This document shows, piece by piece, positions 1 through 64,000 of a DNA stretch of 64,000 nucleotides. Source of the DNA: an uncultured Candidatus Peribacteria bacterium (GTDB taxonomy: Bacteria; Patescibacteriota; Gracilibacteria; UM-FILTER-43-11); the NCBI GenBank assembly GCA_964458485.1, contig CAYWJA010000003.1, positions 30,524 through 94,523 of the forward strand. The letters run 5' to 3'. Position 1 is the first letter of the stretch. Each line of letters opens with the position of its first letter. The translations under genes were made by a program, and so were the position numbers. The notes under the pieces were generated by a model, which saw only the letters and a list, made by a program, of their open reading frames with translations, ran no database searches and was not told the origin of the DNA.

Positions 1-126
1 TTCTTCTTGCTGACTTTTTTACTGATTGATGCAGGTGTATGTAATACATCATCCGGTATTGTTACCCAGTTTGTATCTTTTTTCATTTTGTTTTTGTTAT
101 TTTTATTTTTTATTAGTTATATATTG

Positions 127-146
127 GCGAGGATATTCATCCTCGC
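127..146. terminator. Short GC hairpin downstream of the 787-aa gene
   Basis: GCGAGGAT-ATTC-ATCCTCGC, followed by TTTC on the plus strand. Confidence 0.4.
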
Positions 147-155
147 TTTCATTAC

Positions 156-2519
156 TTACTTATTCTTTCTCCTTCTGCCGATAATGGCAGCACCACCAAG
201 CATGGAAGCGGAAATTACAATCCATACTGCAACAGGACCACTTTTCGGCTGACTAGGTACTTTGGTCAAACTTGTATTAGAAAGTTTACTTGTTGTCTTT
301 TTTGCATTGCTATCGTTAGTAGTTGTTGTTTTCGAATCTGTAGATGAGCTAGTTGATTCAGTTTTAGCAGTAGAAGTGGATGAGCTTGTGTTTGATGATG
401 TTTGAGTAGCTACCACACCTGGCTGTAAATAACTTAAATATTTTGCCCCTTTCCCTGTAATAGTCACATTAGATGTTACTGGTAATTTTGAGCTAAGGTC
501 TTTAAGTGTTATGCCATCTATTGCTACATCTGTTTTATCTTTCGTTGTCACAAGTCTGCTATAAGTAATGGTGGCGATCTTATTAACAGCAATACTATCT
601 ATAATAATATTATTATTCTTATCTAACTTGGCCCCTGATAAATTTTCTATTGCACCAGCAGTCACATCACCGGTCGCAGAGCTAAAATATGGTTCAAGCT
701 GAATATTTGCTGCTGAAACTGCACTCGGATTTTTAATATTCATCTTAAAATAAACACGGGTGGTTTTGTTTTTTGGTAAAACAAGACCTGAACTTTTTAC
801 GCTTGCCTCTTTATATACATTGCCATCAATAGATGCTAATTTGCTGACTTCTAATCTTAATTCTCCAATATACATGGTACCTCCGCCGGAAGATGAAGTA
901 GAAGAATGACCTCCTCCGCCCAAGCCACCACCGGATGAAGAACTGCTTGAGCTACTGCCAGATCCACCAGACGAAGAAGATGAACCGGAAGAAGAACTTG
1001 ATGAAGAACTACTGGAGCTACTACTGGAAGAACTTGAAGATGAGCCAGATGATTTTTTAATATATTTCCCCACATAAACATGACTAGCTCCTGAAATAAG
1101 ATTAAATGTTATATCTTTTGGTGTTGTAAACCCGGATATTGCTTTAAATACAATTTTATATTGTATTCCAGGGCTAACACTTGATTTAAGCATAAAATTG
1201 TCTGGAGTCTTCCCTGAGCCATAATTATCTATATAAGTTGGATCGGTAACTGAAGAAATAGTATAAAAACCACTCAAGTTATTGGTACTAACTGTGATTT
1301 GTGTAGTTTCACTTGAAAGTGAAGAACTACCACTACTTTTTGATGAACTTGAGCTGGAAGATGAACTACTACCGGAGCTACTACCAGATGAAGAACTTAT
1401 ATATGTTCCTTCAAATCTTAGTGGCTTGCCGGTAATCAAATTGAATGTAATGTCTTTTGGTTTTGTGAAACCTATTACACTATCAAAAATTATCATATAT
1501 TTTGTACCGGGCTCCCCCATGGAACTCAAATTAAACGTTTTCTCACCTATCCCATATCTTGGTTCATCTAACAGATTGGTAAGGGATCTGATTGTGTACT
1601 TACCCTTTTCTATATTTGGCTTAACCGTTACGCTTGTAACACCTCTGGATGAAGAACTAGTGTTATCTGACGAAGTACTAATATATGTACCAGAGAATCT
1701 TTGTGGCTGATTAGTAATTAAACTAAAAGTAATATCTCTTGGGGTTATATAACCTGTAACACTATCGAATGTGATTTTATATTTTAATCCCGGGTTATCT
1801 CCTGAGCTTAAATTTATAGTAGATTCTCCTGTTCCCGTTCTTGGTTCATCTATTGGATTGTCAATTGATCGAATAGAATATTTACCATCAGAAATATTTG
1901 TTGAAACAGTTACAGCTGTGTAGCCTGTTGGAATAACGGCAGTAGAAGTTTTTTTTGCTATTTGATCAGATGGCCTTGTGGCCGGTTTAGTTGGATCAAT
2001 TGCATCGGACTTTGAATCTGTAAGCCCATCTGTTGGCACCTTAGCAGGCTTGGTTGGGTCGATCGCAACAGGAGCCTTTGTTTTATCCGTAATTTGATCA
2101 GATGGTAATTGTGTAATTTTAGTCGAATCGGTGGTCTTATCCACCATTTTGTCACTAGGCGTTTTTGGAGGGTATACATCATCCTTAAAAACCGGAACTT
2201 TTGTTAATGAGTCTGTTGGTACCTCCGCAGGCTTTGTGGGATCTGTGACTACGGGGGTCTTTTCAACTTTTTCTATAGTTGTTTTTACTGTTGTATCTGT
2301 TGTTGTTAAATCTCCTTTTAATAACTTCGATAATTGATTGAAGTTAAGTGCACCTGCAACAACTAAAACTATAAATACAGAAGCTAACCCAATAAATAAT
2401 GGTTTTTTGTATATTGGTATACTTTGAGCCGATTTATTTACAGGCTGTGCAGTATTTTGTGTGGGCGTTTGTGCCGTCACATTACCCTGTGTGTTTTGTG
2501 GGTTATTTTCTGTGTTCAT
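156..2519 (-). CDS. Large cell-surface repeat protein (787 aa) with Ser/Gly linkers and a C-terminal sorting-signal-like tail
   Basis: Long ORF. N-terminal hydrophobic segment PLFIGLASVFIVLVVAGAL. Pro/Thr-rich PTKPA-type repeats. Three ~85-aa repeats (KYKITFDSVTGYITPRDITFSLI / KYMIIFDSVIGFTKPKDITFNLI / QYKIVFKAISGFTTPKDITFNLI) separated by long Ser runs. C-terminus is VPSQPKSGP + hydrophobic helix + GRRRKNK. Confidence 0.8.
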   Translation of the reverse strand: MNTENNPQNTQGNVTAQTPTQNTAQPVNKSAQSIPIYKKPLFIGLASVFIVLVVAGALNFNQLSKLLKGDLTTTDTTVKTTIEKVEKTPVVTDPTKPAEVPTDSLTKVPVFKDDVYPPKTPSDKMVDKTTDSTKITQLPSDQITDKTKAPVAIDPTKPAKVPTDGLTDSKSDAIDPTKPATRPSDQIAKKTSTAVIPTGYTAVTVSTNISDGKYSIRSIDNPIDEPRTGTGESTINLSSGDNPGLKYKITFDSVTGYITPRDITFSLITNQPQRFSGTYISTSSDNTSSSSRGVTSVTVKPNIEKGKYTIRSLTNLLDEPRYGIGEKTFNLSSMGEPGTKYMIIFDSVIGFTKPKDITFNLITGKPLRFEGTYISSSSGSSSGSSSSSSSSSSKSSGSSSLSSETTQITVSTNNLSGFYTISSVTDPTYIDNYGSGKTPDNFMLKSSVSPGIQYKIVFKAISGFTTPKDITFNLISGASHVYVGKYIKKSSGSSSSSSSSSSSSSSSSSSSGSSSSSGGSGSSSSSSSSGGGLGGGGHSSTSSSGGGTMYIGELRLEVSKLASIDGNVYKEASVKSSGLVLPKNKTTRVYFKMNIKNPSAVSAANIQLEPYFSSATGDVTAGAIENLSGAKLDKNNNIIIDSIAVNKIATITYSRLVTTKDKTDVAIDGITLKDLSSKLPVTSNVTITGKGAKYLSYLQPGVVATQTSSNTSSSTSTAKTESTSSSTDSKTTTTNDSNAKKTTSKLSNTSLTKVPSQPKSGPVAVWIVISASMLGGAAIIGRRRKNK

Positions 2520-2527
2520 TTTTTTTA

Positions 2528-3622
2528 TTATTTATTTATTTTAATTTTCCTCCCCTTTTTCCTCCCAAAAACAACTGCACCACCAAGGCCTGCCGCGGAA
2601 AAAATTAACCACCCAACAAGTGGGCCGTTTTGCGGCTGCAAAGGAATACTGGCAACTGTTTTTTGAAATAAGGTGGCAAAAGGATGCGTTGAGCTAAGTG
2701 GCTGATTTACTATCACACCTACTTCATTTGAGTAATCACTTTCCTTATTATTACTATCGTAAGCAGTTACTGCAAAATAGTAGGTTTGATTATTGGTAAG
2801 ACCACTAAGTCGGTAACTGGTTAAATTTCCTATAACTCTACGTCTGGAATATTGACCACTAACTTGTCCGTAATAAATATTGAAACCAGACCTATATAAA
2901 TCAGTTGTACCATCCCATTTTAAATCAACATATCCAGACCCTGTATTAACTTTAAGATTTGTAGGGCGTTTTAATGTTATTACCGATGTACCCCCTCCTA
3001 TATTTGTATTTAATGTGGTTACTGGTGTTGAAGTTGTAGTTGTTACCACAGGTGGTGTTGTAACCGTTGGAGCTGCAATAACTCCTGGATTTAATGTAAT
3101 AGATAATTCTGCTGGTTTTTTAGATAAAATATTTAAAGGAAATCCTGAATCAATTATATTTACACTCGCATGGCCAAGTTCACTTACCTGATAATCATAA
3201 AAGCTGATTTTGGATGTTGCAGCAGTAGCTGCAATAACCTCAAAGTTCACAGAGGCTACTGTTGTTTCTGTCTTCGTTACACCTCCGGAAATATTAGATC
3301 GGCCAATTTTAACACGCCCTTCAGATGAAGCAACTGTATCTTCCCCTGGCGCAGATAATGTAAAAAGTGAACTTTTTGTATCTATTCCAGTGGCTTTTAA
3401 AGACTTTGCATCATAAGTTAACCAAGATCGAACGGAGATTATCTTATTTGCACTTGGATTCTTTAATACAATATCCACCTTAAATTTATCGCCTTTCTTG
3501 GCACTAGTTACAGAAGATTTCAGCATAAGCTCTGCATCTTTTGTAGCTGCTGCGTATGTTGGCACAATCCCTGATAGGATTATTACTATTGCCGTTAGTG
3601 TTGTTATTAGTTTTTTCATCAT
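2528..3622 (-). CDS. Secreted cohesin-like + FN3 protein with C-terminal sorting-signal-like tail (candidate anchoring scaffoldin)
   Basis: Signal peptide (..GIVPTYAAA). Residues ~28-165 are cohesin-like (KGDKFKVDIVLKNPSANKIISVRSWLTYDAKSLKA..VASVNFEVIA). Residues ~219-305 are FN3-like (PTNLKVNTGSGYVDLKWDG..YYFAVTAYDSNNKESDYSNEV). C-terminus is IPLQPQNGP + hydrophobic helix + GRKKGRK. Confidence 0.75.
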   Translation of the reverse strand: MMKKLITTLTAIVIILSGIVPTYAAATKDAELMLKSSVTSAKKGDKFKVDIVLKNPSANKIISVRSWLTYDAKSLKATGIDTKSSLFTLSAPGEDTVASSEGRVKIGRSNISGGVTKTETTVASVNFEVIAATAATSKISFYDYQVSELGHASVNIIDSGFPLNILSKKPAELSITLNPGVIAAPTVTTPPVVTTTTSTPVTTLNTNIGGGTSVITLKRPTNLKVNTGSGYVDLKWDGTTDLYRSGFNIYYGQVSGQYSRRRVIGNLTSYRLSGLTNNQTYYFAVTAYDSNNKESDYSNEVGVIVNQPLSSTHPFATLFQKTVASIPLQPQNGPLVGWLIFSAAGLGGAVVFGRKKGRKIKINK

Positions 3623-3623
3623 T

Positions 3624-3727
3624 CCTATTGGTGATCCTATTGGTGATCCGATTGGTGATCCGATTGGGGTTAAGCGGTTAAGCCCCTATTGGATTCCCTA
3701 TGGATCTCCCATTGGATTCCCTATTGG
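3624..3727. repeat. Tandem-repeat-armed hairpin, ATTGGTGATCC family
   Basis: Left arm (CCTATTGGTGAT)x4-like. Right arm CCCCTATTGGATTCCCTATGGATCTCCCATTGGATTCCCTATTGG. Loop around TTAAGCGGTTAAGC. Confidence 0.85.
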
Positions 3728-4347
3728 TTAATAATTAAAAGTGGGCTACTCGGTTTTTCGAGTACGTTATAAGGTCTTGTATCGATTAATGTATTTGCGG
3801 AAGTATGTCCGGTTAAATCTTCACGATAGTCATAGGCATCAATTGCAGCACTTTTTCCTTCTAAAACTTCAAAAGTAACTACTGCAACGTGTATTTCTTT
3901 GTCTGTAACAGCTGTAGAGCTAGAACGCCCCAATTTCATTAAGCCATTTGTACTATCGAATGCATTAGCATATGGTGCATTAAGCGTAAAAGCTGATTTT
4001 GCAACATCAACTTCCACACCTTTTAACTTCGTTGGATCATAACTCAACCAACTTTGTACCGAAGTTATTGGCTTTTGATTTGTATTATCTAAAACAATGG
4101 TTACTTTTACTTTTTTATCTTCCTTTGTGGATTTAAGCACTAATTTCACATCTTTTGCAGCAACTTTGGCTTTTTTTAATGTTTCCTGAATGCTCTCTGT
4201 TGTAGATTTTTTTGATGTTTTTACAGTTTTGGTTATCGATTTTTTATTGTCGACTTTTGAAACTGCACTATCATCCTTACAACCAGTAAGTAAACTGGAA
4301 AGGATTAGAATGACTGCCGTTGCGATGATTATATCCTTAGGTTTCAT
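3721..4347 (-). CDS. Lipoprotein with a single cohesin-like module
   Basis: Lipobox LSSLLTGC after an N-terminal hydrophobic stretch. Module KVKVTIVLDNTNQKPITSVQSWLSYDPTKLKG..IHVAVVTFEVLEG parallels the cohesin-like module of 2528-3622. Confidence 0.7.
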   Translation of the reverse strand: MKPKDIIIATAVILILSSLLTGCKDDSAVSKVDNKKSITKTVKTSKKSTTESIQETLKKAKVAAKDVKLVLKSTKEDKKVKVTIVLDNTNQKPITSVQSWLSYDPTKLKGVEVDVAKSAFTLNAPYANAFDSTNGLMKLGRSSSTAVTDKEIHVAVVTFEVLEGKSAAIDAYDYREDLTGHTSANTLIDTRPYNVLEKPSSPLLIINQ

Positions 4348-4373
4348 AATTGTTTGGGTTATTTTTGTTTTTT

Positions 4374-4430
4374 AGGTTGTAGGCTTATAGGTTGTAGGCT
4401 TGTAGGGATCTATTATAATCCTACATCCTA
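4374..4430. repeat. GTAGGCTTGTAGG-family hairpin (short right arm)
   Basis: AGGTTGTAGGCTTATAGGTTGTAGGCTTGTAGGGATCTATTATAATCCTACATCCTA. Shares unit and loop with 25051-25124. Confidence 0.8.
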
Positions 4431-4437
4431 ATTTTTA

Positions 4438-7400
4438 TTATTTAGTTGGTATTGTTGGTATTTTTGGAGATGAAGTAGTCTTAATAACAGTCCCACCGGC
4501 TGGCACAGATGTTGTAGGTACTGTTGAATCTGGTGTCTTTTTTATAGGTTTTAATACCTGACCAGATGTTGTTGTAGTGGTAGTTGTTGTACTTGCGCTA
4601 GATGCTGCAGATGAACTTGTGGTTTTGCCCGTACTATATGTTTTTCCATACATCGCAGAGAACATCGTAAAGTCTATAAAATCTACTTTTCCATCACCAT
4701 TAAAATCTCCCTGCATAGTAGTGGCCGCCTTTTTAACTGCACTAACATTTACAGCCTTAAAGAATTTTGCAACCGGAGCCTTCATTTTAACTCCTCCGGC
4801 AGAAGCAATATTTTTTATTTGTACACTATAACGCTTGCCAGATGTTTGAGTTGCAGTTTTTAAAATAATATCTTTACCTGTTTTTCCGAATGCAACTGAG
4901 TAAATAGGTAATTTTGTAGATGAATTTTCAGGGAATATTTCAAAATCATAACTGCCTCCATTCGAACTTGATGATTTACCAAGTTTTACACTTGAAGGCC
5001 TTAGTGGTTTCTGAAATTCAATTTCTACAGTATTAGAAGATGTAGCAGACACATAATGTACAACCGGCGGCCAAGTATTTGCTGTATACCCCTTAAAGAA
5101 TGCCTTAGTTGTTCCGGAAGAAAGAGAAATACCAGATGAATCTGTTATTTTGCCGCTGCCATTTACTGCATACTCAGTGCCTGACGTTTGACTTGCTGTA
5201 GTAAGGGTAACTATATTATTTGTTGCATTAATGGTGGCACCAATTACATTTAGAGTTTTACTTACGTTGTTCTTGTCGGTAATTGTAAATTCTTTACCAC
5301 TTGCTGATATTGTTGAAGATAATATTTCTTCATTAAATGTAACCTCAAGCTGTGTAGAAGACGTAGGAACTGCTGCTACAATTTTTGGAGGAGTACTGTC
5401 TGCTGTATAGCCTTTACTGTCTTTTACAATAACGGCAATTTTACCCCTTCCTACTTTTCCGCTTTTATCTGTAGCTACAACTTCGACATCGTAAGCTTTG
5501 GAGCTACCTAGTGTAGTTTTTGCAATAGTAACTCCGGATAGTACAAACCATTGGCCGGCACTTCCTTCTTTATAGCTCGGCTTCATACACACAATAGTTT
5601 TTGAATTTGTATTACATGCACTGCTAACAGATGATGAGCTACTGGTACTAGTACTGGTTTTAGATGAGCTTGTACCAATTCCTATACTACTTGCGCTAGT
5701 GGTAGTACTGGCTTGCTTAAAATCAGGTGGTGTTACAGCACCTAATTGTCCAATTTTAGAAAGATTTACAATTACTGATGACAAATCGCTATCATCATCA
5801 CGCACGAATGCATAAAGTGTAGTGGTTGTCTTGCCGTCGTTAATTGCAACTTTTGGAGATGTATATGATTTTGAAGAAAGAACTATTGGTGCATCTCCAA
5901 CTATTTTCGGATTGGCTAAGTCTAATTGTAAAATCATACTTGCTGTTGTGCCATTTGAATCTGTAGCAATAACCTGAATTTTATGGACACCATAAGTTGC
6001 TGTTTTTGGGGGAATAATTGCTTTTGATGAATAAAGCGCGCTTTTTGCAGTTTTAGAAGCAGTTGTGCTTGCTGTTAACGCGGTAGGTGTAATGCCCATT
6101 GAAGATGAATAAGCAACTACGCTAGTAATATCACTTATGCCACTAGAGTCGCTAACCATTGCATTTACAGTAAATGAAGTTTTTCCATCTCTTGCAATTC
6201 TTTTCCCTGGAGAAACGTAGCTATTTACACTATCAATTTTTGGTCCGGTTGCTGCAGCAGATACATTTACACTTATTGTTTTTGTAACACTTTCACCAGT
6301 GCTATCTGAAGCAGTAATTTTTACTGAATATGTTTTCTGCGTAGCAGTTGTAGGTATAGTGAATTTATCAGAAACATAAAATCCTGTTGTTTGTTCTGTC
6401 GGAGTACTGGCTGTTTTTGTAGTACTTGTAGTTGATGTAGATGCAGTAGTTGATGTAGATGCAGTAGCTGATTTCAATGTTACGAATCCGGCACCTAAAG
6501 CTCCTAAGTCTGCTACAACTGATTTAATAGTACCAATTCCATCAGTATCCGTAATTTTTGCAGAAATTGTTGCAGTAGTTTTACCGTCTGGCGGAATAGT
6601 AGTAGGGCTAATATATGCCTGATCTATCTTTGGTGCCACACTCTTGTAAATATCTTTAGTAACCATTAAAGAAACAGTACCTTTAACCGCCTCCGATCCT
6701 TTTTTAATTTCTACAGGCAATGCATATGCTGTAGTACTAGTTGGTGTGATTGTAGAAACTGTAGTTGTATATGTGTAATATTGTTGATTTTTTGGCTGAA
6801 TACCACTTGCCTTTGTTAAAAGTTGTGATTTATTACCACCAATTTGTGCAAGATTAATAATTGCACTATCTATATTATTCAAACCTACTTCATCTTCTAC
6901 AAGCACCCAGAAAGTCACCTTAGTTTTTCCATCTGGAGCTACTTTATAAGGTAATGCTTTGGAACTTGCAGATACAATTTTCATTTGTTTTTTAAGTCCG
7001 CTTACTACCAATGCCTTAGAAAAAGTTGTTGTTTCACTACTTTTGTTTATAAATTTAAGATCATAAACTCCTGCAGTAAAAGCCTTGGCAACTGTAAAGC
7101 TTAATGCTCCTGAACTTTGTTTGGCAATTTTTGCCTCTACAGTGCCAACAAGTACTTTCGTAACTGTATCTAAATTTGTACCAACTGCTACAACTGTTTT
7201 ATCAGCATCATTTGTAATAGTAGATGGAGTAACCTTAGTTACACTAATTGAAGCTGCTTTGTACCCAATAAAGTTCATTAAAGTATTATTTACCAATTTT
7301 AATCCACCTGAGTCTGTTACTCCGTTGAATCTGATAAAGTAATTTTTGTCTGCAATTAATTTAGGAAGTGTTACATTTATTGTTGTACCTGCTGTATCTA

Positions 7401-8664
7401 GTTCAGTTTTTACAAGTGTTACCTTTGCGGAAGAATTATCATAAATTTCTATATTTATAGGGGTGACTGTACTAGATGTAAGCGCTCCGCTAAAAGTTAA
7501 TGCTACATTTGTACTTGATTTTACAGTCACAGTTTTTAGCAATACATCACTAACATTAATACCATCTGGGTTTTGGTATCCATCGAATTTAACTATATTA
7601 TATTTTGAACCTAATGCTCCTGTTGTATTACCCGTTATATTTTTATTCTTTAAGGTTAATACATATTGCTGTCCCTTCTGTAAATCTGCACTTGTTTTTA
7701 AAATTACTGTTTTTTGATCATAGCCTGTAAATGTTAAATGGCCATATCCAGTTACTGCACTTGATATAGCTACAGGTGTATTTGTTGAACTATGAGTTAA
7801 TACATAATCTGCTGCATTACCAACATTAGTTAAAAGGTCGGAAAAACGAACAACTATATGATCTTTACTTAATGCTTCTGCATTAAAAGCCCGCAGGTTC
7901 GCCTTGCTGGTTAGCTTTAATGTTCCCGTATCTATACTAGTAAAAGTTTTACTTGTTTTATAAGGAATTGATCCTGCAGCTGCCTCAACTACTTCAACAT
8001 TGGAGGTTGTCATAGTAATGCTGCTGCCAGCAGTACCACTAACCTTTGTAGATAATTTTATAAGAGGTCTTGTATCGTCCTTTTTCAAATTAACTGCTTT
8101 ACTTGAAAAAAGAGATACTGTTACTTCTCCGTTTGTACTTGTATTTACACTTTTTAAATCTGCAGACTGAAATACTGTACCGGTTGTAGCATTACTATCG
8201 AATACAATTGAATTGGTATTAAAAGTAAGTGCGGTTACTGGGCTATATTTTAATTTAAATTTAATACTATGTAATTTTACATCTGAGGTAATTGCACTCT
8301 GCCTTAATTTAACTGCTATATTTCCACTATCTGCATGACCTGCTGTGTAACTTGGAATATATAAAGCTGCAGATCCTGCCGGAGCTTTTTTAACCTCCGT
8401 AAGAGCTGCCCTGAACAAACTTGGATTTGTGTAGCCAAGTACACCCACCGCGACCGCAAATACAGCTGCCACACTTATTAGTGCATATTTTATTTTTGGG
8501 ACTTGATACCATTTCGCCGGTTGTGATTCCGATTGGTGATCCATTGGTGATCCATTGGTGATCCCATCGGGGTTATTGTGATCATCCGTTTGAGTTCCCC
8601 CATTGGATCCCTCCATTGGATCTCCTACTGGATCCCCTATTGATTGTGTGTTTGTTTCGTCCAT
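4438..8664 (-). CDS. Giant surface protein (1408 aa): N-terminal TM anchor, cohesin-like module, many Ig-like repeats, dockerin/EF-hand-like loop near C-terminus
   Basis: TM YALISVAAVFAVAVGVLG followed by NPSLFRA. Repeated beta-rich ~90-aa units with Thr/Ser linkers. DFNGDGKVDFIDFTMF near the C-terminus. The first ~55 codons are encoded by a repeat hairpin (8529-8643). Confidence 0.8.
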   Translation of the reverse strand: MDETNTQSIGDPVGDPMEGSNGGTQTDDHNNPDGITNGSPMDHQSESQPAKWYQVPKIKYALISVAAVFAVAVGVLGYTNPSLFRAALTEVKKAPAGSAALYIPSYTAGHADSGNIAVKLRQSAITSDVKLHSIKFKLKYSPVTALTFNTNSIVFDSNATTGTVFQSADLKSVNTSTNGEVTVSLFSSKAVNLKKDDTRPLIKLSTKVSGTAGSSITMTTSNVEVVEAAAGSIPYKTSKTFTSIDTGTLKLTSKANLRAFNAEALSKDHIVVRFSDLLTNVGNAADYVLTHSSTNTPVAISSAVTGYGHLTFTGYDQKTVILKTSADLQKGQQYVLTLKNKNITGNTTGALGSKYNIVKFDGYQNPDGINVSDVLLKTVTVKSSTNVALTFSGALTSSTVTPINIEIYDNSSAKVTLVKTELDTAGTTINVTLPKLIADKNYFIRFNGVTDSGGLKLVNNTLMNFIGYKAASISVTKVTPSTITNDADKTVVAVGTNLDTVTKVLVGTVEAKIAKQSSGALSFTVAKAFTAGVYDLKFINKSSETTTFSKALVVSGLKKQMKIVSASSKALPYKVAPDGKTKVTFWVLVEDEVGLNNIDSAIINLAQIGGNKSQLLTKASGIQPKNQQYYTYTTTVSTITPTSTTAYALPVEIKKGSEAVKGTVSLMVTKDIYKSVAPKIDQAYISPTTIPPDGKTTATISAKITDTDGIGTIKSVVADLGALGAGFVTLKSATASTSTTASTSTTSTTKTASTPTEQTTGFYVSDKFTIPTTATQKTYSVKITASDSTGESVTKTISVNVSAAATGPKIDSVNSYVSPGKRIARDGKTSFTVNAMVSDSSGISDITSVVAYSSSMGITPTALTASTTASKTAKSALYSSKAIIPPKTATYGVHKIQVIATDSNGTTASMILQLDLANPKIVGDAPIVLSSKSYTSPKVAINDGKTTTTLYAFVRDDDSDLSSVIVNLSKIGQLGAVTPPDFKQASTTTSASSIGIGTSSSKTSTSTSSSSSVSSACNTNSKTIVCMKPSYKEGSAGQWFVLSGVTIAKTTLGSSKAYDVEVVATDKSGKVGRGKIAVIVKDSKGYTADSTPPKIVAAVPTSSTQLEVTFNEEILSSTISASGKEFTITDKNNVSKTLNVIGATINATNNIVTLTTASQTSGTEYAVNGSGKITDSSGISLSSGTTKAFFKGYTANTWPPVVHYVSATSSNTVEIEFQKPLRPSSVKLGKSSSSNGGSYDFEIFPENSSTKLPIYSVAFGKTGKDIILKTATQTSGKRYSVQIKNIASAGGVKMKAPVAKFFKAVNVSAVKKAATTMQGDFNGDGKVDFIDFTMFSAMYGKTYSTGKTTSSSAASSASTTTTTTTTSGQVLKPIKKTPDSTVPTTSVPAGGTVIKTTSSPKIPTIPTK
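8529..8643. repeat. ATTGGTGATCC-family hairpin inside the 5' coding end of the 1408-aa gene
   Basis: CCGATTGGTGATCCATTGGTGATCCATTGGTGATCCCATCGGGG ... CCCCCATTGGATCCCTCCATTGGATCTCCTACTGGATCCCCTATTG. Confidence 0.85.
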
Positions 8665-8714
8665 TTTATTTTTGTTATTTATTTGTACGTGGACAAACGA
8701 TTGTCCACTTTCGA

Positions 8715-11700
8715 TTACTTATTTACTTTATTAAAAAGAACTGCAACGTCGATCATGTCGACATCTCCGTCACCGTCCATGTCCGCAGCCTGTTTTTGGG
8801 CTGCTGTAGCAGTTGGTAAATTACCTCCTGCAATCTGAAAAGCTATTAATGCGTCTATTGTTGTAATTTTTCCATCACCATCTACATCACCACTTGCCAC
8901 CTTACCTATATATATAGGCATTACAGCGCTTGTCACCTTTCCTGACTTATCAACTATTTGCAAAACTAATGTATAACTTCCATCCGCCATATTTGCATCA
9001 ACTGGAATTTGAACTGGAATTTCGTAAATTTTATAATACTTTGCAGTAGTTGTTGTACCTCCTCCAGAAGAAGGACTACTTGAAGATGAGCTGGAACTAC
9101 TTGAAGAACTGCTTGAACTTGAACTAGATGAACTTGAGCTACTTGAAGAACTGGATGTCCCACTAGTCGTTCCGCTACTCGCTGTTGTTACATTATTTAC
9201 ATGTGTAGTAGCTGTATACCAAACAGCGCTTTTATCATCTTTTATTGTCGGATAAGTTTTTTTCTCTGTTCTAACAATATAAGAATTGATCTGGTCAATG
9301 TCGGCAATTGTTTCCGGTGAAGTTACTTTTACACTCAATTTAACCTGCCCACCTTTCTCGGCAGGATTACTACCAATTCTTTTTATATAATCAATTATGG
9401 CTTTTGAAGACACCTCTACGGTTAATGTGTTAACACTATTAACCTTTGTCCCATCAGGCTTTGCTATCTGTACATATAAATTAGTAGTACCAGTTGTGTC
9501 GCCTTTTGCCAAAATGCCAGAAGTTAAATATTTGTTACTTAATTTGTTGGTAGGATTATATTTCCATGTAACGTCATTGAAATTTAATTCCTTCATGGAG
9601 CCATCTAGATATTTTCCAAGAATGCGCAATTTATAAGTTGAATTTGGATGCAATGCTAATTTGCTTTCTACAGCAGGGACAACTATCACCTCCCCGCTTG
9701 AGGTTGTAACATCCTCTAGAGAAATTGTGCTATCTGCAGGTGTTAATTTTAAAAGACCTGGTGTATTTGATACTTTTGTAACTTTAATAAATGGCTGACC
9801 ATTCAACTCACTCAGTGCATCGATTAATCCATCTTTTGTTGTAGCTTTGCCATCAGGATCATTTAATATAGCATTTATTTTGTCTTTTTCTGTTGTAGCT
9901 GTAGATGTGGAAGGTAGAGTAGGAATTATTTTTGTGGTACTTCCGATTGTTATTGTTGCACCTGCAGCCTTAGATGAATTAACCATAAGGTATGCACTTT
10001 TATATGCATTACTTTTATCCATTACATCTAATTTTGAGATTGTGTCTTTATGTAAGGTTAAAATAAGGCTCGACAAAGTACTGAATGCACTTTTTTCGCA
10101 TGCTAATTTTGTAGTTGTACTTTTAGATGACTTTCCGTAACCGTTTTTAGAATCACATACATCACATAATCCTGATGTGCCACCATATCCTGTATTGCAT
10201 TGACATTTTCCCGTTGTGGTGTTGTATTGCCCATATACACATTTTAGTAACGGAGCTTTTGCTTTTACCGTAACTAAACCTTGTCTAAAATTTATAGCAT
10301 TTTTTGTAGTTGCTGAGGCAGAAGTTGTATAATATGAATTTGACGTTGATTTTTCATCGGCGTCTATAAGAATCTTTGTACCATCTGCCAATCCAGACAA
10401 AATACTTGTTTGAATTCTAAACAATAAAGCATTATCAGCCACATTTTTAGCAACCGTAGGTTTAACCTTAAGAGTTATTGTATCTTTTCCGCTTAATGTA
10501 GTAGATAAAGTAGTAACTACTGTTTCTCCACTAAATATAGTATCTGGTGAATAATTATTAACAAAGGCATATTGACTCTGAGTAGCGGTCGAAACTGGCT
10601 TAAGTTTAATCTGCAGTTCTGTTAATCCTGTTATTGCCTGAGCTGCTTTCACATCTATATATCCTTTAGTGCCAGCCTCAGCTGTATAGTCTGCAGGGAT
10701 ATAAACATTACGCAATGGTGTAGATGTATCTGTGGAAACATTTTCTGTACCACCTTTAAATGTACTTGTGATTTTTGTGACGGGAGTAGCTGTCTTGGTT
10801 TTTAATGTACAAACTGAACTTTTTAATTCATAACCATCAAGACAAGTGGCACAATCCTTTTTCGGATCAAGATTGGAACCTGTAGCACAAGCAGTACATA
10901 CTGCTACACCCTTAGTAGCCTTACAAGTTCCTCCATTTTTCTTACATACATTAGATGTGGATGAACAAGGATCTGTAATACATTTATTAGAGGAATCTAA
11001 TACATAACCTGTACTACATTTACACTGACCTGTTGATGCATCACACGAGCTATTTGTATCACTACATGTAACTCCGTAACACTTATCTACAACACATGTT
11101 GGGTAGCCCTTAAAACCTGCACTACATTTGTCACATACGGTGGTTTTAGTGCCCGCATAACCAGTATTGCATGTACACTTGCCATCACTACAAGTGCCAT
11201 AACCACAGCTGATATTTTTACATGTGTCTATGGTTATTTGTCCTGATTTAAAACTTGGCGCACCTCCTATACCCCCAATCCCTAAATCAATATAAGACGA
11301 AGAAGATGCGGAGGTTGATATTTTTTTATTACGTATATATATAGTCTGTTTGTTTTTACTCTTATTGCTAACTGATACAAAAAGCTTAAACAATACATCA
11401 TTATCTTTGAACTCATATAATTTATTAAAAGGGCCAAATTCAACCGAATATTCGCCAATGCCAACATTAATTTTTTCACTTTCTTTTTCTAATTTTGCCC
11501 CTTTCTTATCAATCTTCCATATAGCATATTCGTCCGAAGAAATTATAAATGTCAATTTAAATGCTTTAACATTTTTTAAATTCCTTCCTGCTCTAACTTC
11601 CACATAATCAAAATCACCTGGTGCTGCAATATAATTTGGTATATAAAACATATCATCTATCTTTGATGTATCATTTGTGCCAAGTTGAAATTTATCGTAG

Positions 11701-12035
11701 CTACCAGTAGTTTTCCCAACAATTTGTGAGCCTCCTCTGGTTTGACTAGCTGTCGGATCTGTCGGTATAATTGGTGCAACACCTCTAGTATTTCTGGCAG
11801 CATCTATGGCTCTATCTTGCCCCTCTGCCGATTGTGGTCCACCAGCCCCCCCTTCCTCTTCCACTACGATTGCAGGAGCCCCTCTTCTACCTTCTCCAAT
11901 AGTTGCCTTAAACAAACTCGGATTCTTATAAGCCACAATGCTCAATGCAGTTACTACAACCACAACGAATACGGTTAGAATATTGCGCCATAGGTGGCTT
12001 GTTTTTTTGATTTCTGTTTGGTTTTCGTTTTCCAT
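8715..12035 (-). CDS. Giant surface protein (1106 aa): TM anchor, EGF-like Cys-rich region, cohesin-like modules, poly-Ser, C-terminal two-repeat dockerin
   Basis: TM ILTVFVVVVVTALSIVA followed by NPSLFKA. Cys-rich residues ~272-409 (CGYGTCSDGKCTCNTGYAG..QCKCSTGYVLD). 26-residue Ser run. C-terminus GDVDGDGKITTIDALIAF..ADMDGDGDVDMIDVAVLF matches the type-I dockerin duplicated Ca-binding pattern. Confidence 0.85.
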   Translation of the reverse strand: MENENQTEIKKTSHLWRNILTVFVVVVVTALSIVAYKNPSLFKATIGEGRRGAPAIVVEEEGGAGGPQSAEGQDRAIDAARNTRGVAPIIPTDPTASQTRGGSQIVGKTTGSYDKFQLGTNDTSKIDDMFYIPNYIAAPGDFDYVEVRAGRNLKNVKAFKLTFIISSDEYAIWKIDKKGAKLEKESEKINVGIGEYSVEFGPFNKLYEFKDNDVLFKLFVSVSNKSKNKQTIYIRNKKISTSASSSSYIDLGIGGIGGAPSFKSGQITIDTCKNISCGYGTCSDGKCTCNTGYAGTKTTVCDKCSAGFKGYPTCVVDKCYGVTCSDTNSSCDASTGQCKCSTGYVLDSSNKCITDPCSSTSNVCKKNGGTCKATKGVAVCTACATGSNLDPKKDCATCLDGYELKSSVCTLKTKTATPVTKITSTFKGGTENVSTDTSTPLRNVYIPADYTAEAGTKGYIDVKAAQAITGLTELQIKLKPVSTATQSQYAFVNNYSPDTIFSGETVVTTLSTTLSGKDTITLKVKPTVAKNVADNALLFRIQTSILSGLADGTKILIDADEKSTSNSYYTTSASATTKNAINFRQGLVTVKAKAPLLKCVYGQYNTTTGKCQCNTGYGGTSGLCDVCDSKNGYGKSSKSTTTKLACEKSAFSTLSSLILTLHKDTISKLDVMDKSNAYKSAYLMVNSSKAAGATITIGSTTKIIPTLPSTSTATTEKDKINAILNDPDGKATTKDGLIDALSELNGQPFIKVTKVSNTPGLLKLTPADSTISLEDVTTSSGEVIVVPAVESKLALHPNSTYKLRILGKYLDGSMKELNFNDVTWKYNPTNKLSNKYLTSGILAKGDTTGTTNLYVQIAKPDGTKVNSVNTLTVEVSSKAIIDYIKRIGSNPAEKGGQVKLSVKVTSPETIADIDQINSYIVRTEKKTYPTIKDDKSAVWYTATTHVNNVTTASSGTTSGTSSSSSSSSSSSSSSSSSSSSSSSSSSSPSSGGGTTTTAKYYKIYEIPVQIPVDANMADGSYTLVLQIVDKSGKVTSAVMPIYIGKVASGDVDGDGKITTIDALIAFQIAGGNLPTATAAQKQAADMDGDGDVDMIDVAVLFNKVNK

Positions 12036-12044
12036 TTTTTTTCT

Positions 12045-12108
12045 AGGAGTCAGGAGTCAGGAGTCAGAAATCAGTACTGATTTCTTATTCCTTATTCCTT
12101 ATTCCTTA
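12045..12108. repeat. Tandem-repeat-armed hairpin (AGGAGTC x3 / TTATTCC x3)
   Basis: AGGAGTCAGGAGTCAGGAGTCAGAAATCAGTACTGATTTCTTATTCCTTATTCCTTATTCCTTA. Pairing needs G-U wobbles. Confidence 0.75.
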
Positions 12109-13113
12109 AGTTAATAAGTTCATAGCTAAAAGGATTCCGAGGCTCATAGATAGGGATTCCTCTAGTAAATTAAAATTAATATGTCTTACAATCGGTAAAT
12201 GTTTCCATAATCGAGAAAAATATTGAAACCGATTTTTGTGTGGTTCTGACTCCTTTAACATTTGCATAAGTTCTTTGTGCACATGGCTCCTACTCCAATG
12301 ATTTGTATATTTTTCTATTAAGATGTAACGAACTGTGGAGAATGTAATTAATGTAATGAAGTAAAGAGAAAGTGCCACTGCAAAAATTCCTGCAAAGAAG
12401 TAAACTATCATTGATCCGGTTAATGCAAAAAACATTGCCGTAATTATTTGTGCAGGATTTATGTAATCTTCTTTTGTTTTAAAATAAATTTTTGTAAGAC
12501 TATGTATTAAATAAATAATACTTGCTGTAACTGGTATCCAGATACTAGTTGATTTTGAAAGCAGGCTAAAATTTAATATATTCCACGATCCGTAAAGCAT
12601 TTCTGGAACCTTAACCATTAGGTTTAATCCCCAGAATGTAAAAAAGAATAAAGCTATTTGAGCAACAACAAGTATTGCACCACGATGATGAATTCTTTCG
12701 TTAACATCATAAATTTTATGTAATTCATCTTCAGCTGCACCAACGCTAAGTTCACCTCGGTTAAAACGATCCACAAGCTTCTTGTGAAATAGATGAATCT
12801 TTTTTTGTTTAAACTGAATTCTCGCACTTGGATACAAAAGTATTAATTCAACTGCAATAGCAAGAACTACGATGGAAATTAATACACTTCCACCTGACAT
12901 TTGCATTAAGCTGTTAAACACGATTGAAAAAATCTTAGCAACTTCTGCTTTGAACCCAGTGTAAACCAAAGGACTGACCTGTGCGCCGGTTAGCACACTT
13001 TCTGTAGCACTGTTGTGCAATTCTACACCAGATGTATTGCCTTGCATAAAGGCCAGGTAAACACTTAGTGCAAATAGTGTTAGTGTTGCTGTTATTAAAC
13101 TTAATTTTTTCAT
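12106..13113 (-). CDS. Polytopic membrane protein, probably a divergent YidC/Oxa1-type insertase
   Basis: Signal/TM at the N-terminus. The pattern GSVLISIVVLAIAVELILLYPSARIQFKQKK..ELHKIYDVNERIHHRGAILVVAQIALFFFTFWGL resembles the YidC TM2, coiled hairpin and TM3 layout. About 5 TM segments. Assignment is by eye only. Confidence 0.45.
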   Translation of the reverse strand: MKKLSLITATLTLFALSVYLAFMQGNTSGVELHNSATESVLTGAQVSPLVYTGFKAEVAKIFSIVFNSLMQMSGGSVLISIVVLAIAVELILLYPSARIQFKQKKIHLFHKKLVDRFNRGELSVGAAEDELHKIYDVNERIHHRGAILVVAQIALFFFTFWGLNLMVKVPEMLYGSWNILNFSLLSKSTSIWIPVTASIIYLIHSLTKIYFKTKEDYINPAQIITAMFFALTGSMIVYFFAGIFAVALSLYFITLITFSTVRYILIEKYTNHWSRSHVHKELMQMLKESEPHKNRFQYFSRLWKHLPIVRHINFNLLEESLSMSLGILLAMNLLT

Positions 13114-13297
13114 TTTTATTTAATTTTTATTGCTCAATTACTCGATTTCTCAATTGCTCAATTTAAATCTCATAACAAATCAACAAATAAGGAAATCTTA
13201 ATATTATAGCAAATTTTCTTATAATGAGCAATTCCTTGGGGTTGACACGTTATTTGGTTTATTGCGCATAAAAAACTGAAAATCAGACTAGCGTAAA

Positions 13298-13326
13298 TTG
13301 ACACTTTTGCAGATTTTGTGTAAAAA
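13298..13326 (+). promoter_or_regulatory. Sigma70-like promoter candidate for the VirB6-like/pilin operon
   Basis: TTGACA, 17 nt, then TAAAAA. It would place MITE copy a in the 5' leader. Confidence 0.35.
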
Positions 13327-13407
13327 ATTTGTCAAGTTTGGTGTTTTTTCGTTAATCCTGGTTTGTAGTTGTGGTGAGTTTGTATGAAGACGGAGTGTAT
13401 TAACCCT

Positions 13408-13595
13408 GTTTGTCATCCCGCACTTGATGCGGGATCCAGATAATGAAGTGATGGTTATTTTACTAATACACTAATTATCCTATTTACTGATATTGCGAAA
13501 ATATTCGCATATTCAGATTGTCTGATTATAAGTAAATAAGTGATAATATAATTCATTAATCATATGGATCCCCAGTCAAGCTGAGGATGACAAAC
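13408..13595. mobile_element. MITE-like element, copy a (188 bp)
   Basis: Left end GTTTGTCATCCCGCACTTGATGCGGGATCC. Right end GGATCCCCAGTCAAGCTGAGGATGACAAAC. AT-rich core homologous to copy e. Confidence 0.8.
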
Positions 13596-13622
13596 GGTAG
13601 CAATATCATTCATACCATTAAG

Positions 13623-13643
13623 TCCGGGATGACAAATAGTGAA
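13623..13643. mobile_element. Solo right-end fragment of the MITE-like family
   Basis: TCCGGGATGACAAATAGTGAA shares GGGATGACAAATAGTGAA with the right end of copy c (18714-18734). Confidence 0.5.
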
Positions 13644-13737
13644 GCGATACTCCATTCAAAATAGGATGAAAATTATAGAGACAAATTTGCTTTTCCTCCC
13701 TGTTCATGCTATAATAAAGGGATATATTTGTATCTAT

Positions 13738-16341
13738 ATGCAAAGTAAAACAAAAAACATATTTAAAAAAATTGCGTTTTCACTGCTTTTTGCGGGAATA
13801 TTATGTATTCCAAATTTTGTAATGGCTGCTAGTGATCCTGGTGTTAAAAAATTAACAATTACACCAGATAAGCCAGGGCCTGGAGAATCAACAACCTTTG
13901 TGGCTACTTATGCAAACGAAGGCAATGCAAAATCCGGCAAGGTTGAACTGACAATCGATTACAATGAAAATATTTTTGAAAAAATTTCATTAAATGATTC
14001 AAAAAATTGTATCGACACAAAATTTACTGTTTATTGTACATTCGACAAATTACCCGCAAATTATACAAATACCATTAGCTTCAAGGCATCCGTAAAGTCA
14101 GCCGTAATAGTTGGTACTAAGTCTTTAGCAATTGCGCGAATAGATGATGTAAATAATCCAAATGACAATATCAAAAATAATTCCGCAAGTGCCACAACTA
14201 CTATTGCCCCAATGTCCAGCGGGAAAATATCTCAGGCGGGTCTCCCGGCGGCACTTGGATTAACAAAAAGTGTTAAATTAGAAAAGCCTTCTAAAAATCA
14301 GGGAGTTGCTGTTTTTGATGTAACAAATAATAAAAACTGGAAAACAAGCGGTCTTTTTACAACCGGTTTAAAGTTTATGATACGGGGTAAGGAAGCTTTG
14401 GCATGGACACTGGGTATTAGTGACGGTGGTTTTCATAATCCTGCGATAAAAAGCAGTTATTTAAAAGTTCTTACAATTGTTAATAGCTTGTTTATAATCG
14501 GACTTCTTGCGATCGCTGGCATGTGGATGTTTAGTATTTTGATTCCGAGAGCGTATTTAAAGCGAGTCGTATTAATTTATGGAATGGCTGTAATTTTTGT
14601 GAATTTCGCACTGCCGATGAATCAGCTTTTGATAGATACAACAAATCTTCTGCAAAAGACATTTATGGATGGTGTAAAGATTACAAATATTGTGGAAATT
14701 CCGAGTTATAACGATAAAAAAGCTGTTGGTTATCAGAATGAAACTGGTTTTCTTAAAAAAGCGGATACCAGCAAGCTTACATTCAATTTGAGTGATCCTA
14801 AAGTTGCGGCAAGTAGTACGTCGACAAAATCGACAGTAGCCGGTGCAGGTGCAAAAACTAAAACTACTACACCCACAATTACTGTCAAACCGACTAGTAT
14901 TAGTGTTGGGAAAATTACCCAGGATCCTTCAAAAACAAGTTTTATCGGTAATATAAAAAGTTCTAAAACAGCTGAGACAATTTCTTTATCTACTTATGGT
15001 AATGACCCGGAAATTAAATTAAACGCCAGCCAGAATGTTGAACTTATCAATTCAAATAAATTTAACCCAGACCAGGAACATTCAATTTTTGCTTTTGTAA
15101 TGATGATTCTTACGAGCCTTGCCTACTTTGGAATGGCATTAGTTCTAATATTACGGATCGTGATCTTATGGGCACTAATGATTGTATCTCCGGCACTATT
15201 CCTTCTAATAATCTTCCGTGCAACCCGTAGTTATTTTGTAAATTGGCTTGGGCTTTATGCAAGATGGTTACTAATTGGCCCACTAATGGCACTTGGAATT
15301 GCGGTTGTTGTGAACATATGGAAAACAACAGGACTGCCTATCACTAGTTCATATTCCGGAGGGCAGTTTGGTGTGTTTACTAATATCGGATTCTTTTTGC
15401 CTGGCAAAGATACAGCTAATACACTGAGTACAACGGGGCAAATGATGGAATATATTTTGTTTTTGATAATGCTATATCTGCCGATAATATTTGCATTTAT
15501 GCTAACCAGGCAAAAAACATGGGCTGGAGCACTTTCTACTATTATTAATAAAAAAGGTGCTGTGCAAAAGCCAATGGAGGATCCAATGGGAGGATCCAAT
15601 GGGAGGATCCAATCGGGGCAAGAAGGTAAAGAAGAATCTAAAGCTACATCTTTCACTCAAGATATTAAAGGATTTTTGAATGATAAATTTACAAAAACCA
15701 CTGCAACAGCAATACCTGGTAATATGAGAGGTGGTGATGTTACATCAGGTACCATTGCTACAGGAGAATCCAAACCTAAGATAGAAAATGCTGGACATTT
15801 TTTACCGGAAAATTTAGAAAAATCTGATATGAAGAGTATGGTTAATCTTGCATCAGGTGATAAAGGATCTCGCAATTCACATCAAAAAGCTATTGAAAAG
15901 TTAGCAAAGCCACAAAGTATTATAGACCCACAGGAAAGAAAAAAGGTTAGTGCGGTCAAAGAGGAAATTGGCAAACGTGCAGAACAAGGTGATGTGGAGG
16001 CTATACGTGTAATGGGGGAAATTAGTCAAGCTGAACAAAGTCCAGTAGGTGGATCCAATCGGGAATCCGTTGGGGACCCAGTTGGGGTAAGTACCGAAAT
16101 TGTAAAAGAAAAGGAGATAATTAAGGAAGAAAAACCCGAAAAAGATACGGCACAAACGTCAGGTGGTGCCGTAGGGGACGCACATGTGCGTCCTGATGAT
16201 ATGAAAAAAATAAATAAACCAAATGATGATGAAGATTCTGACGAAGATGCTGTAGATCCGCAACACGATGCGGATACAGATAAGGAGGACGAAGATGAAT
16301 CTGATGAGATAAAAGAGGAAAGGAAAAGTCGTCGCAAGTAG
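13738..16341 (+). CDS. Polytopic membrane protein, VirB6/TrbL-like candidate, with N-terminal beta-sandwich domain and long acidic C-terminal tail
   Basis: The ORF track starts at GTG 13639, inside a MITE fragment. ATG 13738 gives a normal signal peptide (MQSKTKNIFKKIAFSLLFAGILCIPNFVMAAS). About 6 further TM helices. It sits directly upstream of three pilin-module genes. The tail contains repeat-derived segments. Confidence 0.6.
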   Translation: MQSKTKNIFKKIAFSLLFAGILCIPNFVMAASDPGVKKLTITPDKPGPGESTTFVATYANEGNAKSGKVELTIDYNENIFEKISLNDSKNCIDTKFTVYCTFDKLPANYTNTISFKASVKSAVIVGTKSLAIARIDDVNNPNDNIKNNSASATTTIAPMSSGKISQAGLPAALGLTKSVKLEKPSKNQGVAVFDVTNNKNWKTSGLFTTGLKFMIRGKEALAWTLGISDGGFHNPAIKSSYLKVLTIVNSLFIIGLLAIAGMWMFSILIPRAYLKRVVLIYGMAVIFVNFALPMNQLLIDTTNLLQKTFMDGVKITNIVEIPSYNDKKAVGYQNETGFLKKADTSKLTFNLSDPKVAASSTSTKSTVAGAGAKTKTTTPTITVKPTSISVGKITQDPSKTSFIGNIKSSKTAETISLSTYGNDPEIKLNASQNVELINSNKFNPDQEHSIFAFVMMILTSLAYFGMALVLILRIVILWALMIVSPALFLLIIFRATRSYFVNWLGLYARWLLIGPLMALGIAVVVNIWKTTGLPITSSYSGGQFGVFTNIGFFLPGKDTANTLSTTGQMMEYILFLIMLYLPIIFAFMLTRQKTWAGALSTIINKKGAVQKPMEDPMGGSNGRIQSGQEGKEESKATSFTQDIKGFLNDKFTKTTATAIPGNMRGGDVTSGTIATGESKPKIENAGHFLPENLEKSDMKSMVNLASGDKGSRNSHQKAIEKLAKPQSIIDPQERKKVSAVKEEIGKRAEQGDVEAIRVMGEISQAEQSPVGGSNRESVGDPVGVSTEIVKEKEIIKEEKPEKDTAQTSGGAVGDAHVRPDDMKKINKPNDDEDSDEDAVDPQHDADTDKEDEDESDEIKEERKSRRK
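15571..15618. repeat. GGATCCAAT-type repeat arm inside the VirB6-like CDS
   Basis: CCAATGGAGGATCCAATGGGAGGATCCAATGGGAGGATCCAATCGGGG, translated PMEDPMGGSNGRIQSG. Confidence 0.8.
16042..16088. repeat. Second GGATCCAAT-type repeat arm inside the VirB6-like CDS (same orientation)
   Basis: CCAGTAGGTGGATCCAATCGGGAATCCGTTGGGGACCCAGTTGGGG, translated PVGGSNRESVGDPVG. Confidence 0.75.
16171..16193. repeat. GTAGGGGACGCA-CATG-TGCGTCC palindrome, in frame in the VirB6-like CDS
   Basis: Variant of the GGACGCAGATCTGCGTCC family with a CATG centre. Encodes VGDAHVRP. Confidence 0.8.
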
Positions 16342-16360
16342 CCTTATTTCGCATTTACAC

Positions 16361-16470
16361 TTTGTCATCCCGGACTTGCCTGCCCCGCCATAGGCGTGGG
16401 ATCCGGGATCCACCGATTGCGGGCAAACCATGGATCCTGATCCCGATAAAATCGGGACAGGATGACAAAA
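16361..16470. mobile_element. MITE-like element, short copy b (110 bp)
   Basis: TTTGTCATCCCGGACTTGCC...CCCGATAAAATCGGGACAGGATGACAAAA with three internal GGATCC sites. Lies between the VirB6-like stop and the first pilin start. Confidence 0.75.
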
Positions 16471-16477
16471 AACAAAA

Positions 16478-17143
16478 ATGATAAAAGCAATATTCAAAAA
16501 ATCACTGAGCATTGTAATACTTGCAGGACTTCTATTAAGTCCGGTAATGGCTTATACAGCAGGTTCGACAACAGGTGGCACTGTTATTAAAAATGCAACA
16601 ACAGCAAGTGGCACTGCAACAACAGCAAAAAAGGCTGTGGTAACTAAAACTCAGACTGCGTTGGGAGAAGTATCGAATTTTGGTGAATTAATTTCATTGA
16701 TTTGGAATTATGGTTCACAAATTATTATTGCATTTTCTGTTTTCTTTATAATCCTCGGAGCCTTGTTCTATATAACATCTGCGGGGAATGAAGAAAAAAT
16801 CAATCAGGGCAAACAAATGGTATTCGGATCACTTATTGCTGTTATAATTGTGATGTTTTCCGGAGTTTTAATGCGTACTTTGCATAAAACATCTCAAGGC
16901 ACCACCGGGAATTTAACCGATGTGCCAACTGTAATTAATAATGCCACTAATATATTGGTTGGGTTCGTGGCGGCATTCTCGGTTTTAATGTTTATTTACG
17001 CTGGCATTAATTATATGCTTGCCCGCGGTGATGCAGATAAAATTAATAAAGCACATCGGGCTTTACGATACGCAGTACTTGGGCTTATTATTGGAGTACT
17101 TGCTTACGGAATAGTAAATTCTGTAATCGCCTATCTTATTTAG
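16478..17143 (+). CDS. Protein with two tandem VirB2/TrbC-like (T4SS pilin) modules
   Basis: Signal peptide, then two copies of TM helix + loop + TM helix: ..FFIILGALFYITSAGNEEKINQGKQMVFGSLIAVIIV.. and ..FSVLMFIYAGINYMLARGDADKINKAHRALRYAVLGLIIGVL.. Confidence 0.7.
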   Translation: MIKAIFKKSLSIVILAGLLLSPVMAYTAGSTTGGTVIKNATTASGTATTAKKAVVTKTQTALGEVSNFGELISLIWNYGSQIIIAFSVFFIILGALFYITSAGNEEKINQGKQMVFGSLIAVIIVMFSGVLMRTLHKTSQGTTGNLTDVPTVINNATNILVGFVAAFSVLMFIYAGINYMLARGDADKINKAHRALRYAVLGLIIGVLAYGIVNSVIAYLI

Positions 17144-17217
17144 TTTTTATTTTTTAATTTTTAATTTTTATTGAACTACTAATTAGTTAGCCAAATAAAA
17201 ACTAAAAACTAAAAATT
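17142..17217. repeat. AT-rich tandem-repeat-armed hairpin between pilin genes
   Basis: AGTTTTTATTTTTTAATTTTTAATTTTTATT..CTAATTAG..AATAAAAACTAAAAACTAAAAATT. Confidence 0.7.
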
Positions 17218-17535
17218 ATGAGTAAATTAATCCCCTGTTCAGACGGTACAATGGCTGACCCCTCAATTGGCTGCGTAAGCGCGCCAAGTAGTGTGGTGAA
17301 TCCGGATTCAAGTGCGGTTGAGCTTATATTAAAAATTTCCGGAATTCTTATGACAGTCGCTGCTGCAATTGCGGTTATGTTACTAATTTATGGAGGCATT
17401 ATTTATGCAATGGCCGCAGGTGAGGAAGAAAAAATTAAAAAAGCAAAACGTACTATGATTTGGAGTGTAATTGGTTTAGTGGTAGCGATTCTTGCGAAAT
17501 ATGGAGTGGAATATATTTTGGGGGCTATTGTATGA
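17218..17535 (+). CDS. VirB2/TrbC-like T4SS pilin (105 aa)
   Basis: C-terminal module VAAAIAVMLLIYGGIIYAMAAGEEEKIKKAKRTMIWSVIGLVVAIL has the same pattern as the neighbouring genes. Confidence 0.7.
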   Translation: MSKLIPCSDGTMADPSIGCVSAPSSVVNPDSSAVELILKISGILMTVAAAIAVMLLIYGGIIYAMAAGEEEKIKKAKRTMIWSVIGLVVAILAKYGVEYILGAIV

Positions 17536-17565
17536 GAAGCTGTTTTGACTTATGGATAGGTTTAT

Positions 17566-17720
17566 ATTTCTGATTTCTGATTTTTGATTTCAGATTCGAT
17601 TTAGTATTTAGTATTTTTACATTTACTATCTGATTATTTAATTAATATGGTTAGTAAATGATAAATATCAGAATCCTAAATCTAGATTCGAATCTGAAAT
17701 CTGAGTTCTGAAATCTGAGA
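17566..17720. repeat. ~155-bp imperfect palindrome (TCTGATTTC units)
   Basis: ATTTCTGATTTCTGATTTTTGATTTCAGATTCGA... ...TCGAATCTGAAATCTGAGTTCTGAAATCTGAGA. Confidence 0.8.
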
Positions 17721-17853
17721 TAATCATTTTTTAGCTATAAAACAATAAAATTATAAAACGTCTACAAAAAGTTATCATTTCCCCCTTGTGCTAAAAAATG
17801 ATTCTTGTATACTTTTTTTGAACAATAAACACTGAAATCAACACTTAATTATC

Positions 17854-18540
17854 ATGAAAAAACTCACCAAATTAACAAGCTTGATCTTCTCGATTGCCTT
17901 TTTTGGCTTTCTTATGGCGCCATCTGCTTTAGCGGTTGAATGCGACACAGATGGAGATGGCTATATTACTATATCCGACAAAATAATGAAGGAGGTTGTT
18001 CCAACTGCAACATCTTACAAAGCTGATGGGAATTTTACCGCAGCGCAATGGGCTAACTTCTATAAATTATATAAAGAGGGTAAAAAGACCACAGAAGAAA
18101 CCTGCAATAGCCTTAACTTTAAAAAGGGTGCTGAGCCATCTAGGTGTGACGCGACTATAGTAAGTGCAACAAGTGGCGTATACGACACATCTAAGGTCAC
18201 CTCAAGTATCTCCGGTAGCTCAGTCTATCCGGGCGCACTAGATAAGGCTGGTAATGGAATTGATGAAGACTGTGATGGAAAAGATGGAAAGCTCTTGGCT
18301 GGAACCGGAACAAAAAAAGATCTGGGGGGATTGGTTGATAAAACAATTTCACTTCTTAGTAAATTAGTAGTTGTTGTTTCTATATTGATTATGATTTGGG
18401 GTGGTGTATTATACTCCACAGCCGCTGGGGATGAAGCAAAAACTGCTAAAGCAAGAAAGGCAATTATCGGAGCGGTTATCGGTTTAATCGTTGGACTACT
18501 CGCGCCATCAATCGTTACTTGGGTAGCGTCCAACATCTAG
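17854..18540 (+). CDS. Chimeric pilin: signal peptide + Cys/Asp-rich metal-binding-like domain + VirB2/TrbC-like module
   Basis: Signal ..LMAPSALA. ECDTDGDGYITISD is a Ca-binding/dockerin-like loop. PGALDKAGNGIDEDCDGKDG is a MopE-type motif as I recall it. C-terminus is VSILIMIWGGVLYSTAAGDEAKTAKARKAIIGAVIGLIVGLL. Confidence 0.7.
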   Translation: MKKLTKLTSLIFSIAFFGFLMAPSALAVECDTDGDGYITISDKIMKEVVPTATSYKADGNFTAAQWANFYKLYKEGKKTTEETCNSLNFKKGAEPSRCDATIVSATSGVYDTSKVTSSISGSSVYPGALDKAGNGIDEDCDGKDGKLLAGTGTKKDLGGLVDKTISLLSKLVVVVSILIMIWGGVLYSTAAGDEAKTAKARKAIIGAVIGLIVGLLAPSIVTWVASNI

Positions 18541-18570
18541 TTTTATTTTCAAACAAAAACAAAAACAAAT

Positions 18571-18615
18571 AAAAAGGCCTGTCGAAATATTTGAAGAATG
18601 ACGGGCCTTTTTTAT
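18571..18615. terminator. Bidirectional intrinsic terminator between the third pilin gene and argH
   Basis: AAAAAGGCCTGTC..loop..GACGGGCCTTTTTT. A-tract and T-tract flank the stem. Confidence 0.7.
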
Positions 18616-18643
18616 TTCTGATTTTAGATTTGTGATTTCGCAC

Positions 18644-18734
18644 TTTTTGTCATTTCGACCCTGTGGAGAAATCCCTTCGATCAACCGAAAGGGCAAGGGA
18701 TCCCTCCATGCTAGTCGGGATGACAAATAGTGAA
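18644..18734. mobile_element. MITE-like element, short divergent copy c
   Basis: TTTTTGTCATTTCGACC...GGGATCCCTCCATGCTAGTCGGGATGACAAATAGTGAA. Overlaps the 3' end of argH. Confidence 0.65.
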
Positions 18735-20029
18735 TCAGAAATGCGAAATTTAGAGATTTTTTTCTCCAAAATTTTCAACCCCAAATTCCCAGTTGCACCC
18801 AAATGTGTTTTGGATTTAATATTCTTCACAACATTCTGTTTTTTTATACCCTTCAATTTTAATGCAACCTGCCTGTAAGCATCACGGAAGGGTGTGCCAT
18901 TTTTAACCATATCGTTGACCATATCAGTGGCAAAAATTTCCGGATCAAAGGCTGCCTGAAGCTGCTTCGTATTTGGCTTTAAATGGTTAAAAAGGAGCTC
19001 TGTTATATTAATGCTCGAAAGTACAATGTCAAATGAATCTATTAATGCTTTCTTGGTTATTTTTAAATCTTTATTATAACCGGAAATTAAATTCTGACTG
19101 ACTGACTGAACTTTGAATTGCTCTCCTGCAACCACACTAACATTCGCCCTTAGAACCTCCATAATATCCAAATTTTTCTTTTGAGGCATAATACTGGAAC
19201 CAGTAGTGAGCTGATCATTTACTTTGAAAAAATTAAATTCTTTAGTTGTAAATAAAATTAAATCATTAGCTATTTTACCTAGTGTTAGCATAGTCTGATT
19301 AAGTACACCTATGGTAAAACTCTCAATCTTACCTCTGCTATTTTGACAATAAAGCGAGTTAATCTGTATTTTGGCAAAACCTAATTTTTTTGTTGTATAT
19401 TCCCTATCGATAGGTAGACTTGTGCCAAATCCTGCAGCAGATCCAAGTGGATTTTGATCGTTTAGATTGTAGGCGGATGAGATTGTCTGATAATCATCTA
19501 ATAACGATTCCACAAAACTACCTGCCCACTGCCCAACGCTGGATGGCATCGCCTGCTGCATATGTGTGTATCCCGGTATAGGTAGAAACTCATGTTTTTT
19601 AGCAAATTTTAAAATCGTCTTAGCTAGTTTAATCGTAGCTAATTGGATTATCTTAAGTTGGTGCTTACTAAACAATCTGATGGCGACCAAAATCTGATCA
19701 TTTCTAGATCTGCCCATATGCACTTTTTTACCAACTGCACCTAACTTTTTTGTTAAATAATTTTCAATAGCAGTATGGCAATCCTCATTTATTTGCTTAA
19801 GTTTAAATTTGCCTTTCTTGTTTAAAGTTAAAACTTCTTTTAATCCTTTTATGAGAGATTCTGCCTCTTTTTTGGTTAACAACTTTACTTTCGCGAGCAT
19901 TTCAACGTGTGCAATTGACGCCTGGATGTCGTATGGAAGTAAAATTTTATCCTGTGCAAGATTTACATCAATAATATATTGATTCACCATTGGGTGCATT
20001 TTTTGATAGGTTTCCCATAATTTACCCAT
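18650..20029 (-). CDS. argH: Argininosuccinate lyase
   Basis: Motifs GRSRNDQ, GYTHMQQAMP and SSIMPQKKNLD. Length 459 aa. The last ~26 codons and the stop lie inside a MITE-like element. Confidence 0.9.
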   Translation of the reverse strand: MGKLWETYQKMHPMVNQYIIDVNLAQDKILLPYDIQASIAHVEMLAKVKLLTKKEAESLIKGLKEVLTLNKKGKFKLKQINEDCHTAIENYLTKKLGAVGKKVHMGRSRNDQILVAIRLFSKHQLKIIQLATIKLAKTILKFAKKHEFLPIPGYTHMQQAMPSSVGQWAGSFVESLLDDYQTISSAYNLNDQNPLGSAAGFGTSLPIDREYTTKKLGFAKIQINSLYCQNSRGKIESFTIGVLNQTMLTLGKIANDLILFTTKEFNFFKVNDQLTTGSSIMPQKKNLDIMEVLRANVSVVAGEQFKVQSVSQNLISGYNKDLKITKKALIDSFDIVLSSINITELLFNHLKPNTKQLQAAFDPEIFATDMVNDMVKNGTPFRDAYRQVALKLKGIKKQNVVKNIKSKTHLGATGNLGLKILEKKISKFRISDSLFVIPTSMEGSLALSVDRRDFSTGSK

Positions 20030-20897
20030 TTTCTGATTGGTTAGTGGCTAAATAACAAGCAATTTTCCCCTTGTGAATGTCCTTTTTAGGAAAAATAATA
20101 AAAGAATTTTGATCTATTGTAATTTTCTGGCCATTATCTTGTGCAATTATTGTTTTATTATCCAAAAAATCAAAATTGTTATAATCAGAAGTAAATTTAA
20201 ATTGATCCGATTTTGGCACTATATGATCGTAAATTATCAGATGCTTTGGATTAGACTGATTAGATATAGGAATATTTAAAAAACATGAACCAATTTTTTG
20301 TAAAAACTGCTGAATTTTTTTTAAAATAATTATTTCTTTACCATTTTCTCTATACCATCCTGTTTCATAAGTAATACCAATACCCCCATGTGCATCTACA
20401 AAAGTATCTATTGATGAGGTAAGGTCTTCAGTTTTAAAATCTGACGCTTTTGAGACCATATAACCTACATCAAATATTGACGCTAAATCTAAATGATCTT
20501 TTGTCGATTTTGTGTAAATAAAAGGTACTGAAGGTTTAAGTGTGGAATGAATATCTAATAAAAAATCTGCCTTTTTTAAAATCGGAGCAATACTTAATGC
20601 TCTTTCTTCTTCATAATTAAGATCTGACTCCTGTTTCTTTTTAAGTAAATCAAAGTTAAACCCAAATTGTCTGTTTAAATCGCAGTCGATGTATCTTTTT
20701 TCCGCTACATAAGCTGGAGGATTTCCAACAATAATGTAAATTTCTCCGTTAATATCCTCTTTTTGCATAATTAATAACAAAATTTCTATTATATGCGCAC
20801 CTATCCTCTCGTTACCATGTACGCTACCAGTAATAACCACGGTTGGACCTGGATTTTTTCCTTTAAAATAATATGTATAAGAAGGTAATTTAGTCAT
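20022..20897 (-). CDS. Succinylglutamate desuccinylase/aspartoacylase (AstE/AspA, M14-like) family deacylase
   Basis: N-terminal VVITGSVHGNERIG zinc-ligand motif and later LLDIHST. The ORF overlaps argH by 8 nt and ends 1 nt after argB, so it is inside the arg operon. Confidence 0.65.
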   Translation of the reverse strand: MTKLPSYTYYFKGKNPGPTVVITGSVHGNERIGAHIIEILLLIMQKEDINGEIYIIVGNPPAYVAEKRYIDCDLNRQFGFNFDLLKKKQESDLNYEEERALSIAPILKKADFLLDIHSTLKPSVPFIYTKSTKDHLDLASIFDVGYMVSKASDFKTEDLTSSIDTFVDAHGGIGITYETGWYRENGKEIIILKKIQQFLQKIGSCFLNIPISNQSNPKHLIIYDHIVPKSDQFKFTSDYNNFDFLDNKTIIAQDNGQKITIDQNSFIIFPKKDIHKGKIACYLATNQSENG

Positions 20898-20898
20898 G

Positions 20899-21753
20899 TC
20901 ATTCTTTTAAATAAGTATTTTTCTCATTTTGATTGGTAAACATAGTGCCAACGCCTTTTTGTGTAAGTACCTCGTTAAGCAAGCTATGTTCCGAAAGACC
21001 ATTTAAAATATGAATACGTTTTACATTGTTTTTAACCGCATGAATGCAGTTTTGAATTTTTACAACCATTCCGTTCTTTGCGATTTTTTTATTAATTAAA
21101 TCCATTCCTTCCTTTGGCGTGAGTACACTAATGAGCTTTGAGCCTTTATAGACACCATCTGTTTTTGTAAATAAGATGAGCTTTTCAGCCTGCATAGCTA
21201 TCGCAATTTCAGTTGCAATCGTATCTGCATTAATGTTTAAAATTGTTCCATTGTTTGAAACTGCTAAGGGGGAAATAATAGGTAAATAACCTTTGCTGAT
21301 CAGATCCGAAAGTATTTGTGGATTAACATTATTGATATCGCCTACATAACCATAATCCACTTTTTTAATTGCCCTCTTCTTAACATCAAGCAAATTTCCA
21401 TCAAGTCCACTAACCCTTATGCCTTTTAGGCCAATTTGCTTCATAATACTGAGAATTTCGAGGTTCAAAGTGCCACCATAAAGCATTTTTACTATTTCCA
21501 GATCTTTTTTAGTTGTCACCCTTCTCCCCTTAATTTTGATAGGGCTATGGCCAAGTTTAAAAGCAAGATCATCAGCCTGTGTACCACCTCCGTGCACTAA
21601 GATTATATGAATACCAAAATCATGAATTGATTTAATATCTTTTAGTATATTTTTTAAATTTCCCTTTGAATTAATCACCTCACCTCCAACTTTTAAAACA
21701 AAGACCTTGTTTTTGAATTTAGAGAGGTAAAATTGTTTCTGAAAATTATTCAT
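20899..21753 (-). CDS. argB: Acetylglutamate (N-acylglutamate) kinase
   Basis: VLKVGGEVI and ILVHGGGTQ amino-acid-kinase motifs. 284 aa. Operon context. Confidence 0.9.
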   Translation of the reverse strand: MNNFQKQFYLSKFKNKVFVLKVGGEVINSKGNLKNILKDIKSIHDFGIHIILVHGGGTQADDLAFKLGHSPIKIKGRRVTTKKDLEIVKMLYGGTLNLEILSIMKQIGLKGIRVSGLDGNLLDVKKRAIKKVDYGYVGDINNVNPQILSDLISKGYLPIISPLAVSNNGTILNINADTIATEIAIAMQAEKLILFTKTDGVYKGSKLISVLTPKEGMDLINKKIAKNGMVVKIQNCIHAVKNNVKRIHILNGLSEHSLLNEVLTQKGVGTMFTNQNEKNTYLKE

Positions 21754-22904
21754 GGCAACTGTTTTATTGATTTAGTAAAAATTTCTAAAAACTGATTTAG
21801 CTCTTCCCACGAAACATTAAGTGGTGGCATGATTCTGATTATATTTTTTATTGAAGAGCTTCCAATTATTAATCCATTCTTCAGACATAATTTAGGTAAA
21901 TCCTGTGCAGGTTTTTTAAATTCAATTCCGATCAACAAACCCTTTCCGTGTATTTGGTTAATTTGTGGATGAGACTTGAGCCTCTTCTTCAGATATTCTC
22001 CTTTTTTCTCTACTTCAAAATCATTTTCAAGCAACATTTTAATTGTCGCCAAGCCTGCTGCACAAACCACCAAACCGCCACCAAAAGTCGTTGCATGTTC
22101 ACCAACCCCAATTGTTTTAGCTATATCTTCTTTGACTAAAACTGCAGATAGAGGTAGGCCAGATGCTATGCCTTTGGCAGTGGTTATAACATCCGGAATT
22201 ACACCAACTGACTGGCAAAACCAAAATGTACCGGTTCTACCAAGTCCGGTTTGTACTTCATCAAAAATGAGTAAAATATTTTTTTCTTCACAAAATTCTG
22301 CAAGCTTTTTATAAAATTTGGTTTCTGCCATTTTAATCCCTCCAATACTTTGAATGGGTTCACAAATAACAGCGGCTACATCTTTGTTGTATACTTTTTT
22401 AATGCTTTCCATATCACCTAGATCAGCAAAACAAGTATATTCATCTAAATTCGGTTCAAATTGATGATATGAAGACAAGCCTGTTACACCTAATGCCGAA
22501 ATACTTCTGCCGTGAAATGAATTTTTAAAAGCAATGATATGTTTTTTGCCGGTTTTTTTTCGTGCTATTTTCAGAGCTGTTTCGTTTGCTTCTGAGCCTG
22601 AATTTGCAAAATAGACCTGGTAAGGCTCCTTTAATGTGCCAGCTAGCTTATCTGCAAGTTGGATAGCGGGATTCGTCTTAAAAATATTGGAATAAAATAT
22701 TAATTTTTCCGATTGCTCCTTTATTGCTTTTACTACCTGTGGTGGGCAGTGGCCAAGTAAACAAACTGCATGCCCACCGTAAAAATCTAAATATTTTTTA
22801 CTTTTACTATCCCAGACGCTACTACCATCCCCTTTTACAATCTCTATAGGATACTGCGCATAAGTTTGAATTAATGCTGATAATTTGGATGATTTTAAAT
22901 TCAT
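21750..22904 (-). CDS. argD: Acetylornithine/succinylornithine aminotransferase (class III)
   Basis: SGSEANETALKIARK, DEVQTGLGRTG and TTAKGIASGLP (PLP lysine). 4-nt overlaps with both neighbours. Confidence 0.9.
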   Translation of the reverse strand: MNLKSSKLSALIQTYAQYPIEIVKGDGSSVWDSKSKKYLDFYGGHAVCLLGHCPPQVVKAIKEQSEKLIFYSNIFKTNPAIQLADKLAGTLKEPYQVYFANSGSEANETALKIARKKTGKKHIIAFKNSFHGRSISALGVTGLSSYHQFEPNLDEYTCFADLGDMESIKKVYNKDVAAVICEPIQSIGGIKMAETKFYKKLAEFCEEKNILLIFDEVQTGLGRTGTFWFCQSVGVIPDVITTAKGIASGLPLSAVLVKEDIAKTIGVGEHATTFGGGLVVCAAGLATIKMLLENDFEVEKKGEYLKKRLKSHPQINQIHGKGLLIGIEFKKPAQDLPKLCLKNGLIIGSSSIKNIIRIMPPLNVSWEELNQFLEIFTKSIKQLP

Positions 22905-23911
22905 GGGTAAATTGGGCTAAATAAATTCAATCCGGTGGACTGACTAAGGCCGAACATTAGGTTCATATTCTGAATAGCATTGCCAGCCGCGCCTTTTATT
23001 AAATTGTCGATTACGGCCTGAATTACAACTTTTTGATTAATAATTTGTATGCTGATATCACAAAAATTTGAGCCAATTACAGAAACAAGTTCTACTTCTG
23101 ATTTCATACGTATAAATGGGAAATCTTGATATGCCTTTTTAAATAAATTATCTAAATCTGATTGATTTATCTTTTTCTTTAAATCAATAAAAGCAGTTAA
23201 ATGTATACCCCTGGTAAATGGTCCACTAGTTGGCACAAAATTAATATTCGATTCAGACAATTTTAAACTTTGTATAATTTCCGGAATATGCTGATGAGAT
23301 CCGATTTTATAACTCTTCATATTATGTCCACGTATGGGGTGATGAGTATTTTCTTTGGCTGTTTTGCCGGAACCACTAGAGCCAGTGACAGCTAAAATAT
23401 CTACATGTTTAATAAAATTTGTAATTGGCAATAATACAAGTTGGGCTGCTATTGCAAAACATCCGGGATTAGCAATGTTATCTGATTTTTCAATAAATTT
23501 TTTCTGGTATTCCGGTAAACCATATGCAAATTTACCTATTAAATTCTGACTTTGATGACAATTGCCGTAATATTTTTTAAATAATGAGATATCTTTAATC
23601 CTGAAATCACCGGAAAGATCAATTATTTTAGTTTTTCCGATAAGTTCTGGAATAATTTTTTGAGACTGCAAATTGGGAAGTGCTAAAAATACCAAGTCAC
23701 TTTCATTTGCAACTATTGCCGGATCAGTATTTGTTAATTCAATATTGCAAACACCTTCTAAATGTGGATATACGTTGTTAATTGTTTCACCTGAATTATT
23801 TTTAGATATAAGGTATTTAAATTCGACATTTGGATGTCCGGCAAGAAGTCTTATTAGCTCAAGTCCTGTATAGCCCGTAGCGCCGATGATTGAGATACTT
23901 ATTTTAGACAT
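22901..23911 (-). CDS. argC: N-acyl-gamma-glutamyl-phosphate reductase
   Basis: IIGATGYTGLELIRLL Rossmann motif and NPGCFAIA active-site Cys. 336 aa. Confidence 0.9.
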   Translation of the reverse strand: MSKISISIIGATGYTGLELIRLLAGHPNVEFKYLISKNNSGETINNVYPHLEGVCNIELTNTDPAIVANESDLVFLALPNLQSQKIIPELIGKTKIIDLSGDFRIKDISLFKKYYGNCHQSQNLIGKFAYGLPEYQKKFIEKSDNIANPGCFAIAAQLVLLPITNFIKHVDILAVTGSSGSGKTAKENTHHPIRGHNMKSYKIGSHQHIPEIIQSLKLSESNINFVPTSGPFTRGIHLTAFIDLKKKINQSDLDNLFKKAYQDFPFIRMKSEVELVSVIGSNFCDISIQIINQKVVIQAVIDNLIKGAAGNAIQNMNLMFGLSQSTGLNLFSPIYP

Positions 23912-23919
23912 AATTTTAT

Positions 23920-23994
23920 AGTCTCATGTGCGAGTGCGAGTCTCAAGTAGCACATTAATAAACCTTGAGACTTGAGACATGCACTTGAGACTTA
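23920..23994. repeat. CTTGAGAC-family hairpin overlapping the 3' end of CDS 23955-25007
   Basis: AGTCTCATGTGCGAGTGCGAGTCTCAAG..loop..CTTGAGACTTGAGACATGCACTTGAGACT. Confidence 0.8.
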
Positions 23995-25007
23995 ATTAAA
24001 ATATAGTTAAATAATTCATCTCCACTATTAAGTGCATTAATAGCCGGAATATTGAGTTTCTTTTTGATAAAATTAACACCCACACTATTGTCGCTTACTG
24101 GCCCCGAAATGACATCTAGGGGTGCACCAATTTCTTTGCATATTTCGGCTAATTGCAATGCCCCTGCAGGATCGTGGGCACAGCCGATGTGGGATACAAT
24201 ATTTTTTTGAATTTCAGGATCTTTTAAGATATTTAAAACACCATATTCACCATAAACACCATCACCGAATTCAATTACAATTGCGTCTGGATTATCCTCA
24301 GAAAGATAATCAATAGATCCTTTGGTAACAGTAACTGGTAACTTACAGCCATTAACGGTAGATGGATAGCCAGCATCGACAAAGGAGGTTACTTTTTTAG
24401 CACCATAATCTTTCATATTCTCAGTATCTTTCAGTGCTGCTACACCTGCCAGCTTAGCCCCAAAAATTGTCATTTTGTTGTGCAATGCGTGTTTTATAAT
24501 TTCACATGCAGCTGAAGTTTTACCAACATGCATACAAGTTCCGCTTACTACGATTAACGGAGTATTGGATTTTAAATTATCTTTCTCTGAAAATAATTTC
24601 GCCTGTTTAATGTTTAAATTTTTTCCACTATTTACTATGGCACCGAGTACTTTGATTTTTAGGACATGTCCTACTTCTTTTATGTTTTCACTGATGCATT
24701 CCCCTGCAACTCCGCCTAAATTAAGTACGCTGATTACATTCCCCACCTCAAGTGACTCAGGAGTATTTCCAACAAACCCCTTCAATGCCTTTCTGTTACC
24801 GAGCGATACAGCAATAACATCTCCTTTTTTAAGGGTCGAGAGCCTACCTGAAGGAAGTTCCAGCTTATTATATTTCTTTTTATCTTCCAATACTTCCACT
24901 GCAAGAACAGCTCCTTCTTCAGAAATTATATTATCTGAAATTTCAACTTCTGTAGGAAGTTTTAAATTATAAGTAACTGATGCGATTTTGTCTAAAGTGA
25001 TGTTCAT
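23955..25007 (-). CDS. P-loop (BioD/DUF1611-like GTxxxVGKT) protein of unknown function embedded in the arg operon
   Basis: VVSGTCMHVGKTSAACEI P-loop, then a Walker-B-like DAIVIEFGDG. The N-terminal ~130 aa are beta-rich. The C-terminal codons (..SQVHVSSLKVY) are encoded by one arm of a repeat hairpin. Confidence 0.6.
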   Translation of the reverse strand: MNITLDKIASVTYNLKLPTEVEISDNIISEEGAVLAVEVLEDKKKYNKLELPSGRLSTLKKGDVIAVSLGNRKALKGFVGNTPESLEVGNVISVLNLGGVAGECISENIKEVGHVLKIKVLGAIVNSGKNLNIKQAKLFSEKDNLKSNTPLIVVSGTCMHVGKTSAACEIIKHALHNKMTIFGAKLAGVAALKDTENMKDYGAKKVTSFVDAGYPSTVNGCKLPVTVTKGSIDYLSEDNPDAIVIEFGDGVYGEYGVLNILKDPEIQKNIVSHIGCAHDPAGALQLAEICKEIGAPLDVISGPVSDNSVGVNFIKKKLNIPAINALNSGDELFNYILIKSQVHVSSLKVY

Positions 25008-25050
25008 GATTTTGATGCTTAGTGCTGTTTTTGTGCTTTTTGTAAGTGCT

Positions 25051-25124
25051 GTAGGCTTGTAGGATGTAGGCTTGTAGGATGTTCTATTATAATAAATTCC
25101 TACATCCTACGTCCTACAAGCCTA
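25051..25124. repeat. GTAGGCTTGTAGG-family hairpin downstream of argF
   Basis: GTAGGCTTGTAGGATGTAGGCTTGTAGGATGTTCTATTATAATAAATTCCTACATCCTACGTCCTACAAGCCTA. Confidence 0.85.
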
Positions 25125-25131
25125 ATTAGTG

Positions 25132-26145
25132 TCATCCCAGCAAATAATCAATTATCCCCATTTGTACCCACATGCGATTTTCAGCCTCCTGGATGACAAC
25201 TGACTGTTCGCTGTCTAGTACTTCATCTGATGCAACTACATTCCTTCTGACAGGCAGGCAGTGCATAAAAATGGCATTATTTGTTAAATCCATCTTATTT
25301 TTATCTACCATCCAATCTGTAAATTTCTTGCGATAGTCTGATTCTGCTTTCCAGTCTCCAAAATATTTGAGCGATGCCCAGCTTTTGGCGATCACAACAT
25401 CAGCATCTTCAAGTGCTGATACTTGATTATTTGTAATTGAAAATTTACCCGCCTTACCCTTAGCAAAATTCATCACATCTGCATCCAATTCAAATCCGGA
25501 TGGACAGGCAAGTGTTACATCAGCGCCAAATATGGATGGTGTAAGTAACTGCGAATGGGGGGTGGCTAAAGGTAAGGCTTTTGGATGCGGTGCCCATGTA
25601 AGAACTATCTTTTTACCTGTAAGTGATCCAAAATGCTCCTGCATTGTCATTACATCCGCCATCGACTGGCATGGATGGAACATATTAGATTCCATGCTGA
25701 TAATCGGTTTATCTGCATACCTGGCAAGTTCATAAATTGGTTGGTCTTTTTTTAACTCTTCCCAAGTTTGCTCAACTTCTTGAGTACTGCTTTTCTTAGT
25801 CATCAAATCACTTTTCCTTAATGCAATCAGATCCGTGTAGGATGAAATCACCTGTGCTGCTTCTTTGATGTATTCCTGTGTATTACCATTCATCACAACA
25901 CCTTTTTTATATTCAAATTCCCATGCATCAGTTGCAGAAAGCACATTAACTTTTCCACCCAATTTTTTCATACCGGATTCGAATGATAATCTGGTTCTGA
26001 GCGATGGGTTTGCAAAAATTAATGTAAGAATTTTATTTGAATAATCAGGTATTTCCTGTCCTTTTTTATATGCAATAGCTTTATCAATTATCAATTGTAG
26101 CTGTGCTTTAGTGTAATCCCCTGTGGTTATAAAATTTTTAGTCAT
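25132..26145 (-). CDS. argF: N-acyl-ornithine (acetyl- or succinyl-) carbamoyltransferase, argF-prime type
   Basis: SLRTR instead of STRTR, HPCQ, TWAPHPKALP and FMHCLPVRRN. These are the motif variants I recall for the Xanthomonas AOTCase and Bacteroides SOTCase clade rather than classical OTCase. Confidence 0.8.
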   Translation of the reverse strand: MTKNFITTGDYTKAQLQLIIDKAIAYKKGQEIPDYSNKILTLIFANPSLRTRLSFESGMKKLGGKVNVLSATDAWEFEYKKGVVMNGNTQEYIKEAAQVISSYTDLIALRKSDLMTKKSSTQEVEQTWEELKKDQPIYELARYADKPIISMESNMFHPCQSMADVMTMQEHFGSLTGKKIVLTWAPHPKALPLATPHSQLLTPSIFGADVTLACPSGFELDADVMNFAKGKAGKFSITNNQVSALEDADVVIAKSWASLKYFGDWKAESDYRKKFTDWMVDKNKMDLTNNAIFMHCLPVRRNVVASDEVLDSEQSVVIQEAENRMWVQMGIIDYLLG

Positions 26146-27337
26146 GATTATTTTGGGTTAAATATGCGTTGACACTTTCCATTCCATATAATTTACAAAA
26201 AGAAGCTGCGTCCTGGCCGCTCCAGTTGCCAACCTCTTCACCATAAATTCCCATGTTTGAATTAAGTAGAGAATATTTACTTTTGATAGACTGAACTTCC
26301 AAATTTCCTTTATATAATTTTATCTGCACTGTTCCTGTAGCGTATTTATTAGATGAGTCTAAAAATGCCTCCAGATTTTTTACCAGCGGATCAAGAAAAA
26401 GTCCTTCGTGGATTAGGTCTCCATATAAATTCCCTAAAATATTTTTCCAAAAAAGCTGTTTAGAAGTTAGGGTAATTTTTTCCAGTTCGCTATGGGCTTT
26501 AATTAATAATTTAAGTGCTGGAGCCTCAAAGCCGATCTTTCCTTTAATGCCGATAATCGTGGTGCCAATGTGATAATCCTTTCCAAAGCTGTGACTAACT
26601 GTAATAGTATTGAGTTTATTAATAATGCTGACACCATCCATTTTCTTGCCATTAAGGGAAACTGGTAAGCCTTTTTTAAATTTTATAGAAATTGAAATGT
26701 ATTTATTACTTGCCTCATTTATACTTTTTACATTGGGAAAAACTGAATCCGGCAATTCTTTATCAGTGCCTTTAGTTTCTTTGCCACCAATAGTAGTACC
26801 AAGTAAACCAATATTAATTGAATAATCTTTTATTTCCGGATTTACATTAATACCTGCCTTTTTTAAGACCGTAACTTCCTGTTTCCTTGTATGCCCCCCA
26901 TCACGGATCGGTGTTAGAATTTCAACTTCTGGCATTAAAGCCTTAAATGCAAAATCAAACCTTGCCTGATCATTGCCAGCACCAGTTGACCCATGTGCGA
27001 TTGCAGTTGCCTTTTCCTTTTTCGCTACCTCGACGATCTTTTCTGCAATTACATTTCTTTCCGGACCAACGCATGCAGGGTAAACACCGCCTTTGAGGTA
27101 GTTGGCCTTTATAATGTAGCTGGCGAACTTGTCGTATAGATCTTTTTTAGCATCAACTTCGTAATGTTTTATTGCGCCAAGTTTTTTGGACTGCATTTTG
27201 ATAGCCTGCAGCTCATCTTTCATAAAACCTCCTGTATGCACAGTTGCAGTTATAACTTTATATCCCTTTTTTTGAAGGTGTGGGATACAAAAGCTGGTAT
27301 CAAGACCACCGGAGAATGCGAGAATTACTGTTTTCAT
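26138..27337 (-). CDS. argG: Argininosuccinate synthase
   Basis: AFSGGLDTS N-type ATP-pyrophosphatase motif. 399 aa. First gene of the operon. Confidence 0.9.
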   Translation of the reverse strand: MKTVILAFSGGLDTSFCIPHLQKKGYKVITATVHTGGFMKDELQAIKMQSKKLGAIKHYEVDAKKDLYDKFASYIIKANYLKGGVYPACVGPERNVIAEKIVEVAKKEKATAIAHGSTGAGNDQARFDFAFKALMPEVEILTPIRDGGHTRKQEVTVLKKAGINVNPEIKDYSINIGLLGTTIGGKETKGTDKELPDSVFPNVKSINEASNKYISISIKFKKGLPVSLNGKKMDGVSIINKLNTITVSHSFGKDYHIGTTIIGIKGKIGFEAPALKLLIKAHSELEKITLTSKQLFWKNILGNLYGDLIHEGLFLDPLVKNLEAFLDSSNKYATGTVQIKLYKGNLEVQSIKSKYSLLNSNMGIYGEEVGNWSGQDAASFCKLYGMESVNAYLTQNNHD

Positions 27338-27581
27338 ATTATTAATTATTAATTAAAAAAACCTCCACACTAGGCAGAGGCTGTATAAATTGATATATCA
27401 CTAAATCACCGCAGCTTCTGCCGTTTTTTTACGCGTCGTCGATTTCTGTTAAATTGATTCATGATTATTACGATTATTACTATTGTGCTTTTCATTATAG
27501 GGTATTGTGGAAGTATTGTCAAGAATCTTACGTCAGTTATTTTGTTTACATTTGGAGGCTTATTGATGATAAAATATGAGG

Positions 27582-27610
27582 TTGACGTAAATTTTTCGTC
27601 AATATATAAT
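27582..27610 (+). promoter_or_regulatory. Sigma70-like promoter with an embedded inverted repeat, upstream of the TrmB-family gene
   Basis: TTGACG, 17 nt, then TATAAT. TTGACG..CGTCAA is a 6-bp inverted repeat spanning the -35 element and the spacer. Confidence 0.55.
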
Positions 27611-27655
27611 TTTGTTGGAATTTGTTCACGGAATCATAAATAACCCAACAAAATT

Positions 27656-28411
27656 ATGATCAACAAAGCCCTCTCACAATTCAACCTCAAATCCTCCGAA
27701 ATCGATACGTACACAACCCTTTTGCAAATCGGTGCGCAACCGGCGAGCGTTGTTGCAAAAAAGCTCGATAAACCGCGCACTACGGTAACCGTGTATCTTA
27801 AAAAACTCAAAAAAGAAGGGTTCATCCGAGTTATATGGAAGGGGCGAACGCAATATTATGTACCGGAGGATCCAAAACAGATTCTTAAAAACCTTCAGGA
27901 AAATAAAATCCGCTCAATGGAAAAAATGGATATGGGAATGCGTGCTTTTTCTACGATCATTCCGGAGCTTGCCTCTATAACGAGGACTGATTATGTTTTA
28001 CCAAAAGTAACATTTTACGAAGGAACTTCTGAATTAAAACAGATGTACAAAGATACACTTACATCTAAAACAGAAATTCTCTGTCTTAGCTCAGTTGAAG
28101 ATTTATGGGATCTTTTTGGCAGAGAATATGATAGTTGGTATGTAAAAAAGCGTGCAAAAAATCAAATTCCATTAATGTATTTGGCAAAAGATACACCAAT
28201 TGAGAGGAGTGAGATTAAAAAGGATAAAGAATTCTTCCGTCAGTCGCGACTACTACCGCCGGAACTTTTTGATATTACTAATGAGATAAATATTTATGAC
28301 AATAAAGTTTCTATAATTACATTAAAGGAGGAGAAGATTGGGATACTTATTGAGAGCAAAGAAATCTATCATACTATGAAGACTATATTTCGGATGTTGT
28401 GGGGGAAATAG
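27656..28411 (+). CDS. TrmB-family HTH transcriptional regulator
   Basis: N-terminal winged helix LSQFNLKSSEIDTYTTLLQIGAQPASVVAKKLDKPRTTVTVYLKKLKKEGFI. 251 aa. Divergent from the arg operon. Confidence 0.7.
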   Translation: MINKALSQFNLKSSEIDTYTTLLQIGAQPASVVAKKLDKPRTTVTVYLKKLKKEGFIRVIWKGRTQYYVPEDPKQILKNLQENKIRSMEKMDMGMRAFSTIIPELASITRTDYVLPKVTFYEGTSELKQMYKDTLTSKTEILCLSSVEDLWDLFGREYDSWYVKKRAKNQIPLMYLAKDTPIERSEIKKDKEFFRQSRLLPPELFDITNEINIYDNKVSIITLKEEKIGILIESKEIYHTMKTIFRMLWGK

Positions 28412-28437
28412 AAGTAGTGATATAAGGGTGTTCCGCT

Positions 28438-28589
28438 GTTTGTCATCCCGGACTTGATCCGGGATCCATGTAATAAAATAACGGCAATATTGCTAATCTA
28501 CATACATACTATTTTGCCCACTATTCAAAAAACGCATATTCGTTTTATACGTAAATGGTGGATCCTGAATCAAGTTCAGGATGACAAAA
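28438..28589. mobile_element. MITE-like element, copy d (152 bp)
   Basis: GTTTGTCATCCCGGACTTGATCCGGGATCC ... GGATCCTGAATCAAGTTCAGGATGACAAAA. Lies between convergent genes. Confidence 0.8.
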
Positions 28590-28598
28590 GGAAGCTAA

Positions 28599-29588
28599 TT
28601 ATTCCGTCTCTTTTGCTACAAATATTTTAGGATCCACTTCTTTGTCTTGTTCCTGTAATTTGGATATAACATCTTCTCGAACCTCTTGATTTGTGATGCC
28701 TGAGTACCTAAAATTTTCATAAAATTCTATAACAGTATCTGGCTGATGTTCTGCAGCCATTAATAAAAAGGTTTTAACATGTAAAATGTCAATTCTCCAT
28801 TGAAATGTGTCTACTATATTAATAGCTGCATGTACTTTTTCCGAATCTCCCCAAATTTCATTAATATCATCTACTTCTGCAGCACCTAAAATGCGTTCGC
28901 CATCATCTGTGCTTTCAAGGTCTTTCATTACCTCAAGGCTCTCCGTATCTTCTGTAACCTGAGCCGGCATACCTGCTTCTGGAGCATCTGGTATTTTACT
29001 ATCAGGTGATCTTTTTTTAGCAACCTCCAGTGCTGCCTGTAGCGCTTTTTCATTTTTAATTATACTTTCCATACCTGTATCTTCTATCCCCTCTATCGGT
29101 CTTTCAGCATAAAGATTGAAAAAAACATCAGGCTGAATGGTGGCTGCTATTATTAATAAAACTGCAAAATCTTCCGATTCCATTTCATATTCAAGTTTTG
29201 CAAAATCAATACAAACTTCATAAAAATGTTCTACAAACAATTCAAGAAGTGTTTCACATTTATAAATTTTTAAAAGGCGTTTGCATACTTCGGTATGTTC
29301 TATTTTTTCAGCCAATTCTTCAATGCCCTCATCTATATCTTCCGTTTCAATTTTTATAATCCCCTGAATGCCCCGCCTTACTGTAATTGCCGCTATTTCT
29401 TTTTCTAATTTTATGAAACTTTCCTCCTTCATCCTTGCTACAATTCCAATAACACCATCGTCAACATAATCATCAACAATATTCCCAAGGTTACTTTGTA
29501 TAAGCTCACGTATTTCTTGTGCAGCGCCAGATTCTGCTTCGGATGGCTTTTTTCCTTCCATTTTTATATCAATATGTATTTCTTTCAT
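28599..29588 (-). CDS. Highly acidic hypothetical protein (329 aa) with an internal duplication
   Basis: Long ORF, no TM or signal. Duplicated segment LLIIAATIQPDVFFNLYAE / FLLMAAEHQPDTVIEFYEN. Confidence 0.6.
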   Translation of the reverse strand: MKEIHIDIKMEGKKPSEAESGAAQEIRELIQSNLGNIVDDYVDDGVIGIVARMKEESFIKLEKEIAAITVRRGIQGIIKIETEDIDEGIEELAEKIEHTEVCKRLLKIYKCETLLELFVEHFYEVCIDFAKLEYEMESEDFAVLLIIAATIQPDVFFNLYAERPIEGIEDTGMESIIKNEKALQAALEVAKKRSPDSKIPDAPEAGMPAQVTEDTESLEVMKDLESTDDGERILGAAEVDDINEIWGDSEKVHAAINIVDTFQWRIDILHVKTFLLMAAEHQPDTVIEFYENFRYSGITNQEVREDVISKLQEQDKEVDPKIFVAKETE

Positions 29589-29703
29589 AGTAAGTGGTGA
29601 GAAACGAATGTAAAATTAAAAAATTAATGAATCAATTTATTATACTCTTTTTTTAGTTAAAAATCAAATTTTGTTATATATAATGTTAAAAAGCATGTGA
29701 TGC

Positions 29704-29756
29704 TTTTACCCTTACGAAAATGCTATACTTTTACTATACTTTTCGTAAGGTAAAAA
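29704..29756. terminator. Hairpin downstream of uvrB
   Basis: TTTTACCCTTACGAAAA..loop..TTTTCGTAAGGTAAAA. Confidence 0.4.
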
Positions 29757-29818
29757 ATAGCTAACAACTAGAAAAAGGGTAGCAAATTTTTTGGTCAATT
29801 TTGGTTATATGTATAAAC

Positions 29819-29846
29819 GTAGTGGACGCAGATCTGCGTCCACTAC
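29819..29846. repeat. Perfect 28-bp palindrome GTAGTGGACGCAGATCTGCGTCCACTAC
   Basis: Read directly. Lies just downstream of the uvrB stop. Confidence 0.95.
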
Positions 29847-29876
29847 ATGATTACATAATACCTTGCAAAAAATTTG

Positions 29877-31832
29877 CTAAATATTCTTCAGCTCATCAAT
29901 CTGATCCCTAAATCCTGCGGCTTTTTCGAATTCAAGGTTTTGAGACGCGATGTCCATCTTTGCGTTAAGTTCTTCGAGTAAACGAGGGATTTCTTCAGCT
30001 GGTATATTTGATTTAGTGTATTTCTTTTTCGGTTTACTTGTTCCCTGCTGAATATCACGGATTTCTTTTTGGATTGTCTGTGGAGTAATGCCGTGCTTTT
30101 TGTTATATGCCATTTGAATTGTACGACGACGGTTGGTTTCATCAATCGCCCCCTTCATGGCAGCAGTCATAACATCACCGTACATTATCACCTTTCCATT
30201 CACATTACGCGCGGTACGGCCGATGGTTTGAATAAGTGCATCGCGGGAGCGAAGGAAGCCTTGCTTATCTGCATCTAAAATCGCAACAAGAGATACCTCC
30301 GGTAAATCTAGGCCTTCACGCAATAAGTTGATTCCTACGATAATATCAATTTTACCCAAACGAAGGTCACGTAAAATTTCGATTCTTTCCATTGTATCTA
30401 CATCTGAATGCAGATATTTAACTTTATGATCTGCCTCGAGTAGGAAATCTGTGAGTTTTTCTGAAGATTTTTTAGTTAAAGTTGTGATAAGTATTCGCTC
30501 ATTTCTTTCTAATACCTGCCTGATTTCTTCCAAAAGATCATCTATTTGCTCTTTAGTTGGCCGAACTTCAACCGGCGGATCTATGAGGCCTGTTGGGCGA
30601 ATAATCTGTTCTATAATGTACTTCTTTTTTGTATTTTTAAATTCATATTTACCAGGTGTGGCGGATGTATAAACCACATTATTCATATGCTTTTCAAATT
30701 CTTCAAACTTTAAAGGGCGATTATCGTGTGCACTGGGCAATCGGAATCCATGTTCTATTAAATTTGTTTTACGAGAGTAATTTCCACTATGCATACCTCC
30801 TATTTGTGGAATCGAGATATGGGATTCATCTATCATCATCAAATAATCATCAGGAAAATAATCAAGCAATGTTGCCGGTTGTTCACCTGGTTCACGGCTA
30901 TTAATATAACGGATGTAATTTTCAATTCCACCGCAGTATCCTGTTTCCATCATCATTTCAATGTCATATTCCGTTCGAGTTTTAATTCTTTCCGCTTCAA
31001 CTAATTTTCCGATTTTTTTGAATTGTTTATAGCGAACATCCAAGTCTTCCCGAATTTGCTCAACTGCCTCATTAATTTTTTCTTTAGTAGTTACATTATG
31101 TTTGGATGGAAAGATTTTAACTTCGGTAAGATCTTTAATCACCTCACCTGTAAATGAGTCCGCCTCCTGCATCGCTTCAATTTCATCCCCAAAAAATTCA
31201 ACGCGAATCATATTATCTGAACTTGGTGGAATAATCTCCACAACATCACCCAGTACATGGAACATGCCGGATTTGAAATCTTTATGGGATCGGCTGTATT
31301 GCAGATCGGTTAGTTTGCGAAGGAGTTTGTCTCGTTTTACAAATTCGCCAACTTTTAATGTAATGGCTAAATCTTCATAGCTCGATACATCCCCAAGACC
31401 ATAAATAGCGGACACAGATGCAATTACTAAAACATCATTACGAGTTAACAGATTATGCGTAGCCATATGGCGGTGCTTATCGATTTCTTCATTTATAGAA
31501 GCATCTTTTTCAATATAAGTATCTGTTTTTGCTATATATGCTTCCGGTTGGTAGTAATCGTAGTAACTGACGAAATACGATACAGCATTATCCGGAAAAA
31601 ATTCCTGAAATTCTGAGCATAGCTGGGCGGCGAGCGTCTTATTATGCGACATGATAAGTGTAGGACGCTGAATCTCCTGAATTACATTTGCCATTGTGAA
31701 AGTTTTACCGGAACCAGTTACACCTAAAAGAGTTTGGTGTTTTTCACCTTTTTTTATACCTTTGATCAGTTTTTCTATTGCCTGCGGCTGATCGCCTGTG
31801 GGTTTGAATTTGGTTTTGAGATTGAATTTCAT
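29877..31832 (-). CDS. uvrB: Excinuclease ABC subunit B
   Basis: GVTGSGKTF Walker A, helicase motifs and a C-terminal UVR domain (..FEKAAGFRDQIDELK). Start moved to ATG 31832 (MKFNLKTKFKPTGDQPQAI). The longer track ORF reads through a repeat element. Confidence 0.92.
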   Translation of the reverse strand: MKFNLKTKFKPTGDQPQAIEKLIKGIKKGEKHQTLLGVTGSGKTFTMANVIQEIQRPTLIMSHNKTLAAQLCSEFQEFFPDNAVSYFVSYYDYYQPEAYIAKTDTYIEKDASINEEIDKHRHMATHNLLTRNDVLVIASVSAIYGLGDVSSYEDLAITLKVGEFVKRDKLLRKLTDLQYSRSHKDFKSGMFHVLGDVVEIIPPSSDNMIRVEFFGDEIEAMQEADSFTGEVIKDLTEVKIFPSKHNVTTKEKINEAVEQIREDLDVRYKQFKKIGKLVEAERIKTRTEYDIEMMMETGYCGGIENYIRYINSREPGEQPATLLDYFPDDYLMMIDESHISIPQIGGMHSGNYSRKTNLIEHGFRLPSAHDNRPLKFEEFEKHMNNVVYTSATPGKYEFKNTKKKYIIEQIIRPTGLIDPPVEVRPTKEQIDDLLEEIRQVLERNERILITTLTKKSSEKLTDFLLEADHKVKYLHSDVDTMERIEILRDLRLGKIDIIVGINLLREGLDLPEVSLVAILDADKQGFLRSRDALIQTIGRTARNVNGKVIMYGDVMTAAMKGAIDETNRRRTIQMAYNKKHGITPQTIQKEIRDIQQGTSKPKKKYTKSNIPAEEIPRLLEELNAKMDIASQNLEFEKAAGFRDQIDELKNI

Positions 31833-31963
31833 GTTGTTACCAAATGGTTTCCAGATAGTTTCCATGTTGTTACCAAATAGTTTCCAGATAGTTATTTTAG
31901 TAAACAATTTGGCAACTATTTGGAAACGCGATCCCGATGAAATCGGGAGAGCTGGGAACAATA
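31833..31963. repeat. CCAAATAGTTTCC-family element upstream of uvrB
   Basis: Tandem TACCAAATGGTTTCCAGATAGTTTCC units plus the core hairpin ATCCCGATGAAATCGGGA. Shares blocks with 57954-58060 in the opposite orientation. Confidence 0.8.
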
Positions 31964-32034
31964 GAATTATTAACCTAAAAAGAGTATCAAAAAAGACCTT
32001 GATGAGCAAGTGAGAGTTAAAAAAGCAAACTTTT

Positions 32035-32469
32035 TTACCTAAAACATCCAGATCGCCTAATGCCGTCACTACATACCATTGACCTCTCTTTTATCAATCT
32101 GCGCAAAGACTTCAGTAAAACAGATACATGTTCTATAAAACTATTTAATTCATTAGTAAATTGCGACTCTTTTAATTCAGCCAATGCCTGTTGAGATTCA
32201 CTCATCATAGATTCAATTTCTTCGTCAGATTGTCTTACTGGCTTAAGCTCATTAATATCTCTATAGATAGGTATTATTGCATATGCCGTATTTATCGTTG
32301 CCCTCATATCATCCGGCAATTGATTGCTCATTTCATCCATACCCACAAAAGTGTGTAAAACTTCAGCACTAATGACTACATCTACAGATTCTCTGGTAGA
32401 CGAAGCTACAGCACTTGACTCATCAGGTGATTCACTTGATTCTGGTGGAGTTTCTCCGGCAACTGGCAT
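32035..32469 (-). CDS. Acidic hypothetical protein (144 aa)
   Basis: ORF only. Ser/Glu-rich N-terminus and helical C-terminus. Confidence 0.4.
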   Translation of the reverse strand: MPVAGETPPESSESPDESSAVASSTRESVDVVISAEVLHTFVGMDEMSNQLPDDMRATINTAYAIIPIYRDINELKPVRQSDEEIESMMSESQQALAELKESQFTNELNSFIEHVSVLLKSLRRLIKERSMVCSDGIRRSGCFR

Positions 32470-32536
32470 TTTAAAAATGGTTAAAATATAGAAGGATTAA
32501 GAGTTTAGAATATTAATTAGGATTTGACAATGTTTT

Positions 32537-33454
32537 TTATTCCAAAATTTCAAACCCCTCCATAACAGCATCGCATATGAAGTCCTCTAGTAAGCTGGCG
32601 TCATCTGTAGTTTGTGCTTTTTGGAGGTAGGTGTAATAAAGTTGCTTATTTTCCTGCATTATCATTGCAGGTGGAAAATTTGCCTTAATAAGAATTGCAT
32701 TTAAAAGCAAACGGCCAACACGCCCATTACCATCGGAGAATGGGTGAATTTGTTCAAAACGACTGTGAATTTTGGATGCATGCAGAATGATATCTTTTCT
32801 TTTTCTGTTGATATATCTGACTAACTTATCCATTAAATAGGGTATTTTTATAAAATTGGCAGTCGGCACATTAGAGCCTACAATACGAACCCCGTGATTA
32901 CGGTAAAAACCCGCATCGTCGCGTATGCTGTTCATAAGGATTCCGTGAAGCTTTAATATAAACTTTTCATTAATCCTTTTTCTGCCCGCAAGGTGCCTGA
33001 TTAAATATTCAAAAGCTGCCTGATGATTTTTGGCTTCAATTTGTTCAATAAGGCTTTTATTTGGCAAGGGGCGATTTCTAAAAATCACCTGAGCTGTTTC
33101 ATTTTCACTTAAAGTACTGCCCTCGATACCATTAGAATTATAAGTTAAAGATAGTACAAATTCCTCCTGGATATCAGGAAATCCAGCAATTTTTTTTAGT
33201 ACACCAGGATGTGCGTTACTTCTGTCGGACAAAAATAACTTCTTTGCCTTTAAAAGGCTTGTTGGAATAACTTTTTGACCAGTGTACTCTTTATACATTT
33301 CATCGATCAGTTTTCCAGCTTCTCGACGGGGTTTTGAATGGTTATTTATCCAGCTATTTAAGGTTGCAAAAGAAACATCAAACTTTTGTGCAAGTTTTTC
33401 CTGAGTTAGCCGAGACAGGCGTTTGATGATTTGGAGCTTTTGGGATGTGTTCAT
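32537..33454 (-). CDS. HTH (XRE-like) + Fic-domain protein, class II (N-terminal inhibitory helix)
   Basis: Fic motif HPFSDGNGRVGRLL. Upstream SNGIEG fits the (S/T)xxxE(G/N) inhibitory motif. N-terminus is RLSRLTQEKLAQKFDVSFATLNSWIN. Start taken at ATG 33454. Confidence 0.8.
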   Translation of the reverse strand: MNTSQKLQIIKRLSRLTQEKLAQKFDVSFATLNSWINNHSKPRREAGKLIDEMYKEYTGQKVIPTSLLKAKKLFLSDRSNAHPGVLKKIAGFPDIQEEFVLSLTYNSNGIEGSTLSENETAQVIFRNRPLPNKSLIEQIEAKNHQAAFEYLIRHLAGRKRINEKFILKLHGILMNSIRDDAGFYRNHGVRIVGSNVPTANFIKIPYLMDKLVRYINRKRKDIILHASKIHSRFEQIHPFSDGNGRVGRLLLNAILIKANFPPAMIMQENKQLYYTYLQKAQTTDDASLLEDFICDAVMEGFEILE

Positions 33455-33614
33455 AACCACCTTTAAATTGATAACTTTATAAACTATCTTAATTTTATCA
33501 AACTTTATAAAGTTAGTCAATTATAAAAAAATTTATAAAGTTATCAATAATTATACTTCACAAAAAATACACCTCCTGATCTATAAAAGTCAGTGGTGAT
33601 AAAATTTTAAAGTC

Positions 33615-34346
33615 CTAATTAGCATCTTCATCATCTATTACCAATCTCTCCTTAGTCAATTTTATAACATCTTTAGATAACTCAGGGTCAACCTTTACTC
33701 CCGTAAAATCTCTTGCCATAAGTAATTGCTCGGCCGTTATATTGGAACCCCGTAAATCTGATCCATTTAAAGTTACGCTATCGAAAGTAGCACCTGCAAA
33801 ATTGACACTGCGCAAATCTGTATTGATAAAATCAACAGATCCAATGTCACCCCCTAATATAGCATCTCTTAAGTTAGCTCCTTTCAAATCAGATCCTTTA
33901 AATGTAGCCACATTTATCTCAGCACCTCTTAGATTGGCTCCTGCTAACGAACATTCAATAAAACCATTAAATGCAAATATACTTGCGGCAGCTAAATTTG
34001 CACCATTTAAATTTGATCTGCGCATACTGGTACTCAAATAACCCCCTTCAAGATTAATCCCCATGAGATGGAGATCTGTAATTTCTCTGCCTGCAAGATT
34101 AGGATGCCATTGTGGATATTCCTGTCGAAGTTTATTAAATTCCTCTACTTTATTTTGCAAAAACAGTATTCCTGCCTCTTCATTAATCGCTTGATTGAGA
34201 GCTGCTTCGATCCTAGATCTTCTTGTGCTAACTTTTTTTCTATTTTTCTCTTCTTCTCCAATTACCCTATTAAGATCCACTTCAAGTTCAAATCTTCTCA
34301 CCCTTGCATCTTCTCTTTCTTTGTTTGCTGTAGCTGCTGTAGCCAT
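33615..34346 (-). CDS. Pentapeptide-repeat protein with N-terminal coiled-coil
   Basis: About 20 A(D/N)LxX-type pentapeptides (NLNGANLAAASIF..LAGANLRGAEINVATFKGSDLKGANLRDAIL..). Confidence 0.85.
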   Translation of the reverse strand: MATAATANKEREDARVRRFELEVDLNRVIGEEEKNRKKVSTRRSRIEAALNQAINEEAGILFLQNKVEEFNKLRQEYPQWHPNLAGREITDLHLMGINLEGGYLSTSMRRSNLNGANLAAASIFAFNGFIECSLAGANLRGAEINVATFKGSDLKGANLRDAILGGDIGSVDFINTDLRSVNFAGATFDSVTLNGSDLRGSNITAEQLLMARDFTGVKVDPELSKDVIKLTKERLVIDDEDAN

Positions 34347-34471
34347 AGTTTTAGAAATTTTGATTGATATATCTGTATATTATAACATAGATTAATAAAT
34401 AAATAAAGATATTTACAATAAAAAATTATAATTTTCTGCTATTATGCCCCCCACTTAAATATTAAATAATA

Positions 34472-36736
34472 ATGCTTAAAAAACTATTCCTCCCATTTCT
34501 TGCCACCCTATTATTTATTATCCCTACGCAGGTATCTGCATCTGAGGATTTTAATAATATGAGTCCAACTGTTAAGGTTACGAGCTATAAAAAATTATTT
34601 ATTAATAATGTACAGGGTCATGGCAGTGGTTCCGGTACTGTAATTAGTGCTGATGGGATCGTTGTTACAAACCATCATGTTATTTTTGATGAAGATGATT
34701 TTGAAAATCTGGATGCATTTAAAATTTGTATTACATTTGACACCAAAAAAGAGCCTGTTTGTAAATATACAGCACGCCTAATGGCAAGTGATAAAGATAT
34801 GGACATAGCACTTCTTAAAGTTAACCAAAAAGATGTATTTGGAAACACACTTCCTGCTTTAAAGTATCTGGATTATAAAAATTCTAAAAAACCAACAAAT
34901 CAGGATGCTATAAGTATAGTTGGATACCCTGGCAGCGGCGGTGATACTATAACAATTACCAAGGGGCAAATAAGTGGTTCAGAAAAATACAATAATTATA
35001 ATTATTTTAAAACAGACACTGACTTTGATCATGGCAGTTCCGGCGGTACAGCACTGGATGCATCCGGCAACTTTGTAGGTATTCCTACTTATTTAAGATC
35101 TTATGCAGCAAATGTGGGATATTTTTTAGATATTAGTGAAGCTAAAGGCTGGATTAGTAACAATACATTCAAAACTCCAAAAGAAAATAAAAAAGCTGAA
35201 GAATTTTTAACAAAAAATTTGGCCAGGCTATCTAGGGCAAATACTACTTTTACATATACACAGGATAAATACCCATATGTAAGTGTTGATTTGCCTTCTG
35301 ATTGGGAATTTTTAGCATTAAACGGGGATAGTTTTTATGTATCACAAAAAAATCTTGGCAATCCTGCTTCACTTTCTTTTGCTGCATTTGAGAATCAATT
35401 TCAAATAGATAAGGCCTATATGGATGAAATTAATAAACAGATGGATAAATATAAAAAAAATTATCCTGATTTTAAAAAAGAAGAGGTTATATTTGCAGGA
35501 GCCAAGGGTTGGAAAGCTACCTTTACAAGTTATTCCAATAAAAATGTAACCTATTATATTCCATATGGATATTCGCTTGTAATGATTACTTATTCAATAG
35601 ATTTGAATGAATCGGCAAAGCAGGAAAAAGCAATTGAGCCCGTACTTCAATCATTTAAATTTACAAAATCTGCAGTAAATAATCGGGCACTTCCTGTAAC
35701 AATGACTTTTGATGATCCAAAATTCGGCATATCTTCTGCGGATAAATGGATTTTACAAAAGAATTTTAGTAAGCAATCACCTACATTGCTTGTGGATGGT
35801 TCGGAAAAAAATAATTTTAAAGGTAATTTTAATGTTTATTATGGCAGAATTCCTAAGGATGAAAAAAGCCTGACAAGCAAAGAAAGGCTTGATGACAGAA
35901 CAAAAAACTTATATGGAGATAAATTGGTTTATAAAAATGATAAAGTTGTCTTAAGCGGCCTTGAAGGCTTTGTTTATACTTATGAATATGAAGGAAGTGA
36001 ATATCAGGAGATAAAAAAGAGTTTTAATATGAAACTAAAAAATGGTGATTTTGAATTTACTCTTGTTTATGATGATCTTTCTAAAAACTTTGATAAAAAT
36101 CTGCCTTCTATAAAAAAGATTCTTAATTCTTTCAAATTTCAGGGCAAGACGAATAAGAGTAAAGCTACCTATTCATATGGCAGCCTAAATTATACTTTTA
36201 ACGATATTCAATTTCACACCTATGCACTTTCTATAAGCGAACTTGCAGACAAGGATATTGTAAATGGTTACCCAGATGGAAATTTTTATCCGGAAAAAAA
36301 TGTAACCAGAGCAGAGGCTCTAAAAATGATACTTACCAGCAAAAATCACCTGGAAAAAAAGAATAATTCTACAAAACATGTTGATTTTAATAAGTTCGAG
36401 GAAGTTGTATCTTATTTTTGGGACATAAAGGATGCTGGTAAAGATCTTGCTAAATATATAAACTATGCCACTAGCAAAAAAATAGTTAAGGGGTATTCTA
36501 ATAAAAAATTTAAACCAAATAATCCTGTAACACTTGCTGAAGCACTAAAAATTATTACTAATGTTTATGAGTTATCTATTTGGCAGAAGGAAACTAATCC
36601 ATGGCATAAAAAATATATGGAAAAAGGATTTGAGCTTAATATTATTCCTTATGGAATGTATAATCCAAATAAGAAATTGACTAGGGCTGAGCTTTCTTAC
36701 TTGATTGATACGGTTTATAAGCAGGCTAAATATTAA
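34472..36736 (+). CDS. Secreted trypsin-like (S1) serine protease with three C-terminal SLH domains
   Basis: Signal peptide. Triad context TNHHV / DIALLKV / DHGSSGGT. C-terminal SLH-like repeats (..IVNGYPDGNFYPEKNVTRAEALKMIL.. and ..IVKGYSNKKFKPNNPVTLAEALKII..). Confidence 0.8.
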   Translation: MLKKLFLPFLATLLFIIPTQVSASEDFNNMSPTVKVTSYKKLFINNVQGHGSGSGTVISADGIVVTNHHVIFDEDDFENLDAFKICITFDTKKEPVCKYTARLMASDKDMDIALLKVNQKDVFGNTLPALKYLDYKNSKKPTNQDAISIVGYPGSGGDTITITKGQISGSEKYNNYNYFKTDTDFDHGSSGGTALDASGNFVGIPTYLRSYAANVGYFLDISEAKGWISNNTFKTPKENKKAEEFLTKNLARLSRANTTFTYTQDKYPYVSVDLPSDWEFLALNGDSFYVSQKNLGNPASLSFAAFENQFQIDKAYMDEINKQMDKYKKNYPDFKKEEVIFAGAKGWKATFTSYSNKNVTYYIPYGYSLVMITYSIDLNESAKQEKAIEPVLQSFKFTKSAVNNRALPVTMTFDDPKFGISSADKWILQKNFSKQSPTLLVDGSEKNNFKGNFNVYYGRIPKDEKSLTSKERLDDRTKNLYGDKLVYKNDKVVLSGLEGFVYTYEYEGSEYQEIKKSFNMKLKNGDFEFTLVYDDLSKNFDKNLPSIKKILNSFKFQGKTNKSKATYSYGSLNYTFNDIQFHTYALSISELADKDIVNGYPDGNFYPEKNVTRAEALKMILTSKNHLEKKNNSTKHVDFNKFEEVVSYFWDIKDAGKDLAKYINYATSKKIVKGYSNKKFKPNNPVTLAEALKIITNVYELSIWQKETNPWHKKYMEKGFELNIIPYGMYNPNKKLTRAELSYLIDTVYKQAKY

Positions 36737-36841
36737 CCCATAGGGGATCCATAGGAGATCCATAGGAGATCCAATAGGGGTTGTAACCGAGCTAGCCCCA
36801 ATCGGATCACCAATCGGATCACCAATCGGATCACCAATCGG
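36737..36841. repeat. ATTGGTGATCC-family hairpin
   Basis: CCCATAGGGGATCCATAGGAGATCCATAGGAGATCCAATAGGGG ..loop.. CCCCAATCGGATCACCAATCGGATCACCAATCGGATCACCAATCGG. Confidence 0.9.
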
Positions 36842-36844
36842 AAA

Positions 36845-37747
36845 GTGTACAAACAAATATCTTCCAATAAGCGTAACACCTGGATCCTCCTAATAGTATT
36901 CATAATGTTCTTTTTAGGACTTGGATACTTAATGGGTTTTATTTATACAGAAAATGACCAGGCAGCAATTGGTTATATGGGTGCTTTTGGAATTGGCGCG
37001 ATGATTTATTCGACCATAAGTTATTATGCAGCTGGCAAACTAACACTTGCGATTGCACATGCAAAAGAGATTCAAAAACGGGATAATCCGACTTTATATA
37101 GAACTGTTGAAAATTTATGTATTGCATCCGGTTTGCCTACGCCAAAGATATATTTAATTGATGATACTGCTTTAAATGCTTTTGCGACCGGCAGGGACCC
37201 CAAGCACGCAGCAGTTGCTATAACAAAAGGGCTTTTAAATAAACTAGAAAAAACTGAGCTTGAGGGGGTAATGGCACATGAACTTTCTCATATTAAAAAT
37301 TACGACATCCGTTTACAAAGTTTTACAGTAGCGCTGATTGGATTGATTGCACTTGTTTCCGATATATTTTTGAGATCTATGTTTTATGGAAGGCGCTCAA
37401 ATAATCGAAGTAAGGGGGGTGGAATACTTATAATTATTGGTATTGTACTTGCAATTCTGAGTCCAATTATCGCAAAACTGATGCAACTTGCCATTTCCCG
37501 CGAACGAGAATATTTAGCAGACGCAAGCGGTGCACTTATGACGAGGTATCCGGAGGGACTTATAAAAGCTCTTCAAAAAATTTCTGCAGATCATGAGCCT
37601 TTGGAAGTTGCAAATAAAGCAACTGCACATTTATACATTGAAAATCCCTTAAGGAATGAAAAGGGAATGAAGTGGTTAAATAAATTATTTTCAACACATC
37701 CTCCTATGGAGGAAAGGATTAAAAGATTAAGGCATATGGGGACATAG
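36845..37747 (+). CDS. htpX: Zinc metalloprotease HtpX (M48)
   Basis: HELSHIKNYD HExxH motif, 4 TM segments and C-terminal STHPPMEERI. GTG start abuts a repeat hairpin. Confidence 0.88.
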   Translation: MYKQISSNKRNTWILLIVFIMFFLGLGYLMGFIYTENDQAAIGYMGAFGIGAMIYSTISYYAAGKLTLAIAHAKEIQKRDNPTLYRTVENLCIASGLPTPKIYLIDDTALNAFATGRDPKHAAVAITKGLLNKLEKTELEGVMAHELSHIKNYDIRLQSFTVALIGLIALVSDIFLRSMFYGRRSNNRSKGGGILIIIGIVLAILSPIIAKLMQLAISREREYLADASGALMTRYPEGLIKALQKISADHEPLEVANKATAHLYIENPLRNEKGMKWLNKLFSTHPPMEERIKRLRHMGT

Positions 37748-37812
37748 TAACATACTATTGACTTTTAGTCAAAAATACTGTATTATATATAGATAAATAT
37801 ATAGTGCTTTTT

Positions 37813-38574
37813 ATGCCTAAATCCACCCCCACACCACTGGAGGATCAGCTAGCTGATATAAAAGAAACTCTTGAAAAAGAGAAGGTAAAACTTACTCCGG
37901 AAGTTGAGAAATATATCAGAAATCATCTGCGAGTTGTACAGGATAAAATTGCAGATAAAAAGGATATTACTGAGGGGGATTTGGCTTTTATTGGGAAGGT
38001 GAAGATATGGATATTGTTGCCAAAAAATATAAGGGATAAATATGATAGCATTGAAAAAATGGAAGGACCTGATGTAGTTAAAAATGCACAAGAACGAGGA
38101 CTCTCATTGCAACAATGGTTGGGTCTTTTGCATGTGGCAGAAGCTGACGACAAAGGGGAAGATTGGATTGATGAAACTTTTACTTTTTCAGGAGGAAAAA
38201 TAATATGTGAAGAATATTTGAATCTCACAAACTGTACTTCACTCACATCTCTCCCTGAAGGGCTGAATGTGGGAAAAGATTTGTATCTAAGAAACTGCAC
38301 TTCTCTCACATCCCTCCCAGAAGGGCTGACTGTGAAAGGAAATTTGGGTCTCACAAACTGTACTTCCCTCACATATCTCCCCGAAGGGCTGAATGTGGGA
38401 GAACATTTGCATCTCGACGACTGCACCCCCCTTACATTCTTGCCTGAAGATATGAAAGTGGGTAGAAATTTGTGTTTATCTGGCAATATTAATGAGTATG
38501 TAGAAGATGACGCTGACAAATTAAGGAGTGAGGGGAAAATTAGAGGAATTCAATATACCTATTATAATTGTTGA
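37813..38574 (+). CDS. Leucine-rich-repeat protein (four 21-aa CxxLxxLPEGL repeats)
   Basis: NCTSLTSLPEGLNVGKDLYLR appears x4, encoded by four 63-bp near-identical tandem units at 38230-38481. Start taken at ATG 37813. Confidence 0.7.
   Translation: MPKSTPTPLEDQLADIKETLEKEKVKLTPEVEKYIRNHLRVVQDKIADKKDITEGDLAFIGKVKIWILLPKNIRDKYDSIEKMEGPDVVKNAQERGLSLQQWLGLLHVAEADDKGEDWIDETFTFSGGKIICEEYLNLTNCTSLTSLPEGLNVGKDLYLRNCTSLTSLPEGLTVKGNLGLTNCTSLTYLPEGLNVGEHLHLDDCTPLTFLPEDMKVGRNLCLSGNINEYVEDDADKLRSEGKIRGIQYTYYNC
38230..38481 (+). repeat. Four 63-bp tandem repeats encoding the LRR units
   Basis: AACTG(T/C)ACTTC(A/T/C)CTCACAT(C/A)(T/C)CTCCC(T/A/C)GAAGGGCTGA.. is repeated. The fourth unit is more divergent. 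Confidence 0.85.
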
Positions 38575-38769
38575 TCGCAGAATGAAACCAAAAGTAAAGC
38601 AGGATGCTGAAAGGCTAATGAAAAATCAACAAATATATGAAATTAGATATTGGTGATAATTAAATACTTTTTTATTGCTGAAGCTTTTTGCAATATTTTT
38701 CTGCATTTTTAAATTTATTTTACAAAATATAAAAAAACTGTATAATATACTACATTAAACATTTTTAAA

Positions 38770-39030
38770 ATGACTAATAAAGAAATCGTACGTTTCGACA
38801 ACGATCATAAAGATCCAGAAATTCCTGGCGTAAGCCATGTTGCAATTCAAAAAGGAACAAGAAGTAAAATAATATTAATGGCTTTTCAGGAAGGTCAAAG
38901 AATTCCACCTTCTATTACCGAAGATCCGAACACAAAAGTTTTGGATTTAAAGTCTGCAAGAAAAAAATACAATTTTCAGCCATTTGCAGAGGGAGCGGAG
39001 ATAAAGCTTCATTCGCCATCGTATAATTAA
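38770..39030 (+). CDS. Hypothetical protein (86 aa)
   Basis: ORF only. Confidence 0.35.
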   Translation: MTNKEIVRFDNDHKDPEIPGVSHVAIQKGTRSKIILMAFQEGQRIPPSITEDPNTKVLDLKSARKKYNFQPFAEGAEIKLHSPSYN

Positions 39031-39092
39031 AAAATACAAAATACCAGACTGTAATGTGTCGGCCATAGCGTAGATAGGCTGTTATTAGATAT

Positions 39093-39187
39093 TTTTATTG
39101 TTGTCGGTTGCGGTTGTTGTTGTGTATATTGTAGGGGACGCAGATCTGCGTCCAATACCGTATATATATACAACACAACAATAAAAA
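39093..39187. repeat. Hairpin with GTTGTTGT/ACAACAAC arms around the GGACGCAGATCTGCGTCC core
   Basis: TTATTGTTGTCGGTTGCGGTTGTTGTTGTGTATATTGTAGGGGACGCAGATCTGCGTCCAATACCGTATATATATACAACACAACAATAA. Confidence 0.85.
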
Positions 39188-39188
39188 T

Positions 39189-39995
39189 ATGAACGGACAA
39201 TTAATAAAATTAAAAATCCTCCAAATAGCAGTTGATGCAATTTTAATACTCAGTGCATTTGCATTAGCTTATTTTTTGCGAATCGGATTTTATTTTTCAT
39301 CGGACTTTCCATTTGATAAATACGCGGAAATAGCCTTAATCACAACGCCGATTACATTGCTTTTTATGTTTTTTGCACGTGCATATAAATTAACTCAACA
39401 AATAAAAAGCTTTAGGCATATACAGCGCATTGCCTTTGTAGCCATAGAGAATGTGGCTGTATTTATGGTTCTTTATTATTTTGCATATAAAAATTTCTTT
39501 TCCAGATTAATTTTAGTTTATATATTCCTTCTGACATTCGTATTTGTTTACTTTTGGCATAGGATATTTAAATGGATTATGCAAGAAAGTGCACAAAGAG
39601 AGGTTGGAATATATAGAACACTTGTTGTTGGAGCAAATAGGCCTGCGGAAGAGATTGTTAAACATCTTTTAAAAAATAAATCCCACATCAAACCTGTTGC
39701 GATAATCGATGCGTTCGGCAGTGGCAAATCCCACATTCATGGAATACCGGTTGTTGGCAAAATGAATATGTTTGAAAAAGCAATTGCAGAGCATGAGATT
39801 GATCATATTTTACAAACTGACCATTTGGAGCAAACTTTAAATATTATAAATTACGCATTAAATAACAATATTAAATACATCATGCCGCCGGAACTCCTTG
39901 GAGTATTTCAAGGTCATCATCATGTTGAAGAAATTGACGGACAACCCTTTTTGAAGATACATAGGAATAAGAGGTGGTGGGATCATATTTGGTAG
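39189..39995 (+). CDS. N-terminal (TM + CoA-binding-like) part of a WbaP/EpsB-type polyprenyl glycosylphosphotransferase, with no catalytic domain
   Basis: About 4 TM helices, then LVVGANRPAEEIVKHLLKNKSHIKPVAIIDAFG..IHGIPVVG..IDHIL. The ORF stops where the Bac_transf catalytic domain normally begins. Confidence 0.5.
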   Translation: MNGQLIKLKILQIAVDAILILSAFALAYFLRIGFYFSSDFPFDKYAEIALITTPITLLFMFFARAYKLTQQIKSFRHIQRIAFVAIENVAVFMVLYYFAYKNFFSRLILVYIFLLTFVFVYFWHRIFKWIMQESAQREVGIYRTLVVGANRPAEEIVKHLLKNKSHIKPVAIIDAFGSGKSHIHGIPVVGKMNMFEKAIAEHEIDHILQTDHLEQTLNIINYALNNNIKYIMPPELLGVFQGHHHVEEIDGQPFLKIHRNKRWWDHIW

Positions 39996-40080
39996 TTTTT
40001 AGTTTATAGTTTATAGTTTTTATTTGCTGATCTGATTAGCTATATTAAATAAAAATTAAAAATTAAAAATTAAAAACTAG
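39994..40080. repeat. AT-rich tandem-repeat-armed hairpin
   Basis: AGTTTTTAGTTTATAGTTTATAGTTTTTATTT ... AAATAAAAATTAAAAATTAAAAATTAAAAACT. Confidence 0.65.
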
Positions 40081-40083
40081 TTT

Positions 40084-41031
40084 ATGAAATGTATTATTCT
40101 GGCAGGCGGCTTTGCCACCAGACTCTGGCCACTTACAGAAAATAAGGCAAAACCATTATTACACCTGAAGGACAGGCCGTTAATTTCGCATATTGTGGAT
40201 GGTTTGCCGGAAGATATGGAAGTTATTGTTTCTACAAATGCGGTTTTTGCGGATGAATTTAATAAGTGGGCTAAAAACTTCCCAGATAGAAAAATTAAAA
40301 TATTTATAGAAGATTCGACTGGTGAAAAAACAAAAAAGGGTGCACTTGGTGCAACATCACTTGTTATCCAAAGGGAGAAAATCGAGGAGGATCTGATGCT
40401 CATTGCTGGTGATAACTATTTTGGATTCCAAATGAATGATTTTATTGATTTCTACAAAAATAATCCGATTTTGGCAGCCTATGACATACAAAATTTAGAT
40501 GAAGCCCGAAAATTTGGGGTTGTTGTAGAAAAAGATGGTCAGGTTGTCGAATTTCAGGAAAAACCACAAGAGCCTAAAAGTACTTTAGTAAGTACCGGGT
40601 GTTATATCTTCCCACAAAAAAACCTTAATGACATAATTGAGTACGCCAAACATAAAAATGATGACCTTGGAGGTATTTTTGAATATTTAAAACAAAAAGA
40701 TCAGACAATCGATGTATTTTCTTTCAAAGAAAAATGGTTTGATGTGGGCTCTTTTGATGGCTACCTAAAGGCAAATCATGATTTATTGAACGATCAAATT
40801 ATCGAAAACGGACATGTCGAAAAAAACGACAATAATAAACTCATTGGCGGTGTTTATCTTGGTGATGAGGTTATCATTGATGACTCTACGATTGAAAACT
40901 CTGTAATTTTAAATGATTGTAAAATCAAAAACTGCGTTATCCGGAATTGCATTATTGACGAAAAATGCGATCTAAAAAATATAGATCTAAGTCATAAGAT
41001 GATTAGGCAGGGAAGTGTGATTGAGAAATAA
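40084..41031 (+). CDS. Sugar-1-phosphate nucleotidyltransferase with C-terminal left-handed beta-helix
   Basis: MKCIILAGGFATRLWPLT signature. Hexapeptide-like C-terminus (IENSVILNDCKIKNCVIRNCIIDEKCDL). Confidence 0.8.
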   Translation: MKCIILAGGFATRLWPLTENKAKPLLHLKDRPLISHIVDGLPEDMEVIVSTNAVFADEFNKWAKNFPDRKIKIFIEDSTGEKTKKGALGATSLVIQREKIEEDLMLIAGDNYFGFQMNDFIDFYKNNPILAAYDIQNLDEARKFGVVVEKDGQVVEFQEKPQEPKSTLVSTGCYIFPQKNLNDIIEYAKHKNDDLGGIFEYLKQKDQTIDVFSFKEKWFDVGSFDGYLKANHDLLNDQIIENGHVEKNDNNKLIGGVYLGDEVIIDDSTIENSVILNDCKIKNCVIRNCIIDEKCDLKNIDLSHKMIRQGSVIEK

Positions 41032-41050
41032 TTTTTCATTCTAAAATACT

Positions 41051-41242
41051 GTTTTGTCATCCTGAACTTGGTTCAGGATCCATAATAATGGAGTTATGGT
41101 TGTATTACTATAATACTTATAATCTTATTCTCCGATATGCGATTAATAGTTTTGTATATACCGAAAAACCGATAATAAGTAAATCAGTTATAATATAATA
41201 CATCAATCACATGGATCCCGCATCAAGTGCGGGATGACAAAC
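41051..41242. mobile_element. MITE-like element, copy e (192 bp)
   Basis: GTTTTGTCATCCTGAACTTGGTTCAGGATCC ... GGATCCCGCATCAAGTGCGGGATGACAAAC. Core aligns with copy a. Confidence 0.8.
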
Positions 41243-41318
41243 GGATTATTATCCTCTTATCTCTCAAACATTCAATTGCACTTATCCCCTCTTTGGGGTA
41301 AACTATTTCAGCCTGATT

Positions 41319-41436
41319 CCAATTGGAGGTCCTATAGAGGACCCAATAGAGGACCCAATAGAGGACCCAATAATTGATAATTAATTAAATGTTCAATTGG
41401 GTCACCAATCGGGTCACCAATCGGGTCACCAATTGG
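41319..41436. repeat. Tandem-repeat-armed hairpin (AATAGAGGACCC x3 / GGGTCACCAATC x3)
   Basis: CCAATTGGAGGTCCTATAGAGGACCCAATAGAGGACCCAATAGAGGACCCAATAATTG...CAATTGGGTCACCAATCGGGTCACCAATCGGGTCACCAATTGG. Confidence 0.85.
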
Positions 41437-41468
41437 ATATTTCAATTATATAAAATTAAATAAGAAGT

Positions 41469-43829
41469 ATGTTTAGTAAAATTTCAAAAAGTCTGGTTTT
41501 AATAATCATCGCCAGCATATTCATGGGGGCTATTTCCCTCCCTGGTTCTGTTAAATCTAAATTACCAAACCACAAAGCATTTAATTGGCTAAAAAACCCC
41601 AAGGTTACACTCGGTTTGGATCTGCAAGGTGGTACGCAATTGGACTATAGAATTGATCTTAGGAATGCAGAAGCTAAAAATAAAGATGATGACAAAAGTA
41701 ATGATGTGCGAATTAAAGATATTGTGGAGGGTGTGCGCGCAACCATTGAAAGACGTGTAAACGGTCTTGGTGTTTCTGAGCCGCAAATTTATTTGTCTAA
41801 TATTGCTGATGAACAGCATATTATTGTGGAGTTAGCAGGAATAAAGGATGTTAATAAGGCTAAGTCTATTGTTGGCAAAACAATCCAGTTAGAATTCAAA
41901 GAAAAAAAGACTGAAATGGATGCAGGCGAAAAAGATAAGGTAAAAAAAGAAGCGGAAGCCACTTTAAAAAAGGTACTTGCCAAAAATGCTGATTTTACGA
42001 AAATCGGAAAAAGCACTGCAACTTCTGATAAAAAAATCCAGTTCTTTGTCAATAAAACGAAGTATGAATCCGATATCCCATCTCATTACAAAGATGTACT
42101 TTCTAAATTAAAAGAAGATCAGATTCATAAAAAAATAGTGGAGGGTAGTGATGGTTATATGGTTGGGGCCAATAATCAACTCCAAAAGAAGGTGGGGATG
42201 TTTATTGTTCAGCTTGTTAAAGCTGAAGTAAAAGACCGCACACAAAAAAAGAAACCTACATTTAGTGAAATTGCAAAGGAATTAAATACTAAACTTGAAA
42301 CATTAAATGACAAACCTGCATCAGCATTTACAGACGGTGAGGCTGAGGCTGTTTGGAAAATGACTGAAACCGGTGCAGATAACAAGACAAAGCCTCTTGA
42401 GGTTAAAGATGAACTAAGGGTATATAAACTTATAAAACATAATAAGGGTGAGAAAGAGATAAAGGCAAGCCATATCCTTATTGCATACAAAGGTGCACAG
42501 AGGGCTGATGCTAAAGTTACACGTACTAAAGCTGAAGCTGACAAAAAGGTCAAAGAAGTATATATACAGGCAAATAAAGATCCTAGTAAGTTTGCAGAAC
42601 TTGCTAAAAAACATTCTGACGGTCCATCTGCCAGCAAAGGTGGTGATTTAGGATTCTTTGGCAAAGGAAAAATGACTAAGGCGTTTGAAAATGCTGCATT
42701 TGCAAGAAAAAAAGGTGAAATTGCTCAAATAACTGAAACTGAATTTGGATATCACATTATTAAAGTTACCGATACAAAACCTCCAAAAGATGAAACTGTG
42801 AATTTAGAACTTCTTAAACTTAAAAAGTCTGATGAAAATAAGAAAAAATTAGAAGCAGGTTTAAAAAAGATTAAAGAAGGTTATGACGTTACTACCAAGG
42901 AAAAGGAATATAAATATAATGAAATTTATTTCGATATGACACCGGATCCATGGAAATCAACAGGACTTGATGGATCTCATTTTAAGTTTGCATCTGTAAC
43001 TTATAATCAAATCGGATCCCCGGAGGTTAGTATTAGATTTGATAGCAAAGGTGGAGACATGTTTGAAAAAATAACAGGCCGTTTGGTTGGTCAGCCTTTG
43101 GCTATTTTTGTAGGAGGGCAACTTATTTCTGCTCCAAATGTTAATGGTAAAATTTCTGGTGGAAGTGCTGTAATTACGGGTAATTATAATATTAAAGAAG
43201 CTATGCAGCTAGCAAACGACTTAAATACCGGTGCCATAGATGCCCCTGTAATACTTTCCGGTCAATATACTATTAGTGCCACACTTGGAGAAAGCGCATT
43301 ACGCGTTTCTTTAATCGCCGGCTTGCTCGGTTTAATTGTTTTGGCACTATATATGATTGTTTATTATCGTATTTTTGGACTATTTGCAGTTTTTGCGCTA
43401 CTAATTTATTCAATCATTATTATGTTCATTTTAAATACAACAGGTATTGTAATGACGCTCGCTGGTATTGCAGGAATTATCCTTTCTATAGGTATGGCGG
43501 TTGATGCAAATATTCTGATTTTTGAAAGAACGAAGGAAGAATTAAATACCGGAAAAAACTTCTCAGCTTCTATCACAGCTGGTTTTGAAAGGGCATGGTC
43601 TTCTATTCGAGATTCTAATGTTTCTTCTTTAATTACATGCGCGATTTTATGGTTTTTTGGCAATTCGATTATCCGCGGATTTGCTTTGATGCTTGCTATT
43701 GGTATTTTGATTTCAATGTTTACAGCAATTACCATTACCCGCAAATTCCTTCAATCCCTAACCGGTACTTCGCTTTCTAAAAAACGCTGGCTTTTGGGGG
43801 TTAAGAAGGTTGAGACAATAAATCGATAG
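41469..43829 (+). CDS. secD: Protein translocase subunit SecD carrying a ~335-aa PrsA/SurA-like insertion with a parvulin PPIase domain
   Basis: SecD hallmarks [45 protein letters not shown] and the C-terminal TM bundle ..[20 protein letters not shown]. Residues ~331-435 are parvulin-like ([38 protein letters not shown]). No secF follows. Confidence 0.85.
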
Positions 43830-43839
43830 TGGATCGAAT

Positions 43840-43963
43840 AGTAGGGCGAATTGTTGGGCGAATTGTTGGGCGAATTGTGGATTGCTATCCAGTATAAATA
43901 CCACAACCCGCCCCACAACTTGCCCTACAAAGCAAAGCGTCGCCCCACAACCTGCCCTACAAC
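43840..43963. repeat. Tandem-repeat-armed hairpin (GGGCGAATTGTT x3 / CCCCACAAC..GCCCTACAA) abutting the rnhA ATG
   Basis: Read directly. Arms pair imperfectly. Confidence 0.75.
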
Positions 43964-44491
43964 ATGAATTTAGATAAATCTCTACAACAAAAGTTAGACA
44001 AGCATATCCCCAAAAAGGACCAAAATTCCTTTGTAGAAAAAGCTGTTAAGAAAGAATTGGATCAGCATGTGGCAAAAACAACTAATGTAATTGATCTATT
44101 TGTAGATGGCGGATCTCGAGGGAATCCTGGTATCGCAGGTGGTGGCTTTGCAGTATTTAGAGGTGTAGAAAATGTTTTGGAAGGCTCTGAATTTTATGGC
44201 ACAAAAACAAATAATCAAGCGGAGTATTTGGCATTGCGGACAGCACTGCGAGAAACTTATGAACGCTTTCCGGATGCCAATATTCATTGTTTTATGGATA
44301 GTCAACTTGTAGTTGAGCAGATGAAGGGCAATTATAAGGTTAAGAGTGCAAATGTACGGCCATTGTACGATGAAGTAAGCCGGATCGCGGAGCAGTTTAC
44401 ATCTTTTACCATTGAACATATAGAACGGGAGCAGAATGGATTGGCGGATAGGTTGGCAAATGAGGCGATGGATACTTCCAAAAACCTTTAA
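43964..44491 (+). CDS. rnhA: Ribonuclease HI
   Basis: DGGSRGNPG, NNQAEYLAL, DSQLVVEQ and NGLADRLAN. About 45-aa N-terminal extension. Confidence 0.85.
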   Translation: MNLDKSLQQKLDKHIPKKDQNSFVEKAVKKELDQHVAKTTNVIDLFVDGGSRGNPGIAGGGFAVFRGVENVLEGSEFYGTKTNNQAEYLALRTALRETYERFPDANIHCFMDSQLVVEQMKGNYKVKSANVRPLYDEVSRIAEQFTSFTIEHIEREQNGLADRLANEAMDTSKNL

Positions 44492-44496
44492 CAAAT

Positions 44497-44785
44497 CTAC
44501 CACACTCCAAAAACGGGTCTAAAATCACCTTTGCCCTCAAGATAAATAGAAATTTGTTCCCTTACCATCTCACAGGCATTTTGAATGTTGATCTTTGTAC
44601 GTGCTGCACGAACTATACCCCCCCCTATCAAGCTCACTAATTTTCCTTCCTTCTGCCATACTTTCAATAGTCTGACCATTTAATAATATATAAATTTTCC
44701 CCCTACCACCCCCTTCTTCTACAGCACCCCAAACTCCTTCACCTTCCATTGGCCCCCGCCATTCAACTTCATAGGTATCTATCAT
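44497..44785 (-). pseudogene. ~95-codon gene split into two frames at a G8 homopolymer (possible HicB/UPF0150-like fold)
   Basis: ORFs 44570-44785 and 44497-44679 overlap in different frames. C8 on the plus strand lies at 44618-44625. Removing one G fuses ..ELDRGG to IVRAARTKINIQNACEMVREQISIYLEGKG.. The fold guess is weak. Confidence 0.5.
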
Positions 44786-44866
44786 CTTGGAATTAATTAA
44801 AGGAGGATATTTTAACTAAATTATGTCGAAAAAGCCATGAAATATTTCTGATTTTAGATTTTTGAT

Positions 44867-45136
44867 TCAATTTATTTCATTATAATAACAATCCTCACAA
44901 TAAATAATATATGGTGTGTCAGGCGAATAAGTACTTGCTAGCTTAACATCACATTTATCGCATTTACGTTTATACAACCTTCTCTCATTTCGCAGTGACC
45001 TTCGCCTATTTCTCCTGCATTCATGGCAATTTAACGGAAGTGGTAACCTCTTTTTTACATAAAATGCTTTTTCCTGGGGAATTATGTTGAATTCCTTTTT
45101 GCATTGCCGACAATTTTTTGTAAGAGAATTTTTCAT
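44867..45136 (-). CDS. Stand-alone double zinc-ribbon protein (89 aa)
   Basis: CRQCKKEF..CHECRRNRR..RKCDKCDVKL..YCEDCY. Paralogous to the C-terminal 80 aa of the upstream gene. The start overlaps the upstream stop (TAATG). Confidence 0.7.
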   Translation of the reverse strand: MKNSLTKNCRQCKKEFNIIPQEKAFYVKKRLPLPLNCHECRRNRRRSLRNERRLYKRKCDKCDVKLASTYSPDTPYIIYCEDCYYNEIN

Positions 45137-46434
45137 TATTTAAAATTATTTAACCAGCAATCTAGACAATAAATTACGTAAGGGCTATCACTTGGATATG
45201 TAGTAATAAGAGTGTTTTTACATTTGTCGCATTTGCGTTTGTACATTGTTCTGTCATTACGGAGGCCGACACGCTGTTTGGCACGGCAATCAGGGCAATA
45301 AATAGGGTATTCAATGTCCATTTTTTTGTAAAATTTGATTTCTTTGTCGATAATTTTAAATTCATTTTTACATAGGGTGCAGTTTCGGGTTAATTCATTA
45401 TTTTGGGGATGCAGATCTGCGTCCCCTACGGCATCGCCTGACCCCTCAACTACGTTCGGGACATGCGTTGTTGCCGTATTTTTATTAATTAAATCATAAA
45501 ATGTAAAAATGCCTGCCTTTCTTAATTCTTTATCGATGGCTTTTGTGGTTTTTTTGTAAAAGTCTTCATCAACTTTTTGGTTCAAAATATAATAACCATC
45601 ATCTTTATGTTTTAAATAATTACAGCCAAAGAGATTTTTGGATTCCATACAGCATGTTGTCCATTTGCAGTCTTTTAGGTTTCCACACCAATGCAAATGC
45701 TGACAGTTAAAAAGGTAATGCGCGTATGCAATGTCATAACATAAATCCATTCCTGTAGGTATAGGGCCACAATCCCAGCTGTCTTTTGTTCCCATCTCCA
45801 GATTTGCCTGATTTATATATCCACTATCTTCTGTATGGCGTGTATCAAAGCACATGTGGCAATTTTTGCTGTGATAAATATAATCCCCTGTACAATTCTG
45901 CGTATCGAATTGATGGACGAACATGCGGGGGGTTTTCTTCTTTATTTTTTCTAACTTTTTATCAATCACCTTTAGGATATCAGAATTAGACATATCTAAA
46001 GTTTTCAATGCCTTTTTGTATTCTGATTCTGACTTTTTTTCATTAAATATATAATACTGTTTATCTCGCAGTCCAACGCAGCCGATACAATGTTTACATC
46101 TTCTTAAATCATAAGAAAAATGAATATCTTCGCAGTTTGCACTGTCCTGGCAATAATTAGAATTATAACAGCTATTGCAATCAACACATTCATAACAAAG
46201 CTGGCAATCTTCGCAAAAAGCACAGTCTGTACAATCATTTAATGCACGACTGTCTTCACAATAATAGGTATCGCGGCAATTTCCAGAATTAAAACACATG
46301 TAACAGTCTTTAGATACTGTAATGATGTCACCATAATCACAATTTTCACTCCCACGCGACCACGAGCCGCATTTAGGCGACCTCATGTATAAATTTCTGA
46401 AATCTTGGATGAAGGTTTTCGGGGAGATGTTCAT
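45136..46434 (-). CDS. Cys-rich repeat protein (432 aa) ending in the same double zinc-ribbon module
   Basis: Two blocks of densely spaced Cys (..DCTDCAFCEDCQLCYECVDCNSCYNSNYCQD..) each followed by a ..YYI(F/L)N(E/Q)K.. segment. C-terminus is CTLCKNEF..CPDCRAKQR..RKCDKCKNTL..YCLDCW. The linker carries an in-frame palindrome copy. Confidence 0.75.
   Translation of the reverse strand: MNISPKTFIQDFRNLYMRSPKCGSWSRGSENCDYGDIITVSKDCYMCFNSGNCRDTYYCEDSRALNDCTDCAFCEDCQLCYECVDCNSCYNSNYCQDSANCEDIHFSYDLRRCKHCIGCVGLRDKQYYIFNEKKSESEYKKALKTLDMSNSDILKVIDKKLEKIKKKTPRMFVHQFDTQNCTGDYIYHSKNCHMCFDTRHTEDSGYINQANLEMGTKDSWDCGPIPTGMDLCYDIAYAHYLFNCQHLHWCGNLKDCKWTTCCMESKNLFGCNYLKHKDDGYYILNQKVDEDFYKKTTKAIDKELRKAGIFTFYDLINKNTATTHVPNVVEGSGDAVGDADLHPQNNELTRNCTLCKNEFKIIDKEIKFYKKMDIEYPIYCPDCRAKQRVGLRNDRTMYKRKCDKCKNTLITTYPSDSPYVIYCLDCWLNNFK
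45405..45429. repeat. GGACGCAGATCTGC(A)TCC palindrome copy, in frame in the Cys-rich CDS
   Basis: Minus strand reads GTAGGGGACGCAGATCTGCATCCCC and encodes VGDADLHP. Confidence 0.85.
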
Positions 46435-46445
46435 GTTTTTTATAA

Positions 46446-46532
46446 GTCCTGTAGTGCTTTAGTGCTGTAGTCCTTTCGTGCTAATTGACAGAATAGAACG
46501 AAAGCACTACAGGACGACAGGACGAAAGCACT
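46446..46532. repeat. GTGCTGTAG-family hairpin
   Basis: GTCCTGTAGTGCTTTAGTGCTGTAGTCCTTTCGTGC..loop..GAACGAAAGCACTACAGGACGACAGGACGAAAGCAC. Confidence 0.85.
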
Positions 46533-46647
46533 TGTTATTAAATGTCAAAACAGTGCCAACCTCAAGTAACATCAATATTGTAACATTTTGCCTAAAAATG
46601 TGTATATAACTATGCAAAAGCAGCTTTAATTTTTAACCCCCACCGAC

Positions 46648-46746
46648 ATGACCTACCTAATAGCAATTACAGCATTGACCTTGATAGCAAATATATATGC
46701 AGACTACAAATTAAATTCCAAAAGTTACATCAAAGTTAAATCTTAG
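46648..46746 (+). CDS. Possible 32-aa small hydrophobic peptide (MTYLIAITALTLIANIYADYKLNSKSYIKVKS)
   Basis: Not in the ORF track (too short). It lies alone in a 480-bp intergenic gap and is followed immediately by a strong A7-stem-T4 hairpin. Speculative. Confidence 0.25.
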   Translation: MTYLIAITALTLIANIYADYKLNSKSYIKVKS

Positions 46747-46764
46747 GATCTCTAAAAAAACCAA

Positions 46765-46814
46765 ACTGAAGCGCTTCCTCTCTTGGCAGAAAGGCTGTAA
46801 GGGCTTCAGTTTTC
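46765..46814. terminator. Bidirectional intrinsic terminator (trxA side and small-ORF side)
   Basis: A7, then ACTGAAGCGCTT..AAGGGCTTCAGT, then TTTT. Confidence 0.65.
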
Positions 46815-46917
46815 GAATGTGATTAAAAAATGTAAAAATGATAAATTCTACATATGAATCTGAAATCTAAAATCAGAAATGCAAAATCCTAAAAATGTTT
46901 CGTATAACGAATCATTT

Positions 46918-47241
46918 TTAGGAGTGTTTCTCAATCATTTCCATCAATTGATCTTTTTGATGAACTCCGACTAATTCTTCAGCTACCTCACCATTTTTGA
47001 AAACTTTTAGGGCAGGAATGCTCATAATTCCGTATTTTTGGGCGAGGTCACCATTTTCATCTACATTTACTTTGTAAACTTTAGCTTTATCACCAATTTC
47101 ATCGGCAAGTTCATCGAGGATCGGGCCTTGAGCTTGGCATGGACCACACCATGGTGCCCAAAAATCTACAAGAACTGGTATATCTTTAACTTCTAATACA
47201 TCTGCCGGAAAGGTGTCTCCGCTTGTTTGTTGTGCTGGCAT
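46918..47241 (-). CDS. trxA: Thioredoxin
   Basis: WAPWCGPCQ active site. 107 aa. Confidence 0.92.
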   Translation of the reverse strand: MPAQQTSGDTFPADVLEVKDIPVLVDFWAPWCGPCQAQGPILDELADEIGDKAKVYKVNVDENGDLAQKYGIMSIPALKVFKNGEVAEELVGVHQKDQLMEMIEKHS

Positions 47242-47267
47242 AATATAAAAATTTATGGAATAAATTT

Positions 47268-47406
47268 TTCATTTCGCATTTTGCATTTCTGATTTCGCAA
47301 TCACATTTAGCATTTTTTCATTTGGCAATTTATTTGATTATTTTAGTAAATGCAGAATGCTAAATGTAAAATGACAATGCGAAATCTGAGATGCGAGATG
47401 CGAAAT
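47268..47406. repeat. ~140-bp imperfect palindrome (CATTTCGCAT units)
   Basis: The left arm CATTTCGCATTTTGCATTTCTGATTTCGCAATCACATTTAGCATT pairs with the reverse complement of AATGCTAAATGTAAAATGACAATGCGAAATCTGAGATGCGAGATGCGAAATG. Confidence 0.85.
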
Positions 47407-47529
47407 GTTTATTGTAGCATACAAGATCATCAAAAATTTTTCAATCATCAAAAGTAGCTTATGTTACATAATACAAAAAACCTCCTCGACAATATGCCAG
47501 AGAAGGTTTTATCTTGTAATTAGACGAAT

Positions 47530-47805
47530 TTATCTAACTGCATCTTTTAAGCTCTTACCAGCTTTAAATGCAGGAATCTTCATAGCTGGAATTTTGATTT
47601 TTATAGATGGATTGCGTGGGTTAACACCAGTGCGAGCTGCACGTTTGCTAACACGGAAAGTTCCGAAACCAGTAATGGTTACATTCTTTCCTTTTTTAAG
47701 TTCTTTTGTTACTGCAGAAAGAAGAGCATCTAAAGAAACAGCGGCTGTTTTTTTTGTAACGCCTGCTGCAGATGCAATTGCTGCAATTAGATCTTGTTTA
47801 GTCAT
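47530..47805 (-). CDS. hup: HU/IHF-family nucleoid protein
   Basis: MTKQDLIAAIA..GFGTFRVSKRAARTGVNPRNP..IPAFKAGKSLKDAV. 91 aa. Confidence 0.92.
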   Translation of the reverse strand: MTKQDLIAAIASAAGVTKKTAAVSLDALLSAVTKELKKGKNVTITGFGTFRVSKRAARTGVNPRNPSIKIKIPAMKIPAFKAGKSLKDAVR

Positions 47806-48129
47806 AGCTAAATTAAGTTAAAATGATAAAATCTGCTACTTCATAATTTCGGAAGAGCAGGGGCAAGTATAGTAGTATAAAAAGTGTCTGGCAAGGGTTT
47901 TTTCGCTTTATTTAGCGAAAAAGTCATATGTATGCTTTTTTTATTCAAATAAAATGGCTTATTTAAGCCAAAATTTAATAATTTGACGAAATAACGATTT
48001 TTCTGTCAAAGCTAATTTTTGGCTCTATTAACACAAAAAAACGCTTGACTTTGATATTTTGAAATGGTAAATAAGAGTTCCTAATCAGTAATTAAAAAAT
48101 AATTTTTTGTATTAACGTGAATATTTTGT

Positions 48130-48489
48130 ATGAAACATCGTAGTATTGAACGCAAACGTCTCCGGTTATCCGGATACGATTATTCATCGGATGGATATTA
48201 TTTTATTACGGTTTGTACACAAAATCGTGCATGTTTTTTTGGGAATGTGAAAAATGGAATAATGGGATTAAATGACATTGGTTGTATTATTGCAAAATCT
48301 TGGCAGGATATTCCCAATCATTTTTGCGATGTACAATTGTATGATTGGGTTGTAATGCCAAATCATTTTCATGGGGTCATGGTTTTGGAACAACAATTTA
48401 ACCATGATACGGTTGTTATTGGTATCCGTAAAACTTTTTCCAAATCTGAAATTAAAAAACATTATGACAGTTTATTTGATGATCCATAA
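48130..48489 (+). CDS. Truncated REP-associated tyrosine transposase (RAYT, IS200-like Y1 HUH) homologue
   Basis: LSGYDYSSDGYYFITVCTQNRACFFG..WVVMPNHFHGVMVL matches the COG1943-type N-terminus and HUH motif. Only 119 aa, so the usual C-terminal helix with the catalytic Tyr seems to be missing. A REP-like hairpin lies 58 bp downstream. Confidence 0.65.
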   Translation: MKHRSIERKRLRLSGYDYSSDGYYFITVCTQNRACFFGNVKNGIMGLNDIGCIIAKSWQDIPNHFCDVQLYDWVVMPNHFHGVMVLEQQFNHDTVVIGIRKTFSKSEIKKHYDSLFDDP

Positions 48490-48546
48490 GAAATCATTTG
48501 AAAATAAGAAATTAATAATGTATCGTTTCGGCGATATTAAATTATT

Positions 48547-48627
48547 AGTGCTTTAGTCTGGTAGTGCTTTAGTGCTGTAGTGCTTGCTATATAAAATAGC
48601 ACTACAGGACTACAGCACTACAGCACG
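48547..48627. repeat. GTGCTGTAG-family (REP-like) hairpin next to the RAYT fragment
   Basis: AGTGCTTTAGTCTGGTAGTGCTTTAGTGCTGTAGTGCTTGCTATATAAAATAGCACTACAGGACTACAGCACTACAGCACG. Confidence 0.9.
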
Positions 48628-48686
48628 TATAAAAAGTGTAAATACAGCAACAACGACAAATAATATATAAGTTAACGAAAAATAGT

Positions 48687-50921
48687 ATGAATCATGTAAT
48701 AATAGTAGAATCACCGGCAAAAGCCAGAACTCTGAAAAAATTTTTGGGTGCCAAATATAATGTAAAAGCCTCTATGGGGCATATTCGTGATCTGCCTAAA
48801 AAGGAACTTGGAATTGACATAGACAATGAATTCCATCCTAAATATGAAATTAGCCCTGATAAAAAAAAAGTTGTCCGGGATCTAAAAACACTCGTCCATA
48901 AATATGCCGATACAATGGTGTGGCTCGCAGCTGATGAGGACCGCGAAGGAGAAAGCATTGCCTGGCATTTAATACATGCGCTTGGTCTGAAAAAAGGGCA
49001 ATTTAAGCGTATTGCATTTCATGAGATAACCAAGCCAGCAATCCTGAAGGCGCTTGAAAACCCTCGTAGTGTTAATATTAATTTAGTGCATGCACAGCAG
49101 GCACGTAGGGTATTAGATCGTTTAGTTGGATATAAATTATCTCCACTGCTTTGGAAAAAGGTAAGGTCTGGATTAAGTGCAGGACGTGTACAAAGTGTAG
49201 CGGTGCGCCTTATTGTTGAGCGAGAAAGAGAAATCGAAAAATTCAAACCAGAGGAATATTGGAAAATTGATACTGATTTGAAGGCTAAAAAAGGTGACTT
49301 TAATGCAGGTTTGATAAAAATAGAGGGTAAAAAAGCAAAGGTAGATAATAAAAAAGATGCCACTACTATACTGGATGATTTAAATAAAGCTAATTATAAG
49401 GTAGTTGATTTGAAGGAGAAAAAGGCAAAGCGCCATCCTGCTCCGCCATTTATAACAAGTACGTTACAGCAGGAAGCATCACGTAAGCTTGGCTTTTCCG
49501 TTAAACAGACAATGATGATTGCACAACAATTATATGAAGGTATTGAGCATGGCAAACATCATACAGGTTTAATAACTTATATGCGTACCGATTCTTTTAA
49601 TTTATCTATGGAGTTTTTAAAAAATGTGCCGAAAATTATTAAAAAAACATATGGTGATGAGTATGTCTTAGATAAACCGCGTTTCTTTACTAAAAAGACT
49701 AAAGGTGCACAAGAAGCTCATGAAGCCATACGCCCTACTCATGCAGATAAAACACCTGCTGATTTAAAAGCCCATTTAGACACCAGACAATACAAATTAT
49801 ATAAACTGATATGGGAAAGATCTATTGCCTCGCAAATGCCTACCGCAGAACTTAGCGTTACTACTGTTACAGTTGAAACAGATAACAATTATATCCTTGA
49901 GGCTAAGGGGCAGGTGATAAAATTCCCAGGATTTATGAAGGTATATGTTGAAGGTACTGATCATCCGGATGATGCACTAGCGCATAAAGAAAAATTATTA
50001 CCACCAATAGAAAATGGTGAGGTATGCGATTTAATTAAAGTAAATACTGAGCAAAAATTTACACAACCACCTGCAAGATATACTGAGGCAACTCTTGTTA
50101 AAAAATTAGAATCTGAAGGCATCGGACGACCTTCTACTTATGCTCCAACAATTTCTACAATAGTCAGCCGTGGATATATAGAGAAGCAAGAGGATAAAAA
50201 ATTACACCCTATGGAAATTGGCTGTATTGTTAATGACTTTTTAGTTAAACATTTCCCGGATATTGTAGGCTACAACTTCACTGCTGGTATGGAAAAACAA
50301 TTGGACGATATTGCTGAAGGAAAAATTAAATGGGAGCCTGTTATTGGTGATTTTTATGCGCCATTCGAAAAAAGATTGGAAGAAAAGGCCAAAAGCATTA
50401 AAAAGGAAGATATTATTCATGAAAAAACCGATGAAGTCTGCGATATATGCGGTGAGCCAATGCTTGTTAAGCTTGGTAAAAATGGTAAATTTTTAAGCTG
50501 CAGTGCTTATCCTAAATGTAAAAATGCCAAACCAATGAAGGAAGATAGGGAAAAAGAAGAAAAATTGCAAAAAGAATTTAAAGATGAAAAGTGTGAAAAA
50601 TGCGGATCTGCTATGATCGTGAAAAAGGGACGATTTGGTGAATTCCTCGCTTGCAGTGCTTACCCAAACTGCAAAACTACCAGGCCCCTTGCGCATGCCC
50701 TAAATATAAAGTGTCCTAAATGCGATGGTGATATTACTGAAAAGAGAACTAAAAGAGGAAAAGTATTTTATGGATGTAATAATTATCCTAAATGCGATTT
50801 TGCCGTTTGGGGCAAACCCCTTGAAGATCCATGTACCGTATGTAAAGGGTTACAAATACAGGCTAAAAAGAATTTGATTAAATGCCAGCAGTGTGGGAAG
50901 GAGACCGAGGTTAATGCATAA
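48687..50921 (+). CDS. topA: DNA topoisomerase I
   Basis: TOPRIM VIIVESPAKA, active-site LITYMRTDS and four C-terminal CxxC zinc ribbons. Confidence 0.93.
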   Translation: MNHVIIVESPAKARTLKKFLGAKYNVKASMGHIRDLPKKELGIDIDNEFHPKYEISPDKKKVVRDLKTLVHKYADTMVWLAADEDREGESIAWHLIHALGLKKGQFKRIAFHEITKPAILKALENPRSVNINLVHAQQARRVLDRLVGYKLSPLLWKKVRSGLSAGRVQSVAVRLIVEREREIEKFKPEEYWKIDTDLKAKKGDFNAGLIKIEGKKAKVDNKKDATTILDDLNKANYKVVDLKEKKAKRHPAPPFITSTLQQEASRKLGFSVKQTMMIAQQLYEGIEHGKHHTGLITYMRTDSFNLSMEFLKNVPKIIKKTYGDEYVLDKPRFFTKKTKGAQEAHEAIRPTHADKTPADLKAHLDTRQYKLYKLIWERSIASQMPTAELSVTTVTVETDNNYILEAKGQVIKFPGFMKVYVEGTDHPDDALAHKEKLLPPIENGEVCDLIKVNTEQKFTQPPARYTEATLVKKLESEGIGRPSTYAPTISTIVSRGYIEKQEDKKLHPMEIGCIVNDFLVKHFPDIVGYNFTAGMEKQLDDIAEGKIKWEPVIGDFYAPFEKRLEEKAKSIKKEDIIHEKTDEVCDICGEPMLVKLGKNGKFLSCSAYPKCKNAKPMKEDREKEEKLQKEFKDEKCEKCGSAMIVKKGRFGEFLACSAYPNCKTTRPLAHALNIKCPKCDGDITEKRTKRGKVFYGCNNYPKCDFAVWGKPLEDPCTVCKGLQIQAKKNLIKCQQCGKETEVNA

Positions 50922-50926
50922 GTGTT

Positions 50927-53900
50927 CTATAAAATAATCTCCACTTTATAATTTCTGTCTTTGGGATATTCTCCATAATGCCTACCTAGTATTCTTTTTT
51001 TATGCATTAGCTTAGAATGTCCAATTATACGTTTTGTAGCTAAATCTGTAACATGTGCCAATTGCTCATCATCAGACTGCTTAATATGATCATGCAATTT
51101 CATCGCGGCTTTTGGTATTTGTATATCAACCTCAGGCCCCTCTATAAGATCACTATGTGAATCATTATAGAAAAATTGTAATATATTTAATTCTTCTAAA
51201 AACTCAAGCTGCTGTCCATCGCTCAATTTCCCATATACATCAATCAACACATCTCCATATCCTTCGTCATTCCACCTATTTTCATCTAAAAATAATAAAT
51301 CAATTAAATATGGGAAATTATCATTTTTAGACAATCTTAGAACGACAGAATGAAATATGTCTTTGTCGGAATGTGCAGCTTTATAATCTACAGTCCATAA
51401 CCTTAAAAATTCAACCTCATCTTTAATACTTAAAATAAAATCCATTTTTTGCTGCTGCAAATCTAAAGATTTCCTTTTGTATTTTCCATTTATCCTTTTC
51501 TGTAAAGCACCCCTTGATAAGGCTAGATCTTGATCAATATTTTTTTGATCTTTGGCAAATTGTTCAAACCAGCTGTCTTCTTTTAGATCTAGTCCATACT
51601 CCTCATCCCAATCTTCTTGTAATCTTTCCATTAGTTCTGCAGGCATCTGTTCAATTCCAAGCTTTGTTGCAATAGAATTAATAATTAAAACAACTTTTGC
51701 CAAATTGTATTTTAGTTGTGCATATTTAGACCCTTCTTCTTTTGATAAATCACAAATTTTTTCAATAATAATTGGTAATTGATTAATTTGATATTGCCAA
51801 AAATCTATTATTCCCTGCTTCATCTCTCCAGGCATATCATCAATGATGGCTAACATTCCAATCATACGCTTACGAGTTGGTTTTCTTGTGAATATTAAAT
51901 CAGTGGTTTCCAAAAAGTCGTTAGCATAAAAACTAATTGAATCGTTAGGGTCCATTTTACTGTCATCTTCTTTAATTTCCTCGATAATATCTGGAGTAGA
52001 ATGCCCCCAAAACAATAATTGCTTATAAAATTCCACCTGCTTCAATCTTAAAAGTTTCTCGTCATCACTATCTGCATCATTAATATATCTGAATAATCTC
52101 AATAATACATCTTGCTTTTTTGTATCTAATTCAAAAAAATCACACATTCTCCTTTTAGACCAGCTATTCCCACCTTGTAAGAAATATTCTAATACACTTT
52201 CTGCATGCACATTTTCATCAATATCAACACTCCTATATACACCATGTGATTGATATAAATTTTCTTTTAATATATTTAAAGATACATTATCGTCAAAGTC
52301 TCTGGCTTCAGGATAACTGACTGGACATGTTAAGAATACCTGATTTCTTTCGGATGCCGCATTATAATCATGAAAATCCTGACAATCGACCAAATTCCAA
52401 ATATCTGATTCGTTATCAAGTTGTCCATCTGTTGCAATGCATAAATCACTATGTGAATCAATCGATCTGCCTCTGGCTGCATTATAAATTACATCAAAAA
52501 TAAATTTTGAAACTGCTGCTACATAAAATGGTATATTCTCCCTTGTTAGCAGGCTGCTTCTAGATTCTACTAATACCTTTCTGACCTCTCCTCGTGCCTC
52601 TTGTTCTATGCTTACTTCATCTTCCTCAGCTAAAAAAGATTGTGCAACTTTCTGTATGCGATTATATAAATTGCTTTCAAAATCACAATCCCTGCTATGA
52701 TGCAGTACCTGCCCATCTTTACAATGAGTAATAAAAAATTCACTCTCAGGCATATAATACCTGCCCCAATTATATAAACCTCCGCCTCTTTCATGATCAT
52801 TATCTGCAGCATCTGGTGTCCTACGAAATGTCTTACATTTAAAAGATCTGGGGTTATTACCAATAGACACCATCATTCTTATGCCTTCTTCTGAAGATTT
52901 TTTTTGAAATAATTCTACCAAATAAGAATCACCTTCCGCCGTGCTGTTATGCGATCTAACTATATAACACTTTCTATCATGACTAAGTAAAAATTGAATA
53001 TCTGTTGGTAAGTTATCTTCGAATTCTTCGAGTATAGCCTCTGTCGAAAAATCAGCACTATAATCAGATTCATGCTCAAGGCTATTAACATACATTATTT
53101 CGCCTAATTCACTTTGCTGACCCCATATAAGAGGTTCTGCAAAATATTTAATAATATCAGCAATATCAGCAATTTTAGGTAACTCACCCTCCATCACATC
53201 AGCATTAAGCAATGTTCTAAAAAAATCATTAACACAAGCTTTCTCATAATTTTTTATAGATTTATCAAATACAATAGGATTTGTTATATGCTTTACAGCT
53301 GTAGGGCGAGACACATACCTTCTTTTGGTGACATCGTAATAACTAAGCATTAAAACGCTATTGCACTTCTTTCTCTCTTCCCAATACTCCTTACCCTTTG
53401 TGTGCATATGTTGGCTTGCAGTACGATGGTCAATCGTAGCAGTCCTGTATCTAAGTCCTTCCCAACTTGTTATACTTGGCCGCTTTGCCCCCAGCCTACC
53501 AAGCTTAAAAATTTGTTCATACTCATCACCAATTCCATATAATTCCCTTGCAACACCTATTGGCAATGTGCCAAATCCTCCAAATGCACCCGCAGGGCTA
53601 TGGGCATAACGAAGAATATGTGATTGAAAAATTTCAGTCCTATTCTGCCCTTTTGTTGGCCCCGAATAACCAGCCTTATCTCTTAGCTTAGCAATTGTTT
53701 TAAATAAATTGGCAAAAAAATTATCTGGATCATCTAAAATTCTATCAGCTATTAATAATATTTGTGCATCTAGATCTGGGTGTGCATCTGATGCACCTAT
53801 ATTATCAAGAATGCCATAAGCCTCTTTGGATATTTCTGACACTAAACCATATCCGATAAAGCTGAATAAATTTTTACTGTATACATCTTTATGGTCCTTA

Positions 53901-54136
53901 TTTTTCTCTGAAAAATCTCGTAATCCATCCCCAGCACTTTCCGTGAATTCATACATTATCCATCTGCTATATGCTGTTTGCAGGGAAGAGAATTTATCTA
54001 AGTCAATCGCTGCAAGCCTTTCGTGAAAATATTGGAAAAAATTATCCGGCTTTTTTAGCCTAGGTTCTTTTTCCCGAACATGTTCAGTGTCAGGGATAGA
54101 ATGCAACCCGTTCTCATGACTATGAGGTGTTTCCAT
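50927..54136 (-). CDS. Orphan protein, 1069 aa, no signal/TM and no motif I recognise
   Basis: Uninterrupted ORF. Starts 3 nt after the upstream ORF ends. Confidence 0.7.
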   Translation of the reverse strand: METPHSHENGLHSIPDTEHVREKEPRLKKPDNFFQYFHERLAAIDLDKFSSLQTAYSRWIMYEFTESAGDGLRDFSEKNKDHKDVYSKNLFSFIGYGLVSEISKEAYGILDNIGASDAHPDLDAQILLIADRILDDPDNFFANLFKTIAKLRDKAGYSGPTKGQNRTEIFQSHILRYAHSPAGAFGGFGTLPIGVARELYGIGDEYEQIFKLGRLGAKRPSITSWEGLRYRTATIDHRTASQHMHTKGKEYWEERKKCNSVLMLSYYDVTKRRYVSRPTAVKHITNPIVFDKSIKNYEKACVNDFFRTLLNADVMEGELPKIADIADIIKYFAEPLIWGQQSELGEIMYVNSLEHESDYSADFSTEAILEEFEDNLPTDIQFLLSHDRKCYIVRSHNSTAEGDSYLVELFQKKSSEEGIRMMVSIGNNPRSFKCKTFRRTPDAADNDHERGGGLYNWGRYYMPESEFFITHCKDGQVLHHSRDCDFESNLYNRIQKVAQSFLAEEDEVSIEQEARGEVRKVLVESRSSLLTRENIPFYVAAVSKFIFDVIYNAARGRSIDSHSDLCIATDGQLDNESDIWNLVDCQDFHDYNAASERNQVFLTCPVSYPEARDFDDNVSLNILKENLYQSHGVYRSVDIDENVHAESVLEYFLQGGNSWSKRRMCDFFELDTKKQDVLLRLFRYINDADSDDEKLLRLKQVEFYKQLLFWGHSTPDIIEEIKEDDSKMDPNDSISFYANDFLETTDLIFTRKPTRKRMIGMLAIIDDMPGEMKQGIIDFWQYQINQLPIIIEKICDLSKEEGSKYAQLKYNLAKVVLIINSIATKLGIEQMPAELMERLQEDWDEEYGLDLKEDSWFEQFAKDQKNIDQDLALSRGALQKRINGKYKRKSLDLQQQKMDFILSIKDEVEFLRLWTVDYKAAHSDKDIFHSVVLRLSKNDNFPYLIDLLFLDENRWNDEGYGDVLIDVYGKLSDGQQLEFLEELNILQFFYNDSHSDLIEGPEVDIQIPKAAMKLHDHIKQSDDEQLAHVTDLATKRIIGHSKLMHKKRILGRHYGEYPKDRNYKVEIIL

Positions 54137-54139
54137 GGA

Positions 54140-55591
54140 TTATAATTCACGTTCATCATCTGAATCCTTATCCGGTGTGCTTGAATCTGCTAAAGGTATG
54201 TCTTTTTTTGCGGCAGTAGAATGAGGTTCTGTAGAACTAGCACGACCTGCTCCTATCCTTCTTTCGGCTGCTGACTGTGTAAGCAAAGCAACGGCGGGGT
54301 TAAGATAAGCTTGAGTTTCTAATTTTAATTTATCTATTTCTACACCTAAAAAATTACTAAAAACAGCATCAATATAAGCTTTTAATGGCATTCCAACTGG
54401 CATTTGTATGCTCCATTTAAGCTTTCTCCATCTTGCCTTAGTAATCAATTCTTTTATAACTGGATCATATAACTCTTGGTGATGAGTAAAAAGTGTATCT
54501 AAGTATTCCTCTACTCCCTCGGCCTCAGTAAAAATTCTTGAAGGATGTGCAATTTGTGGTGCATCAAGGTCAAGGCCTACCGGAGATATTGCTGTAGATA
54601 ACAACTCATCGTCATTGTTGTGCATTATATGAGATGCCTCAGCCTCTCCTTGAAGATACTGCTCCTCCTCTTCTATTTCTTCATTTTCCAACACCCTGTG
54701 TGTAGATGGAAGAATAAGATCTCCAGATTCTTCTACGAGCCTATAATTTAATAATTTCAAAGCAATTAAATACGCTAATCCATCGCTAGGATCCTGTAGA
54801 TCTCCAACTACTTCATCGTCCAATTTTTTTGCGCACTCAATTAAACGATTATAAGCTCTTGGTGATAAACCTTCATCTACTTCTTTTAATAAACGATAAA
54901 TTGGTGTTGTGCCTGGTCTTTTCTTAACCTTCATGAGGATCAAAGCAATTAAAAGTGCAGGCTCTGTCCTTGGGAACAAGTCTAATTTCTCAACGCCTAA
55001 TAAACCTACTAATACATCATAAATATCACGATTTCCCAACATTTCTGTATACCGCATTCCAATTATTAATTGTTCGCGTGTTGACAGTGTTCCAAACTTT
55101 CTGCCAATAAAAGTTCTTCTAAAAGATGCAAGAGCTTTATTTGCAGAAAACTTTCTTGCACTTCTGTCCGCACTTACTGCCTTAATTAAAATACTAAACA
55201 CTTCTGCTATCAACTGAGGCCTTGCATCCACATCAAAAGAGCTTTCCATAAGACCTGGCATTCCTTTTGTCATGCCATCTATAACTCTAAATGGATCTTC
55301 TCCAAGTGTACTTTGAACACCTCTTCTTTGAGTCAATGAAACACTAACTGCACCGGGGGTCTTTTTGTCTGCCTCAGTGCCATGTTCTGATGACTCTGGA
55401 ATTGCAGTCTCTTTTGATTCTACCATACCTGAATCTTTAGGCTGTGATAGATCTTCTGGTGCACTAGCTCCAGATTCATCTTGTTCAGGTGTCATTTTTA
55501 ATAAATCACCTACTTCAGAACGCTTTATTTCTGCACTTGGCGCTTGTGCTTGTGCAGGGTCTTTAGGCCCTTTTGGAGTGTTGGAAGGCAT
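54140..55591 (-). CDS. Orphan protein, 483 aa, with disordered acidic/Pro-rich N-terminal ~100 aa
   Basis: Uninterrupted ORF. First gene of a two-gene minus-strand unit. Confidence 0.65.
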   Translation of the reverse strand: MPSNTPKGPKDPAQAQAPSAEIKRSEVGDLLKMTPEQDESGASAPEDLSQPKDSGMVESKETAIPESSEHGTEADKKTPGAVSVSLTQRRGVQSTLGEDPFRVIDGMTKGMPGLMESSFDVDARPQLIAEVFSILIKAVSADRSARKFSANKALASFRRTFIGRKFGTLSTREQLIIGMRYTEMLGNRDIYDVLVGLLGVEKLDLFPRTEPALLIALILMKVKKRPGTTPIYRLLKEVDEGLSPRAYNRLIECAKKLDDEVVGDLQDPSDGLAYLIALKLLNYRLVEESGDLILPSTHRVLENEEIEEEEQYLQGEAEASHIMHNNDDELLSTAISPVGLDLDAPQIAHPSRIFTEAEGVEEYLDTLFTHHQELYDPVIKELITKARWRKLKWSIQMPVGMPLKAYIDAVFSNFLGVEIDKLKLETQAYLNPAVALLTQSAAERRIGAGRASSTEPHSTAAKKDIPLADSSTPDKDSDDEREL

Positions 55592-55675
55592 AATATTTTG
55601 ATTAATTTTATAAAGATGGATTCTACTTTATACTATTTTTATTTACTTGTCAATAAAAAAATTACAAGGCTTTAT

Positions 55676-55717
55676 ATTACAAGAATTACAAAAATTAATC
55701 TTTGTAATTCTTGTAAT
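55676..55717. repeat. Perfect 17-bp inverted repeat ATTACAAGAATTACAAA-N8-TTTGTAATTCTTGTAAT in a divergent promoter region
   Basis: Read directly. ATTACAAG also occurs at 55661. Confidence 0.9.
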
Positions 55718-55768
55718 AGTCATTTTACGTATGTAATATAATGATTGTAATCTTTATAATCAACAACC

Positions 55769-57502
55769 ATGAAGAAGAAAGAGCTCCTAAAAAAAATCAT
55801 AGAGCATAAGAGTAAAAAGAAGAAAAGTGTTGTGATTCTAGACAGAGTCCTCTACATAATACTTGGAATTGGAGGCTTATTGATGCTTACTTTTATTGCA
55901 TATTTTTTATGGTTTTATGCAACAAATAAAAGCATTACGCACTTTCTTCCTGCACAAAAAACTGTAGCTTATTTTGAACTGGAAAATGCATCACTCCCAC
56001 CAAAATTAAATCAAAATATTATTAATAATTTATTAAATTTTAACCCCTTAATTCAAAAAAATCTGAAAGGCTTTCAGAATATTATACAAGGTAGATTTGG
56101 AGTATCTTTCATACAGGGAAAAAATAAGAAAAATGATTTAATTTTATTTTTTAGAAAATATAGTAAGAAAAAAACATTAAAATACTTTAAAAAATTAGGA
56201 TTAAAAAATGAAATTTTACAAATTAAAGATGGTATTTATTCATATCCGCAAAGCCAGTCGTTTGTATTCAGCTTTGTTGGCCCATATGTTTTTGCTGCAA
56301 AAAATGCAGATGCCCTACAAACGATTAAATCTGTATATAAAAAAAATATAACCAGCCTTAAAGATAATAAGGATTATCAAAAAACACTATCTAATCTACC
56401 TAAATATACATGGGGTAAGGGGTATCTGGATTTAAAATTACTGGCATCAAATTCTGCTGATCCTATAAGCCAGATAGCTGATCCGCTTAAGTATATTGTT
56501 AACCATTTTGCATTAACTATACGCAAGCAACCAAATGGGTTTCATTTTAATACATTAACTTCTGTTAATCCCAAACTACTTCCTAATCAAAAAGGCTATA
56601 CCGATACAAGTTTATTTACATATAAGTTAGCCGATTTTATAGGTGTAAAAAATACAGCTATATATATAGGTGGTGCTAATTTAGGTGATGAATGGGAAAA
56701 TACGTTAAAAACAATAAGTGGTTTAAACCCTGCATATGGTGTAATTCTGGAGGGAATGCTTAGGGCTAAGATTAATAAAATCTTCGGTGATACTGTAAGT
56801 TTGCGGAATGATATTTATCCATTACTGGATAACGAATATGCGCTCTCTATAGAAAGACTTCAGATTTCAGATGTCGGAATCCAGGATCAGCCTGAAAATA
56901 AATCAAAATTACCCAAAATACCAAAGTCCAATATCCAAAATAGCTTAGGGATAAAATTAATATTAAGCCATTCAGATAAAAAATTTACGGAGGTAAAAAT
57001 GAAGAAATTGTTAAGAGGATTTAGGCTTCTTGCCGCGCAATTTGCGCCAAAGCTGAAAATATTAAAACTTCCAGGTGACAAGATTAATAAGGAGCTTGTC
57101 GCAGAGACTTCACAAATAAAAGAAGCTAGTACAAATTATAAAAACTATATAATTAACTGTCTTGATGTTACAAACTCGCTATATGGCTTTTGCTATTTGG
57201 TTACAGATACTCTGCTTATAATTGCAACTAATGCCAGTTCAATAGAAGAAACTATAGATCTTGGCACAAATCAAACCAATGCCTTGTCTCAATCTAAATC
57301 ATTTAAACAAATTTTAGGTAAACTTAGCTCTATTAGTGATGAAATTACCTTTGTCAATTTTGAAAATATGAATAAGCTTATTGGGAATATAGATATTAGT
57401 GCAGTAATTAGTAATCCTTTTACTTCATTTGATTCCTCGGCATGGGTTAAACATTATTTTAAAGATGGAGTATCTTCAGAGGGATATCTTTTGATGAAGT
57501 GA
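55769..57502 (+). CDS. N-terminally membrane-anchored protein of unknown function (577 aa)
   Basis: Lys-rich N-terminus, then TM VLYIILGIGGLLMLTFIAYFLWF, then a large extracytoplasmic region. Confidence 0.65.
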   Translation: MKKKELLKKIIEHKSKKKKSVVILDRVLYIILGIGGLLMLTFIAYFLWFYATNKSITHFLPAQKTVAYFELENASLPPKLNQNIINNLLNFNPLIQKNLKGFQNIIQGRFGVSFIQGKNKKNDLILFFRKYSKKKTLKYFKKLGLKNEILQIKDGIYSYPQSQSFVFSFVGPYVFAAKNADALQTIKSVYKKNITSLKDNKDYQKTLSNLPKYTWGKGYLDLKLLASNSADPISQIADPLKYIVNHFALTIRKQPNGFHFNTLTSVNPKLLPNQKGYTDTSLFTYKLADFIGVKNTAIYIGGANLGDEWENTLKTISGLNPAYGVILEGMLRAKINKIFGDTVSLRNDIYPLLDNEYALSIERLQISDVGIQDQPENKSKLPKIPKSNIQNSLGIKLILSHSDKKFTEVKMKKLLRGFRLLAAQFAPKLKILKLPGDKINKELVAETSQIKEASTNYKNYIINCLDVTNSLYGFCYLVTDTLLIIATNASSIEETIDLGTNQTNALSQSKSFKQILGKLSSISDEITFVNFENMNKLIGNIDISAVISNPFTSFDSSAWVKHYFKDGVSSEGYLLMK

Positions 57503-57569
57503 CGAGTGCAAGTGCGAGTCACAAGGTCTACTAACCCGCTACTTGAGACTGGCACTTGCACTTGAGACT
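57500..57569. repeat. CTTGAGAC-family hairpin
   Basis: TGACGAGTGCAAGTGCGAGTCACAAGG...CTTGAGACTGGCACTTGCACTTGAGACTA. Confidence 0.75.
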
Positions 57570-57578
57570 AAAAAAATA

Positions 57579-57606
57579 TTGACACCACGTCGAACATTGC
57601 TAGAAT
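57579..57606 (+). promoter_or_regulatory. Sigma70-like groESL promoter
   Basis: TTGACA, 16 nt, then TAGAAT. Confidence 0.65.
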
Positions 57607-57609
57607 GGA

Positions 57610-57637
57610 TTGGCACTCAAATAGTTGAAGTGCTAGC
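57610..57637 (+). promoter_or_regulatory. CIRCE-like HrcA operator
   Basis: TTGGCACTC-N9-AAGTGCTAG versus the consensus TTAGCACTC-N9-GAGTGCTAA. Lies immediately after the -10 element. Confidence 0.7.
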
Positions 57638-57661
57638 TTTTTATCATCTAATCAATCAATC

Positions 57662-57952
57662 ATGAATATACAACCATTAAACGGTTATGTGGTCATTAAA
57701 CCTCTTGAGCAAGAGGAGATGACAAAAAGTGGAATTGTAATTCCCGATACTGCAAACAAAGAAAAACCCCAAGAGGGTGAAGTTGTAGCTGTGGCAAATA
57801 AAAATATAAGTTCAAATGGCACAGATCTTCCTATCGAATTAAAAGTTGGGGATAAGGTTTTATATGGCCGTTATTCCGGAGAAGATGTAAAGGTGGATGA
57901 AGTTGAATATAAAATAGTCGAGATGACCTCTGTGCGCGCTATTATTAATTGA
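57662..57952 (+). CDS. groES: Co-chaperonin GroES
   Basis: MNIQPLNGYVVIKPLEQEEMTKSGIVIPD..GDKVLYGRYSG. 96 aa. Confidence 0.95.
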   Translation: MNIQPLNGYVVIKPLEQEEMTKSGIVIPDTANKEKPQEGEVVAVANKNISSNGTDLPIELKVGDKVLYGRYSGEDVKVDEVEYKIVEMTSVRAIIN

Positions 57953-57953
57953 T

Positions 57954-58060
57954 CCAAATAGTTTCCAAATAGTTACCAGCTTCGCGTTTCCAAATAGTTG
58001 CCAATCCCGAGTTCATCGGGACTGGAAACAATCTGGAAACCATTTGGTCACTATTTGAAA
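57954..58060. repeat. CCAAATAGTTTCC-family element filling the groES-groEL spacer
   Basis: CCAAATAGTTTCCAAATAGTTACC..CGCGTTTCCAAATAGTTGCCAATCCCGAGTTCATCGGGACTGGAAACAATCTGGAAACCATTTGGTCACTATTTG. Confidence 0.85.
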
Positions 58061-58083
58061 TTTATAAACTAACCAAATTAAAA

Positions 58084-59745
58084 ATGTCTAAAACAATATT
58101 ACACGGTGACGAAGCACGTCAAAAATTACTAGATGGAATTGAACAGCTCAATAATGCTGTCCGAGTTACAATGGGGCCAAAAGGAAGAAATGTTCTTCTG
58201 GAGAAAAAGTTTGGATCACCAACAGTTACAAATGATGGCGTAACCATCGCACGAGAGATTGAACTTGAGGATCCAAATGAAAATATGGGTGCTCAAATGG
58301 TTAAAGAAGTTGCTAATAAAACCAATGATGTTGCCGGTGACGGTACAACTACAGCAACTGTTATGGCTCATGCAATCATAAAAGAAGGTATGCACCATAT
58401 TACAACAAATAAGGTTAACCCTATGTTGCTTAAAAAGGGTATTGAAGAAGCTGTAAAAACCGTTGTGGATGAATTGGATAAAATGAGAAAAGATATTAAA
58501 TCTAAGGAAGAAATGGCACAGGTTGCCACTATCTCTGCACAAAACCCTGAAGTTGGTGATTTGATTGCTGAAGTTTTTGAAAAAATAGGCGGAGAAGGTG
58601 TAGTACAAGTAGAGGAAGGTCAAACTATGGGGCTTTCTATCGATATGGTAGAAGGTATGCAGTTTGATAATGGCTATATTTCTCCTTACATGATTACAGA
58701 TACCGCAAGAATGGAAGCAGTGTTTGATGATGCACATATTCTTTTAACTGATTCAAAAGTATCTAATATCAAAGAAATCCTTCCACTTCTTGAAGCTATG
58801 GCTCAAGCAGGTAAAAAGAATTTAGTAATTATTGCTGAAGATATTGATGGTGAAGCTCTCGCTACATTGGTAGTTAATAAACTCCGAGGTACTTTTAATA
58901 CTCTTGCTATCAAAGCTCCTGGCTTTGGTGACAGAAGAAAGGCGAGCTTACAGGATATCGCAATTCTTACTGGCGGACGAGTTATTAGCCAAGAGGTTGG
59001 ATTAAAGCTCGAAAACGCAACAATGGAAGATCTTGGAACTGCCCGTAAAGTTGTTTCCGGCAAAGATCATACAACAGTAGTTGAAGGTAAAGGCAGAAGT
59101 GAAGCTATAAAAACCAGAGTTGAACAAATAAAGATGGAATTAAGTAATTCTACTTCTGATTTTGATAAAGAAAAGCTGCAAGAAAGACTTGCTAAGCTTA
59201 CGGGCGGAGTTGCTGTAATTAAAGTAGGTGCCGCTACAGAAATTGAGCTAAAGGAAAAGAAACATCGTATCGAAGATGCACTTTCTGCAACACGTGCTGC
59301 TATGGAAGAAGGTGTAGTTATTGGTGGTGGCGCTGCGCTTTTGCAAGCCAGCTTAAAAATTAATCCGGATAAATACGAAAATGAAGCTGAAAAACTTGGT
59401 GCTGAGATTGTAAAAGGTGCACTTGCCTACCCTTCAAATCAGATCGCTGAAAATGCCGGTGTTGACGGTGCAACTGTTCAAAATAAATTAATTGAAGCAT
59501 GGAGTAAGGATAAAAATACTGGTTACGATGCCAATTCATCGATCAATGATCCACTTTATACGGATATGTTCAAAGCTGGTATTATTGATCCCAAAAAAGT
59601 TACACGTAGTGCATTACAAAATGCAGCTAGTGTTGCAGCAATGTTCCTAACTACAGAAACTGCAGTTTCTGAAATTCCTAAAGATGAACCAGCTATGCCT
59701 GCTATGCCAGGAGGTGGAATGCCAGGCATGGGGGGGATGATGTAG
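58084..59745 (+). CDS. groEL: Chaperonin GroEL
   Basis: [22 protein letters not shown] and a C-terminal [10 protein letters not shown] tail. Confidence 0.97.
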
Positions 59746-59750
59746 GTACT

Positions 59751-59777
59751 CTGAAAACCTTTAAAAAAGGTTTTCAG
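59751..59777 (+). terminator. Hairpin just after groEL
   Basis: CTGAAAACCTTT-AAA-AAAGGTTTTCAG, a perfect 12-bp stem with no clear T-tract. Confidence 0.5.
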
Positions 59778-60103
59778 CCTTTCCCAAATATCTGTCTTCG
59801 CTCTACAGAAAGTTCGCTTTGCTTCGATTTTTTTAGCTTCGGGGCCCACCGAAGGATACCCAAAACTAAAAAAATTCTACACATGCTCACTTTCTTATGA
59901 GCTCACTTATTTTATATTTTCCGAAAACCTTTAAAAACTAAGCCGCTTATCATAAATTGAATGGGCGGTTTTTGGAATTAAAATTTGTTGAACGACCGCC
60001 TGGAGTGAACCAGGCGGCCGCTTGTTGCGAGTTGGACATCAGCCTTCCTGAAGCACGGGGTATCCGGGCTTAGGTGACTACTGCCACAGTGGTTGTCCTG
60101 CCA

Positions 60104-61153
60104 TTACTTCCTCTTCCCCTTCTTCTTCTTCTCCTTCTTCTTCTCCTTCTTCTGCACGACCTCCTGTATGAACATGGGGCCACCCATATACATTATACCT
60201 CTGGTCACCGGCGCTCCCATGATGAATGGCCAGGACGACGGATTGATCTTCTTTGCGTTAAACGGGATCCTTTGGGCGGGGCGTATGGTGAAGATTACAC
60301 CGCTCGTGCCGTTCGTGATGTAAGCCATGAAAGACTTCTGCTTCATGAATCGGTCCGACTCGGTGTCGATGGTGAAGGTTCGATCGTAGATGCGGAGGCT
60401 GTAAATCTTGGGGTCGAGCCTGTAGGTCTTCATGCCCCCCATACGGCCGTGGTGCTCTAGCCTGACGGACTTCCTGGGCTTGGCCTTCTTGAGGTAGAAG
60501 TCATTCTTCTTGCCGAAGTAGTACCTCTTGTCATTCATGTGGAAGTAGGTGTAGACGAACTTCTTGCTGCTGGTGGGGTGCTTGATCTGGACCACGTTGT
60601 CGAAAACCCTGAGGCCGACAGCACCTTGGCGCAGCTTAAGCCCATCCTCCTCCTTTTTAGCATCCGAGATGTAGCGGTTGTGGTACTGCCAGTCGCCCTT
60701 CTTGTAGATAAGGAGCCCTGCGAACTTGTTGGAGTTGTCCTTGGGGCGCAAGGAGTAGATCATGGTCTGGCCGTTGGGGTACAGCACGGGCTTGGTGCCG
60801 TCGATGCGGTACTCCTCGGACCAGACGAGGGCGTGGTACCACACTCCGTTGAAAATGGCAACCTTCGACCCCTTACTGGAAGAGGTAAGCAGGAAGATGC
60901 TCCTCGTCCTCTTATCCTGGACCAGCCCGTTGAAGATCGCGGCCTCCAGGCCGTGCATGATGGGGCGTTTCTTGTACCCATCCGCAGAGTTTCCGATGTA
61001 GCTAGGGACACCCTTGGAGAGGGAGAAATGCACCGACTCGTCGCCGAGCTCGAAGCTGAAGTCCGCGGCGTAGCCGGAACCGGCGTAGGTGGGTGCGGTG
61101 CCCAGGAGGACAACCGCAAAAAGGGTGAATGCAATCAACTTTCGATAACTCAC
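60104..61153 (-). CDS. Secreted protein of unknown function encoded by a compositionally foreign high-GC gene
   Basis: 349-aa ORF. GTG start preceded by GGAGG with a 7-nt spacer. Signal peptide ..LLGTAPTYAGS. Lys/Glu tail QKKEKKKEKKKKGKRK. G/C-ending codons, unlike all neighbours. Confidence 0.75.
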   Translation of the reverse strand: MSYRKLIAFTLFAVVLLGTAPTYAGSGYAADFSFELGDESVHFSLSKGVPSYIGNSADGYKKRPIMHGLEAAIFNGLVQDKRTRSIFLLTSSSKGSKVAIFNGVWYHALVWSEEYRIDGTKPVLYPNGQTMIYSLRPKDNSNKFAGLLIYKKGDWQYHNRYISDAKKEEDGLKLRQGAVGLRVFDNVVQIKHPTSSKKFVYTYFHMNDKRYYFGKKNDFYLKKAKPRKSVRLEHHGRMGGMKTYRLDPKIYSLRIYDRTFTIDTESDRFMKQKSFMAYITNGTSGVIFTIRPAQRIPFNAKKINPSSWPFIMGAPVTRGIMYMGGPMFIQEVVQKKEKKKEKKKKGKRK

Positions 61154-61201
61154 TTCAACACCTCCATGGTATTGAATAATGATCGGCCAAAATTGACCCC
61201 T

Positions 61202-61252
61202 TCGAAGTCACATACTTAATATTAAATATTAAAACCAAATATGTGACTTCGA
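61202..61252. promoter_or_regulatory. Perfect 13-bp inverted repeat TCGAAGTCACATA-N25-TATGTGACTTCGA at the AT-rich edge of the GC island
   Basis: Read directly. Lies 49-99 bp upstream of the GTG start of the GC-rich gene. Confidence 0.6.
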
Positions 61253-61400
61253 GTTACTTAACAGGCAGGACATTTAGAGGTCATATAATATACCTCCAAA
61301 TCAATACCTGCTAAGAATTAATAATGTAAAAGAACATAGGATTATATATATAATACATATTTTATAATTTTGTCAACTTAAAACTCAAAAATATATTCTC

Positions 61401-61430
61401 TTGCAAGTCAATCCCAACATAGGTTAAAAT
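61401..61430 (+). promoter_or_regulatory. Sigma70-like promoter for 61461-62003
   Basis: TTGCAA, 18 nt, then TAAAAT. Confidence 0.45.
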
Positions 61431-61460
61431 ACGATCCTTTAATATATAAAATATATAATT

Positions 61461-62003
61461 ATGGTACAAGAAAAGCACAAATTAAGTGAATTATTAGATA
61501 AAAAGCTTGATATGAGCAATGTAATGGACCCTGGAGAAGTTAAGCAACTTTTCGAATTAATAAATTCTGCTGATAAATTAGAAGAAGGCTTTGCTGAAGC
61601 AGTTGCAAAGTTAATTAACACCCTTAGGACTGTAATGGGCGGAGGTATGAATAATGCAGAAGGCGATGATGGCTATATTTCAAGCTTATCTGATGGTAAT
61701 ATGCCTGGCTTTATCGTAAAGCTAACAAAAAATCCCCAAGGATTAGTGGTGCAAACAACAGACCCCGATAATGATCATTTATATAAATTGAAACTCATTG
61801 CTGACGGAGAAAGGTGTGGTATGCAATACGCATCGGAAGATGGAAAAGATGAGCCAAGTGGTGAACTTTCATTTAAAAGACTATGGACTATGGACGATGC
61901 TGGTAATTTTGCCGGCTCAACTCTTGATCATGAAGGCAGAAGTCCATTTAAAATTATCAGGCAGGAGATCGAAAGAGTGCTGGAAGAAGCTGAAGCTGCT
62001 TAA
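61461..62003 (+). CDS. Acidic hypothetical protein (180 aa)
   Basis: ORF with a sigma70-like promoter about 30 nt upstream. Confidence 0.5.
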   Translation: MVQEKHKLSELLDKKLDMSNVMDPGEVKQLFELINSADKLEEGFAEAVAKLINTLRTVMGGGMNNAEGDDGYISSLSDGNMPGFIVKLTKNPQGLVVQTTDPDNDHLYKLKLIADGERCGMQYASEDGKDEPSGELSFKRLWTMDDAGNFAGSTLDHEGRSPFKIIRQEIERVLEEAEAA

Positions 62004-62077
62004 TAATCAAATTTGCCTACGTTTCTAATTACTGGTAAGTTATTAGAGCTTATTTTTAATGAAGTGTGATTGTTAAG

Positions 62078-62109
62078 CCTTGAGACTTGAGACTCGCACT
62101 TGAGACTTA
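62078..62109. repeat. Solo arm of the CTTGAGAC family
   Basis: CCTTGAGACTTGAGACTCGCACTTGAGACTTA, close to 23966-23994. Confidence 0.7.
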
Positions 62110-62114
62110 ATTTT

Positions 62115-63410
62115 ATGATAATAACAATTAATGATGCCAAAAACCACATAGATAAAGAAGCCACCATCCAAGGCTGGATGTATAACAAACGTGGTAGTGG
62201 GAAAATTTATTTTTTACAACTTCGTGATGGTACTGGCATGATGCAGGCTGTGGCTTTTAAGGGTGACACCCCGAATAATGTAATGCAAATTGCAGATGAA
62301 CTTACCATGGAATCATCTGTAAAAGTTACTGGTAAAATTACTCAGCATCCAAAAAAAGATGATGTATTTGAGATGCAGGTAAAAGATATTGAGGTAGTAC
62401 AAATGGTTGAAGGAGAATATCCAATTAGTAAAAAGGAGCATGGGCCGGATTTTTTACTGGATAACAGGCATTTATGGCTTAGATCCGGTAAACAATGGGC
62501 AATTCAGAGAGTAAGAAATACAATTATTAATGCAACCTATGAATATTTGAATAATAATAATTTCATTAAGATTGACTCCCCTATTTTTACTCCAAATGCT
62601 TGTGAAGGAACTACTGAGCTTTTTGAAGTACCTTATTTTGAGGATGAAAGTGCATACCTTACGCAATCCGGACAGCTTTATATAGAGGCTGCAATCATGA
62701 GCCATGGCAGAGTATTTGATTTTGGCCCTGTTTTCCGGGCCGAAAAATCTAAAACAAGGCGTCATCTAACAGAATTCTGGATGATGGACGCAGAAATGGC
62801 ATTCGTAGAACACACAGGTAATATGGATATTCAAGAGGGGCTTATTTGCCATATTGTTAAAAAAGTATTGGAAATTAATAAAAAGGAATTAGAAATACTA
62901 GAGCGTGATATTGAACCACTGACAAAAATTGAAGTGCCGTTTATTCGCAAAACTCATTCAGAAGTTATAGAAGAGCTTCATAGCATGGGTTCAGATATAG
63001 GTAAAAAAGATGATCTTGGTGCAGATGATGAAACAATACTTACCAAAAAATATGACAAACCTATATTTGTTGAAAAATACCCATCTGAAGTAAAGGCTTT
63101 TTACATGAAGAGAGACCCTGAGAATGAGTCGCTGGCATTATGTTCAGATCTATTAGCACCTGAGGGTTATGGCGAGATAATAGGTGGCAGTCAACGTGAA
63201 GATGATTATGATGTCATTCTAAATAGAATAAAAGAGCATAATCTAGACCCAAAAGTATTTGAATGGTATTTGGATTTGCGAAAATACGGCTCTGTACCGC
63301 ATAGTGGGTTTGGCTATGGTCTCGAAAGGATTACTGGCTGGATTACAGGTGTAAAACACATACGCGAAACAATACCATTCCCGAGGATGCTTAGTAGGCT
63401 GACTCCTTAA
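62115..63410 (+). CDS. asnS: Asparagine--tRNA ligase
   Basis: Class IIb motifs FRAEKSKTRRHLTEFWMMDAEMAF and GFGYGLERITGW. About 430 aa. Start taken at ATG 62115; the TTG at 62100 lies in a repeat arm. Confidence 0.88.
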   Translation: MIITINDAKNHIDKEATIQGWMYNKRGSGKIYFLQLRDGTGMMQAVAFKGDTPNNVMQIADELTMESSVKVTGKITQHPKKDDVFEMQVKDIEVVQMVEGEYPISKKEHGPDFLLDNRHLWLRSGKQWAIQRVRNTIINATYEYLNNNNFIKIDSPIFTPNACEGTTELFEVPYFEDESAYLTQSGQLYIEAAIMSHGRVFDFGPVFRAEKSKTRRHLTEFWMMDAEMAFVEHTGNMDIQEGLICHIVKKVLEINKKELEILERDIEPLTKIEVPFIRKTHSEVIEELHSMGSDIGKKDDLGADDETILTKKYDKPIFVEKYPSEVKAFYMKRDPENESLALCSDLLAPEGYGEIIGGSQREDDYDVILNRIKEHNLDPKVFEWYLDLRKYGSVPHSGFGYGLERITGWITGVKHIRETIPFPRMLSRLTP

Positions 63411-63424
63411 AAAATTTTTAATTA

Positions 63425-63955
63425 TTAAATATATTTATTTAATTGTGATTCATATTTTGCTATAGCTTTCTTTATAGTGTTTCTTATATTTACAGAAGTA
63501 TATCCCCAGATATTATCATCATAATCAATTGGTATTTTTAATACTCCATCCTTAAAGGAAGTGCGATATCCCCGTCCATCAATTAGATCTAATTGGATTT
63601 TTGGTAAATGTCTTTTTTCATCTTTGGTTAAGCCATTAATTGCGTCTTTGATTTGATCAAGGTTTTTTTCTGCATTGTCGATGTCAGCATTATGATCATT
63701 TTTAAATAACATCCTCCTAATGCCAAGTTCATCTGCTAAGTTATTCAATTTAGATTGAAATTTTGCTATTCTTGGATTTGACATCCTCTTGCCTACCTGT
63801 TCATTTTTACGTTTTATAGGATTTTTTGGTACAACTAAATCTTCTACTCTTATTTCACCATTATTAATTTGTTTTATAACTTTATTAATCTCATCTACGC
63901 CTTTTTTTGTCCATGGATTATATTTATTTGGTTTTCGAGACATTATTAATACCAT
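63425..63955 (-). CDS. Basic hypothetical protein (176 aa)
   Basis: ORF only. Confidence 0.45.
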   Translation of the reverse strand: MVLIMSRKPNKYNPWTKKGVDEINKVIKQINNGEIRVEDLVVPKNPIKRKNEQVGKRMSNPRIAKFQSKLNNLADELGIRRMLFKNDHNADIDNAEKNLDQIKDAINGLTKDEKRHLPKIQLDLIDGRGYRTSFKDGVLKIPIDYDDNIWGYTSVNIRNTIKKAIAKYESQLNKYI

Positions 63956-64000
63956 TTTATCATGAAACCCTGAAAGCAGATCTGAATCTTCTATAAAGTA

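Follow-up and report, generated by a model that had tools for sequence, protein, structure and literature searches.

The hand-over from SecYEG to extracytoplasmic folding factors is only partly understood; in model bacteria, the evidence for it comes from contacts that are weak and transient. SurA has been reported to bind the holo-translocon via the periplasmic domains of SecDF (PMC9987972), PpiD-YfgM sits on SecYEG (PMC9643414), and Mpn444, a parvulin lipoprotein of Mycoplasma pneumoniae, cross-links to SecD (bioRxiv 10.1101/2024.09.05.611430). On the motor side, structures have been solved for the SecD/SecDF proteins of Thermus thermophilus and Deinococcus radiodurans (3AQP, 5YHF, 5XAN/5XAM) and for Escherichia coli SecD (5MG3). 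They have in common with the protein described here an N-terminal transmembrane helix, the SecD_1st region, the P1 head, TM2-6 and an Asp in TM4, which in T. thermophilus SecDF (TtSecDF) is the essential proton-path residue D340 (PMC5974789). None of the solved SecDF structures contains a foldase domain, whereas the SecD studied here carries a parvulin-fold insert of about 350 residues.

Among the parvulin foldases, the membrane-anchored PrsA of monoderm bacteria (Bacillus, Staphylococcus, Listeria) provides parvulin domains whose solved structures are among those most closely related to the catalytic module. PrsA and this module are both extracytoplasmic, lie next to the Sec exit and have a non-phospho-specific active site of the FGYHII type. 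In contrast to PrsA, the present protein lacks the helical N/C chaperone domain and a lipoprotein anchor; its parvulin is anchored inside SecD, with dead parvulin folds on its flanks. SurA and PpiD of E. coli likewise combine inactive and active parvulin folds at the translocon exit. Their association is non-covalent and dependent on a helical chaperone core, while here it is covalent and the core is absent; judged from sequence and model, the parvulin folds also appear to be nested here and not arranged as beads on a string. Mpn444/Mpn436 offer a further parallel, a parvulin foldase found physically with SecD in a wall-less/monoderm bacterium of reduced genome, but these are independent surface lipoproteins in which a PrsA-like chaperone domain and a propeller are also present, and not a domain of SecD (bioRxiv 10.1101/2024.09.05.611430). 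[quoted passage not shown] New here are the three-tier version of the fusion and natural variants that lack the parvulin.

Identification of the secD gene and its partner

The gene lies in a window of 64,000 nucleotides, the whole stretch of DNA analysed, from a small-genome bacterium of the Peregrinibacteria/Peribacteria type within the CPR. Its features are listed in Table 1. The ATG chosen as start is backed by homologues of 781 aa which align from residue 1.

Table 1. Features of the secD gene, with residue ranges of the protein and positions in the window
Feature	Residues (aa)	Position (nt)	Strand	Evidence
secD gene with nested parvulin insert	786 in total	41469..43829	+	ORF list; TIGR01129 359.7 bits
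N-terminal transmembrane helix TM1	7-24	41487..41540	+	hydrophobic segment; AF2 helix aa 7-22; homology with SecDF structures
SecD_1st (N-terminal part of P1), closing in conserved IQLEFKE strand	87-147	41727..41909	+	PF21760 E 5e-16; TtSecDF residues 29-119
Module U1, degenerate parvulin-like domain without catalytic residues, 24-residue strand at its end	148-261	41910..42251	+	Rotamase 20.9 bits; hhalign
Middle module, partial parvulin-like unit (alpha2 to beta4)	262-328	42252..42452	+	hhalign vs parvulin 89-91%, E 9e-7 to 2e-6
Canonical parvulin PPIase domain, with H335, D393, T424, H429	329-440	42453..42788	+	PF00639 E 1e-28; PF13616 E 2e-30
C module, strand and helix	441-477	42789..42899	+	DSSP strand 443-452, helix 455-470
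Return strand entering P1 head	478-497	42900..42959	+	DSSP strand 472-489; conserved in all length forms
SecDF P1 head, kept	498-591	42960..43241	+	PF22599 87 bits, E 1e-24; TtSecDF from residue 159
TM2-TM6 of SecD, including essential TM4 Asp D679	600-763	43266..43757	+	PF02355 (SecD_SecF_C)

The open reading frame encodes a genuine SecD. The NCBIfam secD model scored well above its cut-off (244.4 bits), its match being interrupted by the insert and so divided into two parts. Pfam and AF2 gave the topology of the family, with an N-terminal transmembrane helix, a large extracytoplasmic P1 of base and head parts and five C-terminal transmembrane helices (helices in the AF2 model: aa 7-22 and 608-763). 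The region of D679 aligns to GAAVDGNVLSFER of TtSecDF, D679 corresponding to the Asp of GAAVDGN, and this residue was invariant in all 121 sequences compared. When the SecD model was submitted to Foldseek, the top matches were SecDF structures, including 5yhf and 5xan.

In the alignment to T. thermophilus SecDF (3aqp), residues 29-119 correspond to residues 42-147 of the query and residues 159-437 to residues 499-775, so that about 350 residues stand where Thermus has 39. The site is thereby placed between the LEFK strand and the P1 head, and the insert spans aa 148-497. A first-pass annotation of this DNA had described a SecD with a parvulin inserted into P1, and Pfam, TIGR01129 and the 3aqp alignment agree on this design. 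Its limits for the insert (aa 145-480, nt 41901-42908) and for the parvulin (nt 42459-42773, aa 331-435) are consistent with the profile boundaries, and the parvulin is complete. Both the SecD families and Rotamase were matched, so the possibility that the region holds no rotamase, which the annotation had also raised, does not apply. The annotation had also asked whether the insert takes the place of the P1 head; it does not, the head being intact.

The secF gene is not adjacent to secD, as had been noted before; SecF is encoded separately by an intact gene of 303 aa located beside gyrB on another contig, C19 (PF02355, 210 bits). Its motifs HDTIVVFDRIREN and NQTLTRS align to NDSIIVSDRIREN and NQTLSRT of Deinococcus SecDF; SecF thus has both the Asp of TM10 and the Arg of TM11 that are essential, as in the reference systems. 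A second, insert-free SecDF paralogue was considered and discarded: the third match to SecD_SecF_C, on contig C18, is an RND pump of the AcrB type (ACR_tran, E 1e-176).

The absence of a stand-alone PrsA, PpiD or SurA, which the first-pass annotation had made a point of interest, was borne out. Profile searches with Rotamase, Rotamase_2, Rotamase_3 and SurA_N_3 over the 92.7%-complete genome found the SecD copy only, with no other parvulin and no N domain of the PrsA/SurA/PpiD type.

Architecture of the insert

The innermost module is a canonical parvulin. Rotamase (PF00639) matched aa 335-435 over profile positions 1-97 (E 1.1e-28, 100.4 bits) and Rotamase_3 (PF13616) matched aa 317-436 (106 bits). 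Compared by Foldseek with the PPIase domains of PrsA and Pin1, the canonical module gave TM values of 0.83-0.89 and an rmsd of 1.9-2.8 A. The AF2 model of the insert superposes on the PPIase domain of Staphylococcus aureus PrsA (TM 0.83), on Bacillus anthracis PrsA (TM 0.89) and on Pin1 (TM 0.85, rmsd 2.0 A). Identity to PrsA was 45-46% for 2jzv (TM 0.83-0.85); 6xd8 was a further match.

The catalytic tetrad, H335, D393, T424 and H429, is taken to correspond to H59, C113, T152 and H157 of Pin1. Among 118 homologues that bear the parvulin, H335 is found in 117, D393 in 110, and both H429 and T424 (as T or S) in all; about 10 homologues have Q, E, N or S in place of D393. Conservation extends to M402 and F406 of the substrate pocket, and for the six residues together the counts lie between 110 and 118 of 118. 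The mean identity of the canonical module (54%) exceeds that of the dead modules (34-38%). The parvulin, which is complete, looks catalytically competent.

The first-pass annotation had read the region ahead of the parvulin as a Lys/Glu-rich helical chaperone arm like those of PrsA, SurA or PpiD. This was not confirmed: in Pfam searches up to E 10, neither the whole protein nor its flanks matched a family of the SurA_N type, and the flanks are of alpha/beta, parvulin-like type. The NCBIfam models of PrsA and SurA reached 43-67 bits (67 for PrsA, with a cut-off of 361) against cut-offs of 361-394 and covered essentially only the parvulin. The module lies inside SecD (aa 148-497) and has neither a membrane anchor (lipobox or N-terminal transmembrane helix) nor a periplasmic signal peptide of its own.

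Instead, the flanks resemble parvulin. The match of U1 to Rotamase is borderline (E 7e-4, profile positions 11-91). Its comparison with the canonical parvulin by hhalign gave 88-90% (E 1.5e-6 to 2.9e-6), its DSSP order in the AF2 model is helix-helix-strand-helix-strand-strand, as in parvulin, and in two relatives (L010 and L018) the equivalent module exceeds the Rotamase cut-off. The middle module and aa 441-477, the C module, come and go together across homologues. When the C module was set before the middle module, the match to the parvulin profile extended through alpha1, and in this permuted order the hhalign score rose from 36 to 44.7, with E down to 6e-8. On the strength of the borderline Rotamase match, the hhalign values of about 90% and the parvulin order of helices and strands, two degenerate parvulin-like modules can be recognized. 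Judged from profile comparison and predicted structure, the flanks are thus degenerate copies of the parvulin fold around one intact parvulin.

Long strands at aa 238-261 and 472-489 were predicted as beta ribbons (AF2/DSSP). The order of the segments along the chain, DSSP and hhalign together suggest that the outer modules most likely enclose the active one as a nested "Russian doll", with long beta ribbons of two strands as the connections. The AF2 model has a pLDDT of 86 for the whole protein; the insert alone reached a pLDDT of 95 and a pTM of 0.75, hence the three modules are predicted as one defined body. The pTM at full length is only 0.47, so that the model does not fix where the cassette sits with respect to head, membrane and SecYEG. 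Foldseek, run with the whole model or with that of the insert, returned SecDF and canonical parvulin matches only, and is not informative on the degenerate modules singly.

Distribution and forms among relatives

The design is widespread. All of the best 120 homologues are SecD proteins with the insert. Of 151 genomes sampled from the class, 107 matched the insert, about 100 of these in SecD-sized frames of 550-1110 aa, and in all 29 loci taken from named CPR metagenome-assembled genomes (MAGs) the parvulin and the SecD motifs lie in one frame. For three loci (L012, L021 and L032) genetic code 25 lengthens the frames but with nonsense tails, and the lengths under code 11 were used.

Several forms can be distinguished. 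The minimal CPR form (Moranbacteria/Parcubacteria type, 560-610 aa) has one circularly permuted parvulin, in which profile positions 17-109 come before the SxHIL beta1 strand. Two-module forms of 675-725 aa are also found in the CPR. These simpler fusions have the same insertion site and the same parvulin family as the present protein, which differs by a third layer (middle and C modules), so that its active domain is in canonical order. In natural variants (P0088, P0098 and P0106; two or three) the catalytic parvulin has been cleanly lost and the degenerate modules are kept, which indicates that isomerase activity is dispensable in some lineages. In other CPR lineages, PrsA-like parvulins of about 350 aa occur as free proteins, and a free and a fused copy are combined in some genomes.

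Proposed function and alternatives

The protein is interpreted as a genuine, functional SecD with a three-module parvulin-fold cassette in P1, which most likely acts as a built-in foldase/holdase of the PrsA kind (probability about 0.7). SecD and the separate SecF would form the proton-driven SecDF export motor, and P1 has gained the cassette between the last SecD_1st strand and the head. The tetrad is kept in the innermost module only (aa 329-440), the two outer ones presumably serving as degenerate scaffolds. The P1 head would capture the chain emerging from SecYEG and swing; the chain, still unfolded, would thereby reach the tethered parvulin, which would isomerise its prolyl bonds and help to keep it from aggregating. 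Both the PPIase activity, suggested by the intact catalytic residues, and the passing of substrate from the P1 head are conditional parts of this scheme. The cassette appears to stand in for a free parvulin chaperone in the host lineage. The non-covalent contacts of SurA, Mpn444 and PpiD-YfgM are counted as precedents for a foldase tethered to SecD.

Other explanations have to be weighed against a built-in foldase. The cassette may serve P1 chiefly as a structural or holdase addition (a longer arm, a surface that binds unfolded chains, or a spacer across the cell-wall zone), with catalysis secondary or vestigial. Only one of the three modules is not catalytically dead, the parvulin-less variants that retain the dead modules arose at least twice, and the ribbon strands suggest a stalk. 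There is also a parallel: the P1 domain of SurA and the parvulin domain of PpiD are inactive, yet both proteins work as chaperones. Nevertheless, at least 93% of the 118 parvulin-bearing homologues retain the full tetrad together with the hydrophobic pocket, and the higher identity of the canonical module is unexpected for a mere spacer, which leaves this explanation unlikely, though by a good way the most serious of the competitors. Considerably less probable is that the parvulin acts on the machine itself, as a regulator and not as a client foldase, by isomerising a proline of SecD, SecF or SecY or by gating the F-to-I swing of the P1 head. Insertion between the last SecD_1st strand and the mobile head, together with the prediction of the insert as a rigid body, would suit such a role. 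A conserved candidate target proline was not identified, however, and parvulins other than the Pin1 type, such as PrsA and PpiC, are generalists. The free PrsA-like parvulins of other CPR, sometimes found beside a fused copy, point rather to a common role in client folding.

An assembly fusion of two genes was named by the first-pass annotation as a way in which its reading could fail. For a chimera of secD and a prsA-like gene, made by assembly or gene calling, only the unusual length speaks. SecD segments stand on both sides of the parvulin, which is thus in mid-protein, and all are in a single frame; two contigs carry the identical protein; the same order is seen in more than 100 distinct homologues, taken from NCBI, JGI, ENA and Logan assemblies, and in the 29 independent MAG loci. 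A chimera is refuted by the evidence from homologues, class survey and MAG loci, and its chance is negligible.

For the class as a whole, a bolder version of the built-in foldase can be put forward tentatively, at somewhat less than even odds. A nested three-tier parvulin tower would have replaced the free parvulin chaperone. It would have arisen as a circularly permuted parvulin was duplicated again and again, each time with insertion into its own beta4-beta1 hairpin. Seated on the swinging, PMF-driven SecD head, it would have emerging chains fed physically to its isomerase by the power stroke of the motor. If this is true, the protein would be a mechanically coupled export-folding machine, and it would constitute "Rosetta-stone" evidence that the SecDF P1 of all bacteria is a docking site for parvulin chaperones. 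The link to the giant beta-rich surface proteins encoded in the same region, which the first-pass annotation had proposed, is pure speculation.

The covalent and widely conserved fusion is evidence from evolution, independent of the contacts above, that SecD P1 and the parvulin foldases share a substrate at the same moment. As one stable chain, it also lends itself to structural and biochemical work on the hand-over. The forms make up a series, starting with a single permuted parvulin and going on to two and then three modules, in which the active core has now and then been cleanly lost; this is a clean natural example of circular permutation, nesting and modular loss in a small enzyme fold. 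With respect to CPR biology, it illustrates how reduced genomes consolidate functions of envelope biogenesis.

Other prolyl isomerases of the genome

An FKBP match in the genome corresponds to the cytoplasmic trigger factor. The genome also encodes a cyclophilin of the lipoprotein type as a separate protein; the SecD parvulin is therefore not the only extracytoplasmic PPIase, and the cyclophilin could cover the general extracytoplasmic PPIase needs of the cell.

Architecture of the SecD protein

The secD gene was found as a single ORF, directly downstream of a non-coding gap of 437 bp. All testable features of a SecD, and all those of a parvulin, were found in its product. The protein reached 359.7 bits with TIGR01129, the NCBIfam secD equivalog-domain model (cut-off 244.4). 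It scored far under the cut-offs of all full-length SecDF models of NCBIfam because its architecture is atypical. D679, the TM4 aspartate of SecD, was invariant in the homologue alignment; its counterpart D340 of Thermus thermophilus SecDF is essential (PMC5974789).

When aligned to solved structures, residues 29-119 and 159-437 of the T. thermophilus protein corresponded to residues 42-147 and 499-775, respectively, of the protein studied here. Between these breakpoints it thus has about 350 residues (aa 148-497), against 39 in Thermus. Known SecDs differ in how much sequence separates the LEFK strand from the conserved P1 head, whose start is near residue 159 in Thermus and near residue 324 in the E. 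coli SecD chain 5mg3_D. The cassette therefore occupies a naturally insertion-tolerant site.

The first-pass annotation had described this insert and a complete parvulin within it; its coordinates were right, they agree with the Pfam boundaries, and the rotamase match was recovered. It had also raised the question whether the insert replaces the P1 head, which is in fact retained. The region before the parvulin is not the helical chaperone arm that it had placed there: Pfam gave no SurA_N-type match in aa 148-326 and returned a borderline Rotamase match instead (20.9 bits, cut-off 21.7, E 7e-4, profile positions 11-91).

Positions of the features discussed, with the supporting evidence (nt, window unless a locus is named; aa, SecD)
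Feature	Position	Strand	Evidence
Non-coding gap	41032-41468		
secD, 786 aa	41469-43829	+	ORF list
SecD_1st	aa 87-147		Pfam
U1 module	aa 148-261		profile-profile comparison, alpha1 to beta4 of parvulin profile, 88-90%, E 1.5e-6 to 2.9e-6
Middle module	aa 262-328		profile-profile comparison, alpha2 to beta4 of parvulin profile, 89-91%, E 9e-7 to 2e-6
Rotamase_3	aa 317-436		Pfam, E 2e-30
Rotamase (parvulin), full-length domain	aa 335-435		Pfam, E 1.1e-28
C module	aa 441-477		
SecDF_P1_head	aa 498-591		Pfam, E 1e-24
SecD_SecF_C	aa 600-763		Pfam
H335	aa 335		conserved 117/118
D393	aa 393		conserved 110/118; otherwise Q, E, N or S
M402	aa 402		conserved 116/118
F406	aa 406		conserved 118/118
T424	aa 424		T or S, 118/118
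H429	aa 429		conserved 118/118
Cyclophilin, 215 aa	L034:1489-2136 (contig C1)	-	lipoprotein-type signal
RND transporter, 1087 aa	L036:2460-5723 (contig C18)	-	ACR_tran, E 1e-176
1408-aa protein	4438-8664	-	DUF4625, sole match
1106-aa protein	8715-12035	-	type I dockerin domain at end
900-aa protein	13639-16341	+	weak TrbL/VirB6 match

Proposed nesting of parvulin folds

When aa 441-471 were put ahead of the middle module, the alignment to the parvulin profile extended to alpha1 and the score rose from 36 to 44.7 (E 6e-8); in native order no gain against this profile was obtained. AlphaFold2 modelled the insert alone with pLDDT 95 and pTM 0.75 (86 and 0.47 for the whole protein), and both U1 and the middle module displayed a parvulin-like order of secondary structure. 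The inner part was bracketed by two strands of unusual length, aa 238-261 and aa 472-489, and just 4-5 residues separated the partners of the strand pairs 315-325/330-338 and 427-437/443-452. From these results we infer that the insert would consist of three parvulin folds nested one within another, each outer domain accommodating the next inner one in its beta4-to-beta1 hairpin and two-stranded beta ribbons crossing the borders. The natural variants in the homologue alignment agree with the predictions of this nested arrangement, the short form lacking exactly the middle shell, both halves, and the parvulin-less form exactly the core.

Residue conservation was counted among 118 parvulin-carrying homologues. 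The tetrad (H335, D393, T424 and H429) together with M402 and F406 is taken here as equivalent to the H59-C113-T152-H157 network and proline pocket of Pin1, and the FGYHIIKV motif is that of the PpiC/PrsA type, which is not phospho-specific. Compared with the query, homologues shared a mean identity of 69-77% in the SecD core, 54% in the canonical parvulin and 34-38% in the degenerate modules.

Homologues and distribution

The best 120 database homologues were all annotated as SecD and belonged to Peregrinibacteria or the "Patescibacteria group"; SecD and Rotamase Pfam domains were jointly present in almost all of them. They stem from NCBI, JGI, ENA and Logan assemblies, with contigs up to 1.3 Mb, and two contigs encode an identical protein. 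The same design in separate assemblies excludes an assembly or gene-calling chimera. Public databases name the fusion proteins "SecD" only, and neither a SecD-parvulin fusion nor a circularly permuted parvulin was found described in the literature searched.

Three length forms were observed: a long one of ~780 aa, as in the window (n=56), a short one of ~685 aa (n=62), in which aa 262-328 and 441-477 are missing together, and one of ~667 aa (n=2 or 3; homologues P0088, P0098 and P0106), in which only the canonical parvulin is missing and both degenerate modules are kept. In the latter, beta4 of the middle module is joined by a short linker to the strand VDVAVVTLAK. On a FastTree of the SecD core (120 proteins, insert columns removed), length form was strongly clustered, with 7 changes vs ~42 for shuffled labels, and most short forms made up one clade within the long forms. 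The direction of change is tentative because the root is midpoint only. P0088, P0098 and P0106 adjoin different long-form relatives, so the catalytic parvulin was lost at least twice.

The scan of species-representative genomes yielded 29 loci named Peregrinibacteria, Peribacteria, Gracilibacteria, Parcubacteria, Moranbacteria or "Patescibacteria group". In 29/29 a GYHII parvulin motif lay 210-270 residues upstream of the SecD motif GMAVDANI, in the same frame. The one-module form (560-610 aa) carries a single circularly permuted parvulin: HMM positions 17-109 come first, beta1, which bears the first catalytic His (SAHILI), lies after FGWHII, and Pfam Rotamase covers profile positions 14-96 only. 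The two-module form (675-725 aa) gave two Rotamase matches per SecD frame, profile 10-95 then 1-95, both exceeding the cut-off in loci L010 and L018. This layout is the exact product expected of a tandem duplication of the permuted unit, which leaves a canonical-order central domain between remnants of the outer one. A third layer is present in the window's protein. Some relatives, of 1050-1150 aa, have this SecD fused to SecF; three of them (L008, L009 and L024) carry ~50 additional hydrophobic residues, putatively two TM helices, in the membrane region upstream of GMAVDANI (TM4), which the window's protein lacks.

MAG records L010, L013, L017, L022, L023, L025 and L031-L033 bear a CPR-type SecD-parvulin under Gammaproteobacteria, Bdellovibrionales or Bathyarchaeia labels. 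These labels are probably wrong, as the three genomes examined (L010, L023 and L025) are just 0.7-1.3 Mb.

The insert query matched in 107 of 151 sampled same-class genomes, a missing parvulin in an incomplete MAG not being proof of absence, and in about 100 of these genomes the matching open frame measured 550-1110 aa. In the window's own family, each of the 13 genomes sampled gave a match; the frame was SecD-sized (687-801 aa) in 11, 417 aa in one and not given for one. In the 400-genome phylum sample, parvulin matches outside the class mostly fell in free genes, 290-420 aa long. Frames of 550-730 aa held the match in about 21 genomes, and several genomes carried both kinds. What the window adds is a three-tier form that is typical of Peregrinibacteria/Peribacteria, middle and C half-modules that co-vary, a catalytic core cleanly lost more than once and a SecD-borne parvulin as the sole parvulin of a genome.

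Proposed role of the cassette

SecDF is described as a PMF-driven device whose P1 head has an amphiphilic cavity; the head binds the precursor as it emerges and, by rotating between F and I forms, pulls it from SecYEG (PMC8082313, PMC5974789). SecYEG is bound by PpiD-YfgM (PMC9643414) and the holo-translocon by SurA, with the SecDF periplasmic domains as proposed recruiting site (PMC9987972); in M. pneumoniae, cross-links join SecD to Mpn444, a lipoprotein with a parvulin domain (bioRxiv 10.1101/2024.09.05.611430). These partners are non-covalent at the Sec exit, whereas the parvulin described here lies covalently within SecD.

In the simplest reading, the fusion would have made the parvulin-translocon contact permanent. 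A PrsA-like catalytic domain, with two dead parvulin folds as its scaffold, would move with, or beside, the P1 head and take unfolded chains directly; we assign this reading a probability of about 0.7. The main alternative is a cassette that serves mostly as a holdase or structural arm, with catalysis secondary. It is supported by the dead modules and by the variants that naturally lack the parvulin, but the strong conservation of the tetrad makes it unlikely. The cassette would work like a tethered PrsA, yet it is no PrsA. It is not the PrsA/SurA/PpiD-type chaperone module previously suggested, because both a helical N/C domain and an anchor of its own are missing.

Other Sec and PPIase genes

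SecF, correctly noted as not adjacent, is encoded by a separate 303-aa gene beside gyrB (contig C19), with conserved Asp and Arg motifs. A third SecD_SecF_C match was rejected as SecD/SecF; it is a full-length AcrB/AcrD/AcrF-type RND pump in this 1.6-Mb CPR genome. As anticipated, Rotamase, Rotamase_2, Rotamase_3 and SurA_N_3 gave no further match, stand-alone or PrsA-type, in the 92.7%-complete genome. Trigger factor is the sole FKBP. The single cyclophilin encoded has a lipoprotein-type signal (MKKLLLITLGLSLIMLTSC) and, as a free protein, is another candidate for an extracytoplasmic PPIase. The SecD parvulin is therefore the only parvulin, not the only candidate extracytoplasmic PPIase.

The first-pass annotation had considered the cassette plausibly useful for exporting giant beta-rich surface proteins, by which the large, poorly annotated proteins of 1106, 1408 and 900 aa in the window were probably meant.

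Follow-up and report, generated by a model that had tools for sequence, protein, structure and literature searches.

A single-gene GC-rich islet in an AT-rich Peribacteria-like genome and the question of its origin

How a single GC-rich gene comes to lie among the housekeeping genes of an AT-rich bacterium, and whether its composition can identify a donor, is the question raised by the locus studied here. The analyzed stretch of DNA, referred to as the window, comprises 64 kb of a Peribacteria-like (CPR) genome. A preliminary description had taken the gene to be a newcomer, un-ameliorated and derived from a high-GC organism, which could be the host if the bacterium is an episymbiont.

A GC-rich islet present in several assemblies

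The islet is real. Positions 59993-61213 have 55% G+C against 35.3% elsewhere and form the only such stretch in the 64 kb. An abrupt jump in G+C at about 59991 and a drop at about 61200 had been described; G+C between 59991 and 61200 is 55.1%, with 35.3% in the remaining window, and the 60-nt lines originally counted by hand were exact (61.7% at 60421-60480, 55.0% at 60181-60240 and 15.0% at 61321-61380). Windows of 1 kb averaged 35.7% G+C (s.d. 3.3), and all those above 45% overlapped the islet. Maximum likelihood placed the change points at 59993 and 61117; the right edge, 61213/61214, was taken from an alternative contig junction in L096, a contig from another study that matches 61214-63093 at 100% and diverges exactly at the islet edge. 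A structured RNA gene was rejected as the cause of the GC peak, as no Rfam family was found and the ORF is conserved as a protein; the Rfam scan covered the islet as well as L005, L018, L089 and L008 and gave, within the islet, sub-threshold chance matches only. Features of the locus are listed in Table 1.

Could the islet be an assembly or binning artefact, with a GC-rich foreign fragment joined into an AT-rich contig? Assemblies do break in or beside it (L001 at 60085, L003 at 60483 and L004 at 60411), and foreign tails occur, one of 73 nt in L002, together with an N gap at the (AAG)n run, and one of 33 nt in L096. These breaks, however, fall at a low-complexity repeat or within the CDS and not at the composition boundaries; L001, L002 and L093 break or misjoin at the (AAG/GAG)n run that encodes the protein tail. 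Eight further contigs, drawn from seven sample assemblies and two pipelines (L001, L002, L003, which is the same contig as L092, L004, L093, L094, L095 and L096), are 100% identical to the window and together span both junctions. L003, L004 and L093 run across the left junction at 100%, as does the groEL-side piece of L002 at 99.97%, and L001, L002, L094 and L095 run across the right junction at 100%; these contigs belong to JGI and ENA assemblies that represent different samples. L003 and L094, both from one sample, overlap by 45 nt within the CDS. With both junctions spanned by these eight contigs at 100% identity, misassembly is very unlikely, and a chimera is effectively excluded. The assemblies perhaps represent one site or time series, so that they show the junctions to be real rather than the islet to be widespread.

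Table 1 Features of the islet and its borders, in window coordinates.
Feature	Position	Strand	Basis
Compositional islet, ~55% G+C, one transcription unit	59993..61213	.	GC profile, maximum-likelihood change points, L096 junction
3' UTR, 60% G+C, ending in a 13-bp GC hairpin (59993-60020) and then UUCAACAAAUUUU	59993..60103	minus	Probable intrinsic terminator, fold z = -4.1
CDS, 349 aa, GTG start, orphan secreted all-beta protein (predicted)	60104..61153	minus	ORF, GC3, three remote homologues, AF2 model
Polycationic C-terminal tail QKKEKKKEKKKKGKRK, coded by an (AAG/GAG)n low-complexity run	60107..60154	minus	Absent from homologues
Predicted Sec signal peptide (MSYRKLIAFTLFAVVLLGTAPTYA, then GS)	61082..61153	minus	Read from sequence; cleavage site inferred
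Predicted 9-bp hairpin (UUCAAUACC / GGUGUUGAA) covering the 3' half of the Shine-Dalgarno motif	61154..61176	minus	Fold prediction only
Shine-Dalgarno motif GGAGGTG, 5 nt upstream of GTG	61159..61165	minus	Sole canonical one among 41 window genes
Long leader hairpin, core inverted repeat 61202-61225 / 61229-61252	61194..61283	minus	Inverted-repeat search and fold prediction
Candidate sigma-70-like promoter TTAGCA-16-TATATT, AT-rich flank	61287..61314	minus	Consensus match only

GC-richness is limited to silent and untranslated positions

The G/C-ending codons of the ORF (AAG, GAG) had been called unlike those of its neighbours, which codon counts bear out (GC3 of 0.83 versus 0.27). GC1/GC2/GC3 of the islet CDS are 0.454/0.374/0.826, compared with 0.449/0.352/0.272 in the native genes (n = 40), corresponding to z = 0.1, 0.4 and 11.6, respectively; the values for groEL of the window are 0.56/0.37/0.24. 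AAG accounts for 95% of Lys codons, GAG for 100% of Glu codons and NNC for 70-90% in two-fold pyrimidine-ending pairs, while AGG supplies 43% of Arg codons and CGG none. The first 14 codons, in the signal peptide region, use AT-ending codons. The encoded protein contains 12% K and 6% R (K/(K+R) = 0.67), with FYMINK residues at 37.5%. GC-richness is limited to synonymous and UTR positions, and in GC1, GC2 and amino-acid usage the gene matches the low-GC recipient.

The expression signals also set the gene apart from its neighbours. A strong Shine-Dalgarno (SD) motif in an otherwise SD-less setting had been noted, and it withstood a systematic count: the core GGAGG lies 7 nt before the GTG start, and an SD core of at least 5 nt at usable spacing was found in none of the 40 native window genes. 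The GC hairpin reported 3' of the gene (CCGCCTGG-N6-CCAGGCGG, 59996-60017) is present and extends to a longer stem of 13 bp. Upstream, the predicted folding of a 140-nt leader gave z = -5.35. The leader hairpin has its left arm in the islet and its right arm in the conserved flank, L096 sharing only 61214 onward. SD-poor translation systems with rare SD-led genes are known, for example in Bacteroidota, where rpsU keeps an SD. The window resembles such systems in combining native genes without SD with one gene carrying a perfect 7-nt SD; the likeness concerns gene starts, the 16S 3' end lying outside the window. Peregrinibacteria often lack bS21 (PMC9297842).

The islet occupies a variable spot

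The islet lies in a variable spacer between groEL and asnS. Three relatives with GroEL 78-85% identical (L005, L006 and L007) carry other genes at the islet position and lack the islet gene, and L006 keeps the groEL...asnS arrangement without it. The genes beside the islet are housekeeping genes, and repeat and tRNA scans with annotation of these neighbours revealed neither a tRNA or integrase nor direct repeats in the flanks, in agreement with the earlier impression that integrase and direct repeats are not visible. Two equally spaced partial matches of 16-17 nt were considered as a flank repeat or target duplication and dismissed as chance, because the flanks themselves cannot be aligned. 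An origin from plasmids or phages is unsupported: tblastn against plasmids and phages gave no match, nor did IMG/VR when scanned with the alignment of the family and with two proteins from the other cassettes. DGR-like hypermutation was rejected as well: no sequence variation occurs across the eight covering contigs, and substitutions between L089 and L091 (see below) are symmetric, with no A-specific bias.

Two known kinds of variable locus invite comparison. Replacement-type flexible genomic islands, which encode surface structures, share with the islet a variable spot between housekeeping genes and a secreted product; the likeness is strengthened by possible alternative junctions in L096 and L002, from other samples, and by the parallel L089/L091 locus, with an allele swap between identical flanks. 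The islet differs in being a single 1.2-kb gene instead of a multigene glycosylation cluster, and no second allele of it was seen. Integron gene cassettes are similar in their compact one-ORF unit with a 3' inverted repeat, downstream of a resident promoter. In contrast to these, the window contains no integrase, attI or cassette array, the islet hairpin is a simple 13-bp GC stem and not an attC with R/L boxes, and no motif is common to the five GC-rich cassettes described below.

A predicted secreted, basic protein of a tiny family

A signal-peptide-like N-terminus and a basic C-terminus had been recognized in the product, and both were upheld on reading the sequence. Judged by eye, the N-terminus is signal-like (MSYRK-LIAFTLFAVVLLG-TAPTYA, with G after the putative cleavage site), and N-termini are hydrophobic in all four family members (4/4). 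The mature protein would have a mass of ~37.5 kDa and a pI of ~10, with no Cys. The statement that no family is recognizable holds for curated libraries: Pfam, NCBIfam, PHROGs and PADLOC gave nothing significant for the islet protein, its homologues or the other cassette proteins, and a PDB sequence profile search with the islet protein gave chance matches only. It does not hold beyond them, since a search of ~15 billion proteins retrieved three remote homologues (23-28% identity, E values of 2.7e-12 to 7.5e-8), yielding a family of four members in all with conserved columns. All three homologues lie on low-GC contigs. For P0006, a sub-threshold match to MRJP was obtained.

An AF2 model of the islet protein is all beta (pLDDT 71, pTM 0.56). 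Foldseek searches of PDB and BFVD returned matches that were almost all propeller-type, at TM scores of 0.20-0.33, rmsd values mostly above 10 Å and identities of at most 13%. A functional call from these matches was rejected as too generic and weak (TM ≤0.33). The predicted fold and the propeller matches resemble secreted beta-propeller, kelch, YWTD and TolB-like binding proteins, whereas the low TM scores and the lack of a Pfam, NCBIfam or PDB sequence match set the protein apart from them. The islet product may be exported by Sec and act, as a polycationic protein with a propeller-like fold, at the surface or in contact with a host. Any function assigned to it draws on weak structural matches (TM ≤0.33) and charge.

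A probable foreign origin and the likely kind of donor

A foreign origin is the simplest reading of the islet, because its composition is alien, relatives lack it and native genes lack its kind of SD. This part of the preliminary description stands on GC3, the SD and the absence from relatives; the high-GC donor is not supported, given native-like GC1 and GC2. A very recent, un-ameliorated import from a classical high-GC bacterium (>60% G+C), possibly the host of an episymbiont, via uptake of host DNA, would be in line with a GC3 of 0.83 free of any sign of amelioration, a foreign-looking SD, a GC-rich 3' UTR and hairpin, and a gene missing from relatives. The organism is also CPR-like, and uptake of DNA from hosts has been proposed for such bacteria. 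We nevertheless judge such an import improbable. GC1 and GC2 are expected to follow genome GC, and the islet's values are unlike those of a bacterium above 60% G+C. When a source above 60% G+C was tested, GC1 and GC2 equalled the native means and no shift to R over K appeared; the Lys and Arg contents, the high share of AGG and the lack of CGG are likewise unlike such genomes. In flank ORFs of the 60% G+C Patescibacterium L014, K makes up 0.4-2% and R 8-9%. No donor copy or close homologue of the islet protein was found among ~15 billion proteins, same-sample proteins included, and with the homologues all in low-GC DNA, the suggestion that the donor was an episymbiont's host is unsupported.

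The same tension emerges from a comparison with the atypical acquired islets of Lawrence and Ochman. Like these, the islet shows an abrupt discontinuity of GC and codon usage, is accessory and absent in relatives, and has its own expression signals. Unlike them, it is atypical only at silent and UTR sites, with GC1 and GC2 native-like, and lacks a mobility gene, tRNA site, repeats or identifiable donor. Under partial amelioration, GC3 relaxes first; the islet shows the opposite.

GC-rich Patescibacteria, Peribacteria among them, do show such a signature, a large shift in GC3 with hardly any in GC1 or GC2. Candidatus Peribacter riflensis has 58.5% G+C (PMC4736985). In L008, a Peribacteria metagenome-assembled genome, groEL (77-78% identical) has GC1/GC2/GC3 of 0.61/0.38/0.82 and a C3 of 0.46-0.48; set against groEL of the window, GC3 swings by ~0.6 within the clade while GC1 and GC2 barely move, which is the pattern of the islet. 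Detected transfers into Patescibacteria come mostly from other Patescibacteria (PMC12455944). Islet codon usage correlates best with groEL of L046 (Chloroflexi, 0.86), L008 (0.84), L014 (0.84) and L034 (0.80), three of the four being Patescibacteria; assigning a donor in this way was rejected, as the correlations mostly follow GC3 and do not discriminate.

We give a probability of roughly 0.5 to the reading that the islet is a horizontally acquired, strain-variable, self-contained one-gene cassette whose donor was moderately GC-rich and probably a different Patescibacterium, with a product that would be Sec-exported, polycationic and propeller-like. A cassette of SD, CDS and terminator hairpin would have inserted into the groEL-asnS spacer of an AT-rich, SD-less, Peribacteria-like genome. 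Its donor, we infer, had ~55-60% G+C and a similar proteome composition, a GC-rich Peribacterium-type Patescibacterium being likelier than a classical high-GC host. Transcription would start from the resident AT-rich sigma-70-like promoter near 61300 and pass through the structured leader, and translation would begin at the GTG by canonical SD:anti-SD pairing, unused by native window genes. The product would be exported by Sec and cleaved after Ala24, and the mature ~37-kDa, pI ~10 protein with its lysine tail may bind anionic envelope material of its own surface or of a partner cell, as an adhesin or host-contact factor. Several points count against this reading. Searches of the 15 billion proteins recovered neither a homologue from a GC-rich genome nor a copy in a donor, and low-GC DNA houses every other member of the family. 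A GC1 of 0.45, as in the islet, is low even for a relative with 58% G+C, and AGG (43% of Arg), AAG (95%) and GAG (100%) are used more in the islet than in the GC-rich CPR groEL genes examined for comparison. The insertion is not explained by any integrase, att site or direct repeat.

Similar cassettes and a possible bias acting in place

Further single-gene cassettes with 54.7-56.1% G+C, an SD-like motif and their own terminator were found in L089 (two), L005 and L018. One remote homologue of the islet protein, 25% identical, lies in a second SD-less genome and is anomalous in the same way, with a GC3 of 0.75 and its own SD and terminator, so that either two independent transfers or a maintained bias is needed; this too counts against the reading as an acquired cassette. 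Together, five cassettes from four genomes have GC3 values of 0.71-0.83 and GC1+GC2 sums of 0.83-0.97, yet total G+C stays within 54.7-56.1%. SD-like motifs precede all five, while native genes of the window, L089/L086 and L005 lack SD. No terminal motif of at least 8 nt is common to the five. Between flanks that are 100% identical, the lipoprotein cassette of L089 and its allele in L091 share 64% identity, and GC3 is high in both. The sole match of the L086/L089 flank is a 35% MurJ match to a Parcubacteria locus. Literature searches turned up no account of SD-led cassettes with high GC3 in CPR genomes.

High GC3 could alternatively be made or kept in place and be no donor signature. Selection might act on mRNA stability or structure, through a special SD-dependent regime of translation or on expression set by codon choice; the other route would be GC-biased gene conversion where recombination is frequent. 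The confinement of the anomaly to silent and UTR sites would agree with this, as would its sharing by two homologues 23-25% identical in different AT-rich, SD-less genomes, in a family never seen in GC-rich DNA. The convergence of the five cassettes on nearly one G+C value despite varied GC3 and GC1+GC2, and their SD-like motifs, unlike native genes, point the same way. In addition, the L089 and L091 alleles differ between identical flanks, so that a GC-rich tract there coincides with a recombining module. Against these observations stands that no known bacterial process lifts the GC3 of one gene by 55 points, that AAG and GAG are not the codons which translational selection would promote in an AT-rich genome, and that highly expressed groEL of the window reaches a GC3 of only 0.24. 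The islet gene is also missing from the closest relatives, and the convergence comprises five cases only, found using a detection threshold. We regard a bias acting in place as unlikely, though with a probability that is not negligible. A broader proposal is more speculative still: AT-rich, SD-less Patescibacteria may carry a distinct class of single-gene cassettes of ~55-56% G+C, with canonical or near-canonical SD, their own terminator and orphan proteins, several of them secreted or lipoproteins, the window islet being a member. Their silent GC would be maintained in place, by mRNA selection, an SD-dependent 'second' translation regime or biased conversion at hyper-recombining surface-protein loci, and the cassettes would not be donor relics.

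Implications

The islet marks a strain-variable, probably surface-exposed and strongly basic protein, a candidate contact factor of an uncultured CPR bacterium. Its 'foreign GC' is not a pointer to a high-GC host, because the anomaly affects silent sites only, the family occurs only in low-GC genomes and Peribacteria differ in GC3 by ~0.6 with protein composition barely changed; for the same three reasons, inferring a donor or host from GC alone would mislead in CPR genomes. If the recurrent SD-led cassettes of 55-56% G+C are maintained and not imported, they would indicate that SD-less bacteria control composition and translation gene by gene.

Composition and expression signals of the islet

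G+C content was 55.1% at 59991–61200 versus 35.3% in the other 62.8 kb, bearing out the compositional jump noted in the preliminary description, whose three hand-counted lines proved exact on recount. Windows of 1 kb averaged 35.7% (s.d. 3.3) and exceeded 45% only where they overlapped the islet, the edges of which were placed at 59993 and 61117 by a two-breakpoint likelihood fit. Its sole long ORF is followed by a 113-nt 3′ untranslated region of 60% G+C, while the 60 nt preceding the start contain ~42%. GC1/GC2/GC3 values were 0.454/0.374/0.826, versus 0.449/0.352/0.272 (s.d. 0.049/0.062/0.048) in 40 native genes; thus, only the third position is aberrant (z = 11.6), with GC1 and GC2 at the native mean. 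Amino acid usage is recipient-like (K 12.0%, R 6.0%, FYMINK 37.5%, GARP 24%), and codon choice is opposite to that of native genes (AAG 95%, GAG 100%, ACC 82%, CCC 67%, ATC 73%). AGG accounts for nine of 21 Arg codons; CGG and TTA are absent.

The earlier claim of a strong Shine–Dalgarno sequence (SD) amid SD-less native genes also held: GGAGGTG lies 5 nt upstream of the GTG start, and 0 of 40 native genes, with their A-rich leaders, carry at least 5 nt of AGGAGGTGA at usable spacing. The reported GC hairpin is present downstream, a sigma-70-like match lies in AT-rich DNA upstream, and two leader hairpins are predicted (leader fold z = −5.35), the shorter covering part of the SD. Rfam gave no family match on the islet. 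As in the preliminary description, which saw neither integrase nor direct repeats, the surroundings lacked tRNA and mobility genes, and no flanking repeat was convincing.

Elsewhere in the window, at least eight native genes with A-rich leaders carry a TAACC(C/A)A-like motif ~8–14 nt before ATG, a possible initiation signal peculiar to this lineage. Five genes have short tandem duplications directly before their start codons, comprising ATCACCAAT(A/C)GG ×2 at two unrelated genes and CTGACTC ×2, GAGATGC ×2 and CTTGAGA ×2 at further starts; a comparable repeat separates groES and groEL in locus L005.

Coordinates of features in the window and in compared loci
Sequence	Feature	Position	Strand	Properties
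Window	Islet ORF	60104–61153	−	349 aa, GTG start
Window	GC hairpin	59993–60020		13 bp, then U-rich stretch
Window	Sigma-70-like match	61314–61287
Window	Long leader hairpin, predicted	61194–61283
Window	Short leader hairpin, predicted	61154–61176		9 bp
Window	Inverted repeat	61202–61252
Window	Orphan neighbor	61461–62003	+	180 aa
Window	Orphan neighbor	63425–63955	−	176 aa
Window	Two large upstream ORFs	50927–55591	−	1069 aa and 483 aa
Window	TAACC(C/A)A-like motif, gene starts	4347(−), 20029(−), 22904(−), 26145(−), 27656(+), 32469(−), 48687(+), 58084(+)
Window	Genes with 5′ tandem duplication	2528–3622(−), 36845–37747(+), 8715–12035(−), 47405–47821(+), 62100–63410(+)
L002	Region where the window sequence is left	1322–1418
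L089	Lipoprotein cassette	1364–2221	−	285 aa, 54.7% G+C, GC3 0.71
L091	Allele of L089 lipoprotein	110–955	+
L005	Cassette	4700–5305	−	55.9% G+C, GC3 0.72
L018	Cassette	2940–3611	+	56.1% G+C, GC3 0.71
L018	Second peak	12201–12900		No long ORF, no Rfam match
L008	groEL	2–1456	+	60% G+C; following spacer 31%
L008	NYN-like gene	1500–2217		34% G+C

Genomic locus and assembly support

The window GroEL is 85%, 82% and 78% identical to those of Patescibacteria/Peribacteria metagenome-assembled genome loci L005, L006 and L007, respectively; the genome is therefore that of a Peribacteria-like CPR bacterium, with L005 its closest relative. DUF3352, groES/EL, asnS and topA surround the islet. After groEL, the three related loci carry other genes (for a lipoprotein or a pair of membrane proteins, or else an unrelated ORF), and in L006 asnS follows 1.9 kb past groEL without the islet gene or its 180-aa neighbor. 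The islet thus sits among housekeeping genes at a site whose content differs between genomes. Two native-composition neighbors and two large upstream ORFs are likewise orphans without a Pfam family.

Chimeric assembly, which the preliminary description wanted excluded, was ruled out by a further eight public contigs, drawn from seven sample assemblies, that match the window at 100% identity (JGI 3300009332, 3300009374 and 3300009375; ENA SAMN10231901, -904 and -924; and, from a different study, SAMN11854494). Both junctions are covered: on the groEL side, L003 (identical with L092), L004 and L093 read through at 100% and a groEL-side piece of L002 at 99.97%, and L001, L002, L094 and L095 span the other side. 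Contigs break at the (AAG)n tail or within the CDS, none at the composition edges. An artefact is accordingly extremely improbable, and the islet is real and cleanly delimited.

Two contigs diverge locally. The ENA scaffold L002 departs inside the Lys tail (~60120), giving ...KKKNNNKFKK*, and continues for 73 nt, up to an N gap, in unrelated AT-rich DNA that opens another ORF (MSNITAYIILLVAVVLGTASN); either the assembly was misjoined at the repeat or the sequence has a second genomic context. L096, from the different study, is 100% identical to 61214–63093, but starts with an unrelated, AT-rich stretch of 33 nt; it diverges exactly at the right islet edge (61213/61214) and lacks the left arm of the inverted repeat. 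Both tails suggest strain-level heterogeneity, although, being short, they could be assembly-graph tips.

The islet protein and its relatives

That the product has no recognizable family was correct for curated libraries, and among 5.8 billion clusters searched by word index, only the protein itself matched; a complete HMMER scan of 1.84 billion representatives, however, recovered three remote relatives with 23–28% identity, P0005 (E = 2.7e-12), P0006 (E = 5.7e-9) and P0007 (E = 7.5e-8). All four members have a hydrophobic N terminus and share motifs including SIF, G..V.I.NG, F.GLL and QI.H. The AF2 model is all beta (pLDDT 71, pTM 0.56), and Foldseek returned mostly propeller folds (kelch, WD40, YWTD, TolB; TM ≤0.33). 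The mature protein has a pI of ~10, no Cys and a tail missing from the homologs; P0005 and P0006 are acidic (pI ~5.4). The product is inferred to leave the cell through Sec and to act as a binding protein with affinity for anionic surfaces.

P0005 is encoded on a contig of 38% G+C whose genes use SDs, and its GC3 is native-like (0.41); P0007 and P0011 lie in 29% G+C DNA (GC3 0.29). The P0006 gene reaches 55.7% G+C (GC3 0.75) within 36–38% G+C DNA of SD-less native genes, with GGGAGG before its ATG and its own terminator. The anomaly thus appears twice in a family never found in GC-rich DNA.

Look-alike cassettes in other Patescibacteria

The P0006 genome holds a second cassette 3.6 kb away (locus L089), a lipoprotein gene that starts with AGGAG-GTG and has a hairpin of its own. 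Its allele in L091, 64% identical in protein, sits between 100%-identical flanks, and both alleles are GC3-rich (0.71–0.74); this cassette is a replaceable or hypervariable module. Scanning 80 groEL loci yielded two more single-gene cassettes in AT-rich Patescibacteria loci (L005 and L018), both with SD-like motifs and terminators and without signal peptides. L018 contains a further G+C peak. In loci of the scan not labeled Patescibacteria, no cassette was flagged, an anecdotal result; the scan additionally flagged just one peak, which lies within an already GC-rich Chloroflexi locus (L046). All cassette genes (the islet, two in L089, L005 and L018) are orphans. No shared terminal motif was found among them, and their codon usages correlate at 0.76–0.88. 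The first 15 codons are AT-richer in every cassette, as expected for expressed genes.

Origin of the islet

The preliminary description proposed a very recent, un-ameliorated import from a high-GC organism, perhaps the host. The native-like GC1, GC2 and K/R contents make this quite improbable: groEL-flanking ORFs of a 60% G+C Patescibacterium (L014) contain 0.4–2% K and 8–9% R, unlike the islet, and so recent a transfer should leave a near-identical copy in the same metagenomes, yet none occurred among 15 billion proteins. A donor of the classical kind, with G+C above 60%, is unlikely.

We favor import from a GC-rich patescibacterial relative, at a probability of about 0.5. ‘Ca. Peribacter riflensis’ has 58.5% G+C (PMC4736985), and surveys found transfers into Patescibacteria to come mostly from other Patescibacteria (PMC12455944). 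The groEL of Peribacteria contig L008 has GC1/2/3 of 0.61/0.38/0.82 (C3 0.46–0.48) versus 0.56/0.37/0.24 in the window; genes of this class therefore vary enormously at silent sites and hardly in protein composition, and one from a GC-rich Peribacteria-type relative would have just the appearance of the islet. On L008 itself, either groEL or its NYN-like neighbor is compositionally foreign. Against such an import, no family homolog was found in GC-rich DNA, the AGG, AAG and GAG bias exceeds that of GC-rich CPR groELs, and two independent events are required in one small family.

A GC3 bias maintained in situ at recombining surface-protein loci, through selection or biased gene conversion, would account for the restriction to silent sites, the recurrence of cassettes, their tight total G+C (54.7–56.1%) despite varying GC3 and the L089/L091 allele pattern. 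No mechanism of such magnitude is known, and the absence of the islet gene from relatives clashes with it, leaving this a doubtful alternative.

The islet is most likely of an ordinary kind, a laterally acquired single-gene segment encoding an orphan secreted protein. What is unusual is that its foreign composition is confined to silent sites, that it carries the sole SD of the window and that similar cassettes are found repeatedly at other Patescibacteria loci, where most native genes are SD-less.
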